This document shows positions 1 through 33,956 of a stretch of 33,956 nucleotides of DNA, piece by piece (within the stretch, counting starts at the first letter, position 1; every line of letters starts with the position of its first letter). The position numbers were made by a program, and so were the translations under genes. The notes beneath the pieces were generated by a model. The model did not search any database. It had not been told where the DNA came from and was given only the letters and a program-made list of their open reading frames with translations. This stretch comes from an uncultured Gammaproteobacteria bacterium (GTDB lineage: Bacteria > Patescibacteriota > Patescibacteriia > Patescibacteriales > UBA12465). Where the stretch lies: contig CAYQEI010000003.1 of the NCBI GenBank assembly GCA_964416495.1, positions 1-33,956 on the forward strand. The letters are read 5' to 3'.

Positions 1-2969
1 CCAACATTACCAGCATTATTACTATGGATATTACTACCATTAGCAGTCCAATAACCAACTGCCGTACTTACTCCGCCTGATAAGGCATCAGTGACGTAGT
101 CAACGGTAGTAAAGGCTAGGTTTTGGTTGCTAAATGGAGTTACACCATAGACTAGTTGATTGAAATTAGCGCCACCAGCAACATCAAGCTTGGCAGAAGG
201 ATTAGTAATACCAATACCGACATTGCCAGATGAGCTTGCTAGCAAAGTAGCTCCGGTAGTTCTGAAAGTGCCTGAGACATGGAGCTTGGAGCTAGGATTA
301 GTTAGACCAACACCAACGTTAGTACCATTATCATAGAGAACGCTATTTCCTAGGGCTTTAGCCCCAGTCCACTTTGGCAGGTAATTAGTAGTCCCAGAGC
401 CTGATATTACTGAGCCCGCAGCAGTGTTGATAGCGGTGGTAACATAATCAACAGTGGCAAAGGCTAGAGTCTGGTTGCTCAGTGGGGTAATGCCATAAGC
501 TAAACTACCAAATTGGGAAACACCTGCGACTTCAAATGGATGCGTCGGGTTAGTTAAACCAATACCGACATTACCTGATGTGTCAGCTAAAATCGTATTA
601 CCACTTGCCCTGAAACTTCCAGCGACTTCAAGTTTACTTGCTGGCGTATTAGTGCCAACGCCAACATTACCAGCATAAGTACCATAACCAATAATAGCTA
701 ATTGGGCCTTAGAAGCATCTAGGTTGGTTGTATTTGCTTCTATGTTTGACCCGATATAGAGATCACCCCGAGCACTGCCACCAGGTTCCGTTCTTTTGAA
801 AATCATTCCTGCTTTTTTGTAGGAGGTGCTAGTATCTGAAGAAATTTTTAACAAAAGTCCAATCTCAGCATTGACAGTGGTATCACGACGTTGAATTAGT
901 AGATCTCCATTTAAAGTACCAACATCAACATGAAGTTTAGAAACTGGATTAGTAGTACCAATACCAACATTGCCACTATTATTGCTATAGATATGATTAC
1001 CATTCTTAGTCCAATAACCAACTGCAGTGCTTACTCCGCCTGATAAGGCGTCAGTGACGTAATCAACGGTAGTAAAGGCTAGGTTTTGATTGCTAAATGG
1101 AGTTACACCATAGACTAATTGGTTGAAATTAGCGCCACCAGCAACATCTAACTTGGCAGAAGGATTAGTAATACCAATACCGACATTGCCAGTTGAGCTG
1201 GCTAGTAAAGTAGCTCCGGTGGTCCTGAAAGTACCTGAGACATGGAGCTTGGAACTTGGGTTAGTTAAGCCAACACCAACATTACCAGATGAGCTGGCAA
1301 GTAAAGTAACTCCAGTAGTCCTGAAAGTGCCTGAGACATGGAGCTTAGAGCTTGGGTTAGTTAAACCAACGCCAACATTGCCATTGTTATTACTATAAAT
1401 ATTAGTACCATTGGCAGTCCAATAACCAACTGCGGGACCCTGTGCTCCTGATAAAGCACTAGTTACATATTCCACAGTGGTAAGGGCAAAAGTTAGGCTA
1501 CTTTGGGGAGTAACACCATAGGCTAAGTCATCAAAGTTAACTGTACCGCCAACACTCAACTTATGAATTGGATTAGTTTTAGCAATACCAACATTACCTT
1601 TGAGAAGGGTTTTTAAGACATTGTCATTACCAAGTACGACTGAATTTGAGCCAGCCCCGATTGCGCCATAGCCAATTACGTTTTCATTGTAATTACCATT
1701 AGCACTAGCTTTAGTTTCAGCGCCAACATAGAGACCATAGTTACCGCTAGTACGGTTACTGTTATTAGCTAGATAAGCTCCAGCTTCATAACCTAAGGCC
1801 GTATTGAGGGTTCCACTATTACCCAGGTAAAGAGCATAGGCGCCAAAGGCAGTATTAGCATAGCCAACATTATTGTCCCGCATGGCTTGATAACCAAAGG
1901 CTGAATTAGAAGAGCCAGTAGTATTACTTTCAAGGGCAGAAGCGCCAAAGGCTGAATTACGATAGCCAGTGACATTAGAGAAAAGGGTGCCATAGCCAAC
2001 TCCAGTATTATAGGAAGCTTCAAAGTAATAGTTAGCAGTTGCGCCCGTAGAGAAATTACCTGAGTAACGACCGATAAAAAGGTTATTGCCATCAGGCTTA
2101 TCACCACTACCAGTAGGGTGAGAGAAGTTATGAATAAAGCTATCACCACCTTTGTAGATTACTCCAGTAGTAGGGCTAGTAGTGTTGGGCAAGCGAATGC
2201 TTCCACTTATTTCTAGGCGTTGACTAGGATTAGTGACACCAATACCGACATTGCCATTATTGTTGCTATAGATGTGATTGCCATTCTTAGTCCAATAACC
2301 AACTGCAGTACTTACCCCGCCTGATAAGGCATCAGCGACATAATCAACCGTGGTAAAAGCATGGTTTTGATTACTCATTGGTGTGTGCCCAGAGACTAGA
2401 CCATTAAAATTAGCACTACCATCAACATCTAGCCTGTAGCTTGGATTTGACTTGCCAATGCCGACATTGCCTGTGTTGTAGTAAATTGAATTACCAAATC
2501 TCTCCCAGACACTGCTGATAAAAGGGTTACCTTGGTAATAAAGAGAATCGGTAAAGTTAATGCTCCCTGAAACATCAAGAGCAAATTGAGGGTTAGTAGT
2601 ACCAATACCAACATTGCCAGCAATTCCCAAAACTCCTGGGAAATAATAATTTCCGCCACCAGTGATATTACCAAAAGTACCCGCACCAATATAACTAGCG
2701 TTTAATCGTGCTTGGAGAACTCCTTGGACCGTTAAATCATTAGTGATGGTAAGGGGTCCTTGTAGGGTTGAGTTCCCTCTTTTGTTGAGGAAGTCATCTG
2801 GTAGAGTATTCCATTCAATGTTAGATAGAGTGCCACCAACTGGTTTATTATAGTCATTATAGAATACTTGAGCGAGTGAAGTTTTGGCCACAAAAAAGAA
2901 AACAGCTATGACAAAAAAGCTGACTAAAACAGCTACTGATTTATTTATCTGTTTACTAATCTTAGCCAT
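1..2969 (-). CDS. Large secreted tail-fibre-like / YadA-head-like repeat protein, N-terminal ~989 aa (C-terminus lies beyond the window start)
   Basis: Absent from the supplied ORF track because there is no in-window stop. My translation of the minus strand from ATG 2969-2967 stays open to position 3. The N-terminus MAKISKQINKSVAVLVSFFVIAVFFFVAKTSLAQ looks like a signal peptide or anchor. Many GNVGIG(T/L)TNPxxKLxVxG repeats, WTxNGxxIYSNNxGNVG modules, and a block of NSAFGASAL / NSAFGYQAM / NTAFGAYAL / NTALGYEAG head-type repeats. Confidence 0.8.
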   Translation of the reverse strand, partial: MAKISKQINKSVAVLVSFFVIAVFFFVAKTSLAQVFYNDYNKPVGGTLSNIEWNTLPDDFLNKRGNSTLQGPLTITNDLTVQGVLQARLNASYIGAGTFGNITGGGNYYFPGVLGIAGNVGIGTTNPQFALDVSGSINFTDSLYYQGNPFISSVWERFGNSIYYNTGNVGIGKSNPSYRLDVDGSANFNGLVSGHTPMSNQNHAFTTVDYVADALSGGVSTAVGYWTKNGNHIYSNNNGNVGIGVTNPSQRLEISGSIRLPNTTSPTTGVIYKGGDSFIHNFSHPTGSGDKPDGNNLFIGRYSGNFSTGATANYYFEASYNTGVGYGTLFSNVTGYRNSAFGASALESNTTGSSNSAFGYQAMRDNNVGYANTAFGAYALYLGNSGTLNTALGYEAGAYLANNSNRTSGNYGLYVGAETKASANGNYNENVIGYGAIGAGSNSVVLGNDNVLKTLLKGNVGIAKTNPIHKLSVGGTVNFDDLAYGVTPQSSLTFALTTVEYVTSALSGAQGPAVGYWTANGTNIYSNNNGNVGVGLTNPSSKLHVSGTFRTTGVTLLASSSGNVGVGLTNPSSKLHVSGTFRTTGATLLASSTGNVGIGITNPSAKLDVAGGANFNQLVYGVTPFSNQNLAFTTVDYVTDALSGGVSTAVGYWTKNGNHIYSNNSGNVGIGTTNPVSKLHVDVGTLNGDLLIQRRDTTVNAEIGLLLKISSDTSTSYKKAGMIFKRTEPGGSARGDLYIGSNIEANTTNLDASKAQLAIIGYGTYAGNVGVGTNTPASKLEVAGSFRASGNTILADTSGNVGIGLTNPTHPFEVAGVSQFGSLAYGITPLSNQTLAFATVDYVTTAINTAAGSVISGSGTTNYLPKWTGAKALGNSVLYDNGTNVGVGLTNPSSKLHVSGTFRTTGATLLASSSGNVGIGITNPSAKLDVAGGANFNQLVYGVTPFSNQNLAFTTVDYVTDALSGGVSTAVGYWTANGSNIHSNNAGNV
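964..1281 (-). repeat. ~318-bp dispersed direct repeat of 1-318 inside the giant repeat-protein gene; more diverged copies begin at 1372 and 2245
   Basis: Direct comparison: 1-318 and 964-1281 are collinear and roughly 90% identical by eye. The module ccaacattgcc...ccaataaccaactgc recurs at 1, 964, 1372 and 2245. Confidence 0.8.
1189..1380 (-). repeat. 2 x 96-bp tandem coding repeat (32-aa unit GNVGVGLTNPSSKLHVSGTFRTTGxTLLASSS); third dispersed copy at 226-321
   Basis: Units 1189-1284 and 1285-1380 align base for base with a few substitutions. The + strand track ORF 1123..1398 shows the same periodicity as an artefact of these repeats. Confidence 0.85.
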
Positions 2970-2991
2970 TAATTATTTTTATACTAAGTTT

Positions 2992-3000
2992 ATTATACCA
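2992..3000 (-). promoter_or_regulatory. Extended -10 box TGGTATAAT (minus strand) upstream of the giant repeat-protein gene
   Basis: Reverse complement of attatacca is TGGTATAAT. A possible -35 TTGGAG lies 17 nt upstream. It sits 22 nt before ATG 2969, with no obvious Shine-Dalgarno sequence. Confidence 0.45.
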
Positions 3001-3035
3001 CCTAAATAAATTTACTCCAAGGATTTCTACCTCCA

Positions 3036-3449
3036 CTAAAAACTCACTTCCACACTCCGACTGGTGTTACCAAAAGTACCAATAGCAGTGTAATTATTCA
3101 CCACTTGGGGCTCAAATTTATTAAAGGTATGATAAACTCGATAACTAGCCTCAGAGGCTAAATCTCCAGCTAATAAAATTTCCCCTGTACCCTGCTTTTC
3201 TGGCCCATAGCGCACATTGTTGGCCCTGATCTCCCAAAGTATCTCCTCTATCCCTGACTCAGCCGAAAAATAAGCTTTGACCGACTGAGCTTGGCGTCCA
3301 CTTGCCACTAAACTCCGAGAAATAATATGAGATCCCCCCAGTGCCACCACTAAAATAGCAGAGAGAATAAACATGGTAAATAACAAAGCACTACCTGGTA
3401 ATTGTTTTGCTCCTAACTTATTCATTATTGTCTGAATTAACTTTTTCAT
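3036..3449 (-). CDS. PilX-like pilus assembly / minor-pilin-associated protein
   Basis: N-terminus MKKLIQTIMNKLGAKQLPGSALLFTMFILSAILVVALGG matches the PilX N-terminal style (GSALL + hydrophobic helix). It is the last gene of the minor-pilin run. The track start 3479 is a TTG that overlaps the upstream gene, so ATG 3449 is preferred. Confidence 0.55.
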   Translation of the reverse strand: MKKLIQTIMNKLGAKQLPGSALLFTMFILSAILVVALGGSHIISRSLVASGRQAQSVKAYFSAESGIEEILWEIRANNVRYGPEKQGTGEILLAGDLASEASYRVYHTFNKFEPQVVNNYTAIGTFGNTSRSVEVSF

Positions 3450-3453
3450 AAGA

Positions 3454-4011
3454 TTACTGACGATAGTAGCGCGAAGCAACTGTTGTTTGGATACTTAACT
3501 CTGAAGCTCCGGCTTGCTCACTGAGTAAATAAGCCCGCATTGTCATCGTCAAGCTTGGTTGGACATCTGGCTCTTGCTTGAGATCTATCGCTAACTGATC
3601 AATTTTGATTAACTGAGGAGAAATAAAGCCAGTGTTAGCATCGCGACTAATCTGCCACCTGATAGTATCGCCTGAGCTAACTAGCTCATATTTGACACAT
3701 TGGTTATAGAAATTGGTGAAATAGAGAATATCACCATAACTACCAGATTCTAAATGAAAAATATCTCCAGCTGGGACATTACAAGAACCAGTACTACGTC
3801 TTGCCATTCTAATCTCTTTGGCCGTAACCTCAAAAAAGTATTTCAGGCTCTCTTGCACATTCTGGCTCGCTACTGCTTGTCTCTGTCCCCGTATCACTAA
3901 ACGGAATATCTCCGTACTAGAGACAATGATAAAAGTAAAAATAGCCACTGAAACGATTACTTCAATTAAAGAATAGGCCCGCTTATTTTTTTTATTGTTA
4001 GTACCAATCAT
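3454..4011 (-). CDS. Minor pilin / pseudopilin with prepilin-type N-terminal methylation motif
   Basis: KRAYSLIEVIVSVAIFTFIIV is a class III signal peptide (basic leader, conserved Glu+5, hydrophobic helix). ATG at 4011. Confidence 0.7.
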   Translation of the reverse strand: MIGTNNKKNKRAYSLIEVIVSVAIFTFIIVSSTEIFRLVIRGQRQAVASQNVQESLKYFFEVTAKEIRMARRSTGSCNVPAGDIFHLESGSYGDILYFTNFYNQCVKYELVSSGDTIRWQISRDANTGFISPQLIKIDQLAIDLKQEPDVQPSLTMTMRAYLLSEQAGASELSIQTTVASRYYRQ

Positions 4012-4498
4012 ATAAAACTGTCTCTAAATTATAATTATGGATACGACTACGTTCCTGCCAATTAACATTAACTGTCACTACCAATTGGCTACTACTCACT
4101 AGCTCTAGACCTATCTCCCGACTAAACCTAGTCTCTTCCCCATTGCTGTGGTTATAGAAACCAGAGCTATCCTGATAGAGCTGGGCTTGGCTGGGATTGA
4201 TTAATGGAGTTGGCAGTACTGACTGATAATCCATTACATAGGTACCAGTACTTAAATCATCAGCAAAATCTCCTCCTCTGAGCCAATTAGTATCTCTTAC
4301 TTGGCGCACTAACTCTACTCCCTCTTGGGCTAACTGATAGGCAATGATGTTGTTTTTGTTAATTGATTGGCTTTGTATATTTTGGATGATTAAAGAAACT
4401 ACTCCAAGTAGGGTAATAGCAATAATGAAGAGAACTACAATAATCTCCACTAGAGTAAAGGCTCTCTTTTCTTTATTTGTTGGCCAATTTATTCTCAT
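3998..4498 (-). CDS. Minor pilin (PilV-like) with prepilin-type N-terminal motif
   Basis: KEKRAFTLVEIIVVLFIIAITLLGVV. The track start 4516 is TTG. ATG 4498 lies 1 nt after the upstream stop. Confidence 0.7.
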   Translation of the reverse strand: MRINWPTNKEKRAFTLVEIIVVLFIIAITLLGVVSLIIQNIQSQSINKNNIIAYQLAQEGVELVRQVRDTNWLRGGDFADDLSTGTYVMDYQSVLPTPLINPSQAQLYQDSSGFYNHSNGEETRFSREIGLELVSSSQLVVTVNVNWQERSRIHNYNLETVLYDWY

Positions 4499-4499
4499 A

Positions 4500-5093
4500 T
4501 TAATCAATTGCTTCAACTAAACCTAAAAAATTAACTAAAACTGTCTTGATACTATCAGTACGAAGGTCTTTTAATTCAATCCTGACTTCAGTCGTGTCAA
4601 CATTGCCACTATAGATATTTACTTGAGGGTCAGGCGGTAGAAAAGTAATTGAGACAGTATTTTTCTGGGTATTGTTGGCAAAATAAATATCACTGACAAT
4701 TACGCCCTGGGGTAATTGTACTTTCCTTGCCCCTAAATTCACATCCCCTTCTGTCTGGGGGTCATAGTCATGATAGCCAGGCTCATCTGGTTGCTCAAGA
4801 TCTGGGAAAATTACATAATGGCCTGGCTCATCTAAATCAAAATACACTCCCCAGCCACCCCCAGGGATAGCATCGCCATAGGGAGCTAGGCCCAAAGCAT
4901 TATTTTGGGCATAGTGAATATCAGTTACCAAGCCTTGGCTAGCCATCACTAAACCAGTCCGCTTAGTTGAGTTTTGATAATTGAGTATAAAAATAGTAGC
5001 AATAATGCCAACTACTGACATGCTCACTAACATCTCAATTAATGTTAGAGCTGGGTAATTATATTTATTTGATTTTCTTTTAATTAAAGTCAT
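4500..5093 (-). CDS. Minor pilin (FimT/GspH-like) with prepilin-type N-terminal motif
   Basis: YPALTLIEMLVSMSVVGIIATIFIL, followed by a ~160-aa globular part. ATG at 5093. Confidence 0.7.
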   Translation of the reverse strand: MTLIKRKSNKYNYPALTLIEMLVSMSVVGIIATIFILNYQNSTKRTGLVMASQGLVTDIHYAQNNALGLAPYGDAIPGGGWGVYFDLDEPGHYVIFPDLEQPDEPGYHDYDPQTEGDVNLGARKVQLPQGVIVSDIYFANNTQKNTVSITFLPPDPQVNIYSGNVDTTEVRIELKDLRTDSIKTVLVNFLGLVEAID

Positions 5094-5104
5094 GTGTAGA
5101 TCTA

Positions 5105-6595
5105 TTAGTAGTCCTGGGCCTTGACCTCACGCCAGAGGGGTAGATCATAGTTTACCCGCAAAGAAGTGCTAGTACTGCAATAATAGCCAGTCTGGTCACT
5201 TAACTCAAGGAAAATAGTAGTGTTAGTAGCATTGTAGAAAGAGATTTCAGTCTGACTAGAGTTAGGGTCGGTAATTACTGCGCCAAAATCAGTTGTAGTC
5301 CAGAGATAATCACATAAAGCTGGCTGACTATCGCAACTAATCGGCGTCTGTCTAGAGCTGGGCGTATAGACAAAAGACTCACTGATGAAAGTAGTAGAAG
5401 TGCTAGTCAAGGGGTTTTCTGGTTGCCAAGAGAAGAATGGGTTAGGAAACTCATGCTCAAAAGTCTGAAAGGTAAGGTTATTACCATCACGATTAGCATC
5501 GCTATCATAACCGGTGTTAGTGGTATACTGAATCCAATTGGTTGGCTTATCTTCATCATCATAGCCCCTTACCCACCAATAATAGGCAGTGTCGTAATTG
5601 AGACCATCACTAGCGCGAAGGTTAATTTGACTAGCAGATGATGGTCGTTTGCCGGAATAATAAATATAGTCATTATTATCTAGAGAAAAGCTATCTTTGG
5701 TATTTATCACTACTTCATAGGCAGTTTGAACACCACTAAGACGTTGCCAACGCAAAGTTGCTCCAATTGCTCCAGAAGAACAGGCATTGGCAAAGCTCCA
5801 GTTAGGGGCTGATAAACGACCGATGACTAGGTCTTTGATGTAGACGCGGTAATCGTTACTGAGACAAGTACCAGGCAGAGGATAGTTTTCAGTTTCACAG
5901 TTAAGGCTAATTTCTCGTTCCCCATCATAGGTGCTCTGCCCCCGACCAGCTAAATCCCCTAAATTCAAATTAGCTCCTGGGTAGGGTGATTGCTCTGAAT
6001 CATTAGTATAAATTGCAGCTGACTTGTTTGGATCAGAATAGGCATCTAGTCTCACCCATTTCACACTGCCTTGATCAGGAACAACTGGGTGCTCAATTCG
6101 GCCCCAGCCGTAGAGTTTCTGGTCAGAGAAATTATAGCAAGCTAGGCAAGGATTGCCTTGATCACAAACTCCTTGGCAATTACTGGCAAAAGCATAATTA
6201 TCAGGTGGGTCAAAACCATCATACTCAAAACTGATGATACCGACACTAGGATTCCAAGCATCACCTGATAGGAGACCAAAGTCATCAAGCTCAACCGCAA
6301 AACCGATTTCAAGGCAAGGGTCAAAATCAAAATGAAATTCTTCAGGGGTAAAAGGGTCAAAGAAGGTGCCTGCTCCTGCTAGATTGCCGGCCTCATCAAA
6401 GAAGTTTCCAGTACGGGCATCCTCACAATTGAAATAAATGTAACCATAGTCCCGATTATTCTCTACTCCTTTCCAAAGTCCTTGCCCGCGTAGGCGAATG
6501 TTATCAGCTGAAGAGCTTAAGGTAAGCAAAAAAACAAAGGCTAATAAAATGAGCCCTAAGAGCAATGTTTTTTGCTTACTAAATCGGCTAAACAT
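5105..6595 (-). CDS. Secreted Cys-rich protein with Fn3-like and C-terminal PKD-like segments; sits in the PilY1 position (candidate pilus tip adhesin)
   Basis: Signal peptide MFSRFSKQKTLLLGLILLAFVFLLTLSSSA. Three GWI.F-type motifs (YGYIYFNCED, GDAWNPSVGIISFEYDG, LYGWGRIEHP..VKWVRLD). Fn3-like segment ATLRWQRLSGVQTAYEVV...YYWWVRGYD. PKD-like segment CDYLWTTTDFG...IFLELSDQTGYYC. First gene of the minor-pilin operon. Confidence 0.6.
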   Translation of the reverse strand: MFSRFSKQKTLLLGLILLAFVFLLTLSSSADNIRLRGQGLWKGVENNRDYGYIYFNCEDARTGNFFDEAGNLAGAGTFFDPFTPEEFHFDFDPCLEIGFAVELDDFGLLSGDAWNPSVGIISFEYDGFDPPDNYAFASNCQGVCDQGNPCLACYNFSDQKLYGWGRIEHPVVPDQGSVKWVRLDAYSDPNKSAAIYTNDSEQSPYPGANLNLGDLAGRGQSTYDGEREISLNCETENYPLPGTCLSNDYRVYIKDLVIGRLSAPNWSFANACSSGAIGATLRWQRLSGVQTAYEVVINTKDSFSLDNNDYIYYSGKRPSSASQINLRASDGLNYDTAYYWWVRGYDDEDKPTNWIQYTTNTGYDSDANRDGNNLTFQTFEHEFPNPFFSWQPENPLTSTSTTFISESFVYTPSSRQTPISCDSQPALCDYLWTTTDFGAVITDPNSSQTEISFYNATNTTIFLELSDQTGYYCSTSTSLRVNYDLPLWREVKAQDY

Positions 6596-6601
6596 AATTA
6601 T

Positions 6602-6610
6602 ATTATAGCA
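6602..6610 (-). promoter_or_regulatory. Extended -10 box TGCTATAAT; predicted leaderless start of the 5105..6595 / minor-pilin operon
   Basis: Minus strand reads TGCTATAAT-ATAATT-ATG. Only 6 nt separate the -10 hexamer from the A of the start codon at 6595. Confidence 0.5.
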
Positions 6611-6636
6611 TCTAAGCTAATCTCTTTCTAGTTAAA

Positions 6637-7074
6637 TTAACGATAATACTTATTCATAAAAGAGCGCCCTAAATCTATCATCCCCAGGCGTTCTTTTTCA
6701 TCTTCATCATTGTAGCCAACTAGGTGTAATAAAGCATGGACAAAAAGAAAGTAGGTGAGATAAGCTGGAGTTTTTTTCTCAGTAAAGATGTCAAGATAAT
6801 CTTGAGGCCTTCTAATAGAAGCGGTATTGATAAAAATCTCACCCCAAAACTCTCCCTTGCCAGTCGGATTTTTTTCTAGCAAGAAAGATAAAACATCAGT
6901 GCTTTTATCAATCCCTCTAGTCTCACGGTTAATTTTTCTCATCTCCTTGGCATTAACAATAGCGACTGATACCCGCTTATCTCCTAAGTGATAGAAATCT
7001 AGGAGAGTAGCAAATAGCCTTTCTGCCTTTTTTTTACTAAAGGAGTAACTACTTGGGTTATTAATTGCAATCAT
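6637..7074 (-). CDS. ybeY: rRNA maturation endoribonuclease YbeY
   Basis: Length ~145 aa, with the metal-binding motif HALLHLVGYNDEDEKE (HxxxHxxGYDH-type) near the C-terminus. ATGA overlap with the upstream gene. Confidence 0.85.
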   Translation of the reverse strand: MIAINNPSSYSFSKKKAERLFATLLDFYHLGDKRVSVAIVNAKEMRKINRETRGIDKSTDVLSFLLEKNPTGKGEFWGEIFINTASIRRPQDYLDIFTEKKTPAYLTYFLFVHALLHLVGYNDEDEKERLGMIDLGRSFMNKYYR

Positions 7075-8120
7075 ATATTTTTAATAAAATGTAAACTCCT
7101 ATAAAGCGCATAAAGGCGCGGTCGATAAATAACGGCAAAAGTACCGGGATACCTCTTCTCTGCTCCAGCAAAACCTAGTTTGAATCGAGTAACCCCAGGC
7201 CAAGCCTGGCGATCAATTCCATATAAATCATAGCTAAGGCAATTGCGTTCACGGGCTAACTTCATTAACTCAAATTGAAGGTAATGTGGCGCCATTACTT
7301 GACGGTAATTATTATCACTAGCACCATGGAGATAGGTCGCCTTTTTGCCGTAGAAACTAACAATAGCAGTAGCTATTTTTTTATTTTTGTAATAAGCAAA
7401 ATAGAGCTCAATAAAACCAGGTTTAGAACTAGCCAAAAGTTGGCGGTAGTGCTCTTTGTTGTGTAAACGAAAACGGTCGCGCTTACTAGTTGCCTGCAGT
7501 AAGCGCCAAAACTCATCTAAGTCAGCCTCGCTACCAGCCTCTACAGTCACCCCTTTACGCTGAGCGAGACGGATGTTATAACGAGCTTTTTGCTTGAAAC
7601 TTTTGATGATTTTGTCTGGTTCTCTGCTCAGATCAACTACCACGGTCTTCTCAGGCTGAATTGATTTCACTTTCTTGATTCTAAATAAACTAGCTAAACG
7701 CCAAGTGGGAAAATGTCTTTGCCAGCGATGTGATTTTTCATTAGCCGGCTCAATCCGAAAAAAGATTGCTTTTTTATAGAGCCGATGTACTGATTTCAGG
7801 AAAAAATTAATTACTGCCTTTTTTTCTTTACGATCTAATCCTTGAGCAAGCAAAGGTCCACGGGGAGCATAAAGATAAAACCAAGGTCCTTTAATCTTAC
7901 GCTTGATGATAAGAGCTAGGGCTAAAACATCCTCTAGTTTTATCTCTTGATCACGATAATCCTTTTGCCTTACTATTGCCACTGTCTCCACTCTCTCCTC
8001 TTCTTTCTTACTAATCTCTATCCAAGCCGGAGATAATAAAAACTCAACTCCAGAAATACCGGGGTTAGTTTTGATGAAAGCTTCCCACAATTTTGTATCT
8101 AAGTTATTAATTAACTTCAT
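7071..8120 (-). CDS. FemAB-family aminoacyl-tRNA-dependent peptidoglycan peptide-bridge transferase (FemX-like)
   Basis: KARYNIRLAQRKGVTVE...ATYLHGASDNNYRQVMAPHYLQFELMKLARERNCLSYDLYGI matches the conserved FemAB core. ~350 aa. Confidence 0.8.
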   Translation of the reverse strand: MKLINNLDTKLWEAFIKTNPGISGVEFLLSPAWIEISKKEEERVETVAIVRQKDYRDQEIKLEDVLALALIIKRKIKGPWFYLYAPRGPLLAQGLDRKEKKAVINFFLKSVHRLYKKAIFFRIEPANEKSHRWQRHFPTWRLASLFRIKKVKSIQPEKTVVVDLSREPDKIIKSFKQKARYNIRLAQRKGVTVEAGSEADLDEFWRLLQATSKRDRFRLHNKEHYRQLLASSKPGFIELYFAYYKNKKIATAIVSFYGKKATYLHGASDNNYRQVMAPHYLQFELMKLARERNCLSYDLYGIDRQAWPGVTRFKLGFAGAEKRYPGTFAVIYRPRLYALYRSLHFIKNI

Positions 8121-8147
8121 TTTGAAATAATAGTTAATTATTTCTTA

Positions 8148-8156
8148 ATTATAGCA
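8148..8156 (-). promoter_or_regulatory. Extended -10 box TGCTATAAT upstream of the FemAB-family gene
   Basis: Reverse complement of attatagca. It lies 27 nt upstream of ATG 8120, directly after the pilin terminator. Confidence 0.4.
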
Positions 8157-8164
8157 ATGAATTA

Positions 8165-8199
8165 TTAAAAAAACAAAAGAAGCCTTAAACAAGGCTTCT
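8165..8199 (-). terminator. Rho-independent terminator after pilin paralog 1
   Basis: Perfect 9-bp stem AGAAGCCTT/AAGGCTTCT (8178-8186 / 8191-8199), 4-nt loop, then TTTTGTTTTTTT on the minus strand. Confidence 0.75.
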
Positions 8200-8221
8200 T
8201 CTTCTAATTCTAACTCTAATA

Positions 8222-8656
8222 TTAACGTAGACTAATTCCAGCTGGGCTAGCAGTTTGCATCATATTACCTGTAATCTCATTAACAGTGCTACCTAGACAA
8301 TACAAGATCGTGTAAGAATAATCATCAACTGAACTGCCTTGACGCGTATAAGTATAGGCATCAGCTGTAGGACAGACACTACCATCCTTAATAGTCGGTG
8401 GAGTAGGTACTGGGTCAAGGAATTCACCAATAGAACCACCAGCAGGCGCAGAGGATGGGTACTCAGCATGATCATTGTAGTAGAGCTCTAATGCTGTCTG
8501 CATTTGCCTGACATCAGAGATACGTTTGGTATCACGAGCTCGAGCTCGGGCTTGGTTTAAAGCAAGCAATGACAGGGTTGAGAGTAAACCAATAATGGCA
8601 ATTACTACCAGTAACTCTATCAAGGTGAAACCACTTTTATTGTTTTTCATATTCAT
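8222..8656 (-). CDS. Type IV major pilin (PilA-like), paralog 1
   Basis: MKNNKSG|FTLIELLVVIAIIGLLSTLSLLAL is a canonical class III signal peptide with Gly-1/Phe+1/Glu+5. Cys pair in the C-terminal half. By comparison with paralog 2, the true start may be ATG 8650. Confidence 0.9.
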   Translation of the reverse strand: MNMKNNKSGFTLIELLVVIAIIGLLSTLSLLALNQARARARDTKRISDVRQMQTALELYYNDHAEYPSSAPAGGSIGEFLDPVPTPPTIKDGSVCPTADAYTYTRQGSSVDDYSYTILYCLGSTVNEITGNMMQTASPAGISLR

Positions 8657-8724
8657 TCTCTTAATTAACTTAAACTAGGAGAAAAAAACTAGCTTAAGTG
8701 AGTGCATAAATAAATTTCAATTAA

Positions 8725-8733
8725 ATTATAGCA
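8725..8733 (-). promoter_or_regulatory. Extended -10 box TGCTATAAT for pilin paralog 1
   Basis: Reverse complement of attatagca. It is followed by a ~70-nt leader containing a 10-bp hairpin (8669-8698). Confidence 0.5.
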
Positions 8734-8780
8734 AAGTTATAAAAGCAAGACAAGTCTAAACGATTAATTTCTCTAAAACA

Positions 8781-8810
8781 ATAAAAAAGAGGCCCTAATC
8801 AAGGCCTCTT
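8781..8810 (-). terminator. Rho-independent terminator after pilin paralog 2
   Basis: Stem AAGAGGCC/GGCCTCTT (8787-8794 / 8803-8810), then TTTTTTAT on the minus strand. Confidence 0.7.
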
Positions 8811-8838
8811 TTACTAATCAATTCAAATTTTAGTTAGC

Positions 8839-9264
8839 TTAGTGTAGCCAAATGCCAGCGGGTGAAGCAGTTTGTATTGAACCACCTGGGATCTCATTAA
8901 CAGTACTGCCTAAGCAATATTCAATAGAGTAGGTAGCGTTAGATTTAGCACCATGTTTAGTGTAAGTATAGGCATTTGTGCCAGGGCAACCACCATCAAT
9001 AATGGTTGGTGGAGTTGGTACTGGATCAAGGAATTCACCAATATTAGGTAATGCTACTTTCGTACCGTCAGGATAATCTCCGGTATCATTATAAAGCATC
9101 TCAAGAGCTGTCTGCATTTGTCTGACATCAGAGATACGCTTGGTATCACGAGCTCGGGCTCGGGCTTGGTTTAAAGCAAGCAATGACAGGGTTGAGAGTA
9201 AACCAATAATGGCAATTACTACCAGCAACTCTATCAAGGTAAAACCACTTTTATTATTTTTCAT
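8839..9264 (-). CDS. Type IV major pilin (PilA-like), paralog 2
   Basis: MKNNKSGFTLIELLVVIAIIGLLSTLSLLALNQARARARDTKRISDVRQMQTALE is identical to paralog 1 over ~55 aa. Shared C-terminal YCLGSTVNEIxG...QTASPAGI. Confidence 0.9.
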   Translation of the reverse strand: MKNNKSGFTLIELLVVIAIIGLLSTLSLLALNQARARARDTKRISDVRQMQTALEMLYNDTGDYPDGTKVALPNIGEFLDPVPTPPTIIDGGCPGTNAYTYTKHGAKSNATYSIEYCLGSTVNEIPGGSIQTASPAGIWLH

Positions 9265-9344
9265 ATTCTACTGTTTAAATTGGTTTAGTTTTTATATTAA
9301 TTGATAAAAAAACTAAGCTAATTGATTATTTATTTTCTAACTTA

Positions 9345-9353
9345 ATTATAGCA
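9345..9353 (-). promoter_or_regulatory. Extended -10 box TGCTATAAT for pilin paralog 2
   Basis: Reverse complement of attatagca in the 112-nt pilC-pilin spacer. The leader contains a 9-bp hairpin (9285-9316). Confidence 0.5.
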
Positions 9354-9376
9354 AATTAGCAAAATTGAGACAAGAG

Positions 9377-10582
9377 TTAGAACTGGCCTGCTAAATTATA
9401 CATCGGCATGATAACGGCAGCGACCATGATGCCAACACCAGCACCCATAACTACCATAATGATCGGCTCCATTAATTTGCTTAAATTACTCAACATATTA
9501 TCTGATTCGCGCTCATAAAACTCAGTTACTTTATCTAACACTAAGCCGAGCTTACCAGTATGCTCACCAACTGATAACATCTGGGAGACCATTTTGGGAA
9601 TATCTTTGCTTTTGGTAATAACTGTAGCAATTGGGTTACCATCTTGGACTGACTTAATGGTGTCATCAATAATTTTCTTATAAACCTCATTACCAACAAC
9701 ATCAGACACTATTTCTAAACTTCTGGTAATGGTAACTCCACCTTTAACTAGGGTTGATAGGGAGCGGGTAAAGCGCATTACATAGATGTATTGGAATAGT
9801 TCACCAAAAATAGGTAAGTTCAATTTGGCCTTATCAATAATCCACCTCCCTGCCTTAGTTTTCATAGCATAAGAGATGAAGATGATTAAAATAATAACTC
9901 CTAATCCTACTAACCATAAATATTTTTGCAAAAAGTGTGATGTTGCTATAATCGCTTTTGTTGCCATCGGCAACTCAGCATCAGCTTCAGCTAAGATCTC
10001 AGTTAAGTTAGGAATAACATAAACCATCAAAATAATACCAACTGCTAGTAAGCCGACAATAATGAAAGCTGGATAGATCATAGCTCCTTTAATCTTTGAA
10101 GCCATGTCATAGCTCTGCTCCATATCATCTGCTAGATAAGTCAACACTTCATCTAACTTACCAGAAGTTTCACCAGATTTAATAATATTAACAAAGAAGT
10201 TAGAAAATATTTTCGGACGCTTGGCGAAGGCCTCTGATAATGGCAAACCACCATCAACCTCAAAAGCAACCTCAGCTATCATATTCTGCAAGGTAATATT
10301 TTTTGTTTGATCAACTAAAATCCGCAAAGCTTCTACTACAGTCACATTGGCAGTTATCATCACTGCTAATTGACGAGTAAAAATTACTAGCTCTTTGGTT
10401 TTAATGGGAGCAATAAAGCGACGGAACCTGGCATCAACTGAGTCAGTTGTATCAACTACAGAAAGAGGCTCAAGGTCACTTTGGCGCAAGCGTGATAAAA
10501 CATCAGACTCATTTAAGCCAACACTAACTCCCTGGCGTAGTCGGCCAGAGCTAGTTCTTGCTTTGTACTTGAAAATTGCCAT
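9377..10582 (-). CDS. pilC: Type IV pilus platform protein PilC (GspF family)
   Basis: ~400 aa polytopic protein with duplicated T2SS-F style domains (FTRQLAVMITANVTVVEAL..., FTRSLSTLVKGGVTITRSLE...). Sits next to pilB. Confidence 0.9.
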   Translation of the reverse strand: MAIFKYKARTSSGRLRQGVSVGLNESDVLSRLRQSDLEPLSVVDTTDSVDARFRRFIAPIKTKELVIFTRQLAVMITANVTVVEALRILVDQTKNITLQNMIAEVAFEVDGGLPLSEAFAKRPKIFSNFFVNIIKSGETSGKLDEVLTYLADDMEQSYDMASKIKGAMIYPAFIIVGLLAVGIILMVYVIPNLTEILAEADAELPMATKAIIATSHFLQKYLWLVGLGVIILIIFISYAMKTKAGRWIIDKAKLNLPIFGELFQYIYVMRFTRSLSTLVKGGVTITRSLEIVSDVVGNEVYKKIIDDTIKSVQDGNPIATVITKSKDIPKMVSQMLSVGEHTGKLGLVLDKVTEFYERESDNMLSNLSKLMEPIIMVVMGAGVGIMVAAVIMPMYNLAGQF

Positions 10583-10591
10583 AAGCGATTA

Positions 10592-12352
10592 TTAATCCTC
10601 AATTACCCGGTAGATTTCTTCTAAATTAGTTACTCCTTGTAATACCTTTATTATACCATCTTGCTTAATGGAAATAAACTCCTCAATCCGCTTTACCACA
10701 TCTTCACTCAATATTTCATCAGCTGAATTAATGAATTCTTTGAGCTCTTCATTGATCTCAATTACTTCAGCAATTGAAATACGACTAGAGTAACCTGTAT
10801 TCTCACAGCGAGGGCAACCAACTGCTTCATAAGCTTGAGCATTATCTATTAAATCATCTAAATTGGTAAAGCTTGGTATCTCTGCCTTAATTAATTCAGT
10901 AGAGAGTGATGATAGGATTTCTTTCATTTCTGCTTTTACTTCAGGAGTAAAGGCTGTCTCTTTTTTACAATGATTACAAAGTCGTCGGGCTAGCCTTTGC
11001 GCGACTACAGTTTTGAGGGTAGAAGCTAAAAGGAACTTTTCAGCTCTCATATCAATTAAACGTAAAACAGCACCAATAGCATTATTGGTATGCAGAGTTG
11101 AAAGCACTAAATGACCAGTTAAAGAAGCATGGATAGCAAGCTCCACTGTTTCTTCGTCACGAATTTCACCTACCATGATGATGTCAGGGTCCTGACGCAA
11201 GAGTGATCTTAGTCCACTAGCAAAGCTAAAGCCAATTCTAGGTTTTACTTGTGACTGATTAATTCCTTCAATTTCATATTCAATCGGATCTTCTAAAGTA
11301 GATATATTTACCCCTTCTTTGTTTAAGATATTTAACACCGCATACAGTGTCGTCGTCTTACCACTACCAGTAGGGCCAGTCACTAAAACCATACCATTAG
11401 TTTTCTTAACCCCGTCACGCATTCTTTTTAGGGCAAGCTGGTTGAAGCCAAGCTCTTCAAGGGTAAGGACACCGCCACTGGTATCTAAAATTCTCATTAC
11501 CACTTTCTCTTGGCTAGCTAAGGGTAAAGTGGAAATACGAAAATCAACTTCGCGGTTACTTACTATCAATCTAATCCTACCGTCTTGGGGTACCCGGGTT
11601 TCATCAAGTTTTAGTTTAGCTAACACTTTAATACGAGCTACCACAGCATTATGAACTGTTTTTGGTAGCGTTAAGGAAGTGTGTAAAATACCGTCAATAC
11701 GATAGCGTACTCGGCTTTCTTTGCCATAGGGCTCAATATGAATATCTGAAGCTCTGGCCTCAACCGCATGACGAATAATAACAGCGACGATACGTGAAAT
11801 TGGCGCACTACTAACTTCACTTGAACTCAAAACATCAACTGATTCATCTACCTCTACTAGCTCAGCTCCATCTTCTTTAGCTTTAATCCGTAAAGCACTA
11901 GAAATTTCTTCTTCTAACTTTTGATATTGTTTGATTGCTTTACGGTAACTACTGGTAGAGATTAAATAATATTCCACTTTCAAGCCCTGCTCTCTGGTAA
12001 GGAAGTTAATTGCTTCCATTGCTTTTAGGTTTGGCTCCAATAGCCCCACTTTAACCAAGTCATTTTCTTTAGAGAAGCTAATCACTTGGTAGGTATGAGC
12101 AATCTCTTCGGGGAGGAATCTGAGAGTTTCTTCTGGCACATCACCTTCAAGTAAGCTTTGATAAGGCAAATTCAGTAATAGGGCCCGCGCTTGAGCTAGC
12201 TTCTCTTCAGGAACAATTTTCTCTTCAATTAAAAAAATATTGAGGCTTGCGCCTGCTTCAACTTTTTCCTTTATCTCTTTTACCTTTTCTTGATCAACAA
12301 GTCCTTGCTCAAGCAATAAATCTAAAAGTTTGTTATCTTGACTACTTAACAT
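10592..12352 (-). CDS. pilB: Type IV pilus assembly ATPase PilB (GspE family)
   Basis: Walker A GPTGSGKTTT, Asp/His boxes, tetracysteine CNHC...CPRC. The track start 12439 overlaps the upstream gene. ATG 12352 (MLSSQDNKLLDLL...) lies 13 nt after that gene's stop. Confidence 0.9.
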   Translation of the reverse strand: MLSSQDNKLLDLLLEQGLVDQEKVKEIKEKVEAGASLNIFLIEEKIVPEEKLAQARALLLNLPYQSLLEGDVPEETLRFLPEEIAHTYQVISFSKENDLVKVGLLEPNLKAMEAINFLTREQGLKVEYYLISTSSYRKAIKQYQKLEEEISSALRIKAKEDGAELVEVDESVDVLSSSEVSSAPISRIVAVIIRHAVEARASDIHIEPYGKESRVRYRIDGILHTSLTLPKTVHNAVVARIKVLAKLKLDETRVPQDGRIRLIVSNREVDFRISTLPLASQEKVVMRILDTSGGVLTLEELGFNQLALKRMRDGVKKTNGMVLVTGPTGSGKTTTLYAVLNILNKEGVNISTLEDPIEYEIEGINQSQVKPRIGFSFASGLRSLLRQDPDIIMVGEIRDEETVELAIHASLTGHLVLSTLHTNNAIGAVLRLIDMRAEKFLLASTLKTVVAQRLARRLCNHCKKETAFTPEVKAEMKEILSSLSTELIKAEIPSFTNLDDLIDNAQAYEAVGCPRCENTGYSSRISIAEVIEINEELKEFINSADEILSEDVVKRIEEFISIKQDGIIKVLQGVTNLEEIYRVIED

Positions 12353-12365
12353 CACTAATGAAATT

Positions 12366-12674
12366 TTATTCAAATAAAGGGCTGGTATTGCCGACCCGAC
12401 ATGAATTATTATTGATATTACTTCCACAAATTTTATCAATTGAGAATAGCTTAACTTGGCTAGTTAAAGCACGCATAGCATCAGCTTGCAAAATCTCAGT
12501 ATCAATTAACTGTTCCGCTGGCAGTTCCCTTCTAATCACTACTTCAGTTTTAGTTACTCCACTAGCATCGCGATAGTAATCGATAAAATCTTGACGAAAG
12601 AAAAGCAATGCTAAAGCAGCCAACAAAACAATGGCGGTAAGGGAGTAAAAGAGGCTGGCGAAGCGATTAGACAT
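12366..12674 (-). CDS. Small single-pass membrane protein of the pilMNO-pilB operon (function unknown)
   Basis: N-terminal TM helix LFYSLTAIVLLAALALLFF. C-terminal Cys pair CGSNINNNSC. Tightly packed between the pilO-like gene and pilB. Confidence 0.55.
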   Translation of the reverse strand: MSNRFASLFYSLTAIVLLAALALLFFRQDFIDYYRDASGVTKTEVVIRRELPAEQLIDTEILQADAMRALTSQVKLFSIDKICGSNINNNSCRVGNTSPLFE

Positions 12675-12696
12675 ACTAAATTAAAGTTTAAATAAA

Positions 12697-13275
12697 TTAA
12701 CTAGCTTTATAATAATAAGTTAAAAAAGTTAGCTCAAGGCTTTCCCCTTCGACCGAATAAGAAATTCCTTGAACATCAATTAAACGAGAACTTTTTTCTA
12801 AATCCTGGATGAACTTTTTCAGATTACGATAATCAAGCCCAGAAATATTGGCTACGCCTTCAATAGCGCCGATAGTAGCGCTAATGCTAGTTGGTCCCTG
12901 ATCATTTATATCTAAAGACTCTAAAATATAACCACTACGACTAGTTATTTCCTCTAACTCTCCAAATAAACTTTCTTTGACATAGTTGTTGGGCAAAACC
13001 TGATTGAAAGTATCTAGGTCAGATACTGGTATTTTACTATAGACATTATAGATAGTTTGGAGCTCTTTGAGCCTTAACTTCTGCTCTTCAAATAACTTCT
13101 CTTGGGCGCCAATATTGCTTTTAATGACCATTTTAGTCTGAGTTAATTTGGGAGAAATAATAAAAGAATAAAGTAAAATGAAAACCAAGATAGCAACAAT
13201 GAAAGAAAGTAAAGCAAAATACTCATTTAAAAATATATTTACTTCTTCTTGGCGTGTCTTTTTTTTCTCAGACAT
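12697..13275 (-). CDS. pilO: PilO-like pilus alignment protein
   Basis: Short cytoplasmic N-terminus, one TM helix, a coiled-coil (EEQKLRLKELQ), then an alpha/beta domain. Sits after the pilN-like gene. Called from architecture and position only. Confidence 0.55.
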   Translation of the reverse strand: MSEKKKTRQEEVNIFLNEYFALLSFIVAILVFILLYSFIISPKLTQTKMVIKSNIGAQEKLFEEQKLRLKELQTIYNVYSKIPVSDLDTFNQVLPNNYVKESLFGELEEITSRSGYILESLDINDQGPTSISATIGAIEGVANISGLDYRNLKKFIQDLEKSSRLIDVQGISYSVEGESLELTFLTYYYKAS

Positions 13276-13280
13276 ATAAC

Positions 13281-13970
13281 TTATTTCTTAAAAATATCTT
13301 GGTCTAAACTAAACTCAATCGAAAAAGAAACTTCTGGTGCCCGTGAAGCTAAGTTAAGGTCAGCTAAACTAGCACCCTCACTAGCTAGCTGGGCAAGCTG
13401 TTCTTGAGTCAAAGCATGACCATCAGCACTAGCAGTTGCTACTTCAACATCTTTGACAAAAGGATCATCAAGGAATTGCTTTACTTGCCAAGACACCTCA
13501 GCAAAGGAGTTAGCATGGGCAGAAAAAGCAAAATCGCTGTTGAGTTTCAAATCTAGATTAGTATACTTGACTGTACTTAAAGTATTCTTTTCTAACCAAG
13601 AAAAGAAGTTAGACCAATAAATATGATTATCTAGTAGTGGCGTAATCACTTCAGTTTTATCTTGATAGGTAAGAGCGGCCCGTGCGTCTTCACGACTTTG
13701 ATTAATATCAGCTCGCAATAATTCAGACTCTGCCTTAATTGCCTCTAGGCGCTGCTCTTCATCCTTCTGCCACCAATTCAAACCAAAATAGAGCTCAATT
13801 AGAATAATAATAAAGGTGCCGAAAATAAAAAAGAGACTAAACAGGTTTTTCTTCCAATTAAACTCCAAGCTTATCTCTTGTTTGATGAGGTCAACTTCCA
13901 AGATTTTAGGGTTTTTGAAAGCCTGGTCTGAACTCGATTTATTTTCTTTGTTTTGTTTTAGTAAACTCAT
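13281..13970 (-). CDS. pilN: PilN-like pilus alignment protein
   Basis: ~45-aa cytoplasmic N-terminus, TM helix LFSLFFIFGTFIIILIELYF, coiled-coil. Immediately downstream of pilM. Confidence 0.55.
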   Translation of the reverse strand: MSLLKQNKENKSSSDQAFKNPKILEVDLIKQEISLEFNWKKNLFSLFFIFGTFIIILIELYFGLNWWQKDEEQRLEAIKAESELLRADINQSREDARAALTYQDKTEVITPLLDNHIYWSNFFSWLEKNTLSTVKYTNLDLKLNSDFAFSAHANSFAEVSWQVKQFLDDPFVKDVEVATASADGHALTQEQLAQLASEGASLADLNLASRAPEVSFSIEFSLDQDIFKK

Positions 13971-13973
13971 AAT

Positions 13974-15032
13974 TTACTCTATTCCCCGCATCGCTAAGCC
14001 AATAGCGACTGCTAACTTAGGTCCAGCTTCTAATAAAACTGGTTTAATCTCCTGAGGATAATTAATTCGATTCCAGGGGTCTCCAATTATTACTTTAGCA
14101 TCTAATCGGAGAGAAAGATAGTCAGCTAAGTTCAATAAGAGTGAACCACCACCGGAGAGAACAATTTTTTCAATTGGATCTGGGTTCTGTGATTGATAGA
14201 AATCGCGAAGATACTTCATTTCAGTAATTATTGGCTCAATTGATTCAAGCACTAGGTGTGGTAAGTCATTTTTGTCATCAGTCTTTTCGTTAAGGGAGAA
14301 GTTTAAATCTAACTTAAACTGCTCAGCTTGACTAAAACTCATCCCCAGTACCTCAGCTAACTTCTTTGTTATTGTCGTCGAACACACTGACAAGCTCCGG
14401 TTAAGGACAGGAATACTTTCTTTGATGATTGATAAGTCAGTACTATTAGCGCCAATCTCTACTATCATTATAGATGACTTATCATTGCCAATCAAACTCC
14501 TTACTAAAGAAAAAGTCTCAGTTTCTAGGCTAGCTAAGGACAAATTAGCTTTTTTAAATATCTCAATATATTTTTTGACTAATTTCTTTGGCGAGCCAGT
14601 TAAGAAGACTTTGAGATCGCCAGCATTTTTTATCTTTCCTTTCTCATCAGGGATAATCTTCCAATCAAGTATCATCTCATCTAAAGGTAAAGGAATAACC
14701 TTTTTAGCTTCTTCACTAATAGTACTAGCTAGCATCTTCTTGTCACCAACGCTAACATTAATAATAGAGGAAAAAACTGAAAAAGTAGGCAAAGAAACAG
14801 TGGCGCGACGCGACTGAATACCAGCCTCATTAATCACTTTACTAACTGCCCTCGCTAAATAGGAAGTATCCTCAATTTTATTGAAGTTAAGCTCAGCTAC
14901 ATTTTCGCTAAAAGCATAATTAGATAAAAAAATCTTCTTCCCCTTTTTCTTCAATTCCACCATTTTCAAAGAAGAGTCGCCGATGTCTATTCCCAAAAAA
15001 AATTTATCCTTGCTAAAAGAAAATAAGGCCAT
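13974..15032 (-). CDS. pilM: Type IV pilus assembly protein PilM (actin-like ATPase fold)
   Basis: FLGIDIGDSSLKMVELKKKG phosphate-1 motif, IVEIGANSTDLSI, LSGGGSLLLNLADYL. ~350 aa. Confidence 0.85.
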   Translation of the reverse strand: MALFSFSKDKFFLGIDIGDSSLKMVELKKKGKKIFLSNYAFSENVAELNFNKIEDTSYLARAVSKVINEAGIQSRRATVSLPTFSVFSSIINVSVGDKKMLASTISEEAKKVIPLPLDEMILDWKIIPDEKGKIKNAGDLKVFLTGSPKKLVKKYIEIFKKANLSLASLETETFSLVRSLIGNDKSSIMIVEIGANSTDLSIIKESIPVLNRSLSVCSTTITKKLAEVLGMSFSQAEQFKLDLNFSLNEKTDDKNDLPHLVLESIEPIITEMKYLRDFYQSQNPDPIEKIVLSGGGSLLLNLADYLSLRLDAKVIIGDPWNRINYPQEIKPVLLEAGPKLAVAIGLAMRGIE

Positions 15033-15119
15033 AATAAATTATTCACTAGATAAATTGAATTTTTCTCATTTTTACTATATACTAAATTATATAATATTTA
15101 TAAATATTAAACAAGGATT

Positions 15120-16400
15120 ATGTCAAAATTGGCTCGCCTTAAAAAACCTTTATTAATCATTGGATTCCTTATTCTTGTCTTTTTAATTGCCTATTTACTC
15201 TGGATAACCTTCTTTCAGGGTGGTTCTAGCCTCATCGCCCCTGGCGAAACTCCTGAAACGCAAACTCCTGGCGGTTTACCTAGTATCGATGTGGGCTCAG
15301 AGCCAGGTGATGTTTCCGATGGAGGAGATGGACGTTTACCAGGGATTGATGGCAGTGACCAGCCTGACCAAGATACTGAGATACTACCGCAAAGTCCTGA
15401 CTCACTCCAGCCTAACGAAGTTGCAGTGGGTGGTTATACTCAGACAACTGTAGTTGTGCCTGATAAGACACTCGGTCCCAGTCTCAACAGCGATGGTAGC
15501 CTAAACTTCTATAACCGTGACGATAATTTATTCTATAAATTAGATAAAAATGGTAATCTCAGCCAATTAAGTGACCGCGCCTTTTATCAAGTAGACAAAG
15601 TTACTTGGGCTAACAACAGTGACAAAGCCATCATTGAATTCCCTGATAATAATAAGATCCTCTATGACTTTGATACCAAGAAACAAGTCACTCTCCCCTC
15701 TTACTGGGAAGACTTCTCTTTCTCCCCTAGTGGCGAAAATATTACCGCTAAAAGTATCGGTCTTGATGTTGATAATCGTTGGCTAATAGTTGCCAAAGAT
15801 GACTCAGCTGATGTTATTCCACTAGAACCAATTGGTAGTCAGGCTGACTATGTCTATCCTTCTTGGTCTCCGAACAATCAAATCGTAGCCTATTATACCC
15901 AAGGCCTAGATTTTGATCGTCGTGAAATTTACTTTGTTGGTTTAAACGGCGAAAATTTCAAGTCAACTATAGCTGAAGGCCGAGGGATACAAGCCCAATG
16001 GTCTAAAAATGGTGATAATTTACTCTATAGCGCCTATCATTCACGCGATGGCTATCGACCAAGGCTGTGGGTAGTTAACTCTACTCCTAACACTATCGGT
16101 CAATCACGCCAAAACCTAGAGTTAAATACCTGGGCCGATAAATGCACCTTTGCTAGCAATACTGAAGTCTATTGTGCTGTACCTGAACAAATGCCAGAAG
16201 GAGCCGGACTAATCCCTGAGATTACCAATGACATCAAAGATAATCTCTACAAAGTCGACCTGCGTACTGGTGCCAAAACTTTAATTGCTATTCCTGATGG
16301 ACACTTCAATATTTCAAACATCATCGTTCCTAGCGACCAATCGGTTCTCTACTTCACTGACAAATTCAATCAAATGATTTACCAAGTAAAGTTAAAGTAA
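15120..16400 (+). CDS. Membrane-anchored TolB-like beta-propeller (PD40 repeat) protein
   Basis: N-terminal TM helix, Pro/Gly/Asp-rich linker, then PD40-type motifs (YPSWSPNNQIVAYYTQ, AQWSKNGDNLLYSAY). AAGGA Shine-Dalgarno sequence just upstream of ATG 15120. Confidence 0.65.
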   Translation: MSKLARLKKPLLIIGFLILVFLIAYLLWITFFQGGSSLIAPGETPETQTPGGLPSIDVGSEPGDVSDGGDGRLPGIDGSDQPDQDTEILPQSPDSLQPNEVAVGGYTQTTVVVPDKTLGPSLNSDGSLNFYNRDDNLFYKLDKNGNLSQLSDRAFYQVDKVTWANNSDKAIIEFPDNNKILYDFDTKKQVTLPSYWEDFSFSPSGENITAKSIGLDVDNRWLIVAKDDSADVIPLEPIGSQADYVYPSWSPNNQIVAYYTQGLDFDRREIYFVGLNGENFKSTIAEGRGIQAQWSKNGDNLLYSAYHSRDGYRPRLWVVNSTPNTIGQSRQNLELNTWADKCTFASNTEVYCAVPEQMPEGAGLIPEITNDIKDNLYKVDLRTGAKTLIAIPDGHFNISNIIVPSDQSVLYFTDKFNQMIYQVKLK

Positions 16401-16425
16401 GGTAAGCTAAACTTATTAGATAATA

Positions 16426-16468
16426 AAAATCAGCTCTTAATAAATGAGCTGGTTTTTATTTTTTTCTT
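16426..16468 (+). terminator. Rho-independent terminator after the TolB-like gene
   Basis: Stem ATCAGCTC/GAGCTGGT (one G-U pair) followed by TTTTTATTTTTTT. Confidence 0.65.
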
Positions 16469-16510
16469 ATCACTAACTTAAGCCCAATTAGCTAAAGTGA
16501 TAAAAAAAAT

Positions 16511-17146
16511 ATGATTACTAAATTCTTACTTGATTTGATCTTCCCAATTCGTTGTTTAGCTTGCAATCGGATCAGTAAAAATTATCTCTGCCCCCATTGC
16601 TTCCCCCAACTTAACTTCATTGGCAAGGTTAAAGGAAAAAAGCTTGCTAACATTGATGAGCTCCTAGCGGTTTTAAGCTATCGCGATGATTTAGCTAAAC
16701 TCCTTATCAAAACCTATAAATTCAAATCTATTCAGGGCATTGCCTATGTCTTAGCTGAGTACCTACGTATTTTCTGGCAAAGTCGAAGCTTACTTCAACC
16801 AGCTGAGCTCATAGTTATTCCTATCCCCTGCTCAACCCAACGAATCCGGGAGCGGGGTTTTAGTCAAGTGAAACTAATCAGTCAGTTGTTTGCTAACCAA
16901 TTTAACTACCAACATCTGACTCAACTAAAGCGCCATAATCGCAAGAGTCAAACTAAGCTAGGAGCAAAGAAAAGACAAACTAATCCCAAAAATAGCTTTT
17001 ATTGGATTGGACCTAAACTAGAAAATGCAACTGTATTACTAATAGATGATATTGTTACCACTGGAGCAACACTGACAACCGCTAGTGCTGTCTTGCGTCA
17101 AGCTGGGGCGACAAAAATCATTGCTTTAGCGCTCTTTAGGGCCTAA
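16511..17146 (+). CDS. comF: ComF family protein (ComFC-type, phosphoribosyltransferase fold)
   Basis: N-terminal Cys4 (CLAC...CPHC) and PRTase motif VLLIDDIVTTGATL. ~210 aa. Confidence 0.85.
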   Translation: MITKFLLDLIFPIRCLACNRISKNYLCPHCFPQLNFIGKVKGKKLANIDELLAVLSYRDDLAKLLIKTYKFKSIQGIAYVLAEYLRIFWQSRSLLQPAELIVIPIPCSTQRIRERGFSQVKLISQLFANQFNYQHLTQLKRHNRKSQTKLGAKKRQTNPKNSFYWIGPKLENATVLLIDDIVTTGATLTTASAVLRQAGATKIIALALFRA

Positions 17147-17156
17147 CCCTTCCCTA

Positions 17157-17185
17157 TTTACAATTTAATTTCTATTTGCTAGATT
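17157..17185 (+). promoter_or_regulatory. Promoter of the thrS T-box leader: -35 TTTACA, 17-nt spacer, extended -10 TGCTAGATT
   Basis: TTTACA 17157-17162, TAGATT 17180-17185, preceded by TGC. The predicted TSS near 17192 gives a ~227-nt leader. Confidence 0.55.
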
Positions 17186-17191
17186 ATTAGT

Positions 17192-17383
17192 AGTTTAAGC
17201 TGATTGTTGGGCCGACCAAACCTAAACAATCTGATCAGATTGTGGCTAAGTAGTTCTTAGTCCTAAGGCTTTAAACAATTAAGTGCCTAGCAGTAATAAC
17301 TGATAGGAAATTGGGTGGAACCACGAGATATAAAAATCCCGTCCCAGTAAAATAATTTTTGTTTTACTGGGCTGGGATTTTTT
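17192..17383 (+). promoter_or_regulatory. T-box riboswitch leader (tRNA-Thr sensing) controlling thrS
   Basis: T-box sequence AAATTGGGTGGAACCACG (17308-17325) compared with the consensus AANNNGGGTGGNACCGCG. Antiterminator: helix A1 AUUGGG/CCCAGU, 7-nt bulge UGGAACC, helix A2 ACGAGAU/AUCCCGU. Stem III: 17286-17294 / 17299-17307. A competing 17-bp terminator follows. Thr codons ACC (17215-17217) and ACA (17275-17277) are each followed by A. Confidence 0.85.
17336..17383 (+). terminator. T-box intrinsic terminator
   Basis: AUCCCGUCCCAGUAAAA (17336-17352) pairs with UUUUACUGGGCUGGGAU (17362-17378), with one G-U pair and one mismatch, then UUUUUU. The 5' arm is shared with the antiterminator. Confidence 0.85.
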
Positions 17384-17418
17384 CATTATCAGCCCTTAAG
17401 CTAATAAATAAAAAATAT

Positions 17419-19215
17419 ATGAAAAATATTGAAACAATCAGGCATTCACTAGCTCACTTTATGGCCTCAGCGATAAAAGAGTTTTGGCCCCAAGCACAAT
17501 TAGCAATTGGCCCAGCGATTGATAATGGCTTTTACTATGATATTGATTTTGGCGACGATAAATTAACGGAAGCTGACCTAGCAAAGATTGAGAAGCGAAT
17601 GGCTGAGCTAATTTCCCAGAAACTAAGCTTCACCCAAGAAATGGTTGAGATCAAACAAGCCTTTAAACAAGCGCAAGCTGATGGTAATCCCTACAAACTA
17701 GAGATCATTGCAGACTTAATGAAGGCTGGCGATAGTGAAGTTAGTTTTTATACTGTTGGTAACTTCCGCGACCTCTGCCGTGGTCCTCATGTTAAATCTA
17801 GCGCCGAGATAAAACCGGGGAGCTATAAATTAGACCGCTTAGCTGGTGCTTATTGGCGCGGAGATGAGAAAAATAAAATGCTCACCCGGATCTATGGCCT
17901 TGCTTTTAGTGATAAAAAAGAATTAGCAAACTACCTAAAACAGCGAGAAGAGGCTTTAGCTCGTGACCACCGGGTTTTGGCAAAAGAATTAGATCTTTTC
18001 CATATTGATCAAAAAGTCGGACTCGGCCTACCTCTTTTCCATCCCAAAGGTGCCCTACTCTGGCGCTTGATTGAAGACTTTTGGTACCAAGAACACCTCA
18101 AAAATGGCTATCAGCTAGTCCGCTCTCCTCACATCGGCAGTCGCGCACTCTGGGAAACATCAGGTCACTGGGGTTTCTACAATAGTAGTATGTACCCCCC
18201 TCTTGAGGCTGGCCAAACTTTAGCAGAAAAACAAAAAAATGAAGCGGTCAAAGAATCTGAAGAATACTTACTTAAACCGATGAACTGTCCCTTCCATGTC
18301 CAAATCTACAAAAATAAACTGAAATCATACCGTGAATTCCCACTACGTTGGACTGAATGTGGCACTGTCTATCGCTATGAGAAAAAAGGCGAGCTCTCTG
18401 GCCTTACCCGTGTGCGTGGCTTTACTCAAGATGATGCTCATATTTTCTGTCGAGCGGATCAAGTTGAATCAGAACTAAAAAGAGTAATTGATTTTATTCT
18501 CTTTATCTTCCAGTCTTTTGGCTTTGATACTAAGCTAATTAATGTCTATCTCTCACTCAGAGACCCCAACAACAAAGAAAAATATGCTGGTGATGATGCT
18601 GGTTGGGATTTCACCGAAAACATACTTCGCAAAGTAGCTCAAGAAAAGAAACTAAACTTTATTGAGGAAGAAGGCGAAGCTGCTTTCTATGGACCCAAAC
18701 TAGACTTCAAACTAAAAGATGTTCTCAACCGAGAATGGCAATGCTCAACTTTGCAATTTGATTTCAATTTACCGGAACGCTTTGATATTAGCTTTACCAA
18801 TAGCCAAGGCCAAGCGGAGAGACCCTATATTCTACACCGCGCTCTCTTTGGTTCGTTTGAAAGATTCCTTGCTCTTTTAATTGAGCATTACGCTGGTGCT
18901 TTCCCACTCTGGATAGCTCCAGTCCAAGTCAAGATAATTCCAATTTCAGAAAAACAGCTTGATTATTCTCAAGCAGTAAGAGACGCTTTACTGGCTCAAG
19001 GGATTAGAGTTGAGCTAGATAGTGATAACGAGACTTTAGGGAATAGAATAAGAAAAGGAGTAGCAGAAAAGATCCCTTACCTGGTTGTTATCGGTGATCA
19101 AGAAGTAGAATCAAAAGAGCTCAGCATTAGAGACCGAGGGGAAAGAAAGAATCGTCAGCTAAAGCTAAATGACTTCATTACTGAACTGCAAGCAAGAATA
19201 AAAGAAAAGAAATAA
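17419..19215 (+). CDS. thrS: Threonine--tRNA ligase (lacks the N-terminal TGS domain)
   Basis: Collinear with E. coli ThrRS from about residue 67 onward: IRHSLAHFMASAIKEFWP, GAYWRGDEKNKML, KPMNCPFHVQIY, RVRGFTQDDAHIF, plus the anticodon-binding C-terminus. The track start 17359 is a TTG inside the terminator, so ATG 17419 is preferred. Confidence 0.92.
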   Translation: MKNIETIRHSLAHFMASAIKEFWPQAQLAIGPAIDNGFYYDIDFGDDKLTEADLAKIEKRMAELISQKLSFTQEMVEIKQAFKQAQADGNPYKLEIIADLMKAGDSEVSFYTVGNFRDLCRGPHVKSSAEIKPGSYKLDRLAGAYWRGDEKNKMLTRIYGLAFSDKKELANYLKQREEALARDHRVLAKELDLFHIDQKVGLGLPLFHPKGALLWRLIEDFWYQEHLKNGYQLVRSPHIGSRALWETSGHWGFYNSSMYPPLEAGQTLAEKQKNEAVKESEEYLLKPMNCPFHVQIYKNKLKSYREFPLRWTECGTVYRYEKKGELSGLTRVRGFTQDDAHIFCRADQVESELKRVIDFILFIFQSFGFDTKLINVYLSLRDPNNKEKYAGDDAGWDFTENILRKVAQEKKLNFIEEEGEAAFYGPKLDFKLKDVLNREWQCSTLQFDFNLPERFDISFTNSQGQAERPYILHRALFGSFERFLALLIEHYAGAFPLWIAPVQVKIIPISEKQLDYSQAVRDALLAQGIRVELDSDNETLGNRIRKGVAEKIPYLVVIGDQEVESKELSIRDRGERKNRQLKLNDFITELQARIKEKK

Positions 19216-19223
19216 AATTAATT

Positions 19224-19257
19224 AAAAAAGCTAGCCTAAAAAAGCTAGCTTTTTTTA
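19224..19257. terminator. Bidirectional rho-independent terminator between convergent thrS and the 71-aa ORF
   Basis: AAAAAAGCTAGC-loop-GCTAGCTTTTTTT: stem AGCTAGC/GCTAGCT flanked by an A-run and a T-run. Confidence 0.7.
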
Positions 19258-19277
19258 TTTCAAATTAACTGTCTTTA

Positions 19278-19493
19278 CTAGACACTATCTTCTTGGCTCA
19301 AGCTCAACCTAATTCTTTCAACTAACTCCAAAGCTGAAATGTTTTCTTGATAATCAGCATTAACATCATCAGCGATGAGTTTGAGTTGCTCTAAACTCTC
19401 TACTGTCCCCTCTTGTGCTAGTGCCTGGAGATAGTCAAAATTGGGCTGGCCATTTTCATTTAACCAAGTAGCGATATTATTATTCTCCTTCAT
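19278..19493 (-). CDS. Small acidic hypothetical protein (71 aa)
   Basis: ORF with an ATG start. Helical, Asp/Glu-rich, no TM helix. No family recognised. Confidence 0.4.
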   Translation of the reverse strand: MKENNNIATWLNENGQPNFDYLQALAQEGTVESLEQLKLIADDVNADYQENISALELVERIRLSLSQEDSV

Positions 19494-19559
19494 ATATTTA
19501 TTCTACCAAGTATTATTTAGCTACTAATAGTTTAGCACCTGGAAATAAAGAAGTATAGC

Positions 19560-20243
19560 TTAGTAGTCTTGGTAACCAGGGAACCAATCTTTCTTAATAT
19601 GATCACTTTCTAAACCTAGATCAACTAAGGTCTGATTAACTGCCTCCACCATTGGCTCAGGTCCAGAAATATAGACTTGAGCAGTTTTGAGGTTAGGTAA
19701 GGAGTCTTGTAAAACCTGGCTATTGACTTGCTCAGGGCTAATTAAATACTGCAATGATAGTTGGGGGTATTTTTGGGCAATCACTTCAAATTCAGCCTGA
19801 AAAGGAATTTCAGAGCTAGAATTAGCGAATAATAGGTGAATTTTGGGGAAATCACCTTGCTTGGCTAAATCATTAATGATTGCGCGAAATGGAGTAATAC
19901 CAATACCACCGGCAATAAAAATATATTCTTTACTCAAGTCAGTTACTACGAAATCACCTCCTAGCTCACTCACTTCAACTTCACTCCCTAGCTCTAAGTC
20001 AGCTAAAGCCTGCTTGAAGCTACTACCAGGATTTGAGTAACGTGTACTTAACTGAACTACTCCCTCACTTGGAGCAGAGGCAATGGTAAACCAACGCTCC
20101 TCTCCCCTGCTATCAGGATTGGCATGGGGTAGCTTATAGTGTATATATTGCCCTGCTTGCCAATTTTTTAACTCATCAGAGGTAAAATAAAAAGATTTTA
20201 CCGTACTAGTTTCTGCCTGTTTTTTTATTAGTTTTATTATCAT
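19560..20243 (-). CDS. Ferredoxin-NADP reductase-like FAD/NAD(P)-binding oxidoreductase
   Basis: RWFTIASAP (RxYS-type FAD motif) and GGIGITPF (NAD(P)-binding motif). ~227 aa, two-domain FNR architecture. Confidence 0.7.
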   Translation of the reverse strand: MIIKLIKKQAETSTVKSFYFTSDELKNWQAGQYIHYKLPHANPDSRGEERWFTIASAPSEGVVQLSTRYSNPGSSFKQALADLELGSEVEVSELGGDFVVTDLSKEYIFIAGGIGITPFRAIINDLAKQGDFPKIHLLFANSSSEIPFQAEFEVIAQKYPQLSLQYLISPEQVNSQVLQDSLPNLKTAQVYISGPEPMVEAVNQTLVDLGLESDHIKKDWFPGYQDY

Positions 20244-20244
20244 A

Positions 20245-21600
20245 TTATTTTTTATTTAAAATTGTTAATAATTGATTAATGTCGGTAATTTTTGTTAGCT
20301 TCATCGTCTTATTCTTGACTACTACATCTGGGATGAATGCTTCACGGAAACCAAGTCGTTCCCCCTCCTTTAGTCGTTCTTCTAGGCGAACAACATTCCT
20401 AATCTCTCCACCCAAACCTAACTCCCCTAAAAACAAAAGGTCACGCTTAATCTCTTGGTTTAGGTAAGAAGAAATTATAGCGCTAGTTGCTGCTAAGTCC
20501 AAAGCCGGATCTGATACTCTCAAACCGCCAGCAACATTGAGTAAGATGTCTTGATTGAGGAGATTTATTTTTGTGCGCTTGGAAATAACAGCGCTAATTA
20601 CCGCTAGACGACTGAGTTCAAAGCCACTAGTTTTACGTTGCGGGTAGCCAAAAACAGTAGTTGAAACTAAGGCTTGCAAATCAATGATAAAAGGACGGCT
20701 CCCCTCTAAAATACAACCAAGGGCTGAGCCTGAGCTAGCTTTATTTTTGTCATCAATAAATATCTCACTCGGGTTACTAACCGGAATAAAGCCTTGAGCA
20801 GTCATTTGCAAAATACCAAGCTCATTAACAGAGCCAAATCTGTTTTTCGTAGCCCGTAGTAGTGAGTAATTGTAATTAGGCTCTGATTCAAGTAGGAGTA
20901 CAGTATCAACCATATGTTCTAATGATTTCGGTCCAGCTACTTGACCATCTTTAGTAATGTGGCCAATTAAAATAACTGTGATATTGTTTTCTTTAGCTAA
21001 AGTCAGTAATTGGGCAGTAACAGCTTTAATTTGACTGACACCACCGCTATCAAGACTTAACTGACTAGAATAAACAGTCTGAACAGAATCAATAATCAAC
21101 AATTCTGGTTGCTCTTTTTTCGCAGAAGCAATAATTTTTTCAATATTAGTGTCAGCGATGAATTTAAGGCGAGATAGATCACTAGCTAAACGTTCAAATC
21201 TATTTTTTACTTGCAGGGCTGATTCTTCCCCACTAGCATAAAGGACACTATTTTTAGTTTTGATACTGGTGGCTAACTGGGCCGCTAGAGTTGATTTACC
21301 AATTCCAGGTTCGCCACTTAACAAAACAAAAGATCCAAGCACTAAACCACCTCCCAACACGCGATCAAATTCAGGATTGCCTGTTTCTCTTCTTTGCCAA
21401 GTACTGCTCTTTATTTTTTCTAAATCAACTACGGTAGCAGGCTTAATTTGTCCCAACTTCTTTGCTTGGCTTTCTCTGGCATCTAAAATCTCTTCAGCAA
21501 TAGTTCCCCAAGAGCCACACTCTAAACAACGCCCACTCCACTTAAGGGATTGGGCGCCACAATGTGAACAAGAAAAAATAGTTTTGGGACCTGACTTCAT
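20245..21600 (-). CDS. radA: DNA repair / recombination protein RadA (Sms)
   Basis: N-terminal zinc finger CSHCGAQSLKWSGRCLECGSWGT, Walker A GEPGIGKSTL, KNRFG motif, Lon-like C-terminal domain. Confidence 0.92.
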   Translation of the reverse strand: MKSGPKTIFSCSHCGAQSLKWSGRCLECGSWGTIAEEILDARESQAKKLGQIKPATVVDLEKIKSSTWQRRETGNPEFDRVLGGGLVLGSFVLLSGEPGIGKSTLAAQLATSIKTKNSVLYASGEESALQVKNRFERLASDLSRLKFIADTNIEKIIASAKKEQPELLIIDSVQTVYSSQLSLDSGGVSQIKAVTAQLLTLAKENNITVILIGHITKDGQVAGPKSLEHMVDTVLLLESEPNYNYSLLRATKNRFGSVNELGILQMTAQGFIPVSNPSEIFIDDKNKASSGSALGCILEGSRPFIIDLQALVSTTVFGYPQRKTSGFELSRLAVISAVISKRTKINLLNQDILLNVAGGLRVSDPALDLAATSAIISSYLNQEIKRDLLFLGELGLGGEIRNVVRLEERLKEGERLGFREAFIPDVVVKNKTMKLTKITDINQLLTILNKK

Positions 21601-21620
21601 AGGCTATCTTGATTACTAAC

Positions 21621-22250
21621 TTATCTCTCTAACCAGAAAGCACTATCGACTAGCCAATTATTATTTTGCTTAACCATACTTATCTCTATATCTTGCTGAT
21701 AGGACTGGGCATCAAAATTAGCACTTTCTTCTACCCGCATGGTTTTGAGTGTAACTTTGGCTGAGTTAGAGTCAAAGCTAGAAACATTACTTTGAATTAC
21801 TTTAGTAGTGATGCCATAGTAGCTCTCGGTAGCTGGTTGACTGGCTCTTAGCTCACTGACATAATTTTGTGCCCAAGTCTTCATCTTGCTGGTCATCATG
21901 ATCATGATGTCAGAAAAGTTACTGTAATTGGAATAATTAGAATAGGAGCCAAAGCGCTCAACAAAGGCACTAGCTAATTTAGAGACGTCTTCTTGATTAG
22001 TTTGATGAGGCGCTTCTTTGCTAATATCATAATTACTTTCATCACTAGGCTTGTTACTGGTACTAATATTTGGCTCAGGCAAAATTCCACCACTACCATC
22101 AGGTAAGCGACCATCACCTATCTCTTGTCCATCACCCAAATCACCTGGCTCAGGAACTGGTTTTTGGATGAAAAACATATAAATTGCCAAAACTAAAATT
22201 ACTAAACCTAGTAAAATTATGAGTAAAGCTAATATCCTTCTATTTTTCAT
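21621..22250 (-). CDS. N-terminally anchored extracytoplasmic protein; candidate VirB8-position (NTF2-like?) component
   Basis: TM helix ILALLIILLGLVILVLAIYMFFI, Pro/Gly/Asp linker with GDGRLP, ~130-aa globular domain ending NNNWLVDSAFW. Directly downstream of VirB4. The fold assignment is inference only. Confidence 0.4.
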   Translation of the reverse strand: MKNRRILALLIILLGLVILVLAIYMFFIQKPVPEPGDLGDGQEIGDGRLPDGSGGILPEPNISTSNKPSDESNYDISKEAPHQTNQEDVSKLASAFVERFGSYSNYSNYSNFSDIMIMMTSKMKTWAQNYVSELRASQPATESYYGITTKVIQSNVSSFDSNSAKVTLKTMRVEESANFDAQSYQQDIEISMVKQNNNWLVDSAFWLER

Positions 22251-22258
22251 ATGATTAT

Positions 22259-22267
22259 ATTATAGCA
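22259..22267 (-). promoter_or_regulatory. Extended -10 box TGCTATAAT; near-leaderless start for 21621..22250 (and radA downstream)
   Basis: Minus strand reads TGCTATAAT-ATAATCAT-ATG, with 8 nt between the -10 hexamer and ATG 22250. Confidence 0.45.
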
Positions 22268-22279
22268 AAACTTATCTCT

Positions 22280-24175
22280 TTATTCCACTGCTTCGCCTTC
22301 TCTGAGGCTAGCTTCAAATTCTCGCTTAGCTTCCTCAATTTCAAGCAATTGGCGGGGGTCAGAAGTGATGAGCTGGTCTTCGGTATAAGAAGCGACTACT
22401 TTCATCGCCACATGTTTATTGCCGGCAAAGAAAATTCCTTCACCAACCCCACATTCCAGTAACAGATAGCGCTCTCCTTCGGTTAGGAGGAAGGTCTTTT
22501 GAACTAAATCAATTGCTGCTGCGGATTGTTTGAGTAAAATCTGCATTGCTGAATTAGTTACTATTGCTTGACCATAGGGTGAGTGCAGGAAGTCGTTAAC
22601 ATCTTGAGTAATAGTCGTTACCCCTAAATAATATTTACGACAGCGCTTTACTAGAGCAAAAATAAACTTAGCACTATCTTCGTGTTGCATCATCCACCAA
22701 GCTTCATCAATAACCAATACCCTCTTTTTCATCTGGCTTCTAACAATATTCCAAATATAGTTAATGATGGTATAGATAGCAATTGGTCTGAGCTCATCTT
22801 CTAGGTCTCTAACTGAGAAACAAACTAGCTGATTATTCATCTCAACATTAGTTGGCGAATTAATTAAACCAGCAAAAGTGCCTTTGGTGTACTTACGCAA
22901 ACGCTGAGCTAGCTCATTACCACCTTCCATTCCTTCCAAAACTTGCTCCAAATCTGCCATCACTGGTGGCTCAATCTGTGATAGATCGGTATCTGGAGTA
23001 ATGTCTTTTTTGGCATAGGTCTCTAGTAAAGCCCTGTCCATAATTGAATCTTCATCATAGGTCATATTTCCTATCATCAAGCGGATTAGGCCCTTGAGGG
23101 TGATAACCGCACTACGTATTATATCTTTGGGACGAGATTCACCGCCAACTGAACTAGGCAGATCAAAGGGATTAATTTTATTATCACTAGATAATGAGAT
23201 ATTGATATAGGTACCACCAACTGCTTCTGCTAAATACTTGTATTCATACTCCGGGTCTATCACTATCACATCTGTCCCCAGCATCAATGACCGGAGAATT
23301 TCAAGCTTAATTGCATAGCTTTTACCAGCACCTGAAGTAGCAAAAACAACTGAGTTAGCGTTAAAGAGGGTGAAGCGATCAAATAAAATGAGGCTATTGT
23401 TATGGCGATTAATGCCATAGAGTACCCCACGGTCACTACTTAGCTCACTAGAAATAAAAGGAAAAGATGAGGCAATCGGAGACGAATTCATATTGAAAGC
23501 AATGTAGAGCTCATCATTACCTAAAGGCATAGTTGAGTTAAAGCCCTGCTCAGCTTGATAATAGACTCGCTTTGAATAAACTAAACGAGAGCCAAACAGA
23601 TCCTCAACTTGGTCTGAAATCCGATTGAGGTCCTCTAAATTATCGGCATAGAGAGTGATGTAGAGAGCAAACTGGAAGAACTTCTCTATCCCTTGGGTAA
23701 GGGCATCTCGCAGGTATTCAATATCCCGCAAGGCTGTTTCTCTAATTGGATCACGCGCAGCTCCTTTTTCAGCATCAGCGATGATTTGAGCCTCTAAATT
23801 ACCCACTCTATTTTTTAGTTGTTTTAAGATAATCGCACTTGAGACGGGATAGAAGAACATGGAAATATCAAAGGTAAGGTTGAGATTAATTATCGGAGCA
23901 AACCAGCCAACTGATATATAACGCGGATAATTAATTACAAAGACTGTCCGTAAAAAACTATTACCTAAGCGAAGGTAATTAGCCTCTACTTTAATACTAG
24001 CAGGGGCAATAATATCTTTTACCGATAGTATTCCACGACGTAAGGCTAATTCTTCCTCAATTATTTCTCGAGTCATCTCAGGGTCAGCTTCAACATAATC
24101 TTGGGCTGGTCTAGCGCCACCCACCCGGCTGGATAAATCTATTCTATTTTTTTCTTCTTTTTTGAAATCAATCAT
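22280..24175 (-). CDS. virB4: VirB4/TraE/ConE-family type IV secretion ATPase (core and ATPase domains)
   Basis: Walker A ATSGAGKSY (nt 23318-23341), Walker B VLVIDEAWWMM, upstream region DIIAPASIKVEANYLRLGNSFLRTVFVINYPRYISVGW typical of Gram-positive VirB4 homologs. Confidence 0.85.
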   Translation of the reverse strand: MIDFKKEEKNRIDLSSRVGGARPAQDYVEADPEMTREIIEEELALRRGILSVKDIIAPASIKVEANYLRLGNSFLRTVFVINYPRYISVGWFAPIINLNLTFDISMFFYPVSSAIILKQLKNRVGNLEAQIIADAEKGAARDPIRETALRDIEYLRDALTQGIEKFFQFALYITLYADNLEDLNRISDQVEDLFGSRLVYSKRVYYQAEQGFNSTMPLGNDELYIAFNMNSSPIASSFPFISSELSSDRGVLYGINRHNNSLILFDRFTLFNANSVVFATSGAGKSYAIKLEILRSLMLGTDVIVIDPEYEYKYLAEAVGGTYINISLSSDNKINPFDLPSSVGGESRPKDIIRSAVITLKGLIRLMIGNMTYDEDSIMDRALLETYAKKDITPDTDLSQIEPPVMADLEQVLEGMEGGNELAQRLRKYTKGTFAGLINSPTNVEMNNQLVCFSVRDLEDELRPIAIYTIINYIWNIVRSQMKKRVLVIDEAWWMMQHEDSAKFIFALVKRCRKYYLGVTTITQDVNDFLHSPYGQAIVTNSAMQILLKQSAAAIDLVQKTFLLTEGERYLLLECGVGEGIFFAGNKHVAMKVVASYTEDQLITSDPRQLLEIEEAKREFEASLREGEAVE

Positions 24176-24178
24176 AAA

Positions 24179-24865
24179 TTAAATTATATTATCACCAACT
24201 CGTAACTGCTCAATATCTACTAGAGGTTGGTTCTTGGCCGTTTCTGGGTTATAGGTTTTGTAATAGAGCTCAATTAAACTTTGAGTATCAAGACGGGCTA
24301 CTGAAACTCCCATTGACTCTAGTCCACCAATGACGCTACCTAAACGACGGTTGAGCATTTCTTGATAGCGATTAAAAGTCTTATCTTTCAGCTTTATCAC
24401 CGTAGCTGGCCGCATTGCTTCTTTAACTAAACTAAAGAAGTTCTTTTGTTTGTCAGTTAAAGGGTCATAGGGGACGATAACGAAGAAATATTTGGTCATA
24501 ATCCGACCAATAGAAGTTAGCTCTTTAATATACTGGATGTAATCACTAGTTTGGAGTTTGAGTAATTTATTAGTTTGCTCCTTTTCTTTTTCTTGCAAGA
24601 AGTTAAGGTAATTATCAATGTTTAGTTCCCGAGATTGGATGACGATTTGTAGTGAGAAGCTAAGGTTATTAAGGAAGCTAACATAAGAGCTAATTACGGC
24701 GTTTTGCTCTTCTTCACTTTTTAGGGCAAAGTTAATGCTAGAGACCATTAAAACTGCTCGTAAAGTTCCGTCTTTGAGAATGACAGTATCTTCTTTAATC
24801 TCAGCAATATCTAAGTACTGCTGAGTTGAAACTGATCCTTTACCTTTTGCTTGTCCTTTAGCCAT
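24179..24865 (-). CDS. Soluble protein resembling the extreme N-terminal domain of Tn916 Orf16/ConE-type VirB4; same frame as the VirB4 ORF
   Basis: STQQYLDIAEIKEDTVILKDGTLRAVLMVSSINFALKSEEEQNAVISSYVSFLNNL...IVIQSRELNID follows the pattern I recall for VirB4 N-termini. It ends with a single TAA (24179-24181), then TTT, then ATG 24175 in the same frame. Confidence 0.5.
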   Translation of the reverse strand: MAKGQAKGKGSVSTQQYLDIAEIKEDTVILKDGTLRAVLMVSSINFALKSEEEQNAVISSYVSFLNNLSFSLQIVIQSRELNIDNYLNFLQEKEKEQTNKLLKLQTSDYIQYIKELTSIGRIMTKYFFVIVPYDPLTDKQKNFFSLVKEAMRPATVIKLKDKTFNRYQEMLNRRLGSVIGGLESMGVSVARLDTQSLIELYYKTYNPETAKNQPLVDIEQLRVGDNII

Positions 24866-24867
24866 AT

Positions 24868-25290
24868 TTATTCACCTTTATATTTACCTTTTGTATCAAC
24901 AATCAAGGCCACCTCAGCTAAACGCGATTGTTGATAGTATTCTTTTTTCTCGATCTCAGTCCCAGTTTTAATTGGGGCAATAACTGCCTCCTGAGCCTCT
25001 TTTATTTCCGAGCCATGATCCCAAACACGTAAGTTAGCTCGTCTTAGTGTCTGGAGGATGTTTAGGATGAAGAAATGAAAGGGGCGACCATTGATTTTTA
25101 CGAAAGCAAACAAAACTGCAATTATCAAAATTATTACTCCAATTATTAAAAACGAAGTAAAGTCTAATAAGCGATAGCAGAGAGCAATTGAAAGGGCAGC
25201 TACCAAAAGTATCACGAATTGGCGGGTGGTAACCGGCCCAATGATCTTGCTCTCAACATCAATAAATTGTGGTACGGTAAACTGCTGCAT
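24868..25290 (-). CDS. PrgI-family / VirB3-like small membrane protein
   Basis: MQQFTVPQFIDVESKIIGPVTTRQFVILLVAALSIAL plus a second TM helix is the PrgI-type N-terminus. Positioned upstream of VirB4, as in Gram-positive T4SSs. Confidence 0.65.
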   Translation of the reverse strand: MQQFTVPQFIDVESKIIGPVTTRQFVILLVAALSIALCYRLLDFTSFLIIGVIILIIAVLFAFVKINGRPFHFFILNILQTLRRANLRVWDHGSEIKEAQEAVIAPIKTGTEIEKKEYYQQSRLAEVALIVDTKGKYKGE

Positions 25291-25291
25291 A

Positions 25292-26770
25292 TTAAAAAGT
25301 TAAACGACTATTTAAGTCTATAATAGCCTCTATTTCCGCTAAACTCAAATTGGTCTCAGACTCTCCTTCACTGATTGCTTCCTTAACTGTCTTCCCTTTA
25401 GCCATTGCTCTTTGCACATTAGCTAAATAGAGACGATTAACTGGACTTTTCTTCCAAGCGCCAATTGCTTCTATCATCTTACCATAGCCACTTTTTTCTA
25501 ATAACTTTATTTTCTGAAATATCTTAGTTGTTCTCTCTGCCGGAGTCTTACCTAAACGCCTGAAATTAATAATATCAAGGTAAAGCAACTCTTCAATCGG
25601 GCCCATTACTTTTGGACTTGGCTTAACATCTTGAATCTTTTGCCGACGACTATCGCCTGGTCGCGGTGCTGGACTCATTCGTTTTGGTGCTGGCGCCACT
25701 GGCTCTGCTTTAACAATATTTTCTCGGCTCGGTTTAGTTGCAACTTCTGTTTTCTTTTCTTCCTTTACAGGAGCTGGGCTAACTGCCTGAGAACCTAATT
25801 CTTGAGCAAATTGAATCGAACCTTTAGTCGCTTTATCAGATCCAGCAAAGAAACCTCTAAACAAACCCCTTTTCTCTGGCGGAGTGATAGTTTGCTCTGG
25901 TGGTCTAACAGCCTTCTTAGTTTGAGCTGACTCTTCCCCCATACTTGGCTCCGGTTTCACTAGCTCTGGTTCTTTAATCGGAGTAGAGCTCTCTGTCTTA
26001 GCTGGGACTAGCTCTTCCTCTGTTAGCTGAGCCTCAAGGGCTGATAACTCTTCTTCAATAGCAACTGCCTCTGGCTTTAGCCCCTCCTTGCTAGCCTCAG
26101 TCTCAACTGGTGCTGTCAGTGGAGTTAATGTCGGTGAGCTAATTTTTTTAGTTTCTCCCGATGCTAGAGCTTGCTTGAGATCATAGCCTGGCTCAATCCT
26201 TAACTCTGGCTTTAGACTTGGGCTTTGCGTTGATTGAGTTTGTTTCTGTTGATGATATTGATAACGATCACTCACTTTGAAAACTCGATCTATTTCCTCA
26301 GCTGATAATTCTAAACCACCCTTATCAATACTTTTAGCTAAAGCCTCTCTGGTATCTATTTTTCGTCTGACTCCTTTAATATAGGTTAGTAGTAGGCGGC
26401 GTAAACGCTCAACCAATTCAGTGCTAGCTAAGCTTAACCCCGCTTCTTTAATTACAGCCTCAATATTGTCAGTTGGGTCACCTTTTTTCGGGCTTAGACC
26501 TACATAATCTGCAACTTTAGAGAAGAATTTAGTTTTAAGGTCAGTGGCTAAACGCTGGGCTTTCTCTGCCCCTAAGCCTAACTCACTAATCAAAACTGAC
26601 TCAAGATCTGAGGCAGCTAAGCTCTTTATCATCACCCGCATGATTATCATCGCCAAATCAACTTGATAATCAGTCTCAAGTTGAGTCAATAAAGCCATCG
26701 CCTCAGGTGATGAGACCTTAGCTTTAATTTCAGTGGGTAGAGTCTTAAATTTTTGTAAATAATCAAACAT
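25292..26770 (-). CDS. Hypothetical soluble protein: N-terminal helical LPxxI module, long Pro/Glu/Lys-rich disordered centre, small helical C-terminal domain
   Basis: No TM helix or signal peptide. N-terminus MFDYLQKFKTLPTEIKAKVSSPEAMALL.... Low-complexity centre at about nt 25615-26260. Translationally coupled to the PrgI-like gene (1-nt gap). Confidence 0.6.
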   Translation of the reverse strand: MFDYLQKFKTLPTEIKAKVSSPEAMALLTQLETDYQVDLAMIIMRVMIKSLAASDLESVLISELGLGAEKAQRLATDLKTKFFSKVADYVGLSPKKGDPTDNIEAVIKEAGLSLASTELVERLRRLLLTYIKGVRRKIDTREALAKSIDKGGLELSAEEIDRVFKVSDRYQYHQQKQTQSTQSPSLKPELRIEPGYDLKQALASGETKKISSPTLTPLTAPVETEASKEGLKPEAVAIEEELSALEAQLTEEELVPAKTESSTPIKEPELVKPEPSMGEESAQTKKAVRPPEQTITPPEKRGLFRGFFAGSDKATKGSIQFAQELGSQAVSPAPVKEEKKTEVATKPSRENIVKAEPVAPAPKRMSPAPRPGDSRRQKIQDVKPSPKVMGPIEELLYLDIINFRRLGKTPAERTTKIFQKIKLLEKSGYGKMIEAIGAWKKSPVNRLYLANVQRAMAKGKTVKEAISEGESETNLSLAEIEAIIDLNSRLTF

Positions 26771-26813
26771 TAGCAGGTCTCAATTTAAGTAAAATATCCT
26801 ATCTGTAATTCTA

Positions 26814-26822
26814 ATTTTATCA
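26814..26822 (-). promoter_or_regulatory. Candidate extended -10 box TGATAAAAT for the 25292..26770-to-VirB4 transcription unit
   Basis: Reverse complement of attttatca, 43 nt upstream of ATG 26770 in the only sizeable spacer of the locus. Confidence 0.35.
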
Positions 26823-26885
26823 TATTCTTGATAAAAATGAAAAATAGATCATTCTTTATTCTCTAATAAATCAATCCTTCCCCTC

Positions 26886-26926
26886 TAAAGATAAAAGGAA
26901 AAAGCTAAACTAGATAGCTCTTCCTT
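26886..26926 (-). terminator. Candidate intrinsic terminator after 26949..28253
   Basis: Minus strand AAGGAAgAGCTA-loop-TAGCTttTTCCTT followed by TTATCTTT. The stem is interrupted. Confidence 0.4.
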
Positions 26927-26948
26927 AAGTAAGTTCGTACCAATCAAA

Positions 26949-28253
26949 TTAATTCTTTTTCTCCTTTTCTAAGCGTCTAATTTCCTGAGCAATCGTTTTA
27001 TACTCTAAAGATTCGACTGAGTAATCTCGTTGAATTAGCTTTAACTCCTCAACTAAACTACTTCTCTTCTCCGCTGGCTTAAACTCCACTTTAGCTTCTT
27101 GCTTTACCGGCTCTTGTCTCTTTGCTACCGGTTTGACTGGCTCTGTCACTGGATTAACTTGGCTTAAGGGTTTTTGAATTGGTGCCTCTGACCTTGCCGG
27201 TACGGGTGGCTTTGGCGCTGGTGGGGGAGTGCTGGCAACTGGGGCCTGACTAGCTCCTTGCTTAGCTTGGAAAGGGGAGGAAAGGACTTCAAAGTTCTCC
27301 GGTACTTTATTAGCACCAGTGGTAAGATAAAAATCAAGTCGATTGATATTATTATTAAATTTCAAAATGCGTAAAGCCAAAACTCTATCTGCTTCACTAA
27401 GTTTAGCCAAAGTTTTATTGGAAATAAATTCAGCAATATTTAGGTCCGAGCCCTCTAAACCATAGTTTTTGATAAAGCTCCTCAATAAGTTCTCAACTGT
27501 ACTGGCAATCTCTTGCCCACCAGAGACTAATTTTTCTTTAGAAAATTGTTCTTTATTATTTAAAAGCGTAGTCGCAATAGTGTCATGGAATTCTTGGTCT
27601 TTAATCCAAAGTAAAACAAAATGATAATTGAAATCATCAAGGTCCTCTTGTTGAGTTGAGTTAAGTAGTGCTATCAAACCCTCTTTTACTATAGTATTTA
27701 GCTCTTTTTTCTTTTCAGCTAACTCGTTAGCCTCATCTTCTTGAGAAAAGATTTCATCTAAATCTAGCTCTAGTTCAGTGTCTGCTAAAACATCAGTAAT
27801 CGAAGAAAATAATTCTTCTGCCTCCTTCTCCGCTTGGGCTTCGCCAGCTAAATAATCTTGCTCTTTTGCAATTGCTTCTTTTTGCTCAGCAATCACAGCA
27901 GCGAAACGACTTAAATCAACATTATGTTGCTTGAGATAATTACTAGCCTGACCGGAAAGCCAATCATCCATTATCAATAAACGAGCGCCAACTAATTGAA
28001 TTGCTAAACTAAGAGCTTTATCAGGAGCGGTTTGTAGTAAATCAGTAATCCTTTTTTCAAAACCAGTTATTTCAACTTCTTTTACCATCGCTCCTGCCAC
28101 TAAGTTAGCTAAAGGACCAATTAAATTACGATCCACATTAGCTACGTTAAATAGCTCTAAATTAATGTCTACTCCTTTAAGGGAGAAAGCATAGGAGCGG
28201 ATTGGCTCAGGCAGACTATTTAACTTGTTGTAGAGGTCTTTGATTTCTAACAT
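26949..28253 (-). CDS. Hypothetical soluble protein, paralogous in architecture to 25292..26770 (helical LPxxI N-module, acidic helical middle, Pro-rich tract, short helical C-terminus)
   Basis: MLEIKDLYNKLNSLPEPIRSYAFS.... Pro-rich tract APVASTPPPAPKPPVPARSEAPIQKP at about nt 27053-27263. No TM helix. Confidence 0.6.
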   Translation of the reverse strand: MLEIKDLYNKLNSLPEPIRSYAFSLKGVDINLELFNVANVDRNLIGPLANLVAGAMVKEVEITGFEKRITDLLQTAPDKALSLAIQLVGARLLIMDDWLSGQASNYLKQHNVDLSRFAAVIAEQKEAIAKEQDYLAGEAQAEKEAEELFSSITDVLADTELELDLDEIFSQEDEANELAEKKKELNTIVKEGLIALLNSTQQEDLDDFNYHFVLLWIKDQEFHDTIATTLLNNKEQFSKEKLVSGGQEIASTVENLLRSFIKNYGLEGSDLNIAEFISNKTLAKLSEADRVLALRILKFNNNINRLDFYLTTGANKVPENFEVLSSPFQAKQGASQAPVASTPPPAPKPPVPARSEAPIQKPLSQVNPVTEPVKPVAKRQEPVKQEAKVEFKPAEKRSSLVEELKLIQRDYSVESLEYKTIAQEIRRLEKEKKN

Positions 28254-28262
28254 AATAACTTA

Positions 28263-30731
28263 TTAATAATTTGCTAAAGCTGGGTTAGCATTAATTGCAG
28301 TTACTTTCCTTGTAAATGCACTCCGCTCACTAGCAGTCCAATTTGGATCAACTCCTAAACTCAAAATTACATCACGAATTTCTCTCACTAATTCTGGATT
28401 AGCACCATCTATCATCATGCTGTTTAATTGTCCTGCACTAATATTCTTCGCTACCATGTCTCGTAATACTGGTTGAGAAATATACGTGTCTTTATCCATT
28501 CTGTTTAAGTCTTTAGCTCTGGCCTGATTAATGTAAAGCTTGATGTTACTCTCCATTGCTCCAGGATCATGACTGAAAGCCTCTCCCCAGTCACCATAGG
28601 AATTAGCTATGATACTGGCATACCTGTTAGCCTGAGCACTATTTCCAGCTGTCTGCTCATCATCACGTCTACTCTCAAGTGCTGAGCGGTAGTTATTGTG
28701 TGCCGCCTGAGGTCTACCATCAAGAGTCTTGTTCATAACTGCCTCAAAATTATTACCAAATCTATTTTCCATTACTGACAAGAAGCCTTGTTGAGCAAAA
28801 GTTTCATCACTGATCTTGCCCAAATCAATCTTGCCTGTACGTAGAGCTTTCTCAAAGTCATCTCGGCCTACCTCAGTATCAAAATCATAATTGAAATGAG
28901 GTTGCTTAGCATCTATCTCCGCTTTTAGTTTTGCTCTAGATAATGGATTACGGTTAAAGACCTGCTTGAGCTCATCAACTTCATCTTTAGTCCTGAAAGC
29001 GGCCTTGCTAGCTTTGATTAAGCCTAGAGCCATCTTGTCTACAGTTGAAGTAGCGGCACTACTAAGCTTGCGATCAATTTCACCTCTACTCAAATCCATT
29101 GCTGTGTATTTAGCTTTAGCTTCTTCAACCTTCTTTTCATGTTCAGCTAAATTCTTAGCCTTATTCCCGCGATAATTAGATTGATAGGAATCATAAGTCG
29201 CTGCCCCCCAAGCACTCATCTTCTTTACTTCATTGCCATCGGCATCTCTAATAGCAGCGCCAAAACCTGTTCTTGTGCCAGAAGCATCCCTGGTAACCTC
29301 TTTGATAACCTTGCCATCTAAACCATATTCCCTACCCTGATAAGTTGTAGTGGCGGTGGAATCACCTTTAGTTGCCTCAAAAAGATCACGTTGTAGATTC
29401 TTTATACCAGCCTCTTCTTCACTCTTAGGAGCACCAAGGGAAACTCGATCTTTTACTCCCTGATAGAAATCTTTTACTTGACCAGCATGAGTACCAAATA
29501 AACCTTTATCAGAATAAATTGCTTCCCCTCCAGCCCTAACTATCTGTTTATCAATAGTATGGCCAAGAGTTCGATCAATTGAGCCAGCAACATGGCCGGC
29601 GCCCCTGCCTACTGCCTTGCCACCCTGCTTTGCCTTTGCTAAAGCAAAACCGCCAACAGCACCACCAGCTACTAAGCCAGCTGACTTTAGCTTACCCGAT
29701 GCCTTGCCCAGAGCTTGACCTGCAGCCCCACCAACTTCCTGCGCTATCTTCATACCACCAATTAACATGGCAATAGAAATGATAAACTTCATCATTGTTT
29801 CACTAGTAGTGTAGCCTTCCATTTGTTGCTCACCCTCAAGGTCTACTCCATCAGTGCTATTGACCTCATCAATCTTGAAGGCAGATAAGGTCTTATCTTC
29901 ATTAGTGCTAGGATTGCCTAAAGTCGCAAAAGATAACCAAACGAAGAACGCTAAAATCGGCCCAATAACTAAATTCTTAGTAAACTCTGTCCACCATTTT
30001 TTGGAGTAATTTTCTCCACCAGGAAAAGAGGCAAGTAGGTAAGCTAAAGGTGAGAGCACTACATACACCCAAATCATCACTAAACGCATAACTAGCATTA
30101 CCACCATGCTCAAAACAGTCACTAAGGCAATTAAAGCATAGAGTAAAGCTAGGAAATAGGCAGCTAGGACTCCCCAGCCACTGACTTCAGTACCAGTAAA
30201 ATCTTTCATTTTCTGCCATTCCTGGATCCCCAACATTTGAGTGAGGCTACCAGCGCCAATTTTGGAAAAGCTACCAACGAATGTCAACATTACGACTTGG
30301 GCGACATCTATTAATAGGCCACAAATTGTTTTGGAGAAGTTAATCAAAATTGCCATTAACACTAGACGAGGTAGCCATTTTTTGTAATTGTATTTCTCTT
30401 GTTGCAAGATTGTCGCTAAAGCAATAACTAAAAGAATAACGATAAAGAACATATTGGCGACATCGCGTACTACTCGCCAACCATAGGCTATTACTGGGGC
30501 ATTGGTAAAATCATTGTAGTTGACAACAGCCATAAAAATCCCCATCACCTTCGCTAAAATCCAGCCAATAATGGAGACTAGGGTTTTAACTAAACCGCCA
30601 ACAAGAATATGGGCCCAGCCTGCTTTTGCAAAAGCTATCTGTGGTAATGCTAAAAACAAAGTAGCCCCTACTACTGTCACCCAAATAATCGTTTTTTTCT
30701 GCTTACCGATTTGTTTTAGTATCTTTTTCAT
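28263..30731 (-). CDS. VirB6/TrbL/PrgH-like polytopic membrane protein with ~420-aa hydrophilic C-terminal domain of unknown function
   Basis: Signal-like N-terminus ...LALPQIAFAKAGW, then at least 6 hydrophobic helices (aa ~40-340, e.g. MFFIVILLVIALATIL, LVLMAILINFSKTICGLLIDVAQVVML), a Gly/Ala-rich segment, then a charged soluble domain. Confidence 0.65.
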   Translation of the reverse strand: MKKILKQIGKQKKTIIWVTVVGATLFLALPQIAFAKAGWAHILVGGLVKTLVSIIGWILAKVMGIFMAVVNYNDFTNAPVIAYGWRVVRDVANMFFIVILLVIALATILQQEKYNYKKWLPRLVLMAILINFSKTICGLLIDVAQVVMLTFVGSFSKIGAGSLTQMLGIQEWQKMKDFTGTEVSGWGVLAAYFLALLYALIALVTVLSMVVMLVMRLVMIWVYVVLSPLAYLLASFPGGENYSKKWWTEFTKNLVIGPILAFFVWLSFATLGNPSTNEDKTLSAFKIDEVNSTDGVDLEGEQQMEGYTTSETMMKFIISIAMLIGGMKIAQEVGGAAGQALGKASGKLKSAGLVAGGAVGGFALAKAKQGGKAVGRGAGHVAGSIDRTLGHTIDKQIVRAGGEAIYSDKGLFGTHAGQVKDFYQGVKDRVSLGAPKSEEEAGIKNLQRDLFEATKGDSTATTTYQGREYGLDGKVIKEVTRDASGTRTGFGAAIRDADGNEVKKMSAWGAATYDSYQSNYRGNKAKNLAEHEKKVEEAKAKYTAMDLSRGEIDRKLSSAATSTVDKMALGLIKASKAAFRTKDEVDELKQVFNRNPLSRAKLKAEIDAKQPHFNYDFDTEVGRDDFEKALRTGKIDLGKISDETFAQQGFLSVMENRFGNNFEAVMNKTLDGRPQAAHNNYRSALESRRDDEQTAGNSAQANRYASIIANSYGDWGEAFSHDPGAMESNIKLYINQARAKDLNRMDKDTYISQPVLRDMVAKNISAGQLNSMMIDGANPELVREIRDVILSLGVDPNWTASERSAFTRKVTAINANPALANY

Positions 30732-30742
30732 AACTTATTTAA

Positions 30743-31231
30743 TTATGACCCTCGAATAAATCTGATAATTGTTCCAGCTGGGCTACTCCAAATAAAGCCC
30801 ATGATTCCTTGGATTATTTCCATTGCCTTTATCGCAATATCTACCATTTTTAGCACTGCTCCAGCAATAGCCATGAGAAATATCAACTGAATTAGACAAC
30901 CTAGAGCTAGACAACCTACCGCCATTTTCTTAATTAATTCACCCTGCCCTCCAACAAACCTATCCTTATGCTTTAGGGCTAAACCAATCGCCCTTAGCCA
31001 AGGAATTTTGGTCTTTTTACCTAACTTATCAACAACATCAACAGCTAAATCTGCCTTTTTTTCCGTTGCTTGCTTTTCCTGGCTACGAGCCTGCAAGACT
31101 GCTTGGTGTAAACTTTCAGGCTCTTGCTCTAAGTAGCTAAACTCCTCCCTTTTGCTTTCCCTTAACTCGCCTGCCCGATCTGAGCTATGAGCACCTCGTC
31201 CTGGTTCTAAAGTGCTATCATCTTGCGCCAT
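30743..31231 (-). CDS. Small membrane protein (charged ~100-aa N-terminus, two C-terminal TM helices)
   Basis: MAVGCLALGCLIQLIFLMAIAGAVL and IIQGIMGFIWSSPAGTII hydrophobic segments. 11-nt gap to the VirB6-like gene. Confidence 0.5.
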   Translation of the reverse strand: MAQDDSTLEPGRGAHSSDRAGELRESKREEFSYLEQEPESLHQAVLQARSQEKQATEKKADLAVDVVDKLGKKTKIPWLRAIGLALKHKDRFVGGQGELIKKMAVGCLALGCLIQLIFLMAIAGAVLKMVDIAIKAMEIIQGIMGFIWSSPAGTIIRFIRGS

Positions 31232-31257
31232 AATCGTTTGTTTATCTTTATCTGTTA

Positions 31258-33956
31258 CTAGAGACTTGCACTTGCCTCAACGAATCCACCCCAATTATCC
31301 CAAATCTGAATTGTGATATTTACAGTACCTGTTTTATTAACATAATAATGATTGAACTTATGAATCATGCTATCTGAGCTAATGCCTGGCTGTGGCTTGT
31401 GATCTACTCCAGTAATTGCCTGACTACTTTCATCGCCCCAATCAATATGAATCATATTCAAAGGTTGCCTATCTTTATCAACCGTAGTGTTAAAGGAAAG
31501 AGCATATACTCCTGAGCCAAAGTTAGGTAAGTCCTGTCCTTTTTTAGCTCTGGCATCGCTAATCCTTGTTAGGGTAATGTTACTTATCTGAGGCCCACTA
31601 GTAGCTGCCATAGTTATAGTAAAGTTACCAGTTGGATCAGGAACGTAACGTCCGTTCCGATAAACAAAGGCTCCGTATGAAGTCCTGAAAATATTACCCA
31701 AAGCATTTTGAGCATCCTCTGGGTATTTCGGAGCTACACTCCAAAGTGGAATACAGGTACCAAAGCCACCATCAGAACAAGATTTGTTATTGATAATCTG
31801 ATATGACTCATCGCCATTTTCTGGGTCTGGATAATAAATACAGAAAGCATTAGTGTTGAGTTCGCAAACACCAACATTGGCGCAAGAATTACCTGAACAA
31901 GCGTAAGGACGACCGGCATAAACAGCTCTTGGGTCTTTCTCATAATACTGGTTACGTAGATAAATTGCTCCACTGTTAACAATATCGTAGTTGGCGTCAA
32001 AGCTAGCAGCGCCATAAGGGGCGTCTAATGCTAGACGGCCATAGCCTTTGAGATTATTGTTAGGGTTCATAAATGGTGGCGTATCATAGGAGTATTCTGG
32101 ATCAGCAGTTACTCCAACCCGACTAGTCCAGGCTTGATTCTCACCAGCGCTAGATACTAATTGGACAAAGTTGCTACAAGAGAAGTTAAAGAGCTTATCC
32201 CTATCTTCTCTATCTGCTGAGATATATTGAAGCCCTTGTTCGTCATAAACTCGATAATCAGGATTATAGACCCTAATAGCTGGGTCAGCATTACCCTGCT
32301 CATCAATTGGTTCACATTTCTCACCGCTACCAGCACAACCTTTAACTGACTCATAATTCATCTTCCCATCATAATAGAACCAGGCATCGCGGTAGAAGGT
32401 CATGTCACAAGAAGAAGCGGTAGCGTTAGCAAAGGCTCCTTGAGCTGTAGTTCTAGCACCGACCCCGAAGACAAGTCCGTCGTCAACGTTTCTCTTATTG
32501 TCATTGGGGACACAGTAGACTTCAGCTGTATTTGAGTCTTCTTGGTTAAGTACTAAGATAGATCGATAGTCACCACTTGTTCCACAATAACTTTCATGGA
32601 GATTTTTATTTGATGTCAACTCTCGACAAGAGCCAGTTGAGGTTCTAATTGGGAGGTTAAATGCATCAGCAACTGATCCGCTAAGTTGCCAATAGCCTGG
32701 TGGCCTTACCGCCTCTGGATCTTCTGGCTCTGGTGGTTCAATGTAGACGAAGGCATTAGATCGGCGCGATATTAATTTCGTGCTTAACTTCCTGACAAAT
32801 TTAATGTTAGAATTAATGTTAGTACAATAGCTCAGCCCACTTCTTTCACTATAACCTAAAGAGGAGCCAGCAAAAGATGAGCTAATCCTATCTGCTGGAT
32901 ACCAAGTAATACAGTTATTTGGATTATCGCGGTCGTACTCAAGACAATAGCCCTCTAAGCCAGTAGTAATAACATTCTTATTATAATCACTACACTCAAA
33001 GCTACCAATATTTGGATATAGGCGACAATCACGTACCGCAAACTCATTTACTCCTTTTTTCAGTACTGGTTCAATTCTAATGTCGTCAAAATAGACTTCT
33101 CCACTAGCACCGCCACTAGAGCTTAGGTAAAGAGAAACTGCGCTATAGTCTGAATTACCAGAAATTATTTTTTCGGTGCCAAAAGGAATTATTTTTCTTT
33201 CCCAACCATGATTAGCACTGGCATACGCCACTACACCGTTAGTGGCATTTTTAGCTTTAATCTCTATCTTCGCTTGAGCTCCACCTGACTTTTCTGTATT
33301 TACTAAGAAGCTCAAGTAATAGTCATGACCAGCCGAAAGGTTAAAGAACTGACCATCGGCTTGAGGGGAAATAATTAAGCCATTAGGTACCTTCAAGAAA
33401 CTCTTTCCTGAAGCTGGGTAATCTACCGGCGACCCTTCTGGCTCACGGACAACAAAGTCGGTAAATGAATAAGAAGCACAAGGTAGGCCACCCGAAGTAC
33501 AAGATATGGCTGGAACTAAATCCTCAAAGTCAAAGTGAGCGTTAGAGTTTAGTCCAACCTCTTGCATCTTAGAAATATTATCTAAACCAGGAATGTAATA
33601 ACCAGTAGCATTAGCTGGGTTATATGTATACTCAGGGTCAACAAAATTAACACATTCACCAAACTCATCAACTGCATTACATTCTTTAAGGTCATAGCAA
33701 ACTTTCTGCCCAGTCTCTTCATCAATGGCATAGGTAGCACAGGATAGCCACATTCCACAAGTTCTATCTGGTCTTACCTTAATTAACTGATTAGTAGCAC
33801 AAGAACCTGGGACTCCGTCATCACAAGTGACCGGTGAAGAGCCTTGACTACTGCGATAAGGGTCAAAGCCTTGGCCAGCTAAATTGGCATAACCACTAGC
33901 TCCAGTAAATGATCTTTCGTTAAACAAGACACAGCCTTGATTGAAATCTAAACGAC
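31258..33956 (-). CDS. Large Cys-rich extracellular protein, C-terminal ~899 aa (N-terminus beyond window end), with jelly-roll/CBM-like and C-terminal PKD-like segments
   Basis: The track start 33927 is a TTG, but the frame remains open to 33956 (...RLDFNQGCV upstream). About 50 Cys residues. CBM-like stretch YYLSFLVNTEKSGGAQAKIEIKA...GEVYFDDIRIEPV. PKD-like stretch IHIDWGDESSQ...HKFNHYY...GTVNITIQIWDNWG. Confidence 0.75.
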   Translation of the reverse strand, partial: RLDFNQGCVLFNERSFTGASGYANLAGQGFDPYRSSQGSSPVTCDDGVPGSCATNQLIKVRPDRTCGMWLSCATYAIDEETGQKVCYDLKECNAVDEFGECVNFVDPEYTYNPANATGYYIPGLDNISKMQEVGLNSNAHFDFEDLVPAISCTSGGLPCASYSFTDFVVREPEGSPVDYPASGKSFLKVPNGLIISPQADGQFFNLSAGHDYYLSFLVNTEKSGGAQAKIEIKAKNATNGVVAYASANHGWERKIIPFGTEKIISGNSDYSAVSLYLSSSGGASGEVYFDDIRIEPVLKKGVNEFAVRDCRLYPNIGSFECSDYNKNVITTGLEGYCLEYDRDNPNNCITWYPADRISSSFAGSSLGYSERSGLSYCTNINSNIKFVRKLSTKLISRRSNAFVYIEPPEPEDPEAVRPPGYWQLSGSVADAFNLPIRTSTGSCRELTSNKNLHESYCGTSGDYRSILVLNQEDSNTAEVYCVPNDNKRNVDDGLVFGVGARTTAQGAFANATASSCDMTFYRDAWFYYDGKMNYESVKGCAGSGEKCEPIDEQGNADPAIRVYNPDYRVYDEQGLQYISADREDRDKLFNFSCSNFVQLVSSAGENQAWTSRVGVTADPEYSYDTPPFMNPNNNLKGYGRLALDAPYGAASFDANYDIVNSGAIYLRNQYYEKDPRAVYAGRPYACSGNSCANVGVCELNTNAFCIYYPDPENGDESYQIINNKSCSDGGFGTCIPLWSVAPKYPEDAQNALGNIFRTSYGAFVYRNGRYVPDPTGNFTITMAATSGPQISNITLTRISDARAKKGQDLPNFGSGVYALSFNTTVDKDRQPLNMIHIDWGDESSQAITGVDHKPQPGISSDSMIHKFNHYYVNKTGTVNITIQIWDNWGGFVEASASL

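Follow-up and report, generated by a model that had tools for sequence, protein, structure and literature searches.

A probable Patescibacteria-clade type IV secretion system with a split VirB4 next to radA in the ABY1/Falkowbacteria lineage

Introduction

The VirB4 clade of Patescibacteria is nested in MPF_FATA, has TrsD as its commonest partner and is devoid of relaxases, and type IV secretion system (T4SS) loci of the class ABY1 adjoin comF, recG and radA (Quinonero-Coronel et al. 2025, PMC12102498). In the text of that paper, neighbours without NCBIFAM, Pfam or TIGRFAM homology appear as unnamed grey genes (its Fig. 6). Southlakia epibionticum cannot grow as an epibiont without its T4SS genes (Wang et al. 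2023, PMC10633639), whereas it can dispense with the competence gene comEC, and its T4SS has no obvious DNA-handling partners. Effector delivery or uptake has been proposed as the function of Patescibacteria T4SSs (PMC11665869, PMC12857230), and according to the literature many CPR genomes encode VirD4 homologues at a great distance from virB4.

Here we describe a T4SS-like locus at the end of a 33,956-nt stretch of DNA (contig CAYQEI010000003.1), the whole of which is referred to as the window. The type of system, and the interpretation given to the locus by an earlier sequence-only reading, are already published (PMC12102498, PMC10633639, review PMC12857230). Our additions are modest: a predicted, fold-level VirB8 assignment, an N-terminal domain of ∼93 aa shared by two cytoplasmic proteins, and a giant CBM protein that recurrently accompanies the T4SS.

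Results

Organization and boundaries of the locus

The nine genes that the sequence-only reading had delimited (21621-33956) were all verified as co-oriented minus-strand ORFs, and every ORF of the locus is intact. The gaps between them measure 29, 3, 2, 1, 178, 9, 11 and 26 nt, so that the description as mostly coupled genes holds for the gaps of 1-29 nt, but not for the single long one (26771..26948, minus strand). Within this 178-nt gap, consensus matches on the minus strand mark two terminator-like hairpins (26924-26898 and 26904-26876) and a promoter-like site (26843-26814). The gap is a possible internal terminator/promoter between a surface/membrane module and the ATPase module.

In other assemblies the upstream flank reads LeuRS, KsgA, a TSP3-repeat (Ca-binding repeat) membrane protein and then the exoprotein gene with which our window ends. 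Housekeeping genes thus lie on both sides (LeuRS/KsgA and RadA), at identical positions across independent assemblies. The GC content of the locus (0.39-0.42) shows no break relative to its surroundings (0.36-0.43), and no att-like repeats were found to flank it. The absence of relaxase, VirD4, hydrolase and integrase genes was borne out: no relaxase, coupling protein (T4CP), integrase or cell-wall hydrolase domain occurs in the window ORFs or in 8 kb upstream in other assemblies (∼42 kb). Pfam and NCBIfam searches revealed neither a VirB1-like hydrolase or peptidase nor any candidate effector, toxin or immunity gene at the locus, and no VirB2-like pilin was detectable in the window and 10 kb upstream. 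In this the locus differs from Saccharimonadia and some ABY1 relatives (L087, L088). Calling the locus minimal understated it, since it comprises 11-12 genes once the two upstream genes and radA are counted. Adhesion and motility have a type IV pilus cluster of their own in the same window.

A VirB4 in two pieces

The motor ATPase (22280..24175, minus strand, 631 aa) comprises the middle and C-terminal VirB4 domains. It matches positions 183-733 of the 752-position profile NF045971 (conju_CD1110) with an E value of 1.2e-105 and 354 bits (cut-off 325) and PF19044 with 4.3e-28, and intact Walker A (SGAGKS) and Walker B (VLVIDEAW) motifs can be read off its sequence. The nearest solved structure is Thermoanaerobacter VirB4 (4ag5, 1.2e-44), followed by TrwK (8e-5). 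From taxonomy and gene partners we infer that it belongs to the "Patescibacteria clade".

The preceding ORF (24179..24865, minus strand, 228 aa) had been noted as resembling a VirB4 N-terminus, and the profiles agree: it matches TrsD (NF041427, 1.8e-10), positions 1-155 of the 752 in NF045971 and positions 100-249 of NF045975, with PF26593 (TraC-like) as precomputed annotation. In 78 relatives the TrsD-like gene is always separate from VirB4 (62-84% identity). By these profile matches, the 228-aa ORF is the VirB4 N-terminal domain in a gene of its own, and the ATPase is thus encoded in two pieces.

Membrane components

The PrgI/VirB3-like protein (24868..25290, minus strand, 140 aa) scores 34.6 bits against PF12666 (E 2.9e-8, gathering score 27), has two TM segments and is 48-69% identical in relatives. 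Together with VirB4 it had been recognised from the sequence alone, as had a VirB6-like polytopic protein and an anchored protein in the VirB8 position, and all four assignments find support, if weakly so for the VirB6-like protein.

For the VirB6-like protein (28263..30731, minus strand, 822 aa) the evidence is weak but concordant. A conserved polytopic N-terminal part of ∼350 aa with 6 TM segments (hydropathy) is extended by a poorly conserved, hydrophilic C-terminal part of ∼460 aa. The protein matches NF046089 (CD3337/EF1877 mobilome membrane protein, 1.3e-3), as do 4 of 25 relatives; its homologue P0261 matches PF04610 (TrbL/VirB6, 4e-4), the profile matches (1e-3 to 4e-4) all being sub-threshold, and homologues carry PF19590 (TrbL_3) as precomputed annotation. 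The five best PDB matches (Foldseek) of its AF2 model (pLDDT 79.7) are all stalk chains of R388 TrwJ/VirB5-TrwI/VirB6, with E values of 5e-3 to 3e-2 and TM scores of 0.27-0.52.

The last gene of the run (21621..22250, minus strand) encodes a bitopic protein of 209 aa with a TM helix (2-28), a linker of ∼55 aa and an NTF2-like domain (86-206), for which no sequence-level family match was obtained in Pfam and NCBIfam searches. Its AF2 model (66-sequence alignment, pLDDT 88.3) is most similar to the VirB8 homologue CagV (Foldseek, 5e-5), followed by the VirB8 domain of PrgL, pIP501 TraH, IcmL-like proteins, TraE, an R388 IMC chain, DotI and TraM, with other NTF2 folds interleaved among these. The model thus predicts a VirB8-like fold, although the NTF2 fold also occurs outside T4SSs, and ARC6 and the CaMKII hub match nearly as well.

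A small membrane protein (30743..31231, minus strand, 162 aa), lineage-specific and without Pfam or NCBIfam match or detectable T4SS_pilin, had been described as having two TM segments. Here a KD scan finds one strong segment (104-122) after a hydrophilic N-terminal part of ∼100 aa, but the positional family from 21 relatives does have two, together with a conserved N-terminal M-x-[ILV]-D-E-x-L-L motif and a column identity of only 25%.

Cytoplasmic proteins

Two genes encode Pro/Glu/Lys-rich cytoplasmic proteins with long disordered regions. The acidic 434-aa protein (26949..28253, minus strand) has neither a family match in Pfam or NCBIfam nor a TM segment, and a homologue is encoded in the deeper relative L088 (hmmsearch, 1.6e-15). 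The Pro/Glu/Lys-rich 492-aa protein (25292..26770, minus strand), with conserved domains (1-160 and 380-492) around a variable middle, is found in 79 of 80 relatives, always directly upstream of PrgI; all of its 312 homologues are labelled hypothetical and none has a Pfam domain, and 2,263 representative clusters match at E ≤ 1e-3. The two had been called paralogs. They are not so over their full length, since BLASTP between them is not significant, but comparison of the family profiles reveals a common N-terminal domain of ∼93 aa (hhalign, 98.7%, E 1.5e-16, residues 4-102; controls negative).

The giant exoprotein

The window ends within the gene of a giant Cys-rich protein (31258..33956, minus strand), of which it holds the C-terminal ∼899 codons. 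The entire gene is present in other assemblies (L002-L006) and encodes 2,568 aa with 82 Cys (3.2%) and an N-terminal signal/TM segment for Sec. The exoprotein had been described as CBM/PKD-like and of at least 899 aa. In the full protein a CBM_4_9 domain lies beyond the window at residues 669-803 (5.7e-7, 30.4 bits, gathering score 25.9); Pfam lends no support to the PKD-like motif. In relatives the homologue lies directly upstream of the VirB6-like gene, and the L088 copy (2,635 aa) likewise carries CBM_4_9. The protein is a recurrent T4SS partner. Since it has its own Sec signal and, among the 54 relatives with full flanks, adjoins the locus in only 18, it may also be simply a neighbour.

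Conservation in relatives and the radA neighbourhood

A total of 318 relatives was found, and gene order was compared in the best 80, which are genomes at species level with the names Falkowbacteria or Patescibacteria. Among these 80, the genes keep an essentially invariant order, g492-PrgI-TrsD-VirB4-VirB8-like-RadA, with VirB4 79-89% identical and the neighbour proteins only 26-66%. Such a pattern is that of an ancient core gene passed on vertically, and the locus is vertically conserved in at least 80 Falkowbacteria/ABY1 species.

A gap of 20 nt separates the VirB8-like gene from the gene of RadA downstream (20245..21600, minus strand, 451 aa; Pfam AAA_25, KaiC, ChlI, Zn_ribbon_LapB). While the locus does abut radA as previously stated, the invariant gene order makes radA more than a boundary gene: in 66 of 76 relatives it follows directly in the same orientation, with a median gap of 11 nt, and in a further 9 one co-oriented gene is inserted, which is DsbA-like in 3 of 3 tested. 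Since the genes past radA vary among genomes, the adjacency survives rearrangement, and radA is a conserved, probably co-transcribed T4SS partner in this lineage. The FNR-like reductase (227 aa; PF00175, NCBIfam flavin reductase-type) that starts after a 1-nt gap, a 71-aa acidic ORF and a strong hairpin terminator (19255-19224, 14-bp stem) form the probable tail of the transcription unit (19224..20243, minus strand); both genes are probably not functional T4SS parts, since they are not syntenic in relatives.

comF (16511..17146, plus strand, 211 aa; TIGR00201, 2.8e-32; DZR_2 and Pribosyltran) sits 4.5 kb from the T4SS. In deeper ABY1 relatives it directly follows the VirB8-like gene, and recG and radA lie no more than 8 kb away; L088 (ComF 28% identical, 1e-24) and a JGI contig show this arrangement. 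The view that no DNA-transfer genes are present applies to relaxase, T4CP and integrase, but radA and the nearby comF are conserved partners, so that DNA-processing genes do lie close by.

Discussion

We consider the locus, with a probability of roughly 80%, the ABY1/Falkowbacteria version of the Patescibacteria-clade T4SS: chromosomal, vertically inherited, MPF_FATA-derived, and deprived of its relaxase and coupling protein. Split VirB4, PrgI/VirB3, VirB6-like and VirB8-like proteins are the standard cytoplasmic-membrane translocon of monoderm T4SSs. In such a machine a split VirB4 hexamer, docked by VirB3, would power a VirB6/VirB8 channel, and an extracellular part in contact with the host wall may be formed or anchored by the giant CBM and TSP3 proteins. 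The two cytoplasmic proteins could take the place of the missing coupling protein, acting as a scaffold or as adaptors for substrates, and the T4SS would move a macromolecule between epibiont and host cell.

What is moved is a more tentative matter. Because the linkage of radA, comF and recG to the T4SS persists across ABY1, our tentative preference is for nucleic acid, with uptake more likely than export; this suggestion comes from gene linkage, and the dispensable comEC and the lack of obvious DNA-handling partners in Southlakia speak against it. Rather doubtful in our view is an export of protein effectors that manipulate or permeabilise the host bacterium, with radA as a mere conserved neighbour. 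Wang et al. (2023, PMC10633639) favoured export in Southlakia because coupling and relaxase proteins are missing, a view repeated in PMC11665869, and protein-exporting T4SSs without T4CP exist (Ptl, Brucella VirB; PMC12102498); the disordered cytoplasmic proteins could be adaptors or even substrates. Protein export, however, finds no candidate effector, toxin or immunity gene at the locus and leaves the rearrangement-resistant linkage to radA, comF and recG in ABY1 unexplained.

That the VirB4 module serves mainly to build or anchor an adhesive organelle for attachment to the host, be it a pilus or a complex of giant adhesins, and translocates no cargo is improbable. In its favour, the genes of the giant and TSP3 proteins belong to the same strand run, CPR T4SS loci commonly contain VirB2-like pilins, possible T4SS pili were seen by cryo-EM in another Patescibacterium, and a sub-clade has the DsbA-like gene in its operon. 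Yet a pilin is detectable neither in the window nor in the 10 kb upstream of it, the giant protein carries a Sec signal and is missing near the locus in two thirds of the full-flank relatives, and adhesion and motility are already served by the type IV pilus cluster. That the locus belongs to an integrative conjugative element of Gram-positive type, ordinary or decaying, with its relaxase, coupling protein and integrase beyond the about 42 kb inspected, we regard as extremely unlikely. In favour of such an element, the best VirB4 match is to the conjugal-transfer family CD1110, and TrsD, PrgI and the CD3337/EF1877-like protein are all families of conjugation elements. Against it stand the fixed housekeeping flanks, the constant gene order and the strong conservation of VirB4 relative to its neighbours, the uniform composition without att-like repeats and the intact ORFs; relaxases moreover occur in only 103 of 3,035 CPR genomes in a published survey. 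The reading as a chromosomal envelope machine of an episymbiont, repurposed and driven by VirB4, and not as a conjugative element is thereby supported.

Compared with known systems, the locus shares its minimal VirB4/HerA-type ATPase, VirB6-like polytopic and small membrane proteins and lack of a relaxase with archaeal Ced/Ted DNA import. The latter depends on type IV pili nearby (PMC12102498), and a type IV pilus cluster is present in our window, but the present VirB4 is clearly of the bacterial CD1110 type and matches CedB (NF041017) over just 70 residues (1e-10, cut-off 700). The ComB DNA-uptake T4SS of Helicobacter pylori is also independent of relaxase and T4CP and delivers into competence and recombination pathways (a precedent drawn in PMC11665869), and the linkage to radA, comF and recG suggests, by analogy, a similar role. 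ComB is nevertheless a diderm MPF_T-type system with VirB7/9/10, related in sequence through VirB4 only. With the MPF_FATA systems of monoderms (pGO1 Trs, pIP501 Tra, pCF10 Prg/Pcf, CTn2 CD1110 family) the locus has in common a VirB4 above the CD1110 cut-off, TrsD, PrgI, a CD3337/EF1877-like VirB6 analogue and a predicted VirB8-like NTF2 protein matching PrgL and TraH. In contrast to these, our locus has no relaxase, T4CP (PcfC/TraJ), hydrolase (PrgK/TraG), oriT or PrgB-type surface adhesin, and it is not on a mobile element but fused into an operon with radA. The pilin array (VirB2-like) and VirB1-like hydrolase/peptidase essential in Southlakia (SEML1_0006-0019) are undetected here, while the giant CBM protein, the TSP3 protein and the two cytoplasmic proteins with their common N-terminal domain are not described in the text of PMC12102498 and PMC10633639. 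In all other respects noted, the locus agrees with the T4SSs reported there: it is chromosomal, without relaxase or adjacent T4CP, and has a Gram-positive-type VirB4, a separate TrsD-like N-domain gene, PrgI/VirB3, a VirB6-like protein and, as in the class ABY1, a VirB8 homologue and the comF/recG/radA neighbourhood.

Chromosomal setting of the locus

The window corresponds exactly to the final 33,956 bases, reverse-complemented, of a metagenomic contig 67,207 bp long (ENA ERZ4240871 NODE_447), and locus L001 is 100% identical to it over 20743-33954. The nine minus-strand ORFs at 21621-33956 lie exactly where the sequence-only reading had placed them. Spacing between them is 1-29 nt, with the single exception of a 178-nt gap (26771-26948) that contains hairpins and a promoter-like site. 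The GC content of the locus (0.39-0.42) falls within that of the rest of the window (0.36-0.43), so no compositional island is apparent. The flanking genes are KsgA and LeuRS upstream of a gene for a TSP3-repeat protein that opens the run, and radA downstream of the VirB8-like gene.

For such a locus an integrative conjugative element has to be considered. The sequence-only reading had seen no relaxase, VirD4, integrase or hydrolase, and domain searches of the window ORFs and the upstream 8 kb agree with it, TcpA being absent as well; relaxase and T4CP domains were absent from the ∼42 kb examined, and from LeuRS to the contig end neither relaxase, coupling protein and integrase nor att repeats were found. 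The att-site search returned chance matches and the TSP3 repeats only, with no flanking direct repeats, and scanning the window for Rfam families and for tRNA genes gave no match, hence there is no tRNA integration site. Lacking mobility domains, direct repeats and tRNA genes, the locus does not support a conjugative element, and this reading is rejected because of the flanks, the synteny and the composition. A tblastn search with the N-terminal domain of the VirB6-like protein against 72,556 plasmids had no match, which argues against a recent plasmid origin. The T4SS locus is chromosomal.

A VirB4 motor encoded in two pieces

The 631-aa product of 22280..24175 scores 354 bits against NF045971 (VirB4-like conjugal transfer ATPase, CD1110 family; cut-off 325), matches Pfam PF19044 P-loop_TraG at 4.3e-28 and carries intact Walker A (SGAGKS) and Walker B (VLVIDEAW) motifs. 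With this predicted VirB4-family ATPase the locus qualifies as a T4SS. The closest solved structure is the C-domain of Thermoanaerobacter VirB4 (4ag5, 1.2e-44), with diderm TrwK far behind (8e-5), and the family E-values are 1e-105 for CD1110 and 1e-80 for Mbov_0397 versus 6e-36 for VirB4_CagE and ∼1e-9 for TrbE. Judged by these matches, the motor appears nearer to the Firmicutes/Actinobacteria/Tenericutes type than to the diderm types, as expected of MPF_FATA, the monoderm conjugation class.

Three nt upstream of virB4, the 228-aa ORF at 24179..24865 matches the TrsD/TraD family (NF041427, 1.8e-10) and aligns to the first 155 positions of the CD1110 profile, while the 631-aa protein covers positions 183-733 of 752. 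Since the two proteins cover complementary parts of the profile, VirB4 is encoded in two pieces, which is the known TrsD situation. The separate TrsD-like gene is kept in 78 relatives; its product had no match in the PDB. The earlier naming of the two ORFs as VirB4 and VirB4-N-like is borne out by the NF045971, PF19044 and NF041427 matches. In one deeper ABY1 relative (L088:8126-9981, GCA_028711565.1) the motor gene is split into 214-aa and 398-aa calls, with tblastn frames 2 then 1, reflecting either an assembly error or a pseudogene.

Membrane components

The 140-aa protein (24868..25290) is PrgI/VirB3, as had been proposed, with a Pfam score that exceeds the gathering threshold. The 209-aa protein encoded at 21621..22250 had been noted as an anchored protein in the VirB8 position. 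It gave no sequence-level match to VirB8 HMMs or other families, and its family profile yielded chance matches only against PDB sequences; therefore a fold search was needed. An AlphaFold model based on 66 homologues (pLDDT 88.3) predicts a TM segment at residues 2-28 that is joined through a linker to an NTF2-like domain (86-206). Foldseek against the PDB placed CagV, PrgL, pIP501 TraH, TraE, an R388 chain, DotI and TraM at the top, with other NTF2 folds interspersed among these VirB8 homologues. At the level of the predicted fold the protein probably belongs to the VirB8 family, being bitopic, NTF2-like and encoded in a T4SS operon.

Hydropathy predicts six TM segments for the 822-aa protein (28263..30731), in an N-terminal part of ∼350 aa that is strongly conserved; the tail behind it is hydrophilic and variable. 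Its description as polytopic stands. Its putative VirB6 identity comes from concordant matches that are each sub-threshold: NF046089 CD3337/EF1877 at 1e-3, below the curated cut-off, with four of 25 relatives matching (best 3e-4); PF04610 TrbL/VirB6 at 4e-4 for one homologue; and precomputed PF19590 TrbL_3 annotations, graded ‘weak’, on several homologues. The top five fold matches in the PDB are all R388 VirB5-VirB6 stalk chains (E 5e-3 to 3e-2, TM up to 0.52). Comparison of the family with PDB sequences and a Pfam scan of 25 members returned nothing relevant. These lines weakly but concordantly suggest a VirB6-like protein. PrgI/VirB3, a putative VirB6 analogue and a VirB8-fold protein are encoded beside virB4, the component set of MPF_FATA, and a VirB9/10 domain is absent from every window ORF.

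A VirB2-like pilin gene or array near virB4 is frequent in Patescibacteria, though not universal (1,135 of ∼2,400 genomes; PMC12102498), and T4SS_pilin genes are present in some deeper ABY1 relatives. No window ORF matched PF18895 or PF04956, and phmmer with two ABY1 T4SS_pilin queries found none in the six-frame translated window plus 10 kb upstream, a single-sequence search of limited sensitivity. The 162-aa protein (30743..31231) was rejected as VirB2 because it matches no HMM, lacks a signal peptide and has a long N-terminus of cytoplasmic appearance. The family to which it belongs, defined by position, is highly divergent and conserves a D-E-x-L-L motif in its N-terminal part; the two TM segments once ascribed to the protein are one or two across the family.

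Partner proteins without a family

The exoprotein gene at 31258..33956 is cut by the window end. The at least 899 aa in view had been read as Cys-rich and CBM-like, and in other assemblies the full-length protein of 2,568 aa has a signal peptide, 82 cysteines (3.2%) and a single significant CBM_4_9 domain, in keeping with that description. It had no match in PDB or NCBIfam. The preceding gene encodes a 208-aa TM protein with TSP3 repeats. In L001 a 100-N scaffold gap (∼4967-5066), present in the source contig, splits the gene call (1,613 aa called), whereas the ORF is uninterrupted in other assemblies. Compared with five same-species assemblies, 23 of ∼26-36 differences fall within 200 nt inside this gene (33709-33901), changing the peptide SSPVTCDDGVPGSC to SSPIICDPNTTGSC; this looks like local recombination or a hypervariable patch.

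The 492-aa (25292..26770) and 434-aa (26949..28253) proteins have neither TM segments nor a family match, and their middles are acidic and rich in Lys and Pro. They had been called soluble paralogs. BLASTP between them is not significant, but their family profiles have an N-terminal domain of ∼93 aa in common (hhalign 98.7%, E 1.5e-16; four control families negative), so the relationship holds for this domain. The 492-aa family comprises 2,263 representative clusters at E<=1e-3, uniformly unannotated.

Synteny in relatives and linkage to radA

A scan at one genome per species gave 318 relatives, of which the best 80 were analysed. Obvious mislabels aside, they carry the name Candidatus Falkowbacteria or Patescibacteria, and their VirB4 is 79-89% identical. 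Many have ‘uncultured Gammaproteobacteria bacterium’ as their deposited name, and one has Bacillota; this is probably a default or wrong taxonomy, and their T4SS-radA loci are typical of Falkowbacteria/Patescibacteria. Synteny holds among these best 80 of 318: the order 492-like, PrgI, TrsD, VirB4, VirB8-like is kept while the partner proteins are only 26-84% identical, which points to old vertical inheritance. Among the 54 loci whose flanks are complete, 35 have the VirB6-like gene within 10 kb upstream and 18 have the gene for the giant protein there, with PPDK-like genes occupying the upstream site in the remainder. Because the upstream genes are present in only part of the loci, the locus behaves as an ATPase core with a separable membrane/surface module. 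The deeper ABY1 relatives retain the giant CBM protein together with the VirB6-like, 434-like, 492-like, PrgI, TrsD, VirB4 and VirB8-like proteins.

The sequence-only reading had the locus abut a housekeeping gene, radA. The adjacency is confirmed, but radA (20245..21600) is more than a neighbour: it starts 20 nt downstream of the VirB8-like gene and follows that gene immediately, on the same strand, in 66 of 76 loci, with a median gap of 11 nt. The T4SS is linked to it, probably as one operon. Nine further loci have one co-oriented gene in between, DsbA-like in all three tested. DsbA-like thioredoxins (PF13462, down to 2.5e-27) were located between the VirB8-like gene and radA at L082:12586-13371, L070:12478-13473 and L072:10248-11087, and in an ABY1 relative at L087:14028-14750; in this sub-clade of relatives the insertion is consistent with a Cys-rich exoprotein that requires oxidation. 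Beyond radA the genes vary by genome, with recG in most relatives and an FNR-like reductase and ThrRS here. In the deeper ABY1 relatives comF follows the VirB8-like gene directly, with recG and radA nearby. In the window comF (16511..17146, plus strand) lies 4.5 kb away and recG is absent; radA and comF give the locus an ABY1-type neighbourhood, in which comF, recG and/or radA adjoin the T4SS.

The FNR-like FAD/NAD(P)-binding reductase (19560-20243, minus strand) begins 1 nt past radA and is followed by a 71-aa acidic ORF (19278-19493, minus strand) and a strong bidirectional terminator (19224-19255). Neither gene occupies this position in the gene maps of 10 relatives, where other genes follow radA.

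Other surface genes in the window

A complete T4P cluster (3036-15032, minus strand) encodes five N_methyl prepilins, a 496-aa Ig-like protein, PilC (T2SSF), PilB (T2SSE+MshEN), PilM and two small proteins in the PilN/O position, with YbeY and a FemAB-family gene inserted in its middle. T4P, comF, radA and T4SS thus all lie inside 34 kb. Between the T4P cluster and comF lies a gene (15120-16400, plus strand) whose 426-aa product has a TM-like segment at the N-terminus and matches TolB/PD40 beta-propellers weakly. The pilin genes are closely followed by an ORF (1-3010, minus strand; at least 990 aa) that has an N-terminal signal/TM segment and runs off the contig end; its many ‘GNVGIG(T/L)TNPxxKL(H/D)VxG’ repeats suggest a fibre-like surface protein, and the plus-strand ORFs over this stretch are antisense shadows of the repeats.

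Possible function

The proteins make up the component set of a monoderm T4SS inner-membrane translocon, which is inherited chromosomally. The split VirB4, docked by VirB3, would power a VirB6/VirB8 channel, the missing coupling protein might be replaced by the 492-aa and 434-aa cytoplasmic proteins, and the giant CBM and TSP3 proteins may contact the host wall.

Because of the linkage to radA, comF and recG we tentatively favour nucleic acid as cargo, with less than even confidence; effector export by the T4SS is a serious rival, and reviews that state the function of Patescibacteria T4SS as unknown name both effector delivery and uptake of host molecules as hypotheses (PMC11665869, PMC12857230). 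Nucleic-acid cargo can be extended to a fuller reading, to which we give a probability of only about 0.2: the ABY1 T4SS would be a nucleic-acid importer independent of relaxase and coupling protein, passing host DNA or RNA via VirB6/VirB8 to ComF, RadA and RecG, with the 492-aa and 434-aa proteins as new substrate adaptors replacing VirD4 and the CBM protein as the outer part that binds the host wall.

In the sole species tested the Patescibacteria T4SS is essential for epibiotic life. The present locus, from an uncultured organism, cleanly documents that the Falkowbacteria/ABY1 machine is firmly tied to radA, and that in deeper relatives it is tied to comF and recG. A constant set of partners that lack annotation goes with the machine: a widespread family of 450-650-aa cytoplasmic proteins (>2,000 representative clusters), a second protein related to this family through the N-domain, and the giant CBM protein. 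Interaction modelling could start from these partners, as could genetic work in a relative that can be cultivated, and they give a comparative handle to separate DNA handling from effector export.

Comparison with published Patescibacteria T4SS

A survey of 3,035 Patescibacteria genomes (Quinonero-Coronel et al. 2025; PMC12102498) described a monophyletic VirB4 clade nested in MPF_FATA that holds 98% of CPR VirB4s. The commonest partner was TrsD, PrgI/VirB3 and VirB6 homologues were found, and VirB8 homologues occurred almost only in class ABY1; relaxases were nearly absent, the location was chromosomal, and ABY1 neighbourhoods included comF, recG and radA. In the cultivated epibiont Southlakia epibionticum, T4SS genes are essential to epibiotic growth, and its T4SS was noted to be without coupling and relaxase proteins (Wang et al. 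2023; PMC10633639).

We infer that the present VirB4 belongs to the Patescibacteria clade, since its nearest 80 genomes all belong to Falkowbacteria or Patescibacteria or are MAGs with a wrong label, and 98% of CPR VirB4s fall there. The locus differs from this clade's systems in the frequent VirB2-like pilin gene, of which none was found here. It resembles them in the separate TrsD-like gene adjacent to virB4 and in its chromosomal location with no relaxase or T4CP within ∼42 kb. The sequence-only interpretation of a chromosomal, repurposed VirB4-driven machine was correct and coincides with this published work. As a discovery, the locus repeats findings of 2023-2025: it is a real, well-conserved Patescibacteria-type T4SS of a kind already known, to which the fold-level VirB8 assignment, the N-terminal domain common to the 492-aa and 434-aa proteins, the giant CBM partner and the quantified radA synteny are modest additions.

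Follow-up and report, generated by a model that had tools for sequence, protein, structure and literature searches.

A VirB4-type T4SS ATPase probably encoded by two adjacent genes in a Patescibacteria genome

Introduction

An in-frame stop codon lying between two halves of a protein invites annotation as a pseudogene, a frameshift or readthrough site, or an assembly error. Such a situation arises in the stretch of DNA analysed here (the window; 33,956 nucleotides of contig CAYQEI010000003.1), where two open reading frames of 228 and 631 amino acids (ORF228 and ORF631) share a frame on the minus strand and are separated by a single stop and a single sense codon. The original prediction described this as a VirB4 split by one TAA, and offered four explanations: a genuine two-subunit VirB4, a recent nonsense mutation or pseudogenisation, stop-codon readthrough, or a sequencing error. 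The sequence confirms the geometry. Across the junction the minus strand reads GTT GGT GAT AAT ATA ATT TAA TTT ATG ATT GAT TTC AAA AAA, translated as V G D N I I, stop, F M I D F K K, with the TAA at 24181-24179, the TTT at 24178-24176 and the ATG of ORF631 at 24175-24173, leaving a spacer of 3 nt. Is this one broken gene, or two intact ones?

We find it very probable that ORF228 and ORF631 are separate, functional, co-transcribed genes that jointly encode one VirB4-type T4SS ATPase. ORF228, a homologue of TrsD/TraD proteins, would supply the opening ~200 residues of the N-terminal domain (NTD) of VirB4, and ORF631 the remainder of the NTD together with the P-loop ATPase domain. The break would fall in a flexible linker between two NTD subdomains, and the two polypeptides would associate non-covalently to rebuild the canonical VirB4 NTD. 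Translation of ORF631 would probably follow that of ORF228 through close coupling or re-initiation, as for the operon's other closely spaced genes. The only Shine-Dalgarno sequence found for ORF631 is a distant GGTGA at -21; since hardly any gene of the window carries a canonical one, its absence here is uninformative.

The features of the locus are as follows.

21621..22250, minus strand: ORF209, N-terminally membrane-anchored protein (from the ORF list)
22280..24175, minus strand: ORF631, VirB4-type T4SS ATPase without the first NTD subdomain, 631 aa (from profile matches)
22697..22714, minus strand: Walker B-like motif VIDEAW, ORF631 residues 488-493 (within the 4ag5/TrwK ATPase-domain match)
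23318..23332, minus strand: Walker A motif GAGKS, ORF631 residues 282-286 (within the P-loop_TraG/AAA_10 match)
24173..24181, minus strand: ORF228 stop, spacer and ORF631 start, TAA-TTT-ATG (read from the sequence)
24179..24865, minus strand: ORF228, TrsD/TraD-type protein ('TraC-like', PF26593), 228 aa (from profile matches)
24868..25290, minus strand: ORF140, PrgI-family (VirB3-like) small membrane protein (Pfam PF12666)
25292..33927, minus strand: ORF492, ORF434, ORF822, ORF162 and ORF889, co-directional upstream genes (from the ORF list)

Two proteins cover complementary parts of VirB4

ORF631 carries a VirB4-type P-loop ATPase domain with both Walker motifs. It exceeds the cut-off of the NCBIfam model for CD1110-family VirB4 (NF045971; E 1.2e-105, 354 bits against a cut-off of 325), matches P-loop_TraG (PF19044, E 4e-28) and AAA_10 in Pfam, and aligns with the VirB4 C-terminal domain of PDB 4ag5 (E 1.2e-44) and with residues 445-740 of TrwK. 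Three regions can be distinguished along the protein: a low-confidence linker or tail (residues ~1-48), the second part of the NTD (~49-260) and the P-loop ATPase domain (~245-604). A complete NTD of ~440 residues is not found within this single polypeptide.

The missing portion corresponds to ORF228. On NF045971 the two ORFs cover positions 1-155 (ORF228, E 7.4e-5) and 183-733 (ORF631) of 752, and on NF045975 (VirB4_plasma) positions 100-249 (ORF228, E 1.2e-10) and 292-893 (ORF631) of 894, so that coverage is complementary and does not overlap on either model. The Pfam model TraC_F_IV is likewise matched at 120-180 and 274-372 of 375 by the two ORFs, both weakly. ORF631 alone therefore falls short of the whole VirB4 profile, and ORF228 matches the N-terminal parts, as the original prediction had supposed for the 228-aa product. 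The model that it suggested for this comparison, PF03135 (CagE_TrbE_VirB), matched neither ORF at E <= 1; useful matches came from NCBIfam NF045971, NF045975 and NF041427, and from Pfam PF26593.

ORF228 itself matches the TrsD/TraD model NF041427 with E 1.8e-10 and 41 bits. This is far under the curated cut-off of 200 bits; judged by its profile matches, ORF228 therefore appears clearly homologous to staphylococcal TrsD, but at a distance too great for an equivalog. A profile of its own family (A1) recovered Staphylococcus aureus TrsD with a probability of 91% (hhalign, E 9e-7). PF26593 is the precomputed annotation of a protein identical to ORF228, and was not returned for ORF228 by our local Pfam scan. 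Homologues number 5525, with lengths of 220-231 aa throughout the best 120 of these, and among the best 150 representative clusters of ORF228-like proteins 148 are standalone and two are fused.

Natural fusions join the same two parts in one chain. At least 117 clusters of proteins of ~780-805 aa combine PF26593 with P-loop_TraG, and their source names include Candidatus Colwellbacteria. In one of them (P0265) the parts are connected by a long P/A-rich linker. In a profile built from the fused proteins together with the two window proteins joined end to end, the ATPase domain begins at position 448, compared with residue 446 in TrwK. The NTD thus reaches the ~446 residues of its TrwK counterpart only if the TrsD part is included.

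Structural modelling is consistent with this arrangement. An AlphaFold2 model of concatenated ORF228 and ORF631 reached a pLDDT of 75 and a pTM of 0.62, with low confidence at residues 214-276. Its best PDB matches in Foldseek were to full-length R388 TrwK/VirB4 (E 6e-28, TM 0.59/0.62), and the R388 TrwK chains as a whole gave E 6e-28 to 1e-18 and TM 0.5-0.6. Alignments span 859-940 columns and take in the 859-residue query from end to end; the rmsd is 8-12 A, and the modelled construct is an artificial fusion. The predicted structure of the pair would accordingly be equivalent in fold to a full-length VirB4. Modelled alone, ORF228 gave an unusable result (pLDDT 41) from a shallow alignment of 46 sequences that are 75-82% identical. 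A profile of 78 diverse TrsD-like proteins found no solved VirB4 among PDB sequences; its sole match there was a chance reductase (E 1.5).

Taken together, complementary profile coverage, natural fusions and the end-to-end TrwK fold match support the reading of ORF228 as the N-terminal piece of VirB4 and of ORF631 as the rest; ORF228 would be the opening ~200 residues of the NTD in detached form.

It could instead be argued that ORF228, as a paralogue or mimic of the N-terminus of VirB4, has an accessory role of its own, and that ORF631 needs no completion, being a self-sufficient short VirB4. The solved C-terminal domain of Thermoanaerobacter VirB4 shows that the ATPase domain can fold alone, and some ORF228 homologues carry long additional low-complexity tails, both of which would suit such independence. 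However, coverage of the models is complementary and not redundant, with ORF631 lacking the first ~180 positions of the full-length VirB4 models of monoderms. The natural fusions also keep the order of TrsD followed by ATPase, and the NTD length points the same way. Further, ORF228 does not resemble the NTD part of ORF631 (hhalign probability 1.5%), so it is not a duplicate of that part, and the comparison also speaks against a redundant paralogue. We consider an independent accessory role improbable.

The order of predicted secondary-structure elements is similar in ORF228 and the NTD part of ORF631. This had prompted the idea of an internal duplication, which the same hhalign comparison does not support.

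The split is conserved across related genomes

The junction was compared across 80 related genome loci (60-82% identity); relatives are titled Falkowbacteria or Patescibacteria. All 80 are split, with an ORF of ~226 aa followed by one of ~633 aa, which answers the proposal in the original prediction that orthologous loci be compared for fusion and for the place of the stop. The gap from stop to ATG ranges from -4 to +89 nt, with a median of 8.5. Relative to the upstream stop, the downstream ATG is in frame in 19 loci, in +1 in 23 and in +2 in 38. The upstream stop is TAA in 66 loci, TAG in eight and TGA in six.

Programmed readthrough of the TAA, giving a fused VirB4 of 860 aa at least as a minor isoform, is the next possibility. 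The spacing of the two ORFs would permit it, since only TAA-TTT stands between them in frame, and fused proteins are functional in Colwellbacteria. Yet the in-frame arrangement (19/80) is not enriched over the one third expected. Five relatives have overlapping ATGA junctions, and several of the in-frame spacers hold a second stop. ORF631 starts from a conserved ATG of its own and its N-terminus is conserved too, a recoding signal was not observed, and the relatives do not share the conserved in-frame arrangement and stop context of a recoding site. TAA, the commonest stop among the relatives, is also generally the least leaky stop codon. As a conserved mechanism readthrough does not stand, and we regard it as very improbable here.

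A recent nonsense mutation, by which a continuous virB4 was broken and the locus became, or is becoming, a pseudogene, is less probable still. The shared frame, with one stop and one codon between the ORFs, is what such a mutation would leave, and fused versions do exist in another lineage of Patescibacteria. Against this, the split is found in every relative down to 60% identity, and the gaps, frames and stop codons vary. With synonymous sites at saturation, the proteins remain 62-92% identical to those of relatives, with pN/pS of 0.18 for ORF228 and 0.14 for ORF631 (dN 0.13-0.31 and 0.06-0.18, respectively). By these substitution patterns, both genes are under strong purifying selection. The N-terminus of the downstream protein is itself conserved among relatives as M-I-[DN]-F-[NSK]-K, and a staphylococcal plasmid system is divided at the same position.

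An error of sequencing or assembly in a single contig, as the source of the TAA, has only the suspicious geometry in its favour and a probability close to nil. Both the 228-aa protein and the junction TAA TTT ATG are identical across 22 contigs, produced by at least 10 independent runs and assemblers and drawn from both Logan and ENA, and every relative is split.

A genuine two-subunit VirB4 is consequently the sole survivor of the four options in the original prediction. Since mutation, sequencing error and, as a conserved mechanism, readthrough are all refuted, the emphasis on one in-frame TAA is misleading; this genome happens to have a 3-nt intergenic spacer, and the shared frame and single stop are coincidental results of it.

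Gene neighbourhood

ORF228 is placed between a PrgI-family gene and the short VirB4, with gaps of 2 nt and 3 nt. The PrgI-family gene, ORF140, lies immediately upstream and matches PF12666 above its cut-off (E 2.9e-8, 34.6 bits; cut-off 27). A gene of this family also precedes the TrsD-VirB4 pair in the relatives. Neighbouring genes of the operon further upstream are spaced just as closely, 1 nt and 2 nt apart.

Directly downstream of ORF631, after a gap of 29 nt, lies ORF209. Scans against Pfam and NCBIfam profiles found no significant family match for it. The same 209-aa gene follows VirB4 in every contig of sufficient length, its position is conserved in close relatives, and ORF209 is possibly a T4SS accessory component. 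The five co-directional genes upstream (ORF492, ORF434, ORF822, ORF162 and ORF889) have no Pfam matches; ORF822 has a faint match, under the cut-off, to NF046089 (VirB6-like/CD3337-EF1877; E 1.3e-3). These five genes and the VirB4 pair are probably parts of a single T4SS gene cluster. No relaxase or pilin family was matched by any of the 19 larger ORFs scanned.

The wider surroundings are chromosomal and include RadA, ThrRS and the type IV pilus genes PilB, PilC and PilM. The locus thus has virB4 adjoining prgI/virB3 and trsD in a chromosomal context, the configuration of the MPF_FATA-derived chromosomal T4SS of Patescibacteria.

Comparison with known systems

A VirB4 made of two polypeptides is genuine, ancient and already known from the literature. 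In the passages of Quinonero-Coronel et al. 2025 (PMC12102498) drawn on here, TrsD is remotely homologous to the N-terminal part of VirB4 and is the most abundant T4SS component of Patescibacteria, with 2272 homologues, 1664 of them adjoining virB4. The same passages assign it no function, and cite Wang et al. 2023 for its place among the essential genes of Ca. Southlakia epibionticum ML1. The literature reports the Patescibacteria T4SS to be essential for epibiotic growth. The present locus agrees with these chromosomal systems in taxonomic group, in the order PrgI/VirB3-like, TrsD, VirB4 and in its housekeeping context, and TrsD was recognised there with the same kind of profile as ORF228. 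Measured against those passages of PMC12102498, it shows no substantive difference and represents a further instance. The same passages make no mention of TrsD and the short VirB4 as complementary halves, or of the Colwellbacteria fusions.

The fitting annotation for the pair is a TrsD-like protein plus VirB4. If it were called a pseudogene, a readthrough site or an assembly error, a secretion ATPase that is intact and probably essential would be lost by mistake from the annotation of a Patescibacteria genome. Complementary coverage, the pGO1-type split site and the Colwellbacteria fusions together indicate that TrsD, of 'function unknown' in the literature, is the detached first subdomain of VirB4. 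This suggests a testable hypothesis about what TrsD does in the T4SS. In R388, the VirB4 NTD serves in dimerisation and in embedding in the membrane, and it makes contacts with VirB3/VirB8 (PMC12857230 for these contacts).

TrsD may have some independence from VirB4, given that its gene is not near virB4 in Gracilibacteria according to the passages used from PMC12102498. We speculate, as an unlikely extension, that free TrsD is functionally meaningful and regulates assembly of the essential Patescibacteria T4SS. It would then set the stoichiometry or timing of the docking of the ATPase hexamer to PrgI/VirB3 and the membrane, and lineages would have switched between split (Falkowbacteria, pGO1-type plasmids) and fused (Colwellbacteria) forms.

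The reading of two genes for one VirB4 extends to staphylococcal plasmids. The order PrgI (VirB3-like), TrsD, VirB4 is ancient, and common to thousands of Patescibacteria and to staphylococcal plasmids of the pGO1/pSK41 type. In S. aureus pNTUH_3874 (locus L081), a small membrane protein is followed by trsD (219 aa) and, after a 25-nt gap, a VirB4-like ATPase of 666 aa. The split site is shared, with residue 37 of ORF631 aligning with residue 23 of the 666-aa protein, although the two ATPases are only ~25% identical. ORF140 has no significant BLASTP similarity to the 121-aa protein in the staphylococcal TrsC position. The pGO1/pSK41-type systems (MPF_FATA subclass; TrsD/TraD with TrsE/TraE) are plasmid-borne and conjugative and have a relaxase, whereas the window locus is chromosomal.

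Canonical VirB4 proteins, including R388 TrwK (PDB 7o41/8rtd) and the CD1110- and Mbov_0397-family proteins of monoderms, are single polypeptides, unlike the pair described here. Domain order is alike in R388 TrwK and the window pair, and sequence similarity is confined to the ATPase domain. Two 600-aa VirB4 proteins from the fused Colwellbacteria clade (P0289 and P0385) were considered as recent secondary splits and rejected, as 100-N scaffold gaps lie inside the fused gene. The fusions of Colwellbacteria and related Parcubacteria (P0236 among them) are ~48% identical to the concatenated window pair and, as at the window locus, have PrgI directly upstream. The Colwellbacteria fusion differs in that one ORF of ~790 aa encodes both parts, the linker is short and the ~45-residue N-terminal tail of ORF631 is lacking; its locus adjoins rnpA/yidC/dnaA.

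The stop between TrsD and VirB4

The VirB4 of this T4SS is split. The division is ancient and conserved, and has been described before as TrsD plus VirB4. Here it involves ORF228, encoding a small TrsD-like protein, and ORF631, encoding a VirB4-type ATPase:

24179..24865 (-): ORF228, 228 aa (ORF list)
24181-24179 (-): stop codon TAA (sequence reading)
24178-24176 (-): codon TTT (sequence reading)
24175-24173 (-): codon ATG (sequence reading)
22280..24175 (-): ORF631, 631 aa (ORF list)

The minus strand across 24200-24140 reads ...GTT GGT GAT AAT ATA ATT TAA TTT ATG ATT GAT TTC AAA AAA.... Both the sequence and the ORF list thus bear out the original observation that the two ORFs share a frame, with one stop and one sense codon between them. 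Operon neighbours are equally tight in the ORF list, with gaps of 1 nt between ORF492 and ORF140 and 2 nt between ORF140 and ORF228.

Neither an error nor a recent mutation explains the stop. A protein identical to that of ORF228 is carried by 22 contigs, and in 10/10 loci, from ten different runs/assemblies, the TAA TTT ATG junction is followed by the same 631-aa ORF, so that errors of sequencing or assembly are ruled out. Among 5.8 billion proteins searched, ORF228 has 5525 homologues; the top 120 (76-84% identity) are all 220-231 aa long. Scanning GTDB representative genomes yielded 80 loci (60-82% identity; titles mostly Falkowbacteria or Patescibacteria), and in all 80 a ~226-aa ORF precedes a VirB4 ORF (median 633 aa) that starts M-I-[DN]-F-[NSK]-K. 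Nearly all comparisons of these relatives with the window show saturation at synonymous sites, while dN is 0.13-0.31 for ORF228 and 0.06-0.18 for ORF631, with median pN/pS of 0.18 and 0.14, respectively. These values point to strong purifying selection on both genes over deep divergence, so that neither gene decay nor a nonsense mutation of recent date can account for the split.

Readthrough of the in-frame TAA would join the two products, yet this geometry is not conserved. Among the 80 relatives, the stop-to-ATG distance lies between -4 (an ATGA overlap) and +89 nt (median 8.5), the ORFs are in frame in only 19 (+1 in 23, +2 in 38), and the upstream stop is TAA in 66, TAG in eight and TGA in six. 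Such variability excludes readthrough as a conserved mechanism and makes the window's in-frame arrangement a coincidence; the in-frame TAA has no special significance. The main value of these results is that they prevent mis-annotation as a pseudogene or as readthrough.

Two halves of one VirB4

The reading of VirB4 as split is nevertheless right. Four independent lines of evidence identify ORF228 and ORF631 as two halves of one VirB4: complementary profile coverage, natural fusions, the length of the N-terminal domain (NTD), and a model of the concatenated pair.

First, the two ORFs cover full-length VirB4 profiles in a complementary manner, without overlap. ORF631 matches NCBIfam NF045971 (CD1110-family VirB4) at 354 bits (cut-off 325), with the match limited to profile positions 183-733/752, and covers positions 292-893/894 of NF045975. 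It contains Pfam P-loop_TraG and AAA_10, has a Walker A motif (GAGKS) at residue 282, and is similar to 4ag5, a solved C-terminal domain of VirB4 (E 1.2e-44), and to residues 445-740 of TrwK, the VirB4 of R388. ORF228 matches N-terminal parts of the same models that are absent from ORF631, namely positions 1-155 of NF045971 (E 7.4e-5) and 100-249 of NF045975 (E 1.2e-10), with a weak match to positions 4-68 of Agrobacterium-type VirB4. Weak matches to Pfam TraC_F_IV are colinear across the stop (120-180 in ORF228, 274-372 in ORF631). ORF228 also matches NF041427, the model of the TrsD/TraD family (E 1.8e-10), with a score of 41 bits that is far under the 200-bit cut-off. PF26593 ('TraC-like') is the precomputed annotation of an identical protein and was not returned for ORF228 by a local Pfam scan at E <= 1, a discrepancy that probably reflects a difference in library version. 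ORF228 does not duplicate the portion of the NTD that ORF631 retains (probability 1.5% by hhalign).

Second, two long natural fusions occur among the best 150 representative clusters, P0236 (797 aa) and P0265 (898 aa). In both, a TrsD-like N-terminus precedes the ...IAPASVE..NYLK.G..F.KTLFV..YPRY... region, with which the conserved portion of ORF631 opens. With P0236 as query, at least 117 more clusters were retrieved (~780-805 aa, 59-90% identity), all with PF26593 and P-loop_TraG, from sources including Candidatus Colwellbacteria and Parcubacteria. Two 600-aa exceptions within this clade are artefacts caused by 100-N scaffold gaps. In the fused ~790-aa clade (P0236, P0271-P0389; loci L092-L094), PrgI is adjacent and rnpA/yidC/dnaA are close by.

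Third, in a profile built from the fused proteins and the concatenated window pair, position 448 marks the start of the ATPase domain, which is aligned with TrwK from residue 446. Without the TrsD part, the NTD would therefore fall short of its canonical length.

Fourth, an AlphaFold2 model of concatenated ORF228 and ORF631, with the fused proteins as alignment, has a mean pLDDT of 75 and a pTM of 0.62, with the ORF228 part mostly at 80-95. In the PDB, it is matched best by full-length chains of R388 TrwK/VirB4 (E 6e-28 to 1e-18, TM 0.5-0.62), and the 859-940 alignment columns for a query of 859 residues mean that the alignment extends from end to end. A stretch of low confidence, residues 214-276, corresponds to the C-terminal tail of ORF228 and the first ~48 residues of ORF631. 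The break lies in what seems to be a flexible linker between subdomains; in P0265, this position is taken by a P/A-rich linker of ~100 residues. Some TrsD homologues (P0133, P0146, P0225, P0265) carry long low-complexity P/A/Q-rich extensions, C- or N-terminal, and in one fused protein such a stretch serves as linker.

Precedent in known systems

A comparable arrangement exists in the Staphylococcus aureus plasmid pNTUH_3874, where genes for a CagC-family protein and a 121-aa protein are followed by trsD (219 aa, annotated 'TrsD/TraD family conjugative transfer protein') and then, 25 nt further on, by the gene for a 666-aa DUF87/VirB4-like ATPase. This TrsD is matched by the profile of the ORF228 family with 91% probability (E 9e-7). 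ORF631 aligns from residue 37 with the staphylococcal ATPase from residue 23 (E 9e-44), which places the split at the same position in the two systems.

According to Quinonero-Coronel et al. 2025 (PMC12102498), TrsD occurs, without assigned function, in the pGO1 subclass of MPF_FATA, and the VirB4 clade of Patescibacteria is nested within MPF_FATA. The same source reports TrsD as the most abundant component of Patescibacteria T4SS (2272 homologues, 1664 of them associated with virB4) and lists a homologue as essential in Ca. Southlakia epibionticum ML1. Since the arrangement is described there, the window's pair is not new but an ordinary member. A secondary value of our results is as evidence for TrsD being the first subdomain of VirB4 in detached form, given the complementary coverage, the shared split site in the pGO1-type system and the Colwellbacteria fusions.

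Proposed mechanism

In R388 VirB4, protomers dimerise through their NTDs, which are also embedded in the membrane and make contact with VirB3 and VirB8 (PMC12857230). By analogy, ORF228 would most likely bind the NTD remainder of ORF631 non-covalently and help dock the ATPase to the membrane, perhaps via PrgI/VirB3; the upstream gene, ORF140, encodes a PrgI-family (VirB3-like) protein (Pfam). Since some lineages have the split form and others the fused one, either state is viable.

Translation of ORF631 is probably coupled to termination of ORF228, the spacer being 3 nt here and an ATGA overlap in some relatives. No specific initiation signal can be named, because canonical Shine-Dalgarno sites are generally absent from the window's genes. 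Of the 29 larger ORFs, hardly any has a GGAGG-type site within 20 nt of its start; their leaders are A/T-rich.

Genomic context

The window is a piece of chromosome from a Patescibacteria genome of low GC content (39%), and no tRNA genes were found in it. Other features include:

21621-22250 (-): 209-aa protein directly downstream of VirB4, with a hydrophobic anchor at its N-terminus and a stretch rich in S/N/Y
13974-15032 (-): PilM
10592-12439 (-): PilB (T2SSE + MshEN)
9377-10582 (-): PilC (T2SSF)
Directly downstream of the T4SS cluster: RadA
Elsewhere in the window: oxidoreductase-like ORF, ThrRS, ComF-like phosphoribosyltransferase, FemAB

The 209-aa protein had no family match in Pfam and NCBIfam-type profile scans, and its gene is present in every near-identical contig that extends far enough. 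Upstream of PrgI (25292-33927, -), five co-directional ORFs of 492, 434, 822, 162 and 889 aa lack Pfam matches, ORF822 giving only a faint match (E 1.3e-3) to the CD3337/EF1877 'mobilome membrane protein' model; these may be lineage-specific T4SS components. The type IV pilus set (9377-15032, -), with three unassigned small ORFs among PilC/PilB/PilM, lies ~7 kb from the T4SS genes.

Many of the 80 relatives' records (L001-L080) are titled 'uncultured Gammaproteobacteria bacterium' despite a Patescibacteria-type locus, with L073 titled 'Nanoarchaeota archaeon' and L052 'Bacillota bacterium'; these oddly titled records look like mislabelled or contaminated MAGs.
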